The notes below the pieces were generated by a model that was not told where the DNA came from, made no database searches, and worked only from the letters and a program-made list of their open reading frames with translations. 64,000 bases of DNA from Laetmonice hystrix. Taxonomy: Eukaryota. A program made the translations under genes and the position numbers. Positions 1 to 64,000 of this stretch are shown piece after piece. The stretch covers positions 7,380,001 through 7,444,000 of the forward strand of contig OZ249436.1 of NCBI GenBank assembly GCA_965235115.1. Reading direction: 5' to 3'. The first letter of the stretch is position 1, and every line of letters begins with the position of its first letter.

Positions 1-759
1 ACCGACCACTGTGATGATAATACTTTTTGAAATCATTCCAAACCTATTAATTTCAGCGTTTGTTTTCACTTAAAATACATATACATATAATCATTCCCAG
101 AGAATCGCACATGTTTGAATATAACTGAAATGACTAATCTTAACTATGCTCTCTGCCCCACCAGGAGACACATCTCATTTTCTACCTGCCATTTGTATTT
201 GATTAGTGGATGAATCAGCCTTCAACATGACTGAACCTACCAGGTGTATGTCTAGCCAAGATGCTTGGCACTGGTACACTTGGTGCTTCTCATGAAGCAA
301 ACATCCCAAAGCTTAACGTTTGTAATTCATCTGACATTCCTCATCAAATATATGTTTTTCCTCCTGGTAGGTCCACGGAAGAAATATGTATTAGAGGTAA
401 TTGACCGAGTTGCTCAATGACATAGAACCGCCATACGTCAGATATAGATATTTCGGTTCGACAAAAAGTTCGACTTTTTAAATGTCTCAACATCACAGGA
501 ATCTATTACACAAGAAGTCCCGCTCTTGGTCAGCGTTTCTACGGCAGGGAACTTGACTAAAAGAAACCGGCTGCTTCCTCAAATTGCTTGAGCTGTTTTG
601 CACATTTGATGCATTGTCTTTCATTCTCGCTGTAAAACTGTGCGAGTAAGCACCTGAGCCTTAGCTGCTGACTTACTGCCCCTTGACAGACAACCCCCCA
701 GCATGTCATCCTTTAAGGGAGTCCTCTACCAGTCGGAGTGAACCAAGATGTTTGAAAGG

Positions 760-955
760 CGCCCCCTGACGTGGTGTAGAGTGGGCGTGTGCCGGTCTGA
801 CGCGCGGCCCGTGGCCCGCTCGTGGCGGGGCCGCCCGAGGAGGGATCCCGGGCCGGGAACCCTGCCAGGTCACATCAGCACGCCGCACGCCTCACTCCCC
901 CCCCCCCCCCCGCGTCCTTCCTTCCTGCTTGCAGCCAGCGACACATGGCGCGGCA
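760..955. promoter_or_regulatory. GC/CpG-rich island in presumed intron; candidate cis-regulatory element
   Basis: Locally very GC- and CpG-rich (gacgcgcggcccgtggcccgctcgtggcggggccgcccgagg) with TGACGT and GC-box motifs and a poly-C run, against an AT-richer background. The overlapping ORFs are not protein-like. Confidence 0.3.
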
Positions 956-1355
956 AACTAACCAGAAAAATTCTCCCGATAATACCTGATAATCCTCGGG
1001 CCAAATCATAAATACCAGCAGTCAAGGCCATTCATTATACTCAGTACAAAGGTGACTCATTGAGAAAGTGATCTCCTTGAAAGACTTTCTGGTAAATTCT
1101 TCACGTGCATTGTATGCTAGCCCTTTGCTAACTACAGCGAGAAAAAATATCAATTGTTCCAGACCATGCAACCCTATCACAACAAACAAACAAATGGACT
1201 TCAGGGACGGTGGCTTTCCTGATCCACCTAATATCCCCTCTCCTTGTCATTACGCAATATCGCCACCATTTCATAATCTATATTTGGTCGGAATGGAGCA
1301 TGTCCTCAATGGCCTGGGTTTGCCTAAAGTCACCTGGATTACATGGTGCGATGGT

Positions 1356-1548
1356 CGCCATCTGACTGACTGATATTTATTACAGGACACTAGTCCCAGT
1401 ATTTGTTCCACGACCTGCTGGGAGGCGCCCATCTGACTGACTGATATTTATTACAGGACACTAGTTCCAGTATTTGTTCCACGACCTGCTGGGAGACGCC
1501 CATCTGACTGACTGATATTTATTACAGGACACTAGTCCCAGTATTTGT
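1356..1548. repeat. 71-bp tandem repeat, about 2.7 copies
   Basis: ATCTGACTGACTGATATTTATTACAGGACACTAG recurs at 1360, 1431 and 1502 (period 71). Confidence 0.95.
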
Positions 1549-1587
1549 AACTGGGCATTGCCTGTCTGACTTCACGTGATCACTCAC

Positions 1588-1636
1588 AGATAGCAGTCAG
1601 CACGCCGGCCAGCAGTGGCCCGCTGACGTTGACCAT
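1588..1636 (-). CDS. Candidate first coding segment MVNVSGPLLAGVLTAI (signal-peptide-like) at the 3' end of candidate exon 2070-1588
   Basis: ATG at 1636 (cgaATGG), then 49 nt of hydrophobic coding sequence, then a consensus donor T|GTGAGT at 1587 (phase 1). An upstream acceptor ttcatgccggttgacag|G lies at 2071. The exon is more GC-rich than its flanks. No downstream exon was identified in the window. Confidence 0.5.
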
Positions 1637-1723
1637 TCGTTGTGGCCGTTTGTACCCGTCAGGAGGGTCTGGCAGGTCGGTAGCTACCAGAGAGACTTCA
1701 CTCGGCCACGGGTTATGAATGAT

Positions 1724-2020
1724 CTACGAAGTTATCGGCCACAAGGAGCCAGAGCGCGTCAGTAGAGAGAACTCAAGGGTATCGGTAGAGGTCAGAGGGA
1801 CCCGGACAGAACATGGTTCCTCCACGGTCTCCTCCTGCGTGTTATCCCCTCTACCTCCAGTGTTACCTCCAGTAACTCCCATCACCTGCCTGCATATTGT
1901 CACTGTCAGTACTGTCCCTGCGGTCAGCGCCCCAGAGAACGTACCCATCCTGGGGTCACCTATCGCCGTGCTCCTGACACGTTCCCCTATATCACCCTGC
2001 ACCGCGATCTGCTGCGACAT
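1724..2020 (-). CDS. 98-codon ORF (MSQQIAVQGD...WPITS) inside the candidate exon; probable uORF, in frame with ATG 1636
   Basis: From the ORF track. It ends at TAG 1726-1724, 87 nt before ATG 1636 in the same frame. No recognisable domain. Confidence 0.3.
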   Translation of the reverse strand: MSQQIAVQGDIGERVRSTAIGDPRMGTFSGALTAGTVLTVTICRQVMGVTGGNTGGRGDNTQEETVEEPCSVRVPLTSTDTLEFSLLTRSGSLWPITS

Positions 2021-5000
2021 GAACTCAATACTGTTTATGTTACCCTGGCCATGTTATCCATGTACTGAACCTGTCAACCGGCATGAAATACCAACTCAAA
2101 TTCAGCCATACGCATGACGTATGTATACTTTGTAAGGAAATCTTTTCAAATGATAAAGTTCTACATATGACCATTTGGCGTTACTTGCAGCACCCGACAT
2201 TTCTTTCTGAAGTTCTAACATTTCAACTTCCGACAAAGAGTTTCACGGATAGACTATCAAAAGGGGTTGTCTCTAATGGTAGATTCAAACTGAGCTGCTG
2301 CCAGCCCGTCTTTATTCCTGGAAGACGGCCAAGTTTGTCCAATGTGCCAGGGGGCCTGCACGGAACATGGGCGTCACAGTGCGGGGTCGGAAGCCTCGGT
2401 TAGGACCCCCAGGGACACGGTTTCTCTTCCTGAACTCACAGATGCCTTTTTCAAGGAGAAGATTCAGGGTGCCACTGCAAAGGCTGTTAACCTGTGACGC
2501 CTTAACATGCTTATAATATCTCAAATCCAAGGGAAGAGATGAGCAAACGAACTGCTTCTTCAATTAAAATAGGACACATCCTGAGCTTCGTACAGAAAGT
2601 TGGAAAGGCCAAATGCAGGCAAAAAGGGCTCAAAATCCCCTTGACTAGAGATATCTGAGGCAGCTGGTTGTTGCCTTCACAGAGGCGAAGATCTGATCTG
2701 ACATATGCATAACTTACTAGCCGCACGCTGCCCCTGAATCTCTTTTTATTTTCTCTTCGTCCTTTTCTCCCCGATTTATTTACAGCGACGATTTTTTGTT
2801 TCAGGAATTCCTACCATTATGTTAATTCAGAAGTTTCTGCTTTCTCCTGTCCGTATTATCCTGGCTCGCCGAGGACGACTCAGAGTTACCGGTGAGCCCC
2901 TATGTGTTATTCCCAAAAGAAATCTATAAGTAACTAAGGAAAAATGGAAGGTCTTTTCATCTTTTTACCTTTACGTCAAAGGAACTGTTACTTTACGTGT
3001 CCGTTTTCCCAAAGGTGTGTCAGAGAGGGCACCTTTGATGCTCAAAGTGCCTCGTTAAATATTTGCAGGCTATCCATGAAGTATCAGAAGCTTATGTGGC
3101 CTTACACTGCATGAATATCGATGGGGCAGGAAAGTAAAGATTTGGGCTTAAGTTCTTTTCTACAAATAAGGCATATCAAAATGCCAATTAAAAGCACTAT
3201 ATTGCTGCACATTGAAAGAACCGTTAGGGGAGGCAGACCTCTTATGGAACCTATACCCAAACACCGGGGTGTGAAGGATGAACGGCCCTGGGTTTACGGT
3301 TAGGAGATTATGGAGTACCCCCCCCCCCCCCACACCTCCCCCCTCCTAATTCCAGGACGTGTGAATCACCTTAAAGCTGGGGTAGGTAGGGGGGGGGGGG
3401 GGTCGGCAGTAACAGGATGTGGTGGTGGTGAGAAGGCATTCCGCACGGGTCACAATCGGCACGAGCCTTCAACATGCATGCCAGGCTGGTGGATATAACA
3501 TGGCCAACCCACGATACCTGGCCCCATCCTTTTTATGATGTTTGGATGGCGCGAGGACAAAGGTTACAGACCATCTGTATGCTTGCTGAGAAAACAGCCA
3601 CACTGGGACTTACCCCGACTCAGTCTTGAAAGCCAGCCCCTCGTCCCACCATTCATCACACAATGGATAAATCAAATCGAAATCGTTTGCTTCTTTCATT
3701 CTATATATTTAACCCCCACCACCACCACGTCCTCCACAAAAAGGCTTGCCACTGATCAGGGTTATTTTATATGACCTTACGCCCTCAAAATGTGTGAAGA
3801 GTTATGCTTTAAGGTAAGTCAGTGAAACTGATAGTTTCCTACACACTTTGGCCTTTCCCAGTCTGAAACCAAAGGATGAGGGCTCCGACTCGAGTTGTTT
3901 GTGTGGGCGTTATTTGATTAAAACTATCTTTTTCACTGTTTCTGTGGCTATCTTTCTCCGCATGCAAATCTTATCAACTTCAACACTTGTGGGTTGCAGT
4001 ACTTTTAAACAGTCTACTTGTCTGTAACATTTAAAGGAAATAACTCATTTAGGTCCCAACAACAGAACGGTAAAGGGCTAAATAATTCAATAGTGTCCTA
4101 GATCTGGTGTCTATACTATATTTTCATTTAAAAAAACTTTTAAGAATTATCATTTAATGAAAGAAACAATATTTTGGTTTTATCTTTTGCTCCTTATTGG
4201 CATTGGCCTAATTCCAGAAGAACCCTACTACGCGTCCAGTCACCTCCCCCCCCCTCACCCCACCCCCCACCCCCCACCCCCGGCCATCGCCCCTTTTTGC
4301 TCACTGCTCTTACTGTCCAGTGATAAACACGTGTACCACCCCCTTGGCACCAGGATCTTAGCAAGAAGAGGGTACATAAAGATACCCAGGAGTGGTGACG
4401 GGCCACATGATTATGACAGCATGGAATTCCAACATGGCTCCTGGTCATAAATACTGTCTACTTTATCGTTCTGACAAATCCTAGGCACATGTCCAGTGCA
4501 GCCGACAACACTCAGGGGTCAATGGTCATGGGGTCAGGGTCAGGGGTGAATGGCCCTCGGGGTCAGAGGTCAGGCTGGTCGTGTGCGTACTTGGGTGTGA
4601 TATAGCAGGGAGAGAAGGGCCCAACACAGGTCCTGAGTAAAGCTCTACACAACGGCTTCTTTGGTTTCAGGCTTTCACCATCGCAGTTGGTAGCAGTCGC
4701 CCCTGGCCATAGTCAGCGCCCGGAGATAAACCGTTAAAACGACAGCTTCCACACCGTTCACACTGTCTTAGCGCCACAGCATGTGTATAACCTCCAGCTA
4801 TTTTCATCAGGAAATCGCTTCCATTCGGTTGGTTTTCACCAAGTTCATAGAACATGCCCTCAGAATGGTTCAGTGATTTCTACATTTACCACTGTATGTT
4901 ATAAAAATATCGTCAATATACCTAATTCAACTTTTTGTCATCGATTACTCGTTAATATACATTTTCTGTCAAACGAAAATTAAAAAATACAGAATTAACC

Positions 5001-5814
5001 AGCCCTTAGTTGGGCCGTGCTTCGACCCCTAACCTACCTGGATCACCTTGGTATCTATTACCCTAATTAAATACCATACCACACAGCACAACTCCAGAAA
5101 ACCCTCTCCTGTGCCAAATATTTCTTTAGTAATTCTGGTAGTTTGATACCATAAAAAGCCAGTCTGTTCTCTTGTTTGGGTCTGATAGAGACATCGGGGC
5201 ACGCCTACCGATCGAGAACGATCGAGAACGGTAAGCCGTGACTTTCGTTGGCGATTAGATCATAAGTAATCACAATTTAGCTACTGCCTTGTACAAACAT
5301 TGACTGGCCTCCTAGAGAGCGGTCTTATTATTCCTTGACTAACCCTTAGCTGGGCATGCCCTGCCCTCAACCCCCATGTGGACCCCCTGCAATGAACTGA
5401 CCATTACCACTAACCAGTGTTGCCCACCACAGAGATTGCCCTCAGACTCCCCCCTCAGGTACGACATAAGTCTCCACCAGGGGGCAGACCGACAGACTGA
5501 CCACTCCCATCATTTCCTACCATAATGAAGGACCAGGGGCCAGTCTGGCTTAACTCTTCGTTATATGCGAGAAATTGTTTTTTAACGAGAAGCCTTGTTT
5601 TCCGTTCTGCACACGTTAACGATACCGTTACTATTCAGGAGCGAAGTAAGACTGGCGCCAGTGTTGTTAGTCCATTACAAGGTCACGAGTCGACACAGAA
5701 CCATTTCTTATATTTAACCCGATACTGCGTACGTTCGGATCAGTACCGCACGAAAACTTTTGCTGAACATAGCACGGCGCTCGATATATTAACAGATTTC
5801 TTACCCCTGAACTG

Positions 5815-5916
5815 GACAGCATGGCAAGTGTCAGGTGATGGGGTAAAGGCAGTCACCCCATCCGGTGACAGCATGGCAAGTGTCAGGTGATGGGTAAAGC
5901 CAGTCACCCCATCCGG
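5815..5916. repeat. Direct duplication of about 52 bp with an internal hairpin
   Basis: GACAGCATGGCAAGTGTCAGGTGATGGG(G)TAAAG.CAGTCACCCCATCCGG at 5815 and 5867. GATGGGGT/ACCCCATC are reverse complements. Confidence 0.9.
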
Positions 5917-8900
5917 ACTCACGGACGGACGGCGCAGGGTGTGGGCCACCGACTAGTTGTGTATTTGTGGGCCGGGCCGGGCGGACCGACTCCTGTGACA
6001 CAACGTATACATTGCACCACCAGATCTGGACAACATTGGACCTTCCTGCCATCAACCAGGTCAAGTGTAGACAGCCCACCTCCAGCCTCAGTACTACAAG
6101 TACTCCTGGACCAGTGCACTGCCAGTGTACAAACAGCATTCTGTACAGGGATCACGAAATGACGACCATTTAGGCCGACCAGGGAAAGGATATTGATTTT
6201 GAATATACGTATATCTCATTCGCATCTCTTTTCTGTACTGTTTATGTAAGCGACAAAAGGTGTTACAGTTTAACTGTTTCCAAATACCAAATGCTTCATT
6301 TCTTGCTTACATTTACTGTAAGGACACCCCATAAATGGGCCAGGCGGTTTCAAGAGCTGTAACTGTGAGACTGGCTCCCATATAAAACAGCTTGTATGGA
6401 TGTCGAACACCAAAGACTGCGGCATTCTACATCACCTTATAGTACGTGGTATGAGGATGAGCCATATGTAGCCCCTCTGTGTTTTAGTTCTCTAACAGCC
6501 CACCAGGAGCAGAAGTCTGATATGGCTTCCATTGACGCGACCTTCATCAATGCCAACGGGTGCACAAATTAACAACCAACAGCCGAGGAATGTGAATCGT
6601 AACCCACCTTATCACCCTTCACTGTTCACGTGTATACGTTAACTACCGGGGGGGGGGGGGCTTTCCCCCAGGACCCCCAACTGCAGGCCCTAGCAAACAG
6701 CGCCTCTGGTTATTAGTGTGACTTAACCTAATTAAAGAACCAAAAGCCGGAAGTCTACATTCTTTGCAGGCCAACTGAGGGCACTGTAAACTCCCTGCTG
6801 ACCTACTGAAGAGTTCCCATATGTTTGAATCTCCCTCGGGACAGTAGAACAAGGCAGGCACGGGCCACAGATCATCAACTGGTTAAGGTTTTCACTGATA
6901 ACATGGATAATTAATTACAACTGTATTATATCATCTGCTTGTTGCACATCTAAGACATTCCAATGGTAATAGCCATGTTCACTCATAGTGAGAAACACGA
7001 ACCTTTAGACTAACCGGTTCTGTTTCCTAGGTTCTACCTTATACCAGACCTTTATCTAGACTTTTACTCCACAGGACCTTTTCAGGTTCATCTCAACTGT
7101 CTCTCGTGTTTAAATTCCACATTTCAACCATTAGTAATGTGACTGTATTATAGTGCAGACTGAAATCATACCGCTATACCCCCAGAACGCTGTGGAGTGA
7201 TAGGTGGGGCCTCCTGTACATCTCATCATTTTCAGGCTGATAATATTTTATTCCTAACACATGTTGAGGATGGACGGGTGGATGGATGAGGCCAGACTTG
7301 CTAACTACAATTTTTATTATTATTCTTCGTTGTGTGTCAGAAGGTGTACGGGGAAAGGAATTCTGGCCTTCTGTTGTTTCTAGGCCAGGCCGGCAGGAAG
7401 TAATCAATCCAGACCTACAGTTTGATAGGAGTCGAGCAGTTGTTAGGTTCCAGTACCAGGTCAGGGTTACATAAGAACACCACATGGCCAGCACCATAGA
7501 GACCCAGGTCCCAATAACCCAATACTGAAAGGTAAATAACAGAATTAAGGATGAGACCATGTCTTGCTGTCACCCTAACAGTGTTACCACCGGTCTATAA
7601 CTAAACCAAACTGACTCATAGACGTGCATATTCTGACATAACAATGTTACATGAACTCCAGGAAACAGTGGCCGTTGGTTTACAATATGAAATTTAAAGA
7701 GTGCTAAACGTAAACTTTCAACTGTCAACATTGACGTTTTGGGTTCACACATAATCAGGTCTGCCAAAAGGCTCCATGGAAATATCAACCTGGAAACGTT
7801 TTGTGGCTCCGAACTGAAGCTCCGCCTAGCCCCACCCAAACCCCCCTCCCCCACATTTCCTCCTCGATCCTTGCCATTTCTGTGCTCCCTCTTCACAGCT
7901 GATCTGCTTCCACTCCCGGAGTTCCTGCTTATATAGACAGGCACATGTTTCTTCCATTTGGAGACCATGCCAAATGCCCTGTCTGGTCCGCCTGGGTTGC
8001 AGGGCCCTGTGGGGCCGGCCCGTACTGCCACTCGGACCGCCACCTTGTGTGGAGGAAGCTGATGTTTATACCATACGAGGGGGTTCTCAGTGTATGTCTG
8101 TGGGCGTGCCAGCCAGGCTGGCCAGGCAGAACAACCAACAACATCCCTTATTGCTCCGTGATCAGAACCAGCACTGAGGCCAGTTCAAACTGTACAACGA
8201 CCATGAGCCAGGCTGGCCGTCAACACCTTGTGAGGGGCAGACAGGGCAGAGCGACGATACAGGTACTAACTACCAACCTGATACGATCCACACAGGTGAT
8301 TCATTAAACAAGTGATCCTCCCCCGGCTCCACCACCATTTCAAACCTTGTACCAATCCTGCACGGCACATGGAGCCGGCCGCGCCCGCTGCTCCCACTTA
8401 GGACGTTGCCCCTACTTCTCCAATCACGCCCTCCTCTCTGCCCATGACGGCTGTAAATGTTTGCCCCTGCAGTGCCACCATACACCACCTTTTGCTCATA
8501 TCAACCTTTCCCATCCTCCCTCTCCACCACCAGTGTATAATATGGCGAACCACTGCTCCAGTATCGTCCTTACTCATCGACTGCACAACCTGGCACCAAC
8601 CTCGTTATCCTCCGTTTTTGCCCGACTATTTTTGCCTGCTGATCCTGTCCCCTTCAAAAGTCATTGATGTACCATTCCTTCTTTTTATTTGTGAACCTTT
8701 ATTTTTAGAAAATCTAAATTCTTGTCCGTTTAAAATAATAACCATAAAATCGAACATGCTTTACTTGGGCCCTGCAGCAAGGTGTTGACGAGCTTCAAAT
8801 ATTTGTCGTAAATTGGAAAAACATGCGTATGCTGGTAATCGTACCATCAACAACCCGGAGCTGCTAAGGTGTTGCAGCATACGATTACATTTTCTATTAC

Positions 8901-11900
8901 AAGTCTCAGGTAACTCTATGAAGGGATGGAGCAACATACAGAAGGAAACCAGGCCCTATCTTTTTATAATAATTCTTGCATACATGATTATATACAGACA
9001 CGTGGATTTGCTTTCCCATATGGCCGCTAAAAACCATGTTTACCATTATGTCTCATTTATATTGGATAAAAAATGGCCGTGGTCTTACATCATTTACACA
9101 CAATAAAAGGGAAACATGCCGTTCTGGCGTTCGTGGATACCAGCCGACAGCGCAGTGTGAAAACCGTGTGTTGTAAACAAAGTCGCGATGGGTGTTGGTC
9201 GCCAAGTATAGTTCTCCGCCGAGGAAATGAGTCCGCATCCTAACTTTTAACCCTGTACAGCCCACGATTTTTTGTCAGTCTTTCTGTAATAAACTGGCCC
9301 AGTATGTAGTGTATGTTATGCTTATTCTTCGTGCTGTGAATAACCATAGTGCAAGGCTTCCGCTTTTGACGTCCCAAACGATAACCCTGCTAACGGAAAT
9401 GACCCATCAGGAGGGTAGGCCTGTCAAAATGTCAGACATTGTTGCTCTTTACTTTCCGTGGTCTAGGGTCAGCTCTGTTAATAACAAACCTATGTATATA
9501 ATAATGGTCAACCTCACCTATACGACCAACAGTCCAGTTTGTATTCGAGCCAGTTTACTGCAGTTTTAGTACGGACCTTAAAGCCAGCTAATACCGCTGC
9601 TGTTCGACCTCCCTGCCAACCACATAAATCCGGCAGACATGGCCTGGGCACCGACATCCTGAAATATCGCTTCCACTGGGAGCACTGCCCTGACTTACGC
9701 TGCCCACGGCATTTTTCTGCCAAATCTTGTTAAGAATATGATGAACGAGCACTTCATCAGTAACAGTCGAAGACGGTCGTAAAATGTTAATTTATTGATG
9801 TTGTGTTTCTTAACGGGGGCATATTTCCTAAAGGTCATTCAATGGTTTATCTGTACCTTGTCCTGTTCGTAAACAAATCAAATAACTTTCTATTAGCATG
9901 GGGACAACAACGCTTGGATCTTTCTGAGTAGGACTGACGGTCCCCCGAAGCCCCCCACCTTACAAAACAGAGGTATAGGTCCTGGATGACCTTGATCGCT
10001 CACCTTGAAGGATGTAAGTGTGACGACCTTGAGCTGTGTTGTAGTGTGATCAAGGCAGTCACTGTGGGAAATATTCAACTAATCACTAACTTATACTCAG
10101 GTTTATTGGTGTCAAACGAAGCCAACAACATAAACCGTCCGTGTATGACAATCCGACAGGTTGCTTGCACAGCGAGTTTGTCAGATTCATGGATTGTGCC
10201 AATTGCAGAGTATTGGTTGGAAGATGGGCGGTGGAGAAAGGGTCGACTTAATAAACCGTAACAGACCACACTTTTTGAACTACACAGGAGAGGTAGATTG
10301 ATTGCAGTTCACTATGTGTTATAACGTCTGCAGCCAAGTCCTGCTATCGCAGGCTAAAGGCAAGGCTCTGCTGGAAGCAATGTTATATTCCACCGCTCTC
10401 TCAGGGCAGGTAAATCTCAAGTCAAACACGCTGGTTGTCCACCACTGAATTACCTGGCTGTACAAAGAAACCATTTGACCACTGTAAATCTTGGCCGGGC
10501 CTGGTGGAGAAAGCACGCTAAGGGCGTGCTGTCAACAGTTCCCAGGCCAGTAGCCCTACCTGGCCACTTCCTAACCAGGCCCACATGGAGACTGTGAGCC
10601 TTCGGTGGCTGTTTGATCAAAGAGTTTCGCTGACCTCACTAAAGGGCTCGCAAGGAGTACCTGCCATGAAGTGCTCCCTGAGGACCTGGCCCTATCGGGC
10701 TCCCAGGCCGGTAAGTCACTGATGAGGTTTGGGGAAACATTAGCCTCATCACATCTCTGGTTATCACCTGGTCTGCCATCCCAACATACTATTCACACAT
10801 CAATCTGCCTTACCTTTTACTTGCCTCAGTAGCTCATGGTCTTCACCTACCACCAAACCACTCCGCCTACCACCAAACCAAAGAGACCATAAACAAGCCA
10901 GGAGAAGACATCCAGCCAGCCAGCCGACCGGCCCTTCTCTCCCTCTGTGCCTAATTCGCTCTCTGGTGTAAACAGTTTTGATTTATCAAACCTCTGGAGG
11001 AGTTAGGTGGTGAACATGGTGCTCAGTCTAGACCCTGTACCATCAGTCTGAGCTGGTCGAGTCGGTGCTAAACATGAAGAAGCCATACAGTAATCATCCT
11101 GATATATGCATCAGTCACTGTGCAGCTACAAAGGGCCGCTAATATATTTTTCTATCACAGACACATTATATGCAATGTGCAAAAGGCATTGGCTCTAAAA
11201 CAATGTCTGAAGCTTGAGTTATTTACGGGGAAAAAACTTGAATCGACCATGTATATAAGCATACAGAAGCTGGTATGCCTCAAAAACCTGACCTTTAGGC
11301 CGATATGTAAAATGCTGCAGAAGCATTTTCTCACTCATATTACGGTGTTTTCTCTGAGACGGACAGCGTCCGGCCTGTCCCTGTAAACAGCTGCCCATCC
11401 CGGCGGTTACCCTTGATAACACCAAGGACAAGATAGCAGCCGGCTCTGACCTGGCGTCACTGATCCCGACCCCGGGTGGGGCCGCTGGCACAAGACCACA
11501 ACCATTGGTGACCTTCTCCTGCTTACATATATTGGATATGCCATCATCTCATGTAAGCTACATACCAGTTTCTCCCTCAAACGACGCTCACACAGCTAAC
11601 TCTGCAAGGCCATTACTGTCTACATCACACCAACACATGAAGTTCGTACTTTGTGTAACTGGCGGTCGACAACTGCCGCCCAAATACAGACCGAAATATT
11701 CCATGTGAACATTCTTACCACTCGGCATGGATTAACAGCACATGTACCTCCTTAGAAGGGGAAAAAACAAAGACCATGCAACAAATTATGCTTTCCAGAT
11801 TTCCCCTTTGATTGGATGGCATCCGCAATGTTATGCAATAACGGACAATTACCTCGCTAATATTCTTTATAATAAATCATATTCTCCACAGAACGGTTCG

Positions 11901-14435
11901 AATTAAGTGGCCTTCCTGAAACACGCAGCTATTACCAACTAGAGAAAAATACACCTTCCCAATATACGTGTTCTTGTTGGATCACAATGAGTTTCACATG
12001 GCTCTAGGTGCTGCCTCATCCCCTGTTGGAATGTAGGGAACTCTCGTGTCCCCTAATCACAGAACTTTCACCATCAAGAGGTCAAACAGTCTGTCAAGGT
12101 CATGGATTAATCTCCTGGTCCCTTTCAAACTACTGGCCACCTGTGTCAACGAGAGGACCGCATGACTATACTGAGTCGTCCATGTACATCATCAGCCGTG
12201 ATCCATACCAGGGCTGGCACATACACGTCTACACCAGGCGGTCTATACCAGGGAGTCTATACCTGCCCGTCCTCCCACTGCTTTACGACCATCAATCCTC
12301 AGTACTTGTTGACATATTCGATCTATTTCCATATCAACCAGCACCTCGTATTGACAGGTGTTTTTATAATGGGAACAAAAAATGGGTAGGCCCAGCAAGG
12401 CAGGCGTCATTGCCATTACAACATCCATTATCCAGGGAATGGATTCCTCGAATCTTGCACATTATAAGAGGAAGACGCCGACTTTCTTATTAGCGGGACT
12501 CTCTATCGGACCAGCACAGGACATGTTTCGCTAACAAGAGAATTCACCGTCTACCAATATTCGTTATATCAGGGCAGGAATGTCGATGTGAAAACCACTT
12601 GCTGCTTTGCACCCACATTACCTGGAGTTAAGGGTGTATAACCCAGAAAACCACCCACACATAAAGCCATGGCCACATTCTTCTCAGGTTGTTGACCTAC
12701 AGCTACACCAGACGTAAGAGTTGGACCTCCGAATGTTTCCCAATGACAAGTCAAGGTTACTCTATTGTCAACGACCTGAGTGGCCGCCAAACCATCCATC
12801 CCAACACGTCCTGGCTCCTCTCCAAATCTCTGCACACTTTTCCTACGTTCTTTACCTCAGAGTGGTCAGAGAACAAAAATATCTTAACTTTAGAATCCCC
12901 ATAAAGTACTGAATCAACATAAAGGACGAGGTATTGTTTCTGGGTTCGTGTTGACGCTATAAACACGGCTAAACTGGTGCCACTCAATCCTACCTGTTCA
13001 TGCAACCAATGAACTGTGACTGTAGAAACCCATGAGGAACGTGTTTTAATTGGAAGGAATGTTTGAGACTGCCACTAGTCTGGGGTCCCATGTGATACAA
13101 TCGGATGTCTGACGGGGCACGCCCATCCTGAACCGCTACACTGATACGACTGGCGCTGGTCGGTGGAGTAGGGCAAGAGGAGAAGGGTTGTATATTTTTG
13201 TTAGACCAATAAAAACACGACCACTTCAACAGTCTCATATAAACTGTACATAGACTACATAACAAACAAACAAGCTGCTTGTCACTAAGTTAGCTCAGGT
13301 GAATTCTTCGCTGATTACAGCTCATCAATTCAATTATCTGTCGGACTTTTTTTGGTTAAGCTACCCTATTAGTGAAAGCTTTGCCAGATTTAAAAAAAAA
13401 CTGTGAATGATGCTGGGGTATGGATTGACTGAGGAGTCCCTACAGCCAAGAGTACATCTGTAATCCTCTTGCCGCTTCATATTCCCCACTGACGAGCACA
13501 TGGAGCAGAAAGGACACGGGCACTGAATGTCCACATCATCAGTTATTATAGCCAGATAGCTCTACACATATATCAAACGATGAAATATGTAAGCTCTGTT
13601 TTGGTCGTGCAAGCTACTCTCCCCCGGAACTACTGAGCCCTATGCCACTCGATCTGATAAAAGACAGAAACTAGCACCCGTCGCAAACCTGATCGGAACA
13701 GCGATTTTCACTCTATCCATACTCCACAGTCAGGTTAGGTCACCCATGCATTAGAGGTCATCCAACCCGTCCTAATGGCCCAGATGACCTTTCCTGGCAT
13801 TCGTCTTGTGGCCCCAACCAACTGACCCCAACGGTAGACTAGGTCACTACTGTGGAGCCTTGCCTCCATTAGCAGGAGGGGACTAAAACATTGATATTAT
13901 AACTACCACACGCGCTCCAGGTTTGTCTGCTCACCACTATCTACCGGCCGGAGCTGGGGTGGAGCCGGGGTGGGGCCGGGGGCGGGGTGATGGGCTGACC
14001 GCCTGGCCTGTGTCCAGGAATGGATACCAGCGGTAGTGGCCCCGGACAGGTAGAGACAGGAAACACGGGTCAGCTGGTGGTCAGTCCCAGGCGCTCTCCT
14101 CCATCCTCGACCCTCTGTGTTTGCTAGCCTTGCCAGAGTTGTCAAATCATGAACGTCTGGAAACCTCTCCTTGACTGACATGAACAGTTCTACACACAGA
14201 GAATACATCAGACCTTGGTGATAGTTTCATTATGGTAGAAGGCTCTTCTAATCTATCACTCTATTCAAACATTATCAGAGAATGTTCACGGATTTCTTGT
14301 ACATCACTGTTCACTAATCATTAGAGGGTAGCTAGCCAGCTTGTCTTCAGTCAGCAGCAGGATTCGGTATTTACAGACTGAATTTTATAGTCACATTTAT
14401 ATTGTTTTGTATTTTTTTTAAATGAATCATCAAAG

Positions 14436-14696
14436 CAGGCGCGTGTCCAGAGGGGGGGTCCGGACCCCCCCCCCTGCTCCCACAGAGCATAGATTTTTTC
14501 TAGGAATTCCGGCCGTTTTGAACCCGTTCAGCGATTTTTTCTAAGCATTTCCGCCGTTTTGAACCTGTTGATCGATGAATCTACAAAATATAATTCCCTA
14601 AAATGGCCCCTAAATGGCGGGAATCGCGTTTCAGAGCTTCTAATTTAAAAAAAAAATCTGAGACCCCCCCTGCTGAAAATCCTGGACACGCGCCTG
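14436..14696. mobile_element. MITE (non-autonomous DNA transposon), CAGG termini, 5-bp TSD
   Basis: Perfect 15-bp TIR CAGGCGCGTGTCCAG / CTGGACACGCGCCTG, flanked by direct repeat CAAAG (14431-14435 and 14697-14701). Confidence 0.92.
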
Positions 14697-17578
14697 CAAA
14701 GGTGGTAAAGTTCTGATCTATACCTCCTCACAAACCGATTACAATGTGGGTTCAACTGCACAGAATGTATGGATCATATTATGGCCTAACGTTCATCACC
14801 GTTAGTGCAAAATCCCTACCATTATAATGATAAAGGTTCTAAATGCTCTTACAGACAAAGCACAGTAGAAAAACGCCATTCGAACCTGACTTGTACTCGC
14901 CCTCCTGACAAAGCGCTAATGGGTAGGTCCATTACTTCTTCAAGGCTACCAACGCTGCCATACAACAGCGATATATTGGTATTTGATACACATAGATACT
15001 CGCAAGCTCTCTTCACCCAATCTCCTGTGCAGATTTATTGCACACAACAAAGTAACAGAAATTGACGCTGTAAATTATACAGCCAATGGCAAATTGGTTG
15101 ATTCTCATGAGTGTTTTATTTAAAGGAAGAGATATACAAAATGGATACGAGCTATACCAAATGTAAGGATAGCACACTGCATACATCACAGAATCGGACT
15201 TTTTTTTCACACCGTATACCGTCATCATTGAATTGCCCCTAACCTATAGAATTCAGGTTTGGGTTGGCAATCAGAGACAGAATCCAACAAACTTGGGGCA
15301 TTGCAATAAAAACGTGCCTTGGCTGGCCTCAACTGGCCTGGTTCTATGTTTTCACCTGTCTAATATATCTGGGTCCTCGAGTTTTTATGAGGACCTTGTA
15401 GACAAGCTGCACTATTCTGGAAACATTTTCTCTGTACAGGTTGAAACTGGAGAATGTTGACATACGCAGGTGTTATTTGTTGGAGGCCATAACCCTCACA
15501 ATACTAGGGGTGTCGTAGTAATGACGAAATGACATGTCTATCACATGGGTCAAGACAAAGTTCAGTCTACCTGCGCCCTGGGACGTAATTTCAGAATGCA
15601 ATACGACTTTTATCCATTCCTTGTAAAAAGTTCAGGAGGTTGCTCATTGGAGCTCACCATCTCTGGAATGTATGTCGGTAGTTTGAGGCGGGGGGGGGGG
15701 GTGTAAAACAGGCTATAATAGAGGGCGGCACAACCCCGCCTTACACTTGCTTCTCCAGCATGCTCATAGAGCCAACAACTTGTAAACTTTTCTGGCTGGC
15801 TGGCTTGTCAGGGGAAACCACTTTCCAGCACACTTGTGTTATCTCTGGCCACATGTTGCCGTGGCTACAGGTGCAAGGTCAAGGCTGCTAGGCACACTCG
15901 GGATTTCTCGGGCTGTCAGTTAGTCTGCACGTCTCTTGCTCTTTAAAGATGTCGCTCAGGAAACCCATGAATGGCTTTTCCTAATCGTCCCGTTGGCAGC
16001 TATACAAGTACTCTTTCTCCTGTTATAGTACACTCTATAGTCTCACAAAGTTCATTCAAAAAGTTGTGCATTATCTCCCCCCCTTCCCAAGTATAAAGTG
16101 ATTTCTACCTTCCCAAGGCGTCCATTCATCCATCCGATTCTCAAGTACCACCTCAATCACACCACCTCAATCACACCTATGTAAAGTACCGCCTCATTTA
16201 CAGCTATCCTCTTTGGTTGAGAGAGATCACAGGACAGATATCACTGAAGGCGTGTCAACATACTGCCGCTACTCTCAAGATATATTATCTTCTTGAAGAC
16301 CACCCACTGAAACATATACCATCTTACGTCTGATGCCGTGCAATGTTGCCTCTGAATGCTGGAGAAAATATGGCCTTGTTTTCAACACCGAAAAAGGCTA
16401 ACTCTTACCTCCAGCTTTAGGCCTCATTCCATTTAGGTTTCAAAAACTATGAGGCAAGAAATACGTCTCCTTTAAAAAACAGATAAAAAGGAAAGGCTCT
16501 TCCAAAAGAAGTGTGGACAAAATGAGGTTTAGTAAACAGATTTCCCGGACCTTTCTTTTATTTTTTTCCACCTAATTCCTGGGAGGATTTCTCCTCTATC
16601 ATCAATTACCCACTGCTATCTCCACTAGTAAGTTTTTGCTCCTACTTGTTGACAGGTGCTTGTGATGTGACACCTGACCGGTTTACCTGGAGTCAGGGGG
16701 GTAGGGGATGGGAAGACAAGTTACCAGGGAGATGACCCTCACCCCGGGAGAGGTCCCTAGGATGTCAGACGGAAACCATATGGTGATCTCCTGTCATCAG
16801 AATGTCGGCGTTCTTCTCAAACATCTCGAGCGTTCCTATCCCCCATCAAACGTCCTTACAAAGGGGAATCTCACTCTCATTAGTCACCTCCGGCGTGTAG
16901 CACACAGACAACAACCCAGACAGACCACTGACTCACGACGACACAGAACTTTCTACATTAAGCAGATTCCAACTGATGCTGCTTCAGCTATTTTCTTTAC
17001 ATCAAATTATTTGTACACCCTGATATAAAACATATGTCACCGGGTTTCCTGCTCTCATGTGCAGATCCCAGCTGAGTTCAATGTACGAATACGAAAGAAC
17101 TGGCAGGGTGATTTGACACCCTGCATGCCCACTTGCCAGTCAGGGGGAGGTATCTCACAAACCCCCCTGCTTTAAATTAAGCAGAGGCTAAGACTTGAAT
17201 AAAATTTTATATTTGTACTAAGAGAATTCGAGGATACAATATTAACCTGTAGATGGTACAAAAGGATTGTCTTTACGGAAAACCTACTAGAATAAACCGT
17301 ATCTTTCATGACCTGTTTTCATCGACGCCCGCAGATTGCTCTGGTCCTAATAGTTCAAAGGATCATGATGATCATAATAAGATACGGCTTAAATAATCCT
17401 TTAAAAATTTCTCATGCTTTTCTTTTACAATGAAATAAATACACATGCTTTAAGTTCTTGAATAATGGAGTTTTCAAGAGAACTATGTGGCGTGATCGGA
17501 ATTCCTCTCAGATGTATGGATAGGGTGGTCTGATAGAGAAAGAAATGAGCAGACAGTTGTTTTTATGGTTGAACTTAC

Positions 17579-18362
17579 CAGGTGGCGAGACTGCTAACGT
17601 CTGTGGGGGGTTTGGTGGGACATTCTGCACCGTAGCGCAGGCCATCTTGCTGCGCTTCCATAATACTGAGCTGAGGCGTGCCCGGATGAGCCGACTGGAC
17701 TGGACCACAGATACACCGACCCCATTGCTACCTGACGTCACCGGGCTACTACTGCTGCCAGTCCCGGCACTGGCTACCACTGTCGTGTTGGTCGGAGTCT
17801 GTGTGGTGGTGACAGTACCAGTGGTACAGGTGACAGTTCCACTGCTGGTCGGGGTAGTCGGGGCGGTATTTAACACACTAGTGGAGACTTTCGGAGTTGT
17901 TCCAGCCTGAGAAGCGGGTTTGGGCTTTAAGTTCGAGTTGCTGGCAGTGGTCGAGGTGGAGGTGGGGGGAAGGGCCGAAGGTCTTGCTACTCCGTTCCTG
18001 GAGGCAGGCGACACTGACGACTTGGACGCCGCCGAGGACCTGGAGGAACCCTGGCTTAGCTTTGCCTTCTTGCTCTCTGAGCCTCCTCCGGTCCCGCCAC
18101 CACCTCCGCCACCGCCACCTCCCGACCCGGCCTTGGGGGCCGGCCGGGGCCCATCCACCCGAGCACGCTTCTTGGCTACCTTGGTGCCGGTATTCGCAAT
18201 CTTGTTCTTGACTTTGCTGCCAGTAAATCCAGTGGTACGAGGATTGTCACAAGCAAGCGTGGTGGTACTAGTGGAGGGAATGGTGGTGCCGTTTGTGGGC
18301 AACACACCCAGTGTGAGCACGGAGCTGTGCTGATCCTGCAGGCCCTTGGTGACAGCATGGAG
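17579..18362 (-). CDS. Coding-like part of a large first exon: S/T/G-rich disordered segment with NLS-like motifs, then MACATVQNVPPNPPQTLAVSPP; gene unidentified
   Basis: 261 stop-free codons (ORF track 17508..18320) with low-complexity S/T/G composition, a poly-Gly tract and basic motifs KKRARV and KKAKL. The first in-frame ATG is at 17645 in strong context (aagATGG). A consensus donor CCTG|GTAAGT at 17578 (phase 1) coincides with a drop in GC content. Confidence 0.7.
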
Positions 18363-18780
18363 TCATGGCCGGGGCACACTCCCATTCGATATACTACTCG
18401 ACGCTGAGCTCGCCATCAGTCTGTCACTCTCTCCAAGACACAGGTGACAGACAGAAGGTCCCAGGGCCCGGAGTACTTTACCAACACCCTTCACACATCG
18501 GACCACGCCAAGTCCAGCCTGGTCAGCTCGGCCTGTCAACTGAAGCTGTGTCCGTGCTCGCCAAACGTACTTTCCGTCTCCTCCTCCCGGGGCAAGGGTC
18601 GAGGGCAGGCAGGCTTGGGCCGGAGGGCCGTCGACCCAGTCAGAGAGTGGCCGAGGGGACGCTTGTAGTAGTAATAGTAGTAGTAGTAGAAGACTGGCGT
18701 TGTGGGGGCAAGCTACTTGATTTCTGGCTTGCTCACCTACTCCTCATGTAGATGACTATACTGCCAGTACAGTACACTAA
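18363..18780 (-). promoter_or_regulatory. Candidate 5' leader with multiple upstream AUGs/uORFs and a (CTA)n tract
   Basis: ATGs at 18747 (MRSR*), 18498 (MCEGCW*), 18416 (MASSASSSISNGSVPRP*), 18385 (69 aa) and 18366 (32 aa), plus one just downstream at 18358. Inr-like TTAGT at 18780-18776. Confidence 0.5.
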
Positions 18781-19480
18781 GGTAGCCGTGGCAGCGGAGG
18801 CAAGCTTCCCCCATCAGCTGTTGTGTCAGCTGGTCTACAGCACCTCCAGCGTATATCTACAGGGTAATGCCTCTCTCTCCTCTCTGGCCCTCACTCTCCC
18901 TGGCCCGCCTACTGCTCCTCCAACACACGCCACTGGCCGCGCCCACTTCTAGGGGTGGCAGCCTCTGTCCTAGAACTTCTAGGAACTCACTCACTTTTCG
19001 TTGCTTCAGCCGCTGAGGCCAGCTCAACCCTTCAGCAACTTTAAGTCACCCTTTCTGTCACCGTTATAACGGCTGTCATCTCCTCTCTGGCTGTTTACGG
19101 GTGGCTTTCTAGGGATGTACTTAGAATGAGAGATTTTCGTCTTAAAGCTATTGAAGAGATTCGTACAAATGAGGTCATGTGCGTGCGGCGGGGGCTGGTG
19201 TTGACAAGTAGTCATGACTTTCTGGTCAGCAGAGGGTCTGACCCTGAGACGGGAATCACTGACTGTGGAAGTTTCATGACATCATTTCTTGACCTGACCA
19301 GTGGTAGGGATGTAACGATATCTTTACATCATTCACTGCCGTAAATTATCACATTGCGGGTGAACGACCGTGGGGCTACTGCCAACACCCCTCTGTCTAG
19401 CGGGTGTTTTGGCCTCTCCCTTCTGCCCTGTCCACACCAGGAGGGCACCGGGCAGTGGGGGCGGGGCGGGGCACGTGGTC
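18780..19480 (-). promoter_or_regulatory. Candidate promoter region of the minus-strand gene
   Basis: GC boxes (GGGGCGGGGCGGGG 19458-19471) adjacent to CACGTG (19472-19477), paired CAGCTG E-boxes near 18815-18832, and a GA-rich tract. Quasi-palindrome TCCTAGAACTTCTAGGA (18968-18984). Inr-like TCAGT (19262-19258) and TTAGT (18780-18776). Confidence 0.45.
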
Positions 19481-20391
19481 TTCATTAATCACAAACAAAA
19501 ACATAACATCACAAACTAAACCAAGTTACACCAGCTCTGATACCTGGCGACAAACAACTTTATAAAGATACCTTACAACTCAAGGGAAACTACAGATCAA
19601 CTACAGATAACGTCTCGATCCCACGTATACTTATTCTGCCGGGCCGGTCATGTCAGGGCACCCGTGGTTTTACACCCCACGGGTCCGGCTCGCCCCCCTC
19701 CCCACACAAACAGGCAGGGTTACGTGCCCTGGAAGTGGTGACCCCCCCCCCCCTGATGGACCTCCTAATTGGTCTCACAGCATGGCGCCACTCATTATGG
19801 CGACTTCGTTCCCCTTATAAACAAAGGCCACATCTTATCATGCAGATACCTTAATACACAAGGTAAACATAAACCTTAACAAGAAAGGGAAAAATATATT
19901 TAATGCCAATATAACTGAGACAATTATAGCAGGGAAGAGTTAATATAAAATGTAGAGATACTATCCACGGAATACGGCTAGCCTGGATCCAATTAGTTCA
20001 GTTTGTGAAAACAGGGTCTCGTGACCAGACTCTGAACAGGCAAAGTTAAGACTTTTAAAAAAGATTTAGATTTAAAAGAGAAAAAAAAGTTAGGATTGAC
20101 GGGGACCACGCCTTCCAGGGTTTGGACCGAACCGTACGATGTATTTAAGGTGAAACAAATCTCAAGCACATAAAAACAATACTGTTGCTATGGCTTTCTC
20201 CCTCAGCCCCTGGCCTGATCGCGACTGTATGTGATATCATGTCATAATACCGGGAGTACAGCTGCACTAGCTCCATGCAAACAGCTGGCTGATCAGCTGG
20301 GCATGCCAACAGTTTCCTTTTTTCTGTGGCAGTTTTTGGCTGTAAATGTCTGGTTCATCATAGAACACTTCTGAAGATCCTTCACCGCCTT

Positions 20392-20457
20392 CCCTCTGGA
20401 ACAGACCCTAGACCCTCTGGAACAGACCCTAGACCCTCTGAAACAGACCCTAGACCC
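20392..20457. repeat. 21-bp tandem repeat, 3 copies
   Basis: CCCTCTG(G/A)AACAGACCCTAGA x3. Confidence 0.95.
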
Positions 20458-23400
20458 AAGGATCTCTGAGTCAGTCCTATAAGGCCAAGCTTTCCTGTTC
20501 TCTCAAATCTCTGGGTTGAAAGACCCATGATCTACTCAATCCCCCTAGTGGACATTAATGGAACTGCTAGATTGAAGCGCCAACTGCTGAACGTGTACTT
20601 CCAGCGGTAAATGGCTGCAAGCCAAACATGGCTACACTTAGACTGCCACCTGGAGGAAAAGTTAGGACTGTTCCAGGCGTTCAGGATTCTAATCTGGTCG
20701 TTTCGTTGTGAAGGGAAACGGCTATTTATGTATTCATCCTCTCCCGGGGATACTTCAGTTTGATATTACTGGCCACACTTGTACTTGACTCTTGGCAAGA
20801 ATAACTACGCAGGGGTGAGAAACTTATGATGCTTGGCATCTTTCCATTGTGATATACATTCTGCCGGAGCCCTAAGACTGCACTGATCGAGAGAAAGCAT
20901 ATCCACAGAGAGCCTCCGCTTTAATCATACTTGCCTTACAGTGCGACTCGAACCCTCCGCCCGTTGACAATCTACCCCCACCCCTCCCTACCCATGCACA
21001 CTTGTGGCGGTACAGGCAGGAGACACCCAGCTGTTCTGTGGCACGTGCCACGTCAGTACCCGGCACGAGCGCGGTCCCATTGGTCTACACAGTCGTCTGC
21101 TGATCTGCCATTGGCCAGCGTTGTTACCAAGGATGTGAATGGAGCGAGCCATCGCTGTGCCAACGACCCAATCAACTGAAGGAGATTCTAAAAGGTTCTT
21201 GGACCGCCTCCATACATTGCTCCATCCTCGAACCTTCTTGAACTTTCTAGATTAATGAAGGATCAGGTCCCACGCACAGAACGACGTTCTTTCTATCACA
21301 ACCTGCAACAATCACATACAAAGGTGAAAGTGCGTTCTCGCTCCCTTGTACTTGATACTTGAGCAGTGCATTTTGTTTTATTTGGATAACTACCTCCTGT
21401 GGGGTTCGCCCTCCTCACTCCTTGTCCATTTGATACTACCATGTACTAACGCGTACACTCTCTTATAAATGTAAAATCTGTCCTCAAGATAAACAGAGGT
21501 CCAGAGTGAGTGTTTACTCAGCACCATACATTTTCAGTAGACTTTTCAGTAGTCCTATGGTTGTGTTCAATCTATATCTTGCCACGGGAACAGGATTTAG
21601 CGTTATACAAAATACCTCCTGCCCTAACTGTTATACACACCAGGCTGGGATAAATGGCTGACAACCCACCATTTGGCCCAGGTAACACATCATTTGATTT
21701 CAGCGAGCATGAGTAAAATACTGTTACCCATGAAACAGCCATAAATTATATCATTATATTATACGCTGGACTTGATAAAGTTAATGTTATAAAAGTTAAA
21801 CTGATGAAACTACCAAGCAAGTAAGCAACACGTGTGGACACGCCGAGCAAATAACGACACGAATGCGTTTCACAACCATCGTTATCATGTCGTGCGTTAA
21901 AATCCCCATTAAATACATTTGCGTTAACGATACGACAAACTAACGACAGGTTAATGCAGAAACTAGTTCCAGAGAACAAGAAAATGTAAAATGAAATTTC
22001 ACCCAGCTGAATCCTCTGACCCAAACTCTACTTGAACTTATAGGATCCTTTTGTAGACACAACCTTTCTGTTAGATTTTGATATCTTAACAACCACTTAT
22101 CCCGGTGTAAACTATTATGTAAATATATATGTACATGCGTGCCAACATGCACGAGTACAGTGGTCACGGTGGGCACCACGTTAGTTGAAACAAGAAACGC
22201 GAAACTGTTATTATAGTGGTGTATGGTAAACAGCCCTGACTGGAAATGGCTCAATCTTTTTGAGCCATTCCCATTTCAAAAGCAGCCAGATGACCGTTAT
22301 AGGAGCCATCCTTAGAGCGGGCCAATGAAGACCGAATTACGTTGTTAAAACGAAACAGCCGCGTACTGAGTACCAGAAACCTCCCAGCCTTCGATCAAAC
22401 CGCACACACCATACTCCCTTATTACCGTTTTCCACCACACAGCAGCAGGCAGCAGCAGGCAGCAGCAGCAACAGTTGACAGCTAATTCTTCAGCCCATAT
22501 GCTGTCAACAACTCAGTAAATTTCCTGGTCGTTTCAGGTTTTGAGTTTGACAGGTGCTGTCAGCCTATGCCTCATTTTATGTTTATACAACAATATTTTT
22601 AACAACAAAACAGTGAGGATCCAAAAAACAAACAAAAAATATCCATGCTGCAAAGTATTTGACCTAATAACAAGATGACACCTGTGGGAGGTTTCTACTT
22701 TGGCTCAGGTATTTTTCTCCAAGGGATACCCAATCTCTAGGCTCCTCACTCGTTGAAACCTCAGTTACCAATCTCAGGACAGGTAAGGTGGCTTTAGTAC
22801 GAGTCAAACTGCTCTTATCTAAACAACCTTACTAACTAGACAGTCACTAAAGTTAGTTTTTGATTAAGGAAGACATAAATTCCAAATCTGCAAGGGGACA
22901 GGTCGAGAAGGGTCGTTAGTAAACCGAGTAAAATACACCTGGACTTATAATGCTCTATCGATTAAAACACAAACAAAAAACAACGTTACAACAATAAACT
23001 GATAAATATAGACCAAGAACAAACGGAAAGTAGAAAGGAGAAGTTTATACGAGTAACGGTGAGGGACGGTAAACATGAGCCAACACCCATGACAAGAGAC
23101 CATCAGAGGATGGAGCCTGTGCTCCGCTGGCCGACAGTGCTGACACCTGGACAAGAGTCTGGGAACTGCTGTCAGCACTCAGTTGCTCACATCTCTCTCT
23201 GATTGCTACCACACAGACCCGGCGTACCCTCAACCTTCCCCCTCACCCTGCCCTCTCCCACCTACCAAACTCCCTTCACCTTCCAAAGGGGACCTTCTTC
23301 TACAATGAGACCACCAAAAAGATATCGTTCAGGCTCAATATTTGGTTCAGGATGATAACGAAAAACACAAACAAATCTTGACAGCGCAGGTTCGACTCAG

Positions 23401-25384
23401 TGGATGTTCTACCAAAACATGTTCTAACTAAAATCCTCTAACTATATGTGAATGTACTCCTAAATATGGCAAGTGGAATATGGCTGCATTTAAGACTTTC
23501 TCGTAAAAATTGTTACTCTGTGATCCGACTTGAAGCCAGCGTTCGACCCAAAAATTGAGTCAATCGCCACTTTTCATCTATCAGCCAAAATAAGGAGTTG
23601 GCTTTTACGTGCTTTTCAGATAAGTTCGAACACGTCAAACCTCATCAGGAAACTAAAAACCAACCCAAACCGTCACTGAAGTACAGAGAGATTTATAACG
23701 GCAGGTCAAAATCTGAACAATAAAACGGACCGCCTTACTTGTCTGCAGGTGTAACTTGACAGCTCACTCGTTTCGGAATACCATCTGCAAAAGACAAAAG
23801 TACGGGATTATTATTACACCATTCTGGAGTATCGTCTTTCTAATGAAAATGATCACGCTAGAATAAGCAATCATAAATATATCTCTTTTGTTCTGAAATA
23901 TGGCTGGCTGGAACAGCCAATAAAATTCATCGGGCAATGAACCGATGAATTTCATTGGAAAATAATAAATACTGTAATTAAAGAAAATGTAAAATTCAAT
24001 GAAAAAAATACCACCGATTGTGAAGGTTTCAAAATGTTAATTAGTATTTTCCTATTACATAAGTTATAAACTCACACACACCATGATAGTATACATTAAC
24101 AGACAAACACAAATAGGACGATGTCTGCCAATAACTTTCTCAACAGTCTTCCCGTTAGGGAAACCCTATGCCAGCCCTTTCCGACGTGTATCAGTCGTTT
24201 GGTAGAGATTGGAAATCGGTTTCCTGATCCCTCACTGTCAGACTTCCTTCACCCCACGTCTCCACCATCACATGCTCGGCAAACATATCAAACGACAGTC
24301 CAAATCTTTTTGTATATGAGGTGACCTTCACAGAAACTCTATCTATGACAGATTTATCGATATGAAAAAAAGTCTTGACTGTCAGGAATGTGACAAGATT
24401 GATTAAGCTAGATGTACCAAGCTATTTCTTCTACACGTGGCCAGACTTCAGAGCCCTGCTACGGAGAAAAGGCCGACCAATGGGTCACATCCAGTCAATC
24501 ACAATAACGCCCACGCCATTACTCAAAACACTCGATACCTTTTTCTGTATCACCCAAGTAGCAATTTTCATGACAGACTGATGAGAAAATTATCAATCTT
24601 ATTTTCTCTCTTTTACTACGTTAAATTAAATGCCGCTCTTGACTACACACTAAAGACTTTCCCCCTGAGAGCTGACTGGGAGTACGACGAAGGTTCTGTG
24701 TGGTAAATTCATAGCCATCAGGAGAAGAACCCCGAGGGGTTTGACTTGTATGACACGGCCCTGGCTATCGTTGGAATGTTCTACATATAACGGTCACAAA
24801 TCGACCTTTGATTTACTCTGTGCCACACTTCCTGTCCGTTTGATGACGCCCAACTCTACATCTCAAGGTCAAGAGGTCATGGCACTCCCTGGAGTGAGAC
24901 AGTCATGACCAGTGCTGTCACTTTCAGATAGGGAGCACTACTAATAATACTGTACCTGGTGTTATGAACCTTTTCCATTAGAAGCAATTCCATGGTAATT
25001 CCATCCATACTTGTAGGAAGACGGGGATAACGAATGAAAATGTTATGGGTGACACAAACACTTTAACTCAGTAATCATCCAGAAATTCGCGATAAGGTTG
25101 GGGAGATACACTCAGAAAATCTGTACAATGTCATGTTTATCGGTATGGATATTGTACATGAAGGGTTCCAAATACGTAGAAGGCCTGGAGAAAGAGAGCA
25201 AGCAATTAAATGTTGCTTCCAGAAAATGTAGGTCCTTTCCATTTTACCTTATTCCCAAAATCTACTTAGAAACATGCCTACATTCAAATGAACTGAAGAA
25301 AGCCTAGCAAAAACAAAAACCAGTAAAAAAGAAAACGTAGATGAGTAAAGGATTGACGTTTATCACGGTGACGTGTCATTAAGT

Positions 25385-25471
25385 GTTTACATTTCTCAAA
25401 TCGTTATATTGTAGATCTCAATGTGTAAGTTTACATTTCTCAAATCGTCCTATTGTAGATCTCGATGTGTA
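25385..25471. repeat. 44-bp direct duplication
   Basis: GTTTACATTTCTCAAATCGT..TATTGTAGATCTC.ATGTGTA at 25385 and 25429. Confidence 0.9.
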
Positions 25472-28431
25472 GATTTGTTTTCAGATAGGGAGAACCTGGC
25501 TCCACGTGGAACTTATCCCAAATTTAGATGTTAACGTGAACAAACTCAGACTAAAGGTCCACTAGAAATATAAGGGGTTTGACATCTTTATGAGAATTGA
25601 GACTGTATTCCTATCGTCAGTCATAGTGCGAGCAACTGGTAGAACAGATACGGCATGGCAACACGACGGAAAACATATCCCAACAAATTCGACAAAGTTA
25701 AAATCGCCTCAAATACGGCCGCCAAACTTCGGGATGGTGATTACAGATTCTTATGCAGTTTTATGCTGGGGGCTTGACCCCCTTATCACGTACAGAAGAT
25801 TTTGATGCCCTCGGAAGAGATATAAAATGTGAATTACACCGATTCACCCTACTTACGTCAGGCTAAATGACATAAAGCACGGCTGCAAAAATGTGGATAC
25901 CATCTAAGAATACTTACTCCTGTAAAAATACTATAAATACGGGTCGATTTGTACAAACTCTATCACAAGATTATGTCATTATCATTCTAAGTAAACTGTT
26001 AATCCCAATTTGTACAGCGAACTAACAGGGAAAGCCAGAGCGCAACGTAGCTTTCTTTCCAGCCAAGTATGAGTTCATGTACATGAAAACAATGGGATAT
26101 CGTCTAATGTAATCGACAAATGTCTCTTCTAGATTCCTCATTTTGTGTCTTCATAACAACTAGTTAAGCCAAACGGATTTTGTTTTGCATGACAACGTGA
26201 GTGCTTGGGGAACCTGTGATCCTGATGAGAGGACTCGGTGTCTCCACGCTCAGCAGAGACACGGGGGTTGGGGTGGGTGTTTGGTGGGGTAGTACTCGCT
26301 GCCAGTCTGTCTGCTGTATACTTCACATATCCCACCTGCAGTGGGTACAGTCCACTACATTACAGCGATAACGTCTGCAGACAGACTTCCATGTCTGCCG
26401 CCACCGATTTATACATACCAATAAATCCCGTTAATAATCAGGATCATTTAGAGTGGATATTGCATGTTGGGGAGAGGGGCGACTGCACCCCATTTTCAAA
26501 TTGCATTGTACTTTTAAAGTGTTAAAACAATTCTTTATGACTAGTTTAGCCTACCAACTGAAATGCAAGAAGTACCTATACCTTGTGTGATGTAACAACC
26601 AAACCATTCGCATCACTGAACACAGCTACGAATTGTGAATGGATCAACCTGCCTGCTCCAAGGATTTCCCAAAGGCAGCAATGGGGCGAGTCAATGGGAC
26701 CAGGCCTACTGACTGAACTGGGTACGACCTGGACACAAGGATCAGGTAATCGTTCTCGGCTGTGCTTAGTGGTGCGTGAACAGAACTGATTGACCGTTAC
26801 ATCACACAATGCCCGCATGCAATTGTGTAGCAAAACTGGTCAAAATACTTATCATCCCCAAGTATATTGTTTGGGTTGGGTTGTATTGTTTGCTGGACAT
26901 ACTGTAGGGCATGGAGCACAGGAGCATAACCGACGAATGTTATATCTGCATTAGCACACTGTAGGAACTAAAGGTTATATTAGGCCATCATCAAATTGAC
27001 ATTTTGAAAGCAGATGTAGACACTGGAACGTATTAAGGCACTTGTGTGGGCATGTGTGGGACTCCAACAGACATCTTTACTTGTACTCGCTAATCAAAAC
27101 TGCTACATTGAATTCAGGATTCCATTTACGAAATTACAGTTGTTTGACATGTTTGTCTAAATTACTGTGTACGGATCCACTGAAGTAAAGTGAAACTACG
27201 GTATTATTCTGAGTTACATCCAGTACCCTGGTTTCCCAGGGCAAACAACGACTTTTTTACATTTCTGTATTTCACTACCTAATTCTTGCACCAAAGTTTT
27301 ATGCCTAAATCTACGATACCACCAGATGTCGGAGAGGGAGCCAGTAGGCATCTTATTTTCGTGAACGGGAGTCAAGGCAACAGCCGAGACCCATTACGAT
27401 GGCGTCAGGGACAAACAGGGAAGGTAGGAGCGTGGAGAAATTTTTACATGAAAAATGAGCACACGTGATTCCGTGAGTTTTTTCAATGGAGACCAGTTTT
27501 TGTCTTGATATCCTTCCATTTACGTGGCGTATGTGGGTGTAGTTTTTTTTTTTTTTTTTTTGGGGGGGGGGGGTCAATTAGTTTTTATTACAGATAGACA
27601 TATCAATTTGGGAATTCAATTGGTCTGCGTATGACCGCTGCACCCCATAAGGGGACCTTCCATTGCGAACCTTTGTGCATATAACTTATATAACTTATGA
27701 CTTGACTTAATATAAATTTAAGTAAAGTCATAAGTATTATTCATTGATGATTGGGTCTCGGCGTACATGGTTTTAACAAGTTGGTATTAGTTGCAGAAGC
27801 AGGACGTAACGATGCGAGAGTAGCAGAATTGTTTTGTGCAACCACTGCTAACTTTGATCGCAATCCTGAGTTGCGATAGCAGGGTGCGATGGTTTCAAGT
27901 GTGTGAAGGCTCAGGGCTGTTGACACCCTACCACTGGTTACCCTGTCTCACATGTTGCTTTCCCGAGAAACCGATGCCGATGTGGCAATGTGTGTATCTT
28001 GCAGACTGATATGGAAGGTGAATGTTGTTTTCTGACCAGCAGAGGAGGCCATTTTTCCATGGGTTGAGAGAGATAGAGAGAAAGCACCACGCCTTGCTGG
28101 AGCACCATGTGACACGGCTACAGGCACAAGGAGGACACAAACATGTCTCCCCATATTGACTGAACCTCCCCCTGTGCAGCCTAGATAACACTGGTTACTT
28201 CCTCACCCATCCCTTTGAAAAAAGCGTTGTTATCTTCGGTTAGAGTGTAAAGGAAAGTCTTACATTCCAGCGGCGTGTCCCAGAGGGGCTCTGAGAATAG
28301 TTAGTCAATGCCCAGCATGCATGCACACTGACCAATCCATCACTGTTGGCAACCTGTTCACCACAAACGACCCCTGCATTCTCACCTCAACAGCCACGGT
28401 TGCTATGGAGACAGTGTGGCGTGATTCTTGC

Positions 28432-28535
28432 AAGAGAAAGAGATAGAAGAGAAGAGAACAGACGAGAAGAGAAGAGAGATAGAGGATGATGAAGATAGAG
28501 AAGTGAAAGAGAAGGAAAAACAGAAAAAAGGAGAA
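28432..28535. repeat. GA-rich low-complexity purine tract
   Basis: About 100 nt of nearly all A/G. It explains the F/L/S-rich spurious minus-strand ORFs. Confidence 0.85.
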
Positions 28536-29407
28536 CATGAGGTAATGCTGGGTAAACTGAATCTTGGGCATCCAGGGTCCCCATAGTCGTGGGAGGTTCG
28601 TCCCGTTGTCAAGTCCCATTTTGCCCTTTTCCTACCGTCTTTCCCAGTTTGGGACGTAACAGTCGCGGCGCTATGTAAAAGCAAGCCCCCTGTGGACGAG
28701 GAAAAGTGTTGACTATTATTTCTGTTGTCTAAGACAAGCAGGGGGTGGGAGTGGTAGGGGGTAATGACTGCTATCCACCTCGGCAGGGTACGGGACCCTG
28801 CAGGGCCTGGGACGTGATAGCGACGGCAGGGGGCGCGCCGGGCAGCGCCTCATCCTCAACACCTGCACCACGAGACCACTTGCCCTCTTTCTATCATTTA
28901 TATGCCTCCTCTTCCAACAAATACTTCTTTCCAGATGTCTTGAAGACATACCAGATAGGTCCCCGTAAAAAAAAATCCCTGCCTAGCTGGCTGTCGGTAC
29001 AGGTTGCTTTGTTCATCTCTCCATCTGGCCGGGATGTGGGTGGCAATACAGCGTTCACGGCTTCTTTCGCTGGACCGCCTCGACGGGATCGCCCCCTGGC
29101 GGAGGAGGTCTGTTATTATTGATGTGACTTATCTTTATTGTGTGTGACAAGCCGACGCCACGGAGCTGGTCGTAACCAGGGCAACATCCCACACAGTATC
29201 TCGACTGACGAAGGCTGCCGGGTTCTCTAATCCTTGCACCTCATATATTTCACATGCATATCATCTAATTGACAGACGAAATACTTGAGGAGCATTGCGC
29301 TTCGCTATCACCAACACTGCTCATACAATTCAAGTGGTTTAAAAGGGAAACTGAGTTTACCAAGCATCTTTATCTGCATTATTCAAAGAAGTATTTCATT
29401 GCATCTT

Positions 29408-29874
29408 AAAATGTATCAGTGTGACTCTAACATCAGGCCCTTAGAACAAAAAATGTATCAGTGTGACTCTAACATCAGGCCCTTAGAACAAAAAATGTAT
29501 CAGTGTGACTCTAACATCAGACCCTTAGAACAAAAAATGTATCAGTGTGACTCTAACATCAGACCCTTAGAACAAAAAATGTATCAGTGTGACTCTAACA
29601 TCAGGCCCTTAGAACAAAAAATGTATCAGTGTGACTCTAACATCAGACCCTTAGAACAAAAAATGTATCAGTGTGACTCTAACATCAGACCCTTAGAACA
29701 AGAAATGTATCAGTGTGACTCTAACATCAGACCCTTAGAACAAAAAATGTATCAGTGTGACTCTGACATCAGGCCCTTAGAACAAAAAATGTATCAGTGT
29801 GACTCTAACATCAGGACCTTAGAACAAAAAATGTATCAGTGTGACTCTAACATCAGGCCCTCAGAACAAAAAAT
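29408..29874. repeat. 42-bp minisatellite, 11 copies
   Basis: ATGTATCAGTGTGACTCTAACATCAG(G/A)CCCTTAGAACAAAAA from 29411 to 29831 in steps of 42. Units are near-identical with no spacers. Confidence 0.98.
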
Positions 29875-31970
29875 CAACATGAAAAGCGTCGGGTTACCAG
29901 TATGGTTAATATGCAAAAAGATATTCTATACAGTTAAAAGTATTAACATTTTCCAAGGTCACAGAAAAATGCAAACATTCTAATACAGTTGGGCAAATAT
30001 TCTATGCACCCCAAGGCGGGTAAACGCAGGAATCACATGAAGTAAGTCCAATGTTACAAGTCCTCTATGTTTTACCGCTGATAGAGATATCACAAGGTAA
30101 TTACTAACACTTAAGTACCGACAACCTGCTACGAGGATAATTTGGTAAATTTCAAGTTTGCACAGCATATCGGAAGTGGTATACGTCAGCCATCCTTTTA
30201 TAAAAAGTTCATTTTTATGAGGAAGATGTTTTTATTATGATTGACTTGCCTCATTGGCAATGACCACCCGACTCTTTTCTCCTACCTTTATTGAGAAATA
30301 CTTGGAAAACATTGTACCTCGTGTATCTGACTTTGTTTATTAGATACCGACTGATATTGTGTGACCTTCTAGTTACATTCCGCTCTCCATTTTTCTCAAC
30401 GCTTGTATAATAAGGTTTGGCTGTCCTCAGCTGTGCCACATTTAGGGTACATCACTTGGCACCTTTCATGCAATATGGTATCATTTGCTGGCGGAGATTG
30501 ACGGAACCCCTGAGTCCCTGGAGTGTTCTCGCTATGCCCTACCCAACCACGGTCAGCCGTTGGTGAGACAGCTCGCGCGCCATGGGGCGAGACATAATAC
30601 ATGACCCAGGCCCAATACAAACTGCACTTATCGGAATGAATATGATGGTTTGTTGAGGTGATGGCAGTGCCGCGCAGATAACATAGTATCAATATCAGTA
30701 TAGTTGCCAGCAAATCCGACATTTCGGTCGGTTTAGACTAACTATCCGAGGGAGGGGAGCGCCACGACTGGGTGTGGAGAACCTCACCAGTACCATCTCC
30801 AACAACTAACCGGCATTTGCTCTTCTCCAGACTACTTCATCGAACTTAGCTTTTTGCTTCAATCAACTATTATTTTTTTGGTTTGAATCAACCAGTGGCT
30901 TGTTAGGCATTTGTACACTGGATTTACATTGATAAGTTACCATATATTTTTATTCAGACAACTTCCTCCGCTTGACTTCCAATCTATCCACACATCTGTA
31001 CATATCTTCAAATACGTCAGGTCAATTGGAAGTACTGAATCAAGATATCAACATCACATCAATATGCCGTACTCTATCAATTTGTTACATCCTTCTCAAG
31101 GAAAAACAAAAGGAACCATACACTTTTTGTTGGTGGTACACAGGTTTTAGCGGAACACAAGTCATTCAGAATATTACATTCCTAGGTTGGCCTCCTACTT
31201 CCGGTAGTTCTTCCTATGCTCCATGCAGAGTCTGCCCGGAAAGAAGGCGTTCTATTCATACACCACACCCTGACAAATGTCTATTTACAAGTTTTCAGTC
31301 GTATACAATGATAACTCAGCAAAAGCTGAATGCCAACAATCAGCTAGCAACACCTCCCCGTTCTCAGTTGGTGATCCAATGGTGAAGTGTACAGGTTGTT
31401 TTGCTCGTACCCCCTGCCCAGAGACTGTAGAAGCTGGGTGACTGACGTGAAGGGTAGTCCTCCCCGGCCTGTGACACGTGATAAATTACTACCCGCCACT
31501 CCCCATCATTGATCATTGTAATAACGGCTGATTATTCCAGGATATTCTCACTCATCCACATCAATCTTAGGATATGTTTCCTCCATGTTGCTTATGTGCG
31601 GCATCTTAATCGCACGGCATGGCGAAAAATATCTGTATAGAAGTGCGGTGGTTTTGTGTACGGTGACAGACATCATCTATCAGCGTCCTTGCCTGCACAG
31701 TGGGTTGTTAAGGTGAAGGGTATGTGGGTTTCTGGGTTGTCTGATATCCAGGTGAGGCATCCCATGCACAAACAGGTGGAAGAAGATAAGAGACAGCCGC
31801 ATCTATTGAGTGGCCATATGATCAGGCTGCTGCCTCCATCCCAGTGGCTATCAAAGGGACCATCTCAAAACGTCCCAGCCGCTACCTGTCAACGTGGTGC
31901 CGTACAGGTGAAAACAAGTTCTCAAATCTCTCTCCCATTTCTCAACTTCCGACGATGAGATACAGATGGG

Positions 31971-32009
31971 CGGATAGAGACGGATAGAGACGGATAGAGA
32001 CGGACAGAT
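31971..32009. repeat. 10-bp tandem repeat, about 4 copies
   Basis: CGGATAGAGA x3 plus a degenerate copy. Confidence 0.9.
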
Positions 32010-34581
32010 CCAGTGGCGTCCACTTCTGTAAAAGTACATAAGGCTGCACATGTTTTTGAGGTTTACTGTTGACCGACATAAGCTGGAGCCTCGCCCTGCA
32101 CAGGACCTTAGTGGGTTCTCTACAGAATATGTGCGTGAGCTCTCCTTGCTTGCCTTGACTTGCTGGTGTGAAACACAAACTGCCATCCTGCCATGATAAG
32201 GAACCAGGCTCTCCGGCCCTCCTCTCTCCCCCAAACTCATATCGTTATATCAGTAGTGGATTGGGATTCAATCTATTAATGATCTCGCCATCCACGATTG
32301 GCCCTCCATCCCCTGCTATGTAAGTTAATGATTTGGTTATGAATGATGAAGCACAGACCCGGCCTGGCCGCTGACCACAATCCATCTAACCGATTAGACA
32401 GTTCCAACAAGGGACGTCTTGGACCCCAGCTGACTGAGAATTCATGAGAATGGAATGAAAACGATAGATAAACATATCTCGAACCCCTTTACATCTTTCT
32501 CAACTATTTTCTATCTGAAACGATTAAATAATGCTTACAAATAGAAAGGTATATCACTGACACTTCACATAACATGACGGTCCTTCAAACCACTTACCCT
32601 TTCGGCATGTACTGATCAGAAGCCCACAGCAGGGTGATTTGGTTTTTAAACTTTGACTCCTACATTCTCACCGCCCACAAACCCTCAGCAGGGCAGGTTT
32701 CCATGAAGCTGCAGTTCACGGCTGGGAGGGTGTGTCTGTATTCAGGGGCAGATACACCCCAGGGGTCTTGACAGGGGGCAATATGGTCACATCACGTCCT
32801 TTAAATGCTACCGACAGCTACAAGAAATCTCGGTTGAAATTCCCATATAAAACAGAAAATGGCCGAACCTCTCTAGCTGGATCATTAACTTCGGTCCAAC
32901 TAGGTATTTTTTGTCGAGACTTATCCATTTTTCATTCAGAAGGAGTGAGAAGCTTAAATCATCCAACCGGCAAAAACCTTCTGGCCATTCCGTGAGATTT
33001 TTTAGTACGTCTTTATTTATGTTTTCAATATAATTTTATGCCCACAGAGATATAAATGCCAGTAACAATTATGAATACCATTTCTCAAGTGGCTCAAAGA
33101 CCACGTGTAACATAGACCATGTAAATCATGACAGATCATGTGAAAAGCACCTGTTCCCTTTATTATGCTCGAGCTACTTTGAGAATCTTCCAGAAAAAGG
33201 AAAAAAAGGTGCTGCCGAAATTTCAGCCAGATTGTGTATAAATTTTTTTTTTGTCCTGACGAAGTGAAAAATCAGATGCGAGCAGATGTACCTGATTACA
33301 TGGTTCGGCTGCACTTGAAACGAAACATAAAATGTACCACCCAAAAATTTGGGGAGGAAATCCAGGCCCCTTGGCATGGAGTGACGTTTCTTTATGGTAG
33401 GCCTCACGTGAAACACTTGAGGAGTCCTGGAGCTAGCAGAGGAAGGTGCCGCTCTCTCTTAGAGACGGCAAAAGCTGACACGTGGGGTCCGCCTCTCAAT
33501 GAAGATGTAGCCAGGCAGGTGTGCGCTGCCCGGGCAGGAGGCTGGGGGTGGGGGGGATACCATGGCAGTACACAGGATGGAGACGGGGGGGGGAGAGAAC
33601 CCCCTCCACATTGACGAGCCCCGGGTGCCCACAGGGGTAATCAATAACACCCGCCAGTATCACCGATATCACAGTCCTTACTGTCAGGTGTTTTGTCTTG
33701 ATTTTTTTCTGGCTATCATTCATCATCACAGACTATTACATGGACTGATGCTGTTATCTTCACTTCACTAAGGGGCTTCAATTTGGGGCTGAGCCTTGAC
33801 TGACGGTGTAACCATGCAACGCCCCCCCCCCCAGTTTCAGGACACACCTAGCGCCTACATATGGTGCTTTCATGATTGAGGGAAGCATGCAACAGGAGTT
33901 AGGCCAACTTCAAGAGAACTAGATACAGCAGATTGGCGGGTGGGGGTCGGGTGAGGGTTGACTGAGGGGGGGGGGGGGAGTTGCCCCCTAAGACCGGGGG
34001 TCGGCTGGCACCTGTCAGGTGCTAATGGCTGTAACGATAGAAACCGACGTTGGCAGTACGCCTATTTTGTTAGCAAGATCACACGTAAAATACTTTTCAT
34101 GCAATCTCTGCAGGCATCCCTTGAAGCTTCCAGTTTTCCAGAGCTTAAGGTAAATCAACTTCCTCAGTAAATTGCTATTTCTTCCTCTGTACAGATGGAG
34201 CAGTAAATAAAGGCCCATAAAATGAGCGGCTGTGCCTTCTAATATACACTTAATCATGTTGCTGAATATGTGTTTGGGATCCACATCTAAGTCACACATG
34301 CAGCACCCACCCAGCAGGTTCATATTTCCTTGTTTACCCCCAGACTGTTAGTTACCCCATCCCCACCCCCGCCAGTCTGCTGTCCGTACAGTTGTTGAAA
34401 CTGTCCCACCGTGTCATAATGAATCTCAGTCACGTATTATTGACTGGCACTGAAGCAGGTTAATTGGACATGGACCGGGCAGGGCAGATCTCTCGAATAA
34501 TATGGTCTGTCCGGAGTGTTATGGATTAAAGCAGCTATTGTGGTATGGATTTCTCTGGACAGGAAAAGAATTACAAGATTC

Positions 34582-34752
34582 GGGGGTGGTAGTACAGCTT
34601 GTACTGCCTCTTTGTAGTACCCCCGCGTATGGGCAGGACAGTTCGCAGGACTTGGAGAGTGGGGTCCGGGGTGGTAGTACAGCTTGTACTGCCTCTTCGT
34701 TGTATCCTGGCGTATGGGCAGGACAGTTCGCAGTACTTGGAGAGTGGGGTCC
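34582..34752. repeat. 85-bp direct duplication
   Basis: GTGGTAGTACAGCTTGTACTGCCTCTT...GCGTATGGGCAGGACAGTTCGCAG.ACTTGGAGAGTGGGGTCC at 34586 and 34671. Confidence 0.92.
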
Positions 34753-34810
34753 AGCGAGTAATACCGGTCAGTATAGGTGTGAAGTATGGTTACTCTGGGT
34801 TGTACAGACT

Positions 34811-35020
34811 TGTACGATGATCTGGTGCGAGTACGATGATCTGGTGCGCGTACGATGATCTGGTGCGCGTACGATGATCTGGTGCGGGTACCATGATCTG
34901 GTGCGGGTACGATGATCTGGTGCGCGTACGATGATCTGGTGCGGGTACCATGATCTGGTGCGGGTACCATGATCTGGTGCGGGTACCATGATCTGGTGCG
35001 GGTACCATGATCTGGTACGA
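34811..35020. repeat. 19-bp minisatellite, about 11 copies
   Basis: nGTAC(G/C)ATGATCTGGTGCG repeated with period 19. Confidence 0.97.
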
Positions 35021-37608
35021 GTAGCATAGCCCATACTCAGCACTATGGTTTGCCCTATGAAGACTGACTTCCGGTGCCGTATTTACATTAGGACTGGAGT
35101 TCTCGCATTGGTTTTCAACCTAAATTTCCACGTTGGGTGTTACCATTTTGTGTCCCCCTATTCTGCGGCCCGCGTGGCATGCCACTGACACAAAGGTTTG
35201 GAAGGAGCGAGTTCCAGCACCTTGGAAGGATACAGGTCAATGAACCCAGAAAGGTGAGGTCCCTGACAGCATGGCCGTTTTCAATCCCCACCTGAAGGCT
35301 TTAACCAGGTGCCACTGTACAGGCCGGCCGGGTGTAGCCCCCACCCCTCCCACCCCATCCATCGTCCTCACAAAGTGTGCCGCGCTGGACACTTAGCTAG
35401 AAAATACTGTTTACCACTTCGTCCAGGCACCTCTCTCTTAAGGCAACGCTGCCACAGCTCCCCCTCCCGCTCCCCTTCGACCTTAAAACTGACATTTCCG
35501 ATCAATTTTCCCCTCAGCTGTTTTTAATACACCTCATTCTTTTCCGAGAAGAACGAGAAACCTCCCTGATGGAATTCTGCATGAAAATTTCTAAAAACCC
35601 AAAAACAAAACACCTGAACCTTCGCTCAACAGTAATGTCACAGCTAGCCTTCATCAAGACATGGCTATTTTTGCAGGAGGACGCGTGCCAAGAATTCCAT
35701 AAAACGTTTAAATGAAAAGGACGAACCACATTGAAAACGCGGTAGTGTTTTGTTGACCTAGCTCTAAATCCTAAATATTACCAACATAACATACATATCT
35801 CGAAGGTTTGAGACTCTCAGATATCAACCTTCAAATTTTTTGTTTTGTTAAAAGAACACACCACAGATGTGGCCAAAAAGGCAGATAAACGAACTACAAA
35901 ATTACAGGATCTTTATTTAACAGACCCGATTTATTCTAATTCGTCACGTCATTTGGACACGAGGAGCCCGCCTCAAGGCCTGTACAGTAGCCCCTTCATA
36001 CTACAACTGACCAAGATACCTACCACAGAACAGTTTTGAGCCATGGCGACCGGAAAGAGCATAGTTATGTTAGGAAGCTGGAGACATGGCTTCGGTTGGC
36101 ATCTTTCTACGTCTGACAAATGTCTGCATGGTGTTTACACTGCCTGGGTCAGGTATGTCTGAGGTAATGTGTCACTGAGCGGTCTATCACTCTGGGGCTG
36201 GAGAAATAATACTGCCAACAACAGGTGGGTATTACCCCCCACCTATCCCTGACTCCCACCAAGCTGTCTGACCAACTCATACAGCATCACTCTCTACGCC
36301 TTTCATAATCAGGATCAACTTAGCCAATTTACTGTGAAATGACTGGCAAACATGTAGGTAGAGATAACATGAATGCCTATTTTTATCGCGAATCATCTCA
36401 TAACTGTCTGCTCTTTATCACACACGGCGAAGGATGCCCGTAGCGCCCCCTGGAGATCAAAGCTAACACTACAGCCTGCTGTGTGATCAGCGTGCGGATA
36501 TCAGACCCAGGTCGGAACCAAAGACCTCTGTCATGAAAACTTCGGTCGTATATAAAGATCAGGTCTCACCCTGAACAGTCTGCCTTCCTCATGTCCTTAA
36601 TTCCTGCACCTCATAATACCTTACTCTACCTGTCAGGAGGTGCCGGGAGTTGTGAGTGCCCTCCCCAATATCCCGGTGAGCAGTTGGAGAGGAGGGTGAT
36701 GATAACACCCTCTTGTTCTCAATTTGGTTTCTGCAAACACCCGCGGACCACCACACAGGACAGTGCCATGTCTGGCGTCCGAGCTGGGACTAATTATTCG
36801 ACACCCACCAACACAGCTGCCTATTTAGAAAATAAATCTCCATTGCCATCCTTCTGCTTAACAAAACAGGCAACTGTGGACAAATCTGTCAGCAGTTCAG
36901 CGCCGACTATGAGCGCAATCCCTCGAGAGAAATGGCATGGGAGATAGCATGTTAGGGCTGCCACTAACCAAACAACATGGACTGATCTCGAACGCTGTCC
37001 CGGCCCTGCCGGAAAATCTGCAGGTACCAAGCGCCATCAATCATGGGTAGAGTCTCACCAGTGCCCCATATCATGGGTCCCGTGGCGACTACACCCTTCT
37101 TGCAATAATCTAACTCCTTTCAGTCTGCCAATAACTTCAAGGACCTTCATTTTAGCGTGATTTGTGATGCAGCGACCACAATATGCCAAGATTGCAATCA
37201 GCGAATAAAGTTAACCAGAGCAAAGGAAAATAGAGAGGTGTTAGCGTATTACTAGTAAATATTTTGGGCAAAGGTTTCCGCAATCAGACCACCCAGTATA
37301 CTACTAGGGACTGCTAACGACAGCACCTCTTCTAGACAAATTTACCAACATCATTCCCACGCTATCAGCTTTCCAAAATTCCCGGACTTTTTTCCGGACC
37401 ATTGCCGGATCTTTATGATTTTGTCCAGGACCATGTTCAGGTCTTCTTCCATTTTTTTTGCATGGGATATCGACGATGATTAAAGAACGGTGCCTTGACT
37501 GGGAATCAGCCACCTAGAATTTGAGTCAGCCTAGTCAGCAGTATTTCAGAGAGAACAAGGCCCTAACTCAGTCGGTGAAATCCGTTGAGTTATAAGGGTG
37601 AGAAAATA

Positions 37609-37673
37609 GGAAGAAACCCGCGCACCGGGGCGAACCCCTACTCTTTTCGATAAATTTCAAGAAGTCTTTAATG
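37609..37673 (-). mobile_element. SINE fragment with Deu/Nin-like core domain
   Basis: The minus strand reads CATTAAAGACTTCTTGAAATTTATCGAAAAGAGTAGGGGTTCGCCCCGGTGCGCGGGTTTCTTCC. It matches the copy at 55802-55870 and resembles the Deu/Nin SINE core as I recall it. Confidence 0.65.
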
Positions 37674-40562
37674 GAACTTTGGTTCTTGCCTTTAGTACAA
37701 ATTAATAATTTACATTTAGTGTAAATGTAAATCGACTTGACAATTTTTGTTTGAATAATGTAGCTCCGGGGCAATCCCATTCAGATACTGGGTGTGTGAA
37801 AAACGAGATGGGTACCTTGGCCACCTGGGCTCTACTCGACCTCCTTTGGTTCCCAGGATCATTTCCAAATCTACCCTGTCTACGGCACCCCCTCCATTCA
37901 TAACGGGGTAGGGGGATTTCCCGGACGCCCACTATAGACTCCAGTTGTAGAGGTACACTAAGAAAACGGGCTCCTGTGATCATCTAGCATAACACTCTGC
38001 ACATGTCAACCAACTACCTTTGTATTGTCACTCCCACTGGTAGCTCAGCACCAATTGGTCAGCCCCCGACCTCACAAGCTAAGACATGACCCCATCGACT
38101 TTGGATCTCCATGGGAATCTGCTGGTCCAAAACAAGTGTCAGGTACCCCCACGTGACCTTGACCTTTGCTGCAAGTGTCAGGGTAAGGATTGGAGGTGAG
38201 AGAGATATGATATCCCGCTGAAACTCTCTGACTACCAGGATCAAAATACCCCGCGTCACATGCACCATCCCGTTCAGGCTGATACAATCATAGCTCAGTG
38301 CCAGGTCGAAGCGGTACACTGTACGTCCATCCTACCACTACAGGAGCAGTCGCTCCACTCTGCGGCTGCTACAGTAACTGGTGGGTATGATTATGATAAG
38401 GTGTTTGATATAGTGGATGTGTGAAGAGGGGAAACTTGGTCTACTATTAATCCCTATCAAAAAGTCGTCAGGTCTGTACTTCCGATTTCGCTTGAATAAA
38501 ACTTCCCCACAAAATGTAACACAGATGCCACATAAAGCCGCTGTGTTTGAAATCGGATGACCTACAAAAGATTATTCAAAATCATGTCTATGTACATGGA
38601 AGTATACTATTGGGCCCCCAAAAATGTTTACTCCAGCTCTCTCAAACAGACACTAACTCCTGAAACTCGCTGTTTACTTGTCAGAAAGTAGAGAATAGAA
38701 TCCATCAACAGTCCAGGTCATGGTCGGCCACCGACTACGGACCGTATACAACATCTGAGAGTGATGGCACACTTGTAAAGGCGAGGAGAAAACCGAAAGA
38801 CTTTATCGAGGAGAAAGGAGGCCTCAAGGTAACAAGCGAACAAATGTTGTGACAATTGTCTGGGCAGTTGGTGCGAAATTAACAGCTGGGAATGGCTGCT
38901 GTGGGCGAGGTAATAGTTTGGGCAGTGTCCAAATACCTTTCACAGTTCCTCATCAAGTGAGGCGAGGGTGAGGCGTTAGGCAAAGGGGGACCAGGTCAGT
39001 ACGGGGGTTGGGGGTATGGCGTGATTGCTACAATCAGCTGTGGATGTTCCTTTGGGCTGGGTAAAACAGTGTTGGCAGGGACGCATGTTGTGGAAGACCT
39101 CTTCCCTTGCCCAGCCGAATCCGGCACCAACAGTTATGAGCTCTTGATCGGAGGTTAAGGGCAACGCGGCTTCCTGGCCCCCCAGACTCTTTGGCCTCCG
39201 GGCAAATTCTCAACTCCGGCAGATAAACACGCCAGGTTACAACAGGTGAAAAATCGGCTTTCACTCAGCCATGAATGGTTCATCATGGACACTGGTCTGT
39301 CTATCGCTCGTCAGTGATCCTCTTCCACGTCACAAACCCCAGCACCATTCAATCACACAACCAGCAGGCTTCCGCAATGCCACCTCCACGTTCTTGTCAA
39401 TGGAGAATGCTATAAATAGGTCCCTGACATGTGCAGCCCGGAGATTCCAGTAGACAATACCCTAACTTCTCAATCTCCAGATTTCCAAAATTAATACATG
39501 TACAAGATTCATTGTAACTGCATATCATGGGTCAAGTAGCGGAACAGCAATATCTTGCTATGTAGAAGAGTAGATGAGCTTTATGAAGCCTAATTGTCTG
39601 AGATTAAGTCACAATTACAAGATCAGGGCGATTATTCGTGTAAAATCACGGCATTAAATCTCATGACAATCCTAGAAGGGTTACAGAATCACTACTGCCT
39701 ACACATGTTTTGTCTACAAATATATGACATGCCAACTTCTCCGTCTTTGATTACGATTCGTATTTAGACAAGAAAGACAATAGCGGGTAGGCGGCGTGGG
39801 TGTGGGCGGGATGGGGTTGGGGGGCACTTGAGGTAATTGTTGTAGTGTGTTGTTGAAAAGCCCAGACTGTAGTCCCACGCACACAGACATATCAACTCTG
39901 CCTCCCCCCTTCCAGGTGAGAGTACCACACCGGGCTTTTGATCTACTGCTCAGTGTTCTTGGCACTCCCTAGGAATGTGCCGACTCGGCAAAGTACCTAA
40001 GGGAAGCACCTGGGTTGGGAACTCAGCAGGGGGCCCGGCAAGATGAGCACCAGCATCTCTGCTCTGTCTTCCTTGTCGCTTCTACTTCATCATAGGTAGC
40101 CCGCCCCGCTTCATCTTGACCCAGTGAGCCACAATGCACCCACGACTGGTGTATGCTGCTGCTGCCGCGGCCTTCACTGAGACTGCTCACTACTCCATAC
40201 ACCTTTAAAGACATCAGCCCCGAGTTCTTTACACTTCCATTTGAAATCTTCTACAACCCTAAACACAACCCTTCTCACACACGTTTTCAAGAATACAAAG
40301 ATTGCCAACAAAAACAGACCAAAAGACTCCATTGCCAGTCACTGCTGCCCTCAGGGCTCTACTCTTGTAGGGGTCCGAGCGGGTCACCTGAGGGGGGCTG
40401 GCGAACGAGTTGAATCTAGAACTCGTGGCTAGACAGTCAATCACTACTGATAGCTTCCTTTACAAGAAAACCTGACCGATGACGACATGTGTGTTAGTCC
40501 ATCTATCTGAGTATGCTCCAATGATTGCAAGTCCTCCCGACCGGAGAAGTGGTACCCCTAAC

Positions 40563-40982
40563 CAGGGCTCGAAAAATCACGTGCCCGCGTGCCCGAGGGC
40601 ACCTAAATCTTTATCAGGACACCTAAAAAAGGATTCTGTGATGAAAGAACGTGCCCAGACGGGCACCTTCAAATGACTCAGGCCATTACACATGCGTACA
40701 GTCACTACATGTACTCATGACAGTAAGACTTTCATGGCTTGCTATCACCCCCCTCCTCCATGCCAAATTTGCCCTCTATCTTGTTGTTATCACAATTCAC
40801 CCTCGCAAAAGTTTAAGAAAAATACAGTAGACAAGGTAGACTAACCCTTAGCATGACATTGTCAATTCAACTCAAAATGGCTGGGAACCAACTCAGAATG
40901 GCCGGGCACCAAGAATTTCAAGATGGGGAAAAACTAGGTGCCTGGCAGGGCACCTAGCCTTCAGAAAATTTTTCAAGCCCTG
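40563..40982. mobile_element. MITE, CAGG termini, 5-bp TSD
   Basis: TIR CAGGGCTCGAAAAAT / ATTTTTCAAGCCCTG (1 mismatch), with TSD CTAAC at 40558-40562 and 40983-40987. Internal subterminal GGGCACC/GTGCCC motifs. Confidence 0.9.
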
Positions 40983-42483
40983 CTAACATTCCCGAACAGA
41001 TCCAAGGATATTATTCACTGCGTATTTCTTTTGTATCTTCCACGAAAAATACTATACAACATGGACTGATATGAATCAGCATATTATTATGAGAAATATT
41101 TGAAAAAGTACTGATGGAATATTGTGTTGTGAAAATATATCTCTAAAATACTAATTTGAAGTATTCCAAATGAAGCAGACTATTTCCAAGACGAGGTTTT
41201 GATAGCTACTTGATTGATAGATACAACTATGGCTCGCAAACCGGCATAAATTCATCAACTGCCTATTCTGTACCATTGCCGAACCACGGTAGGCAACCTG
41301 TATGGAAGTAGTTCAATCACATGTAAACAGCTGCCAAATCACCTAGGGCTGCTCAAACAAGTGCCGTTTTTTACCGGGGTGCATGTTTATGGAGTACATT
41401 CCGACCTGGTGGTGGTGGTGGTGGTGGGGGGGGGGAGACTGGCTGGAGTGGGGGTGGGGGTGGGCTTTTGGAGGTGGCGCTGGTGGGGGCTTTCAACCCC
41501 GTTCTCCAACTCCCTTGTTCCGACTAAAGGAAGCCGCCCATTAAGCAAAGCATTGAGAGACAGCCTGTAAATGACTTCCAGATCCAATAAGGATAGAACT
41601 CCACGCATCTGGTGCCTCTCAACCGGGCCCCTGCGAGTTCAACATAGAGCACTGTTATATACCAATAATCTGGCCAAACACTGCCTGAAATATAGCTTTG
41701 GTGTGCTGCATGCTGCGAGCCCTCTGCAGGACTCCACTCCGAGGCCTCCATGGTTACCGTTGCTAGGGTACAGGCCACCGTCAATCTAGCATCCTTGAGG
41801 CCCTGTTAACCCCCAGTCATTAGTACAGTAAATCTCGATTACCACCCACCTGCTAACGAAGTCTACCTGTAGCCCCCAAGCTACCGTGCCTCCCCGATAA
41901 GACACCAGTGGCAAATTACCCTTTTTTTCTCCCCTTTTGTTTTGCAGCTGGGCAGGCTACGTCTTCAAAGCCACCGGTGGACGGGCCGTTTAGATTTAAG
42001 AAAAAAGAGAGAAAGAAATGGCTTTGGTTCTTTGCCACTAGGTTGTATTCGGTGCAGGATTAATTTGTTATTGCGAAAACAGATGTCTGTGAGATAATGT
42101 TGGACACTCTGTACGGGGTCTCCATGCCGGGCCGATTAAGCTGGAGATATTCACAATGGTTGGGTCCACAGTAGTAGACGCTCACGAACTGTGGACCTAG
42201 AGAACAGGTGAGCTGGAAATCCTGTCCACAGAACGAAGCTTTTTGTGTTCCCTAGATATAAACTCTGGTTAGAAAATATGAAGCAATACTGGCATGGCGT
42301 AGGTGCGGGTGATAAAGTGAATGTAGTCATAGCTGTATAGCAAATATTTTTGTCTTTATAATACTTTCTTAACCATTTACCTTACTCAGACACTCCGTAT
42401 CTCTGGTGGGCATTTGCTACACACACATTAGACTCTTGAAGGAGATACACGATTTTTCACGACATTAATCATTAATATTCGGT

Positions 42484-42637
42484 TAAGGTGATTTTCCTTG
42501 CGACGTCCATCGATTTTGAAGGATTAAAGGATGGAACCCATTTCCTGAAACATGGAAGGCCATCCAGGAAAAATTCCAGAGTGAAATTCCGCCATTAAAT
42601 CAAAAATCCCATGGCTGTCGCAAGGGAAATCGACTTA
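42484..42637. mobile_element. Degenerate palindromic MITE
   Basis: Left end TAAGGTGATTTTCCTTGCGACGTCCATCGATTTT versus reverse complement of the right end TAAGTCGATTTCCCTTGCGACAGCCATGGGATTTT. Confidence 0.7.
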
Positions 42638-43760
42638 GTGGATCAGGCCCTTAATTTTAAGACACAATCTGTCAGGGAATCTCTTCATATCCTTGCCTAA
42701 CTTATGGACTGGTCCCATTTAGGTATGAGGGCTTCAACTTTCCCACTGAAACTGCCTTTATCGGTTTCATGTTTTCATGATATCGCCCTATGAAATCCCA
42801 GACTCAAGTGGTACTAGGTAACATTTCAGTGTCCTCCCAGAACATATAGAGCAATGTGTATGAACCTTTTGAGGAAGACGAAGTGCTCATGTTCCTTGAA
42901 AACATCAAAGATTCCTATATAACTGGGCAGAGTTAACCCACGGGCAGGCGCCCACCGCAGTAGCCATCAGTCCCTTTTTGACCAGTGCCACCTCCTCCAT
43001 CACCTGACACACCTGAGTAAAGCTGTCTTCATCGATCACCTCCTCCTATGGCAGAATCAGGCCAGCGTGGTCGGGCCTTCTCCGGGGTCTGCGCCCTCTC
43101 TACCCGGGTAACTCCAGTGGGGGCAGGTCCTCTGTATGTGATCCGTCCATGGACATTTGAGACCTGGTCACAGTTCAAAGTCTCCGCGACGACGTCGATG
43201 TCGATCTGACGTCCACCATAACTCGGCAGGACAGCATTAATCCGGCGGCAATCACAACTCCCAAACTGGAGATATCAGAAGGATGTCTCCTAAGGTCTTG
43301 CCCGATTATGGCTTTCTGGCTCTGAGATCCCTTGACATTTTTCTCTGACATATCACACAGTCAAAACTGTGGATGGGTGGGGGTGGGGGCATTAACTCGG
43401 ACACCATATGGTCCACGCCGCTTGGTTGTTTCTCTGTGGAGGGATGGGCGGATTGGAGGAGTAGGGGGGAGGGGGACTTAACGAAAGAACACCAGCAAAT
43501 GTTAAGGGTCATTTGGACCTTACTCAAACGCTATGGACCCAGAATAAGTTACATTCCTAAGTGTTTTTGAACAGACACGAAAACTGCATCTTTCACTGAC
43601 AGCCTAATTACCTTACCGGACGGTTACCACCGACACTAAATTCTTTCGTCTCTGACGATACAAACCCCCAAACGGTAGCCACTTCTATCTCGATAAAAAA
43701 TATATATAAAAAAACGGCCTAAAAAATGGAGAGAGAGAAACCTCGCTCAAAAACATAAAC

Positions 43761-45779
43761 AAACAAGCTTGTGAAGCTTATAGCCCCCACCACGAACTAT
43801 GGATTCTTGAAAAAACGATGCACGACTTCAATTGATCTTTGAAGGGCAAAGGAAATATTGTCAAATGAAACTTTGTAAACTTAGTAAAGTTCTATGCAGT
43901 TGTACAGCTTGATGGCGTTATCCGGCGTAAAGATGCATGTCTCTGCAATAACTATACAGTTATGTACAGTTTGATAGTGTTATCCGACATGAAGTGTTTT
44001 GTAGATATGCTTGACCTCGATTGACCTTTAGAGGTCAGTTATGTACAGTTTGATAGCGTTGTCTGGCGTGAACCAACTGAGTAGGGACAAATTATCTGTG
44101 GGTCCGGGGACTATACGTACTTTTCGCACGCTTGTTGCCCCTCATGCATTCTGTCAGCAAGAACGAAATCCAGAAAATGGCAGAGTTATTGCTTCGAACT
44201 TCTTTAAATCCAAGATGGCCACCAAGCCATATATTTGGCCTGTGTCCTCCTTAGACTGTCCCTGGTTATTATGTAATGTTTCATGCAAGATTAGATGTTG
44301 TTATTTTCAACTGGTTTGGAGGTACAGGCCATTAAAATATGCATGACCTTGATTGACCTTTCAAGGTCGCTCAAGGTCATGGAAAATGACGCCAAATGAA
44401 ACTTCATATATGACTTCCTATCTATCAATAATAATAACTGTTGCCTTATCTTGCACTGTTTTCGAGATATGAGCCAAAACAGTGTTATGGGGGGGGGGGA
44501 GTAAAATATTAATATGGCCGCCATGTCGCCATATTTGCTCTGATCTGGCAATACATTGGCATATACATTGCCCCTCATATACACCTTCTTTCCACCAAAT
44601 TTGAAAGAAATCGGGATCGTTTTGTCCGAGTTATTGCTCCAAATGTGTTTACATCCAAGATGGCCACCACGTGGCCATTTTGACCTGTCTCATCCGTGGA
44701 CTGTCCCGGATCATGATGTAATGTTTTATGCAAGATTATGTCGTTATCTTTAACTGTTTTGAAGATCCAGGCTATTGCAAATATGCATGACCTTGATTGA
44801 CCTTTCAAGGTCGCTCAAGGTCATCGAAAATGGCGTCAAATGAAACGTCATATATGACTTCCTATCTGTCAATAATAATAACTATTGCCTTATCTTGCAC
44901 CGTTTTCGAGATATGAGCCAAAACAGTGTTATGGGGGGGGGGGTAAAATATTAATATGGCCGCCATGTCGCCATATTTGCTCTGATCTGGCAATACATTG
45001 GCATACACATTGCCCCTCATATACACCTTCTGTCCGCCAAATTTGAAAGAAATCGGGATCGTTTTGTGTGAGTTATTACTCCAAATGTGTTTACATCCAA
45101 GATGGCCACAACGCGGCCATTTTGACTGATGTCAAAAATATCTTTGACCTGCCTCATCCGTGGACTGTCACGGATCATTATGTAATGTTTCTTGCAAGAT
45201 TATGTCGTTATCTTTAACTGTTTTGAAGATCCAGGCTATTGAAAATATGCATGACCTTGATTGACCTTTCAAGGTCGCTCAAGGTCATCGAAAATGGCGC
45301 CAAATGAAACGTCCTATATGACTTCCTATCTATCAATAATAGTAACTATTGCGTCATCTTGCACCGTTTTCGAGATATAAGCCAAAACAGTGTCATTGTC
45401 GGGGTCAAGAAACAAATATGGCCGCCATCTCGCCATTTTGGATCTGAATTGAAATTTTATTGTGATGAATATTGGCCCTCATTATGCCTCATCTCTGCAC
45501 CATGTTTGAAAGAAATCGTGATTGTTTTGGCTGAGTTATTGCTCAAAATGTGTTTTCATCCAAAATGGCCGCCAAGCGGCCATTTTGAATGATGTCAAAA
45601 ATCTGTTTGACGTGCATCATCCTCAGTTCATCCCTGATCCTTGTGTGAAGTTTCAAAGAAATCGACCCATACACTTCTGAGAAATCGCTGTCTACGGACA
45701 TACGGACGGACGGACGGACGGCCGTACGGACGGACGGACGGAGGTCGAATTATAAGCCCCCCGTTGTGGGGGCTAAAAA
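43761..45779 (-). mobile_element. Non-autonomous Helentron-associated element (DINE-1/HINE-like) carrying an internal tandem array
   Basis: In minus-strand order: T-run, subTIR TAGCCCCCAC with an adjacent inverted copy (45755-45775), (CCGT)n microsatellite (about 45693-45741), internal 444/464-bp tandem units, second subTIR (43781-43790), terminal hairpin AAGCTT-CAC-AAGCTT (43765-43779), then GTTT. This is the canonical DINE-1/HINE layout. Confidence 0.88.
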
Positions 45780-48700
45780 GATCAGCTTCAGTTTCTAAGT
45801 TAATAGCTCCCAGCCCCGATATGCTTTGTATATGTCAAAATGTGATTAAAGACGAATACATGTCATAACAGGGCCGCTGGGCTAGCTAAGAAACCGGCTC
45901 TCTCAGGTAAGGACCGTGGGCCACACAGCCTGCGTCCGCCCACGGTTTCCTAGCAATGATCTTCACACAGCTGAGATAACCTGAACCAAATTTCTGCCAC
46001 ATTTAGCCAAGTAGGACCATCTTGAAAAGGACATTGCGCAGCTTAGACCAGTCCTTCTTCATGCAACAAGTTAAATGCTGACATGAATCGGATCAAGCCT
46101 TGAAGTAGGGCAAGTAAGTGCTGATGGCCGCTGTGTTTTACGCGACCGACTAAACCCATCAACGGTCACTAACACAAATTGAGAACACACAATATAGCTT
46201 AAGAACAATAAACATTTTAAAGTTAGCTTCTCCCTGATCAACAGGTACAATATTATCTGCAAAACCCTTCAATACTACTACTTGAAAAATCATATATACA
46301 ACTGTATGTCGATAGCAACCCAGGAAAACACGTCCACGATGTTGGGATTGTTCTAAATAATGGTACTGCAAAAAGTAAGCCAAAATGTATATCCAAGTAA
46401 TACAAAACTCAATGTGGTTGATTCCCTTTGATGTCGTGGCTGCCAACTTTATGAGCCTGTCAATACAAGAACGTCCAGCAGTAAATCACAGGAAAGTGGC
46501 CCTCCTACTTCTCGGTGGTCTCCTTAGGTGCGCGCGCAGCCCACAGTGGAAAATAAAGGTCACAACACACATCTTATACCACATTACTGGGCGCATATTG
46601 GCAATTTCAAGTCTGACTGCCTTGCTCTTCTTTACTATCTCTTTGAGTGAGCTTCGTAATGAGATTGTTTATGGATTCCTTTCTTAGTATATCGCCTTTC
46701 CTTCTGGATAATTTGGAAATATGATACCAGCAAGGGTAAGAAAAGTGGGCCTCTCCCGACGCCAGAGGCAGACCCCCTGACTAAAGGACCTTCCCGATGG
46801 CATTCAGGTTAATAAGACCCGAGCCAGACGAGGCCCACAAAGCCTTTATATTTCCGGCATTCAATGTGCATGGCGATGCTATATGCAAGGAATTAAAGAT
46901 AGCGATATATTGGATTCAAACTAATCTTGAACCATTAGTTTTATACCACTTGCTATTGCAGGCATCCTGTCTCATCTCCATCGGCTACTGATGCACCCTG
47001 GGTACTGCACCAACCTGCTCCTAGTCCTATCAACACCTACCTGCACTTGAGCAACCCCCCTCCCCCCCAAAAAATAATAAAGGGGGGCCGACAACCCCAC
47101 ATAATCAATGCCAGAAGCCGCCGCCAAACATCGGCTTATCTAAAGGAGCAGTCCCTGGGAAGAAAAAAAACCGTGTCGTGCAAACTGCGGGTACAATATA
47201 CCTACATCTGCTCCACATCCATTGCCCCCTGCAGGGACCCAACTCGAGAACCATAAGAAGTGCCCGTCTTACGTCACAACGTCACGCTGAGGCACATTGC
47301 GTTGCCAGATGTAGGTCACGGTGAAAGTGCCAGAGGGGCATCTTCAACCTCTCAATATGATCTACGGTCACGAGCACAGGCAGCGCAGAATTACTGCAAA
47401 ATTAGGAAATGTTCGCTGCATTCCTTACAGCATCTTTCCATTTCCTTCACGCGAAACTTCACGTTTCAATCTCCCAAAAAGACACAAATGAAATGTCTAC
47501 GTGTGCCGCCACAGCAACAGGTACAAGGTTAACTGGAAATGCTAAGATTTATGAAAGATTTAGTTTTGTGAATAATGTGCGTAGTGAAAATATTGTAAAC
47601 GAGCTGATAATGCACAAGAGTCCTGACAAAGTGTACTGCATCACTACATGGATTACCTTTCGTTCCGAGAAATTCCCAACCAAGTGTTCCCCACACGTCA
47701 TGTACATGTGTTGAAATACCTTTCATAAGCAGTATTTACTCTTGAGCTGAACTGAAATTCTCCATACATACCGAATCACTCATAAATCACAGACTCCTGA
47801 TATGGAGTCTACTGTGTCCTGGAAGCATGTAAAAGTAGTTGGCAGGTAAAAGTAGAATATGACACCATACCAAGTCTCTTAGTCAATTATATACCAGCCA
47901 CAGACTAAACAGCCTCAGCTTTCGCAGAATTAACATTTCAGAACGTACAGTAATAATACTATACTGAACGGGAATGAAAACGCACAGGTCCAAATGTATA
48001 TATTTTCATCACAAGTAGGATGTGCAAAGTGTTTTGGTTGAAAACAGGAATGTTTTCTATTCCACTGAGTTACACATACTGTCCTGGCTTCTGGTCAAAT
48101 ATCAAATTTGAACCTTTCAATCAGAAAAAAGGGGAATTACTTCGTTAGGGTGGGGGGGGGGGTGTTGCAACCACCATAATCCCTCCCCCGATCCGGCAAT
48201 GGTTCAGCAGTTACAAGGAACGTATGACAGGGAAGGATATCAAATAAACGTTTACACATGATCTCTCCATGACGATCTGTTTTAATGTGGTTAACAGAAT
48301 CGTGAGCATGCTACTCCCGTGGGGGGCTTGGATGAACTTCTGCTGCCAGTCGAAACCTGGCTGCCGATATCTCAGGGCTGCTGAGGTAGAACTAACTGAC
48401 CATTAGCCTTATCTGGTTAATGAGGGAGCATGATTTAAATGGAGTCTCAGGTTACAACGCCTAATAGACATGTTTCACAAGCTGAGCGCACAAAGACCAT
48501 TTTAATTTTCACCTAGGTTTCCTTGTATTCACCATGTGCAAAGCTCTCCGGGATGATTTAATTATTCACCACATGAAATGGAAAAAAGGATAGTTCTGAA
48601 AGTTGACATTTCTGAGGAATGCTGATGGTAAAGTGATAACGATTCTCACAAAGTATGAGCGACCCCGATTCTTATCTTTCTTGATAAAAACCGTTGTTAT

Positions 48701-51700
48701 ATACCCCTACTGTGCGTTCTGACACTGATGGGAAAGGTAAGCCTCAGAAACCTCAACTCCAAACATAAAGATTGACCCATGTTTCACGGTGATCAACACG
48801 GTGTCTATCTAAGTTCCTGTGACGGGAGAAGATGCCTTGATTGTTTTCCTTCAATGACTTCCTGATGTTTACCTCAGACCGTGCTGTACCTTTCCCGATG
48901 TTTACCCTGAGCATTGTGAGTGTGGCGTTCCGCCTTCGCCGCCAGGGGGAGCGGGAGGCTGACGACTCTGTGCCCCCCCCCCTATAGCCCCCGCCCAGGT
49001 CATTAATCATTCATACCATTTTCCAGCTGACTTCCCTTGACCAGGGAACCCTGCAGCTTCCTCCCCTCCGACACTTCACTGCAGCAACCTCTCTGACTTT
49101 CCACCTGGAACCTCACAATCTTTACTTTTCGTGGCAGCAAGAACAAAAAAACAAGAAAAGGATAAAGCCGACACACACAGTCACGTCAAAGTTCATTCAG
49201 CCAGATGACAGGCGACTGCCCTCGACTAAAATACAGGGAACCCTTCAAAACTGGCCACCTGGAGATGACGGTAACATACTGTGATTGACAGTACAAGATG
49301 TTCCTACGCTATCCTCGTCATCTTGGAAACGACATTGTTAATGTTCAATTAAAGCTTTCAGAATCATTTTGATAAGAAAAAGCATAGGTCTTATGAAATA
49401 CCATTCTACTTAATGGTCCAGTGCAACTGAACAACTGCAAACAGGTCTTTCCTAAACAAAATGCCTTTAAAAGGCACTTCTACATAAGTCCTTATGGAGT
49501 TTGACTTAAACCAGCCTTGTCTGACAAAAGATAACTCATAAAACATTCTTTGTCCATGATGAAAGTATCAGGTCGGTGTTGTGAAGGCACCAATCGGATT
49601 CGATTCAGTCCCGTGAACCACAACACTGACCTACGACCACACCTCCTGCTGTCCAGTCTGCCCATCAGACCCGTCTATTTCTCCTCCTATAACTGAAGAT
49701 TAAGGACCCGAGGCACTCCCTCTCCCCACCCACCCACCCTGCTGACCGGCTGACCGGCCCTTGCCTCACCTGACCCTCTGTTGGAACTGTAGCCGACCGG
49801 CCGGCCAATGTACAGGACCTCCACCTGCAGGCTGTTGGCGCCTGATGATAGCCCCCTACCGGCCGTGGCCAGAACCGTTTACCTGGCCTCACACCCACCG
49901 CCACGCCATTAACCTCAGCTGATTGCCAATCCTGACAGCAGCCATGTCAAACGAGAACGGCAGCCACCACTCAATGACATCCAGAGGCTCACAGCTGGGT
50001 GACGACCTCAACAACAAAACCAGACAAGAACACTTCTGTGGCAATCAGTCTGCGCCGCCAGCGACATAAAGTCAGCAAGGATACCACCATACAACAATGG
50101 CGTTCTTGAGCCTGTTTTGGTTTTATACTATATGTTGTCCCTATAAACAACAAATAGGACATGGGGAATTTCCCAGCTACATCAAATTTTGTGACAAAGT
50201 TCCAGCCTTCTTTGTGTAAAACAATAAATAGTCTAAAGAGGCGGGCAAGTTTGGAGACTTCTCTTCACTTCGTAGAGATTTTTTTTCACTACTCTGTTAT
50301 AGTTTGTAAGTTTTTCTATTTGGTCCCATCAGATGTTGTAACATTCACGGTGGTCAACCGTCATCCCAATCACATTTTCTGCTTTCAGAATTATTCCTCC
50401 AAGCATCCAGCTGTATCAATCCCACGTGATCATAGGTGGCGCCACCATTTGTCCACCGGCCACTTCCGCCATGGGCCACACTTGAGTTATAATGAACGTT
50501 AATTTATTTGAACGAAAACTGTATATCCTACAACCCCGGCGCGGCTCTGAAATCATATTCTAGACAGTACCCCGGGTAATTAAAATAGTTGGCTAGGCAG
50601 ATGTGGTCATACAGGGAAACCATTTATACCAGACCCCGAGTCAGTGCTTCTTGTCATGCCGAACTACACAAGGTGACGAGTGAAATGGTAGATATTTTCT
50701 TTTCTATGTCAGGTAACTCCATGTGCTATAATTATCTTCAATATCGATTCCTTGGCAAGACAACAAAGATCTAAAAAGATTCTTTCACTGCTGTGCCAGA
50801 GGTTGGATATAAAATAACCTGCATCATACTCTTGACAACTGAGTTGGTATCTTTATATGGCGGTTTCTGTTCAACGTACGTTTACTTTTTTTTCAGCGGA
50901 GGATTGGAAACTGGATTCAGAAGGTACACTTCAGACGTTTAAAGTGTCTAATATTTGTTATTCAATCTTTCGCAAGAACCACTGCAGGATCTATACCTAA
51001 ACTCCATAGGTCCGTATAAATCCCAAGCATATGACGTACATTAGTGAGAAAATATAGGAAACAGTGAAAATACTTAAAAAGAACCGATGCCAAAAACAAG
51101 AGCTCTTTGTATCAGATGGTGGATAAAATCACCTGAAGGAACCAAGCACTGATCGTTCCAATATGGCTATCAAAAGCATTTCTCCTCTTGATTTTTTTTC
51201 TTAAAAAAGTCATTTGAGACCTATAATTTAAATCATCCGTCATCCGTGACTTTGCCATTTTTTCAGGTCTGTTGGGTGTCAAGGTAGCGAAGGCTGAGGA
51301 GGCAGGACCAGTCGCTTCAGATCCAACCATCTGTTGCGAGGTAAAGTGGGCCGACATGACACTTTCTACAAGTTACCGTGCTTTGCACGCTCTCGTACAG
51401 AATTATATTTGATACGGTTCTACTGAATCCCATCACCTGGCGAAGTGAAGCTCCTGTCTAGCATGGCTCCATTTGGTAATAATACTTCGTTACGTGCACA
51501 TACTTTCAAAGTTTTTGTACATTTTCAATCCTCTAATAACTCTTTCATATATACATGTAATATACCAAAAAATGCAAAGACTTCTAATGATGAATTAGTA
51601 TAACGTATATGGAAAGACGACATCAGCTCGTCCTCAGAATTTTTCATCTGAAATTCATTACCGGTACGCCCTAGTGTATGCTCCCTACTGTGGCTGAACA

Positions 51701-52456
51701 TATTATCTGTACCATGTTTCTTCATGTCTTGCAGCTATGGCAACCAGGTAGCCATGACAACGAGGTGGACATGACATCATGGAGCAGGTGGTCATGGCAG
51801 CCTGGACACGTATATATCCCAGTCCTACTTTAGCAACAGCCATTTTCAAACAAGCTCCGTCCCTTTTCTGCAATCTGTGTATTCTCGCTTGCCTGTTTTT
51901 CTAACGATCTTCCCGTGTAGTAAATCAGTAAATGAAAATATATATGAAAAACAACGCTGGATGCGTATGTCCAGCGTCAGTTTCAGTTGTCAGACTGTGG
52001 CAATACCGGTATTTTCCATACACTGATACTGTAGACAATCCGATGTCAAGGAGAAGCCGAACATGGAGTACATATATAAATTTACCTGAAGTGTGAGCCA
52101 ATAATGGCTGAAAGCTTCGTGGATATACAGCCATACTCAATATTTTCCTTGTTCCATAACGTATAAAATATACTCCTGTTCCATAAAGTGTACAAAAAAA
52201 ACAAACTCTGAGCGTGGAATATCGGGCACCATGGAATATCTTATCGCCAAGAAATCGGCTCTGTTATACCGCCCCCCTACTGTCCGCCATCACCAACTCA
52301 TTGTCTGGTACGTTCCTATATTAATGGATCATAAAACACCCCGTTATACCGCCAGCGGCTAATGTCATTTCATAGTCAGTCTCTTCAAGGTAGGCGGTTA
52401 GATCTATCGTTCACACCTGAGCATGACCAGCCCTAGCGGTGCTACACACCCATTAA

Positions 52457-52827
52457 AGCCCCAGTCACACAGGGCCTGCGACCAGGTTACGACCTAGCTG
52501 CGACCGAAAAATGTTGATATCACACGTAAATCATAGAAAGAGCGTGCAAAATCAGTCGCAGTCCAAATCCTAAGAGGTGGCAGGTCAAGCAGTCGCACGA
52601 TTGGCTTTGCCGCCTGACGATTGGTGGTGCCACCTGTCGTGTGACCTCACTATCATCTGCGCCCAGTAACAACCTGTCCCGACCTTACAATTGGTGGTCA
52701 CCACGATTGATCGTACGATGCGACCGCAAATGAAGATCGTAGCAAACTTTGCCGATTAGTCGTTCGTAGGCCAATTCGCCATCAATCGCACGATCGAGAA
52801 ATCGTACGATCTGGTGTGACTGAAGCT
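52457..52827. mobile_element. PIF/Harbinger (Tourist-like) MITE
   Basis: TIR AGCCCCAGTCACAC / GTGTGACTGAAGCT (2 mismatches) with a TAA TSD on both sides. The interior is rich in GCGAC/GTCGC/CGAT motifs. Confidence 0.85.
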
Positions 52828-52980
52828 TAAGACAACTGCTATTAGAGAACCAATGTCGTTTGGTTTAATGATACCAAGGCCTAAATTAAATGTTCTAATG
52901 TGATCATTCAGATTGAAAAACGGACATATATCCGGATATTGGGTACAAAATAATGTAACAATTTTTATCCCCAAGGATCA

Positions 52981-53088
52981 GGAGGGTGTTTCAATAAGCG
53001 TGACGGACAGTCCGTCTTGGTTGTAGAGCCTGCATGTTTTGGTCCATCGCCGGTCGGACGGTCCCACGCGCTTAGTGAAACATCCCCC
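52981..53088. mobile_element. Very short palindromic MITE
   Basis: GGAGGGTGTTTCAATAAGCG ... CGCTTAGTGAAACATCCCCC imperfect TIRs. TSD not clear. Confidence 0.7.
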
Positions 53089-55760
53089 TAATGTCAAGGA
53101 AAACAGTTAGTGGAGATAATGGGGTATGACTATATTGGTGTCAAGTTTAGAAAACCCTGTTATAACGCCTAACACGTTATAATTTCAAGAGTTGATGGGT
53201 CTCCTATAACAAAGTTGACTGTATAATGTTATATTTATGATGTAGGGCTCACAGTTATGTATGTGCATTACTAGGGGAAAGATCCCTAGTGTGAGTGACA
53301 TGGAGGACGAGGTGAAAAAGCCATAAGAAAAAGGTCATGAAAATGTAGGTCATCTGTCAAGGCCAGGACTGTTATCTAGTTTCAGCCAGTGTTTTACTCC
53401 TGTGCCCCAAGAGGCCACGTCCAATTAATTCATTATTCCTCCCTGGCATAAAAAAAAATTCTGCTTATAATAGGAGCGGCGGCAGGGACTGCGTAGGTGG
53501 CAGACACGTGTGGGTGACAACTCCAGGCCAAAGGTGATATGAGATTAGTTGGTACATTGATCACATGTGTGATCGGTGCTGACACAGCCCATCCCCCGAC
53601 AGGTGGGTAGCCGACACGGATCAAAGCTGGCATGCCGACTCTGTCTGTACCTGTACAGGGGAGGGGGACTATCTCCCGCCAGCTTTCCTTCTGAGAACAC
53701 CTTAGGCAGCACATAAAACGGCAACATCTGCTTAGGTTTGCACTGGGACTGATAAACAATGCAGGAGCAGCCCCATGGAAGTAACACCGTTAAAAAAACG
53801 GATACTTATCTTGTTTTGATTCCACCTAATCGTTATTTGGGTGTATCGCGAGCCTTAGAGCACTTCCTAGGTTAAAAACTGGTCCCTACTTGACAAAGTT
53901 CATCACAATTTTCCAGATGGTAAAACATTCCTATATACAGTATATAAATCTAGAATTCTAACACTCTATATAATGACTATCTACTGTGAACCGTTTCTTG
54001 AAAACAATCTGATAAAGCTTTAGCGGCCATCTTACAAGCCTTTCCTAAAGGGTAAGAGAAACCTTATTTCGATACAGTTGTTAAAGTCTTCACTTACTTA
54101 TTCTAAGGCTAATCTACGTTCCGTACCTTCTGAAATGGTAAGAAACCCTCACTGCGTAGGTAGCTATAAGTTTTTATAACACTGCATCCACGTCCCAGAG
54201 TATCTTTATAGTTTCACGATTCTCCTCACACCTGCAATCCTTTTTTTCATTGCCCCAGGGTACTGGAAGAACTGTTTATTGCTACACCACTTGAAATGTG
54301 GCATTTCTGCAGTCTCAACGCGTTTTCTTCATTGTGGTGAATAAGTAGGCGTGAAATGTTTGGGACAGACTAAGTATAGTTTTACACTTTAGTCAAGTTT
54401 ATTCTAAATATACCTTATTAGATTACTTTCAGCGCCAAATTCAAATGCTGAACCGATAATAATATATCGCTGTAAATAAAAAACAGAGGTGTGCAGGCAT
54501 GGATACGTTCGCTTCTGTTAACCTAATTAAACAAATCTGCCATCATGGATTATGGTTCCTTCAGTCGTATTCCCGAGAGACCACAAAAGGACGTCGAAGA
54601 GAGAGGGGGAGAGAGGGGGAGAGAGGGATATTATTTTTTGCGATATTGTAGGATGGACAGCATTATCGCTTCCTTATGCTGTACGGATGCACGTAAGCAA
54701 CCGCATAATTAATTCACCCTACCCGTGAAATGACAACACAAAAAAACAACTTATTCCATTAAAAACTTTATGCTACTTATCATCCGCAACTCAATAGGCG
54801 TTTCTCCAATAGCTAGCAATTCTCCAGAACCGTACACCACTCGTTCACAAAGTGCAAAATGCGTACCAAAACAGCAGACAGAAAATTTATGCGTAGTTTG
54901 ACGTTGGCATTCGCGAATAAATGTATGGCTTGCTGGGATACAGATTTGAGTGACATTTTGATTTATATAAGGTCTCCCATTACATGTGTGCTGTATAAAT
55001 GTATACCTTTCTGTATAAAAAATACAACTGAACAACAAAGCAGCAAAAGTATTCATTAAAAAAGTTAGCTCATGCATTCAACCTTTTTACACCAAGCTGC
55101 CACTGTAGTCCGCTGATAAGGTCACAGGAACGCGTTAAGAACCACTTTACAATAATGAGACACCGAACTGTACTGGTGAAAATGTTACAGCGTTCCCTTA
55201 GAATGATGGAATCTGAAGCCAACATGACGCCATACATTATACCTGTAGATCTATCATTTATTGCGGTGTCCCAAATGACGGCGTATCTTGTCGTGTGACC
55301 TTGCTACCATACACATTGCCCTTGACTCGTTTCTCCCAGATTCTTACAGTGAACGTGCACGCCTGGGCTCGGCATGCAAAGAAATCTGTGTGCCAATGGT
55401 CTGAGGACCCTATACTTAGCAAAGTATAGGTTGTTTCAAAATAAACCTCCTCTGATTACTCTCATTTTCCTTCTTGATTTAGACCCCCAATTACTACCCT
55501 TATCAATAACAGATGTCCTGGTCGTCTTCAGTCTGCCCTTGTCAAAGTTAGTCAGCGGCACAGCGAGTCCAAAAGAAAACAGTCGTTGAGCTGCAGCAAT
55601 GGCCATTTATGTCGGCTTCAAGGTTTGAGAGTTGAATGACGGCTGCCCTGTCAACGGGAAAGTAATCAAATAGTTCCACAAGGTCAGATGTTGCACAGGG
55701 TCAGATGTGCCAACCAACTGGGGAAAAGGGGGAGGGGGTCGGTGGTAGAGCAGGCTTAGG

Positions 55761-55915
55761 CCCCGCCTCCCGACTGGGTTATCAAAGGCCGGGTGTGTGT
55801 TGCACGTAAAAAGTCCCTTTGAAACTCATCGAAATGAGTAGGGCGTTGCCCCGGTGTGCGGGTTTCTTCCTCACCTCATCATCATCACCGGACTCAATAC
55901 ATGATTAACCGGTCT
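55761..55915 (+). mobile_element. SINE fragment with Deu/Nin-like core domain
   Basis: GCACGTAAAAAGTCCCTTTGAAACTCATCGAAATGAGTAGGGCGTTGCCCCGGTGTGCGGGTTTCTTCC (55802-55870) is homologous to 37609-37673. No intact tRNA head was seen, and the outer boundaries are approximate. Confidence 0.65.
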
Positions 55916-57798
55916 GATATGAAGACCAGAGGTTCACTTCAGCTTGAACTGGGTATCCTGCTTGGATACACACTGGACATTCTCGTAAGCAGCAGCAAAG
56001 ATATTCGGCTCTCATTGGTGACCAGATAGTGTATCCACGTAAAGATTCCTCGGCAAAAACTACTCCCTCAAATTAACCGAACTAACTTTAGGGGGAGGGG
56101 CTAAAGTCGGGTATAGGTAGTGAACCGAAACAGTCGGTAGTCTTCGGAACAAGCTTCTTACATGAAAGCGGAATGACAGATGAAATATATGAAAGCAGCA
56201 TTACCGATGTACCAGATGACTAAATTACCACTATATCATATATAATCAAAGCGACTTGCATGAGCCTTAGAACTGTGGTCATGGATACCGCATAACGTTT
56301 AGATTTTCAGCCTGAAGACCCTGAAATCTGCATCATAATCAGGAGATCACTAGAAACTCCCCAGAAAAGGTTAGCTTTACTGAAGATGGAGTTCAGGCAA
56401 AGTTGTTTCCAGCTCCTTGTGGGGTTTACTAATTCGTACCTATGTGTTTATAGTTAACACGTCTGTGGGACCTGTCAGTACCTCAAAAAAACCTTTACGG
56501 TCGCCTTGCTGACATATTGAGGTTTAGCTACCATTTACCTGTGAACTGACGCAAGATACCAGCAGGCCTGAAAGTCGTTTGTTTCCATTAGCGTGCTAAC
56601 TACTGTCTCTTGCCATCTTTGAAGGCGACACCTGCTGGGCAGATGCTGAACCGACCCAAAGCTTGTTTTCGTCCATTTCTTTCACACGTGCCACTCATCT
56701 CGTTACCGAGTTCTTTTGGCATTAACTCCTCAAGAGAAAACGGGCTGAAACAATGGTCTAAGACATAGATCGTTCTGATTTGAAGAGGGCATTGAAGTAG
56801 CTGACAGGTTGGGGCATTTAGTAGCCTGTACTAGGAGAGTGATGGCGATTCGTATCTCTGAAACAGACAGGACGTAACCAGCCCAAACTCGGCTCCATTA
56901 CCTCCCAGTAGGGCAGTGTAAGAAAGCGACGTCGCTTGCAATGTGAGCCCACAGCGTGCGGAACAGGCGGGAAGACGTCACCGGCCAAGGAGGCCTGCCT
57001 CATCTCCTTACCTTCTCCCTGATCCTCCACCTTGGTGGCAACACGCCTGAGTTCGTAATCTGACACATGTCATCCATTAAACACTTGACAACGCCATGGA
57101 CGTTTGACTTGTGTTCTTAACTAAGGTATTGCATACAGGGTTGATGCTTTAGTTTTCTATGCGCATTCACTAATAAGCAGATGGGGAACTAATCGTTAGC
57201 TGCCGTTGTAGTAACAGAAATTCATCCTTCAAATTAATCATGAAATATTGAACAACAAAACGTAACCAACAAAAATACGGCAACTATTTGCTTGCTCCCA
57301 CGGCAGCATGGACTTTCGGTGCCGTTAGGTTTAAGTGCTACGTTAGCGGGAATATTTTCAGGAGACATAACAGAAAACGGTGACCTTGACTTTAAGGTCA
57401 TGAAAGTGGTGTTTGTGAACAACAACTCGCATGAGATATATCTTGTCTGTTCTGTCCTTCACTCCGGCGTACAGCCGAACTTGTCACCGTACCTACCCCA
57501 GCCCTGTCTCTCTTATCGTCTATGCTTGTAAATTATTGCAATTTTCTTGCGTGCAATCAACAACCACCTATCAGAATGAAAGATTAGGTGTTACCAGGTG
57601 AGTACTAGAAGACCGCGCCTGAAGGGAGAGCGAGGGTATGTTGTGCATGCCGTCCTGTGCACCCCTTCTGTTCAGGAAACGTGTGCATTAAGTTTATATG
57701 CTCGACCCCTCTCACACCTAACAACATTTCTGACTCGATATCTATGTATTATAAATGTTATAAGTTTACGTTATTCAGTCACAGAATACTCCGTGATT

Positions 57799-58084
57799 CA
57801 GGGGCGTATCCAGGAGGGGTTCCGAGTATCCCCCCCCCCACCCGTTGAAAAAAAAACTATATGAAGGGCATTTTCTTTTGTAACACAAAGTGTCACAAGA
57901 GTGTAAAAGGGGCATTATTTTAACCAAAGAAAATCTTCATATTTCCACGAAGTATTCCAGAGATTGCAATATTTGATGTTTTTTTCACTTTCCCAGAGGA
58001 GCACGGCCTATGGCCATCTCTGAAGTACCTAAACTTCGGCCACCCCCCCCCCCCCCTCCCAACCAATTTCTGGATACGCCACTG
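57799..58084. mobile_element. MITE, CAG termini, degenerate 5-bp TSD
   Basis: TIR CAGGGGCGTATCCAG / CTGGATACGCCACTG (1 mismatch). Flanks TGATT / TCATT. Poly-C runs inside both ends, as in the 14436 element. Confidence 0.85.
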
Positions 58085-58141
58085 TCATTAACCGAACCCC
58101 TAAACAGTACCACAATGAGCATGATACGGTGGTTCTCATTC

Positions 58142-58323
58142 CTGGGCCCGGTTTTAGTTCGTCATTTTTCCAATCTTAAGACTGGAATTTTAAGACTGAC
58201 TTATGTTATCGTCTCTCATTGGCTGACTTCATTTGAAGGACCAATCAGAAGCTCTGAAACAAGAGTTCAGTCTTAAGATTTGAATCTTAAGACTCGGTTT
58301 GCAAACTAAAAACCAGGGCCAGG
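58142..58323. mobile_element. Palindromic MITE (possibly Harbinger-related)
   Basis: GGCCCGGTTTTAGTT ... AACTAAAAACCAGGGCC ends, inverted internal TCTTAAGACT motifs, and a central ATTGG/CCAAT inverted pair. Confidence 0.7.
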
Positions 58324-60054
58324 TATTCATGTGAATACCATTGGGGCTGTAAATGGTAGAGGAAACCGTTTTCTCGGCAGGCGATCGGCGACATGTACAC
58401 ATGATCTTGACATCTACATCTTAGATATCCCTGAACCTGCTGTGGATGGAATACAAAAAATCACCTGAGTAAAAACTACACAACACCTGGCAAAAACGGT
58501 GGCAGTTGCCTTATCACATTGTTTCAGACAGGTGAGTGCATCTTCGTTAACACTAATTGGCATGCGGGTACATTACACCAAGGAAATCAAGTTTAACCTG
58601 TGGCGTGCAAGCCCTGGCGGCCTTGTCATCACCAGAACACTTTACCGTAATCCCATATAGGTATAACAAATTTTTCTTTTTATCAATAACAGATAAAAAG
58701 TCCCATATTACAGCCTAAGTGATTACAGCCTGTTACCTGATCAGTAACGCTAATGGGACCTTCTACATTCAAAGAGCTTTTCCTTGTGCTTATGCTTAGA
58801 ATAAGAATTCAGAAACTTATATATACTCAGGTTATATAATGCATGTAATTTTTTTTAACATGGACGTGTGGCAATCTTGATATTATTATCATACAAAATG
58901 ACTACGGTACTTGGTAATGGTCTTCCCAGGTATAATAAGCATACATCTTGATAATGTAGCGATAAGTGGCTGTCTAGTTGGTAAACTACCTGGAACACAG
59001 CAGGAGGTGTGCTCTTGTATTGGTATCTGTCCCTGTAATCTTATATCCTACTTAAAAAAGGTGTTCTTGTATTCTCACAGCTATCACTCACACTTACAAG
59101 TTGGCATTCCGTCAAAGAATGTCCATACAGTTGTTCAGCCACACTAATGAGCACAAACTTGACAAGGTCTCTTCACGAGCAAAAATGTCTGGGAAAACCA
59201 CGTTATTTTTCACCGAGCATTTAAATTACTTTACTTTATATCAATAATTGCACTTTGGGAGGAACTCTGTTTCCCATAGATTACATCTTACAGACCACAG
59301 GGAATAGCTAACCATTACTAAGTTTCAGACTCTGAATTAGGACCGTCCATACTTTTTAGCATAGCAAAGCATCTGTTGGTGAAATAATGGCCAATTCAGT
59401 TAATTAAGAGCTTCGTTTTAATCTATACTTCCAATTAACGTTTTGTCTATGTGGACGAGGCTTATCATCCGTCAGTTGCCGATGGCAAAAACAAAATTAC
59501 CGGTTTGTGAGTGAATGAAGTGGCTTCGCTGCATGCAGTTAGTAATGCCCTTAAAAACTTCCAGTCTGTGCAATAATAGTTCGAAAAACAGCCTATGAAA
59601 TCTAGAATTTCATGTACAAAATATTCCATCTTTTACAAAAAGAATAATAGGATGAAAGAAAAACAATGACAAAAAAAGAAAGAAAGTGCAACTTTTTAAA
59701 CATTACCTGTAGGAACAGGAAGTTTGGCAGGATAAATCTCTAGACACATCAGCCCTGTCACTCACCTGTAATAAGAAAAGTGGAAACAGATAAGAATCAC
59801 ACCAAAGTCAGTGAAAATAAATGGCAATCTCCCGACTGTTTACACAAAAATGATTTATGTACAAGTCTCTGGTAACACGTGCGACATTTTTGCAATTTTT
59901 AATAGCAGCAAACTTGTCAAAGCTCATCCTAATAAAGACCTTCAACAGATTCCAATATGAACAAACTGCCATGTGAAGGTGTATACCCAAGATAAAGCTG
60001 CACGAAGATATGGTAAATTCAATTGAAAGCCCAGATTAGCTGATGTTTCCAATA

Positions 60055-60229
60055 CAGGGTGTATCAAAAAAACTATACTCAGAAAAATGAATTTACGCAA
60101 TTTTAACAAGGTTTACGAAACTGGCCCCTGTTTACAGGCATAACATGCTGTATATGATCATGTTTAATAAAAAAAAGCGTGATACCTTCATCATTTTTTG
60201 ACTGTATACTTTTCTTTTTATACACCCCG
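60055..60229. mobile_element. Tc1/mariner-type MITE with TA TSD
   Basis: TA|CAGGGTGTATCAAAAAAACTATAC ... GTATACTTTTCTTTTTATACACCCCG|TA. Confidence 0.8.
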
Positions 60230-61433
60230 TATATTCCAAGGACATTGTCAAAGTCAACAAGACTATTCACCCACTTGACAGGCCTGGTGCTTTACGCCTC
60301 CAGGGGGCAGGGTGATAGCCATTTACCAAACCCCTTCCCTACCTCCCATTTCTCCCACCCAATGGCACGGTCGAGGCGTGGCAGCGGATGCCCTGCTGTT
60401 CTATGCGAGCCTATCTGTTGTGTGGTCTGTGTGTGTCAGGTGTGAACGACAGCCAGCTCGCTGTGACATTTCAATCTACCCAGACACCAGTACATTGGTG
60501 GTCACCTCCTGTGAAACTCTTGTTAACTCGTGATAAACCAGACGCTCCGGCAATTACGCCTCACGCCCGACACACGGCCGGAGGTCTCCACGCGAATTAT
60601 GTGACACGATGGTCGACCACCTCGAGAAGAAATTTGATCTGTTGTTTTCAGACGGTGTTTTCTCCACTACATGATGTGAGAGGATTATCTTAATGCTCAT
60701 AAGTAGCCAGCTGGGAGGGACTTGTCATGGCTTAAATGTCAGGTGTCATTTCCAATTATGGCCACCTGACGACACGTGATTCATCACCGGGGTGTTTTAT
60801 TTAGGTATCATAAACTAGAACCCAGAGCCTAACTCACCTGGTTGCGCAATCTCACTCCGAAATTATCACATTTCATCTCGATAACAGAATGCCCTTTTGA
60901 ATCCACCGCACACGCAAAATGTAGAATGAGTTTTTTCATGTGCCACAACCAGAAAGTGAACTCGAAAAGAACTGATATAATACACGACAATAATTATGGA
61001 ACAATAATTTTTTATTGACCTGTTTATATTGCATTTATAAAGGAAAATTTAGTCTTTAAGAAATACAATATTATTTAAGTGAACCAACAGGCTCCTGACT
61101 GGATGGCCTCAGCAGACCAGCCTCATTGTTTACTGAAATAAGCTTTACTCAAGTTGATAATATTTAAAAAACTGGGCCCAGGTGATAGATGGCAAAAAAA
61201 AAGTAAACAACACTAAATGTACGATCACCTAAAAATACGCACATCACTTTTACGGTACTCGGGACACAGATTACCTGGAGTCTCCACCTCCTGTCCTGGT
61301 TGGCGGATAACATCACGTGTCAGACTGACAAAATGTAATCCTTCTTTCTGAAAGGCCCTTCAATTTATCATTGAAGATCAAAGCAAATGTTACTCAGAAC
61401 GCCAGTTAGCCAGAACTTGAACACACTTCTCTC

Positions 61434-61608
61434 TAAATAAGGCTGGTACAGTAAAATGAAGGTAAATATGGCTGGTACAGTAAAATGAAGGTAAATATGG
61501 CTGGTACAGTAAAATGAAGGTAAATATGGCTGGTACAGTAAAATGAAGGTAAATATGGCTGGTACAGTAAAATGAAGGTAAATATGGCTGGTACAGTAAA
61601 ATGAAGGT
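61434..61608. repeat. 29-bp minisatellite, about 6 copies
   Basis: GGCTGGTACAGTAAAATGAAGGTAAATAT repeated from 61441 with period 29. Confidence 0.97.
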
Positions 61609-62346
61609 TGCGTCGTATTGACTTGTCCAGTTAACATAAGGCACGCGCAGTGATGGCCTTTTCAATGGACCGCGGTAGGCAATCATGTAGACGCAGCAAG
61701 ACACGCGGTAGGCGCCAGACCCTCGGGAACACATACATCCATCCTGTGACCACGTTACCAATGGCAGGACCATGTCGCTGAAACCAAACGGTTCCTGTAC
61801 TCTGTATCCACTCACTGACAACATCTTCATCATTCCTGCAGTCACAACGACAGCTAACAGCCACGACGGCCTGTCTGAACGCCGCACCGCATGGCCTTCT
61901 CTACCAGCAGCAATAGCAGGCGTGCCCCCCAGCCAATGATATGACGTCCTCTCACTCCAACCATGACTTTTTGTTTACTCGCATATATATTGGAGTATCA
62001 TTACAGGAAATCTCCCTGTATTTTCATACCCTTAGCACATCAACTTTAGTTAAGCTATTGATTAAAGTAATTCCTTCTCATCAAGTGAAGTGCGTTGTCA
62101 CTATTGTAGACAAAGGTAGTTCTGTGCAGTTTTTCCAGAAGCAAAACCTAAGCAGACAAAAAATACAGGGGCTTCTAACTTTCCTAGGAGGTTTGTTTAA
62201 TTCTTCTTCCCCGTTTATGAAGCAGACTTCTGGTTTACGTGTTTTGGGTACTTATTCTCTAGCCTAATGATTTTTAAAAGACACCATAAGTTTGGATGGA
62301 TAAAATTATCCCAACCAGTCAGCTCTTGTGGTCAGAAAGGAAATGC

Positions 62347-62364
62347 TTCTAGGAATTCCTAGAA
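62347..62364. promoter_or_regulatory. Perfect 18-bp palindrome of two abutting STAT/BCL6-type sites
   Basis: TTCTAGGAATTCCTAGAA is two TTCnnnGAA motifs. Function is not shown. Confidence 0.3.
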
Positions 62365-64000
62365 TACAATATAGTCTATCCGAGATGAGTGATTAGTAAA
62401 GATTTTCTTACAGACAGGATATTCGGCTTCATGACCTTTTTCTTAAATTGGCCGTTTCAATCCAAGTACACCGGAAGTCGCCTTGTGGAACTAGGTCTCC
62501 ATCCAGTCTGTGAAATGTCAGCCGACCGATCACAGCTCACCTACAGAACGCCTGACACTGATTAGCATGCCTCCCCCCCTCACAATCTCCTGGTCCGAGA
62601 CTAGGGGAGGGGGCATTGCACACTGCCACTGGCATTCCGAAACCAATCCCATGTACGCCACCCTACCAGGGCCGTTGTAATTCCAATCTCAACTTTTCCA
62701 AACTGGTGAGCCTACCGATGCTACGGTCTCAACAGACTTTATACTTACTGGAACTCGATAAAATATTGTAGAACAAAGAATAGAGGAGACCACCAAACTC
62801 GTATGACCTGGTACGTATTTGCAAATGCTTTAAAAACGGCAATATAAAACATAAAGGTACTAATATAAACTGATGTAAATTTAAACTTGCATTTTAACGT
62901 AATACAGATAAATTCCTAAAATATGTTTTGCATTATATATGCGTGACGCGAAAATGAAATAGATAAGTGTATATCTGTTATTTTAACTTTTTTTCTACTC
63001 TCAGCCGAGTTGTTCTTTCAGAGTGTGTGTTCCAGCAGTCATCAGTTGCTCTCCATTTCCTGCCAGAGTTACAGCCTTACGATCATGTTGGTGTCTCAAA
63101 TGCCCAGCAGGAGGCCATAAAGACCAGGTTCCAATGGGTGCATGTAAATAAACCTATACGAATTAACCTCTTTATCAAACCGTTATCACAAACAGGTGTA
63201 CAATACCATAAATAAGTGCTTTCACTGCCGAACCAATCTCGCCCTGATTTAAAGCCTGGACGTTTTCTTTAAAACTTTTCTCTGGAATATAAAAAGAAAT
63301 GCAATAAATCTTCATAACTACCGTTTATGCTTTCAGGTGTTAAACTCCCTACATTTGAAATTTTCAAGACAGATTTGAATGCATAGAGACATGGGCGCCG
63401 TCAGCAATTTACTTGCGGGGGAAAAAAAGGTTCTGTAGCCGTCCGACCGTTGGTCCGACTGACCACAGAAACCGCGATGTGGTAAAAGTTTCCTATCGAT
63501 GGTCAGGAAGTGGTGAGGGTGACGTGCGAGGGTAGGTCTACAATCTGAGTTCTGGAAGCGGTCACCAACCACGCCCTTGACCACACCTCAGTCATCCAGC
63601 CCTTAACTGTTTCCACCCTGCGCTCACCCTCCGTGACCCCTGGGGGGTAACATTACCCTCATCAACCTGTCCGAAATAAAACCCTGCCGTTTTTCACCGA
63701 TAAACGTAGTCTAAACTAGTAATATTATCCGAAACCTTACCTCTCTCAAATCACAAAGCAAAAATCAGGCGATTGTTTCTTTGCTTTTTGGGTAGGCCTT
63801 ATAATTAACAATTACCACAACCAAAAGGACGTATCAATACATTTAGGCAAGCTAACGCCCGCTGGCTTCATTAGACTTGACCTGTCGAAACCCACCACAT
63901 CACACTTCACCATGAACGGAATTGATCTCCTGACCCCAGGATTCGACTGCAACAGCCGTTCACCCTTCCTTGACCCATCTTCACTTCACCCTGACCCCTG

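What the first reader, a model, noticed from the sequence alone, without database searches (positions are those of the whole stretch)
17579..18743. A 1.16-kb single reading frame broken only by one UGA-C, with ~240 Met-free codons before the first in-frame AUG: candidate readthrough or non-AUG N-terminal extension
Seen: on the minus strand the frame is open for 126 codons (18743-18366) and contains ATG 18416 (MASSASSSISNGSVPRP). It hits TGA-CTC (18365-18363), then stays open for 261 codons to a strong donor. That stretch has no Met until aagATGG at 17645, yet looks like real disordered protein: S/T/G-rich, poly-Gly, two NLS-like basic motifs, and a compositionally distinct motif SRLIRARLSSVLWKRSK just before the Met. 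In-frame near-cognate starts are present (acaCTGG in good context just after GTG 18320). Known: UGA followed by C is the leakiest stop context, and CUG-initiated extensions add NLSs in FGF2 and BAG1. Inference: the long form could be made by readthrough from ATG 18416, by CUG/GUG initiation, or by reinitiation, giving a nuclear-targeted long isoform plus a short MACAT isoform. I saw no convincing stimulatory hairpin after the UGA.
Basis: partly seen in the sequence, partly recalled or inferred. Interest (0 to 1): 0.75.

Follow-up and report, generated by a model that had tools for sequence, protein, structure and literature searches.

The report
Stop-interrupted N-terminal extension of MRTF
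In a marine-worm-like animal, the first coding exon of the actin-controlled transcription cofactor MRTF carries about 250 extra protein-like codons in front of its usual start, broken by one stop codon near their beginning, so a longer nuclear form may be made by leaky decoding, or the stop may simply be a recent mutation.

Summary
The exon is the first coding exon of the single MRTF gene of a lophotrochozoan, probably an annelid. ATG 17645 (MACATVQN) matches the annotated start of mollusc MRTFs and splices in frame to the RPEL and SAP exons. The 239 Met-free codons above it carry a strong coding signature (0 of 5000 shuffles; second of 1528 windows in 264 kb). The lack of Met is not unusual (P 0.19), and the frame above ATG 18416 is not coding-like. 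A DNA contig confirms the TGA. No good acceptor lies near it, and a probably-RNA run covers sequence on both sides. So a 257-codon basic, disordered extension begins at or shortly after AUG 18416 and is interrupted at codon 18 by UGA-CUC. No CUAG motif, hairpin or SECIS was found, and no orthologue of the extension. Mammalian MRTF-A also has a non-AUG start, at another position. The scan noted a similar layout in fungal cpcA, not in MRTF.

The parts
18363..18416 (-). AUG 18416 plus 16 sense codons (MASSASSSISNGSVPRP) and UGA: an in-frame uORF, or the interrupted N-terminus of the long isoform
   Evidence: Context C-3, G+4. The 16 codons after ATG score as coding at P 0.036 under a codon model trained on other MRTF exons. 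11 of 12 codon-model settings put the coding change point at 18410-18419.
18360..18365 (-). The single in-frame stop, TGA, followed by CTC (UGA-CUCC, not UGA-CUAG)
   Evidence: Present in DNA contig X1 record 4. No significant 3' structure, z between -1.08 and +0.95 in 5 of 5 folds.
17646..18362 (-). 239 Met-free, coding-like codons: S/T/G/A/P/V-rich, basic (28 K+R, 4 D+E), predicted disordered
   Evidence: Periodicity and shuffle tests; charge; single-sequence AlphaFold mean pLDDT 41.5 for the 261-residue frame; parts 17781-17950 and 18022-18171 covered by contigs of run X4.
18309..18311 (-). Best in-frame near-cognate start, ACA-CUG-G; would give a 222-codon extension (others: CUG 18341, GUG 18320 and 18305, UUG 18302)
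   Evidence: 6 of 8 positional-base settings put the change point at 18296-18302.
18156..18173 (-). NLS-like basic motif KKRARV
   Evidence: The NLS label is by recalled consensus, not tested.
18093..18122 (-). Ten-glycine run written with all four Gly codons
   Evidence: Third-position mixing is expected of a translated run rather than a plain microsatellite (inference).
18057..18071 (-). Second NLS-like motif KKAKL
   Evidence: Label recalled, not tested.
17646..17696 (-). Motif SRLIRARLSSVLWKRSK, weakly like the MRTF spacer before RPEL3 (LKRARLxDxLxxRL)
   Evidence: 44 of 2000 shuffles reach the score with a 16-column profile, 316 of 2000 with a 22-column one. Score 5.2 against 27-47 for true spacers; the comparison was chosen after seeing the motif.
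17659..17725 (-). Two out-of-frame AUGs in strong context (17725: G-3, G+4; 17661: A-3, G+4) whose ORFs overlap the MAC AUG
17579..17645 (-). Conserved MRTF start exon part MACATVQNVPPNPPQTLAVSPP, phase-1 donor; joins in frame to the exon at G000:C1:7360612, outside the window
   Evidence: 15 of the stored homologues start M[AT]C..QN. Exon 2 found by tblastn at E 1e-17 to 1e-20. A seven-exon model is open for 1006 codons with GT-AG joints.
18417..18743 (-). Upstream part of the open frame: non-coding leader, transcribed at least from 18659
   Evidence: Not periodic; -0.48 to -0.51 bit per codon; 6-nt deletion at 18548 and 8-nt insertion at 18626/7 in other contigs; X4 contig over 18486-18659, no X4 depth in the bins 18689-21356.

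Best explanation
Shown: this is a first (or 5'-proximal) coding exon of the animal's MRTF gene; ATG 17645 is the start annotated in molluscs, and the 717 nt above it bear a protein-coding signature in the same frame. Inferred: ribosomes scan past one weak 6-codon uORF, start at AUG 18416, and mostly stop 17 codons later at UGA-C. A few per cent insert an amino acid and go on through 239 more codons into the normal MRTF. The product is a low-abundance MRTF with a 257-residue disordered, basic N-terminal arm whose NLS-like motifs lie outside the actin-masked RPEL region. The leaky stop would act as a dose limiter on a form that may enter the nucleus without an actin signal. The MAC start is probably little used on this long mRNA because two strong out-of-frame AUGs overlap it; shorter MRTF comes from other first exons.
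For: Coding signature of the leader: 0 of 5000 shuffles; second of 1528 non-repeat 717-nt windows, the first being an MRTF exon; unchanged without the Gly run (chi2 70.2). The signal starts within 2 codons of AUG 18416 in 11 of 12 codon-model settings, and no more than 0.01 of the posterior lies above 18446 in 20 of 20 settings. The 16 codons before and 17 after the TGA score alike (P 0.036 and 0.045). AUG 18416 has only one short AUG uORF above it within the covered leader, whereas CUG 18311 has five AUGs. UGA-C is the leakiest context, 3-4% basal in one mammalian study (PMC4615788, passages); only 18% of leader codons begin with C and 3.8% with CT. The exon looks constrained: X1 shows no difference over 17367-19211, and the indels of X1 and X3 all fall above 18416. 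The word share of X2 favours no further SNP by about 3 to 1.
Against: The context is CUCC, not the CUAG of the four efficient mammalian cases (PMC4132726, passages), and there is no 3' hairpin. Abundant readthrough was not found outside Pancrustacea, and recent nonsense substitutions are the named confounder (PMC5100048, passages). Positional-base models put the change point at or below the TGA in 7 of 8 settings. No orthologue of the extension was found, so conservation of the stop is untested. 139 of 179 variant rows were not shown, and the word share of X3 slightly favours one extra SNP somewhere in the 1165 nt, so a heterozygous stop is not excluded. The per-segment P values near the AUG are weak and rest on 16-17 codons.
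Confidence: 0.32

Rival explanations
1. Near-cognate start. The extension begins at CUG 18311 (or CUG 18341, GUG 18305, UUG 18302), by leaky scanning or by reinitiation after the 17-codon uORF, which would carry ribosomes past the out-of-frame AUGs 18385, 18366 and 18358. The UGA is then just the in-frame stop that bounds the extension.
For: ACA-CUG-G is an optimal context. 6 of 8 positional-base settings start the signal at 18296-18302. Human and rodent MRTF-A start at GUG or CUG upstream of an AUG (PMC8079280, PMC3821035, passages). Known extensions reach 235-300 codons, are usually bounded by an upstream in-frame stop and often contain out-of-frame AUGs; ORFs under about 35 codons allow rescanning (PMC3105428, passages).
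Against: Five AUGs lie above CUG 18311, three of them opening ORFs of 32-69 codons across it. The in-frame AUG with coding-like codons must then be chance or a relic. No hairpin below the CUG (z -0.67). The vertebrate non-AUG start is at a different place: it adds RPEL1, whereas here RPEL1 lies at residue 105 of the MAC form.
Confidence: 0.28
2. Recent nonsense mutation. The exon encodes an ordinary AUG-initiated long MRTF isoform from 18416, and the assembled haplotype or species carries a young stop at codon 18 (for example from a CpG-containing Arg codon). The loss is tolerated because other first exons supply MRTF with all three RPELs.
For: It predicts exactly a coding signal from AUG 18416 across one stop. 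Such substitutions are the standard false positive for readthrough. An alternative upstream exon at 23784-23739 is present in run X4 at higher contig depth, and an in-frame Met (MEEQ, residue 58) matches annotated shorter isoforms. There is no specialised readthrough signal.
Against: X1 has the TGA and X2 probably has it (about 3 to 1). If both haplotypes carry it while differing by indels 130-260 nt upstream, a dead exon should have gathered differences, and X1 shows none in 17367-19211. UGA-CU would be a chance context (about 4% of leader codons begin CT). CGA is rare in this gene (1 of 1185 exon codons, 0 of 239 leader codons).
Confidence: 0.24
3. Ordinary splicing. An unseen intron removes the TGA (for example from a donor near 18481 to the AG before 18267, which would put AUG 18498 in frame), or an upstream AUG exon joins an acceptor below the stop.
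For: X4 contigs leave 18172-18485, which holds the TGA, unbridged, so the stop is not shown to be in spliced RNA. Phase-compatible AG sites exist at 18267, 17997 and 17699.
Against: The AG sites at 18335 and 18267 have 3 T in -20..-3, against 5-11 at eight inferred acceptors. No donor between 18569 and the TGA scored above 2.5 bits on a recalled consensus, although one true donor scored only 1.6. The coding signal runs through 18416-18268. An X4 contig covers 18486-18659, above the candidate acceptors.
Confidence: 0.1
4. Non-coding 5' leader whose open frame and triplet pattern come from GC-rich, repeat-like sequence; MRTF starts at 17645 or lower.
For: All 15 stored homologues with this exon start at M[AT]C and none shows an extension. 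No Pfam match and no credible Atlas or HMMER relative.
Against: One phase holds over 717 nt, with no TRF-masked base and chi2 equal to true exons. Synonymous mixing in the Gly and Thr runs. Stop-free at P 0.0004.
Confidence: 0.06

Closest known systems
Mammalian MRTF-A (MKL1/MAL) non-AUG long isoform (human GTG start; mouse and rat leucine/CTG start)
   Same: Same gene family; a longer isoform from a non-standard start upstream of an in-frame AUG (PMC8079280 passages and section 4; PMC3821035 passages).
   Different: There the extension supplies RPEL1. Here all three RPELs lie below the conserved Met, the extension is 222-257 low-complexity codons with NLS-like motifs, and an in-frame AUG plus UGA sits at its head. 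No sequence homology between the two extensions was tested.
Long non-AUG N-terminal extensions of Ivanov et al. 2011 (R3HCC1, EIF4G2-type layout)
   Same: Met-free coding stretch bounded by an upstream in-frame stop, with out-of-frame AUGs shielding the first in-frame AUG; lengths up to 235-300 codons (PMC3105428, passages).
   Different: Those were defined by cross-species conservation, which I could not obtain. Here several AUGs lie above the candidate CUG.
UGA-C / UGA-CUAG stop-codon readthrough (AQP4, MAPK10, OPRK1, OPRL1; insect readthrough genes)
   Same: UGA followed by C, with a coding signature on both sides.
   Different: Context CUCC, no hairpin. The stop is at codon 18, so readthrough would gate the whole protein rather than add a C-terminal tail. 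The animal lies outside Pancrustacea (PMC4132726, PMC4615788, PMC5100048, passages).
Mollusc MRTF M[AT]C(L/V)(V/I)QN first coding exon
   Same: Same start motif and same following exon (WSPLY..LD...YC..CRME...MDKNKE); alternative first exons and ME-start isoforms exist there too.
   Different: No annotated mollusc protein among those retrieved extends above this Met; their upstream DNA could not be fetched.

Membership tests
MRTF/myocardin family (host gene) | Three N-terminal RPEL motifs | tested here: met
   PF02755 hits at G000:C1:7343638 and 7343129 over the cut-off, and at 7353079 under it (RRxxxEL type, as RPEL1 in MRTF-A).
MRTF/myocardin family (host gene) | Basic region, Q-rich stretch and SAP domain | tested here: met
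   SAP at E 3.8e-11. 263 hits among 8000 scored candidates; the named ones among the 120 listed are mostly MRTF/MKL.
MRTF/myocardin family (host gene) | The finding's exon joins the RPEL exons in frame | tested here: met
   Genomic seven-exon model, GT-AG, 0 stops in 1006 codons. The first joint is inferred from homology, not seen in RNA.
MRTF/myocardin family (host gene) | Leucine zipper and C-terminal activation domain | not tested
   Not examined.
Programmed stop-codon readthrough | UGA followed by C | tested here: met
   TGA-CTC.
Programmed stop-codon readthrough | Extended CUAG motif or 3' stimulatory structure | tested here: not met
   CUCC; folds z +0.69 and -0.80 for 100 and 150 nt after the stop.
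Programmed stop-codon readthrough | Coding signature on both sides of the stop | tested here: inconclusive
   Strong below; above, it depends on the model.
Programmed stop-codon readthrough | Stop conserved across species | tested here: inconclusive
   No orthologous DNA found.
Programmed stop-codon readthrough | Footprints or peptides across the stop | not testable with these tools
   Only contigs available.
Non-AUG N-terminal extension | In-frame near-cognate codon in good context, no in-frame AUG, bounding upstream stop | tested here: met
   CUG 18311 with A-3 and G+4; stop at 18365.
Non-AUG N-terminal extension | Coding signal begins at the near-cognate codon | tested here: inconclusive
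   6 of 8 positional settings near it; 11 of 12 codon settings at the AUG instead.
Non-AUG N-terminal extension | Conservation of codon and extension, or initiation footprints | not testable with these tools
   No orthologous leader retrieved.
Selenoprotein (UGA = Sec) | SECIS element in the 3' UTR | tested here: not met
   No SECIS family at E <= 1 in 24 kb covering the exon and about 12 kb below the MRTF stop. Divergent SECIS elements could be missed.

The most novel reading that the evidence does not exclude
A leaky UGA at codon 18 works as a translational gate: readthrough of an in-frame uORF stop yields a full-length MRTF with a 257-residue NLS-bearing arm that escapes G-actin retention. 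This would give an invertebrate a myocardin-like, constitutively nuclear SRF cofactor from its single MRTF gene, at a dose set by termination efficiency.
Probability: 0.25. Interest if true: 0.82.

Novelty: new variant of a known kind. Interest (0 to 1): 0.52.

Why it matters
MRTF activity is normally set by G-actin masking its own nuclear import signals. An extra N-terminal arm with exposed NLS-like motifs could bypass that control. If the arm is made by readthrough, it is a cellular case of a stop at the very start of an ORF gating a whole isoform, in a lineage where readthrough is thought rare. If made from CUG, non-standard starts in MRTF have arisen at least twice. If the stop is a young nonsense allele, the finding reduces to an unannotated long first exon and is ordinary. 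One alignment with a few related genomes would decide. My searches found no paper on an invertebrate MRTF extension or on MRTF readthrough; the library lacks most subscription papers.

Tried and rejected
Orthologues of the extension. phmmer over 1.84 billion representatives with the last 59 residues gave 1 hit, a repetitive unnamed protein judged chance. A peptide-pattern scan of metagenome contigs matched 595 stretches, 0 confirmed. Exact look-up of 8 window ORFs found 0 of 8. The Atlas gave two hits below 0.8, leads only. BLASTP of the leader against three long mollusc MRTFs gave nothing credible (best E 0.035). The Lymnaea partial protein P0110 runs on above an LSCLTQAN stretch resembling the MAC motif, but it is a partial prediction and I give it no weight. 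No paralogue of the motif in the own genome.

RNA. No RNA holder was listed as such. Run X4 has kind '?'; I infer RNA from its size (58 Mb) and from a contig holding an AG/GT-bounded 46-nt piece with unlike flanks. X4 has no contig over the TGA or ATG 17645, which proves nothing.

Selenocysteine: no SECIS. An altered genetic code was not pursued, because the MRTF ORF itself appears to end in TGA. The single-sequence fold was uninformative.

One acceptor coordinate (7349509/10) was wrong, giving a false stop in the model; it was corrected to 7349502, and that row is not counted. The odds given to the mechanisms are my estimates from soft priors, not computed results.

Full report
Observation. 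The frame is as described: 18743-17579 on the minus strand has one stop, TGA 18365-18363, then CTC; ATG 18416 lies 17 codons above it, and the next in-frame ATG is 17645. The window is G000:C1:7380001-7444000 of a 627-Mb, 35-contig genome, and the stretch is single-copy.

The gene. A scan of 200 kb below the window found an 800-codon minus-strand frame with a basic region, a Q-rich stretch and a SAP domain, whose relatives are MRTFs. Three RPEL exons lie at C1:7353079, 7343638 and 7343129. Mollusc MRTFs begin MACLVQN, MACVIQN or MTCLVQN (15 of the stored homologues), matching MACATVQN at 17645. Their next segment matches an exon at C1:7360612, 37 kb below the donor at 17579 and in the right phase. 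A seven-exon model from 17645 is open for 1006 codons with GT-AG joints.

Is the leader coding? For 18362-17646, 5000 dinucleotide shuffles give P 0.0004 for no stop, and none reaches the observed codon-position asymmetry (chi2 70.5; true exon 35.3; 50 intron windows at most 21.9). Among 1528 non-repeat 717-nt windows in 264 kb it ranks second, after the large MRTF exon. The value survives removal of the Gly run, and one phase holds throughout. The Gly and Thr runs mix synonymous codons. The lack of Met is unremarkable (P 0.19). The 81 codons 18659-18417 score like background, and contig X3 carries an 8-nt insertion there.

Where does the signal start? Change-point analysis over 18659-18201 with 20 model pairs put at most 0.01 of the posterior above 18446. 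Eleven of 12 codon-model settings peaked at 18410-18419, on the AUG. Six of 8 positional-base settings peaked at 18296-18302, near CUG 18311, and two at 18365-18374. The data do not choose between these.

Reads. Four runs of one sample were laid on 9351-29350. X1's contig matches the window across 17367-19211, so the TGA is real. X3's 14 gap letters and X1's single gap all lie above 18416. 139 of 179 variant rows were not shown. Word shares, modelled, favour no extra SNP in X2 by about 3 to 1, and one extra SNP somewhere in X3 by about 2 to 1, so homozygosity of the stop is only weakly supported. X4, which I infer to be RNA, has contigs at 18486-18659, 18022-18171 and 17781-17950, none bridging the stop, and no depth in the bins 18689-21356. 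It also holds the 46-nt exon 23784-23739 inside a longer contig.

Splicing. Eight inferred acceptors of this gene have 5-11 T in -20..-3; the AG sites at 18335 and 18267 have 3. No clear donor lies just above the stop (recalled consensus). An intron that removes the TGA is unlikely but not excluded.

AUG layout. From 18659 down, eight AUGs precede 17645. Only a 6-codon weak uORF precedes 18416, five AUGs precede CUG 18311, and two strong out-of-frame AUGs overlap the MAC start. This fits 18416 as the intended start and makes MAC initiation on this long mRNA inefficient (inference from scanning rules; PMC3105428 passages).

Mechanisms. Readthrough: UGA-C is the leakiest context (PMC4615788 passages), but CUAG (PMC4132726 passages) and a hairpin are absent, no SECIS was found, and readthrough is not abundant outside Pancrustacea (PMC5100048 passages). 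Near-cognate start: good context, and a family precedent in mammalian MRTF-A (PMC8079280 passages and section 4; PMC3821035 passages), though at a different position. Recent nonsense allele: the standard confounder, tolerable because other isoforms keep all RPELs, but at odds with the low variation in the exon if the stop is on both haplotypes. I estimate 0.32, 0.28 and 0.24, with 0.10 for splicing and 0.06 for non-coding. The first two can coexist. That the stretch is or recently was protein-coding I put above 0.9; that it is still translated, about 0.65.

Function. The arm is basic (28 K+R, 4 D+E), has two NLS-like motifs (label recalled), and ends in a motif weakly like the spacer before RPEL3 (44 of 2000 shuffles, chosen after inspection). 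In MRTF-A, G-actin binding to the RPELs controls localisation, and deleting them makes the protein nuclear and constitutively active. Extra exposed NLSs could therefore give a less actin-dependent form; this is inference only.

Limits. No orthologous leader was found, so the decisive test is open. Other papers seen as passages only and not relied on: PMC9287330, PMC9841425, PMC10259493 (it notes the lowest NMD for yeast uORFs ending in UGAC) and PMC11550727. No supplements were read; those of the non-AUG and readthrough surveys could list MRTF cases that I did not see. Searches were seen as listings; none showed a report of this feature.

Verdict. A real, coding-like, unannotated N-terminal extension of an invertebrate MRTF, interrupted by one UGA-C at codon 18; mechanism undecided; a new variant of a known kind; interest 0.52.

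Noticed in passing
window 23784-23739 (minus): Single-copy 46-nt exon with a T-rich acceptor and AA|GTAAGG donor, present inside a 281-nt X4 contig. It begins ATG, and if joined as inferred it gives a second in-frame AUG...UGA (6 codons, UGA-G) ahead of the MRTF frame; probably a 5' UTR exon of an isoform starting at MEEQ.
   Followed up: partly
L002:2434-2490 (G000:C1:7372434-7372490, minus): 57-nt phase-1 symmetrical exon with strong splice sites, starting GTAA as the X4 contig does after the 46-nt exon; open in the MRTF frame. The joint is inferred, not seen.
   Followed up: partly
L139:1492-2622 and L140: Two apparently intronless actin genes in this genome.
   Followed up: no
G000:C2:26107580-26154849: A second RPEL gene with four motif hits, probably Phactr (name recalled).
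   Followed up: no
window 29408-29874, 34812-35016, 44183-45588, 61434-61608: Tandem arrays (periods 42, 19, 464 and 29) that create spurious long ORFs.
   Followed up: no
window about 14450-14700 and 21860-21910: Very high-copy interspersed repeats (summed contig depth in the thousands to tens of thousands).
   Followed up: no
G000:C1:7232973-7260510 (L013-L016): Five near-identical copies of one 135-codon frame within 28 kb, probably a repeated element.
   Followed up: no
P0110 residues 1-20: A partial Lymnaea MRTF prediction has LSCLTQAN where others have MACLVQN, and runs on upstream without Met; may be an artefact or a sign of an upstream start in gastropods.
   Followed up: no
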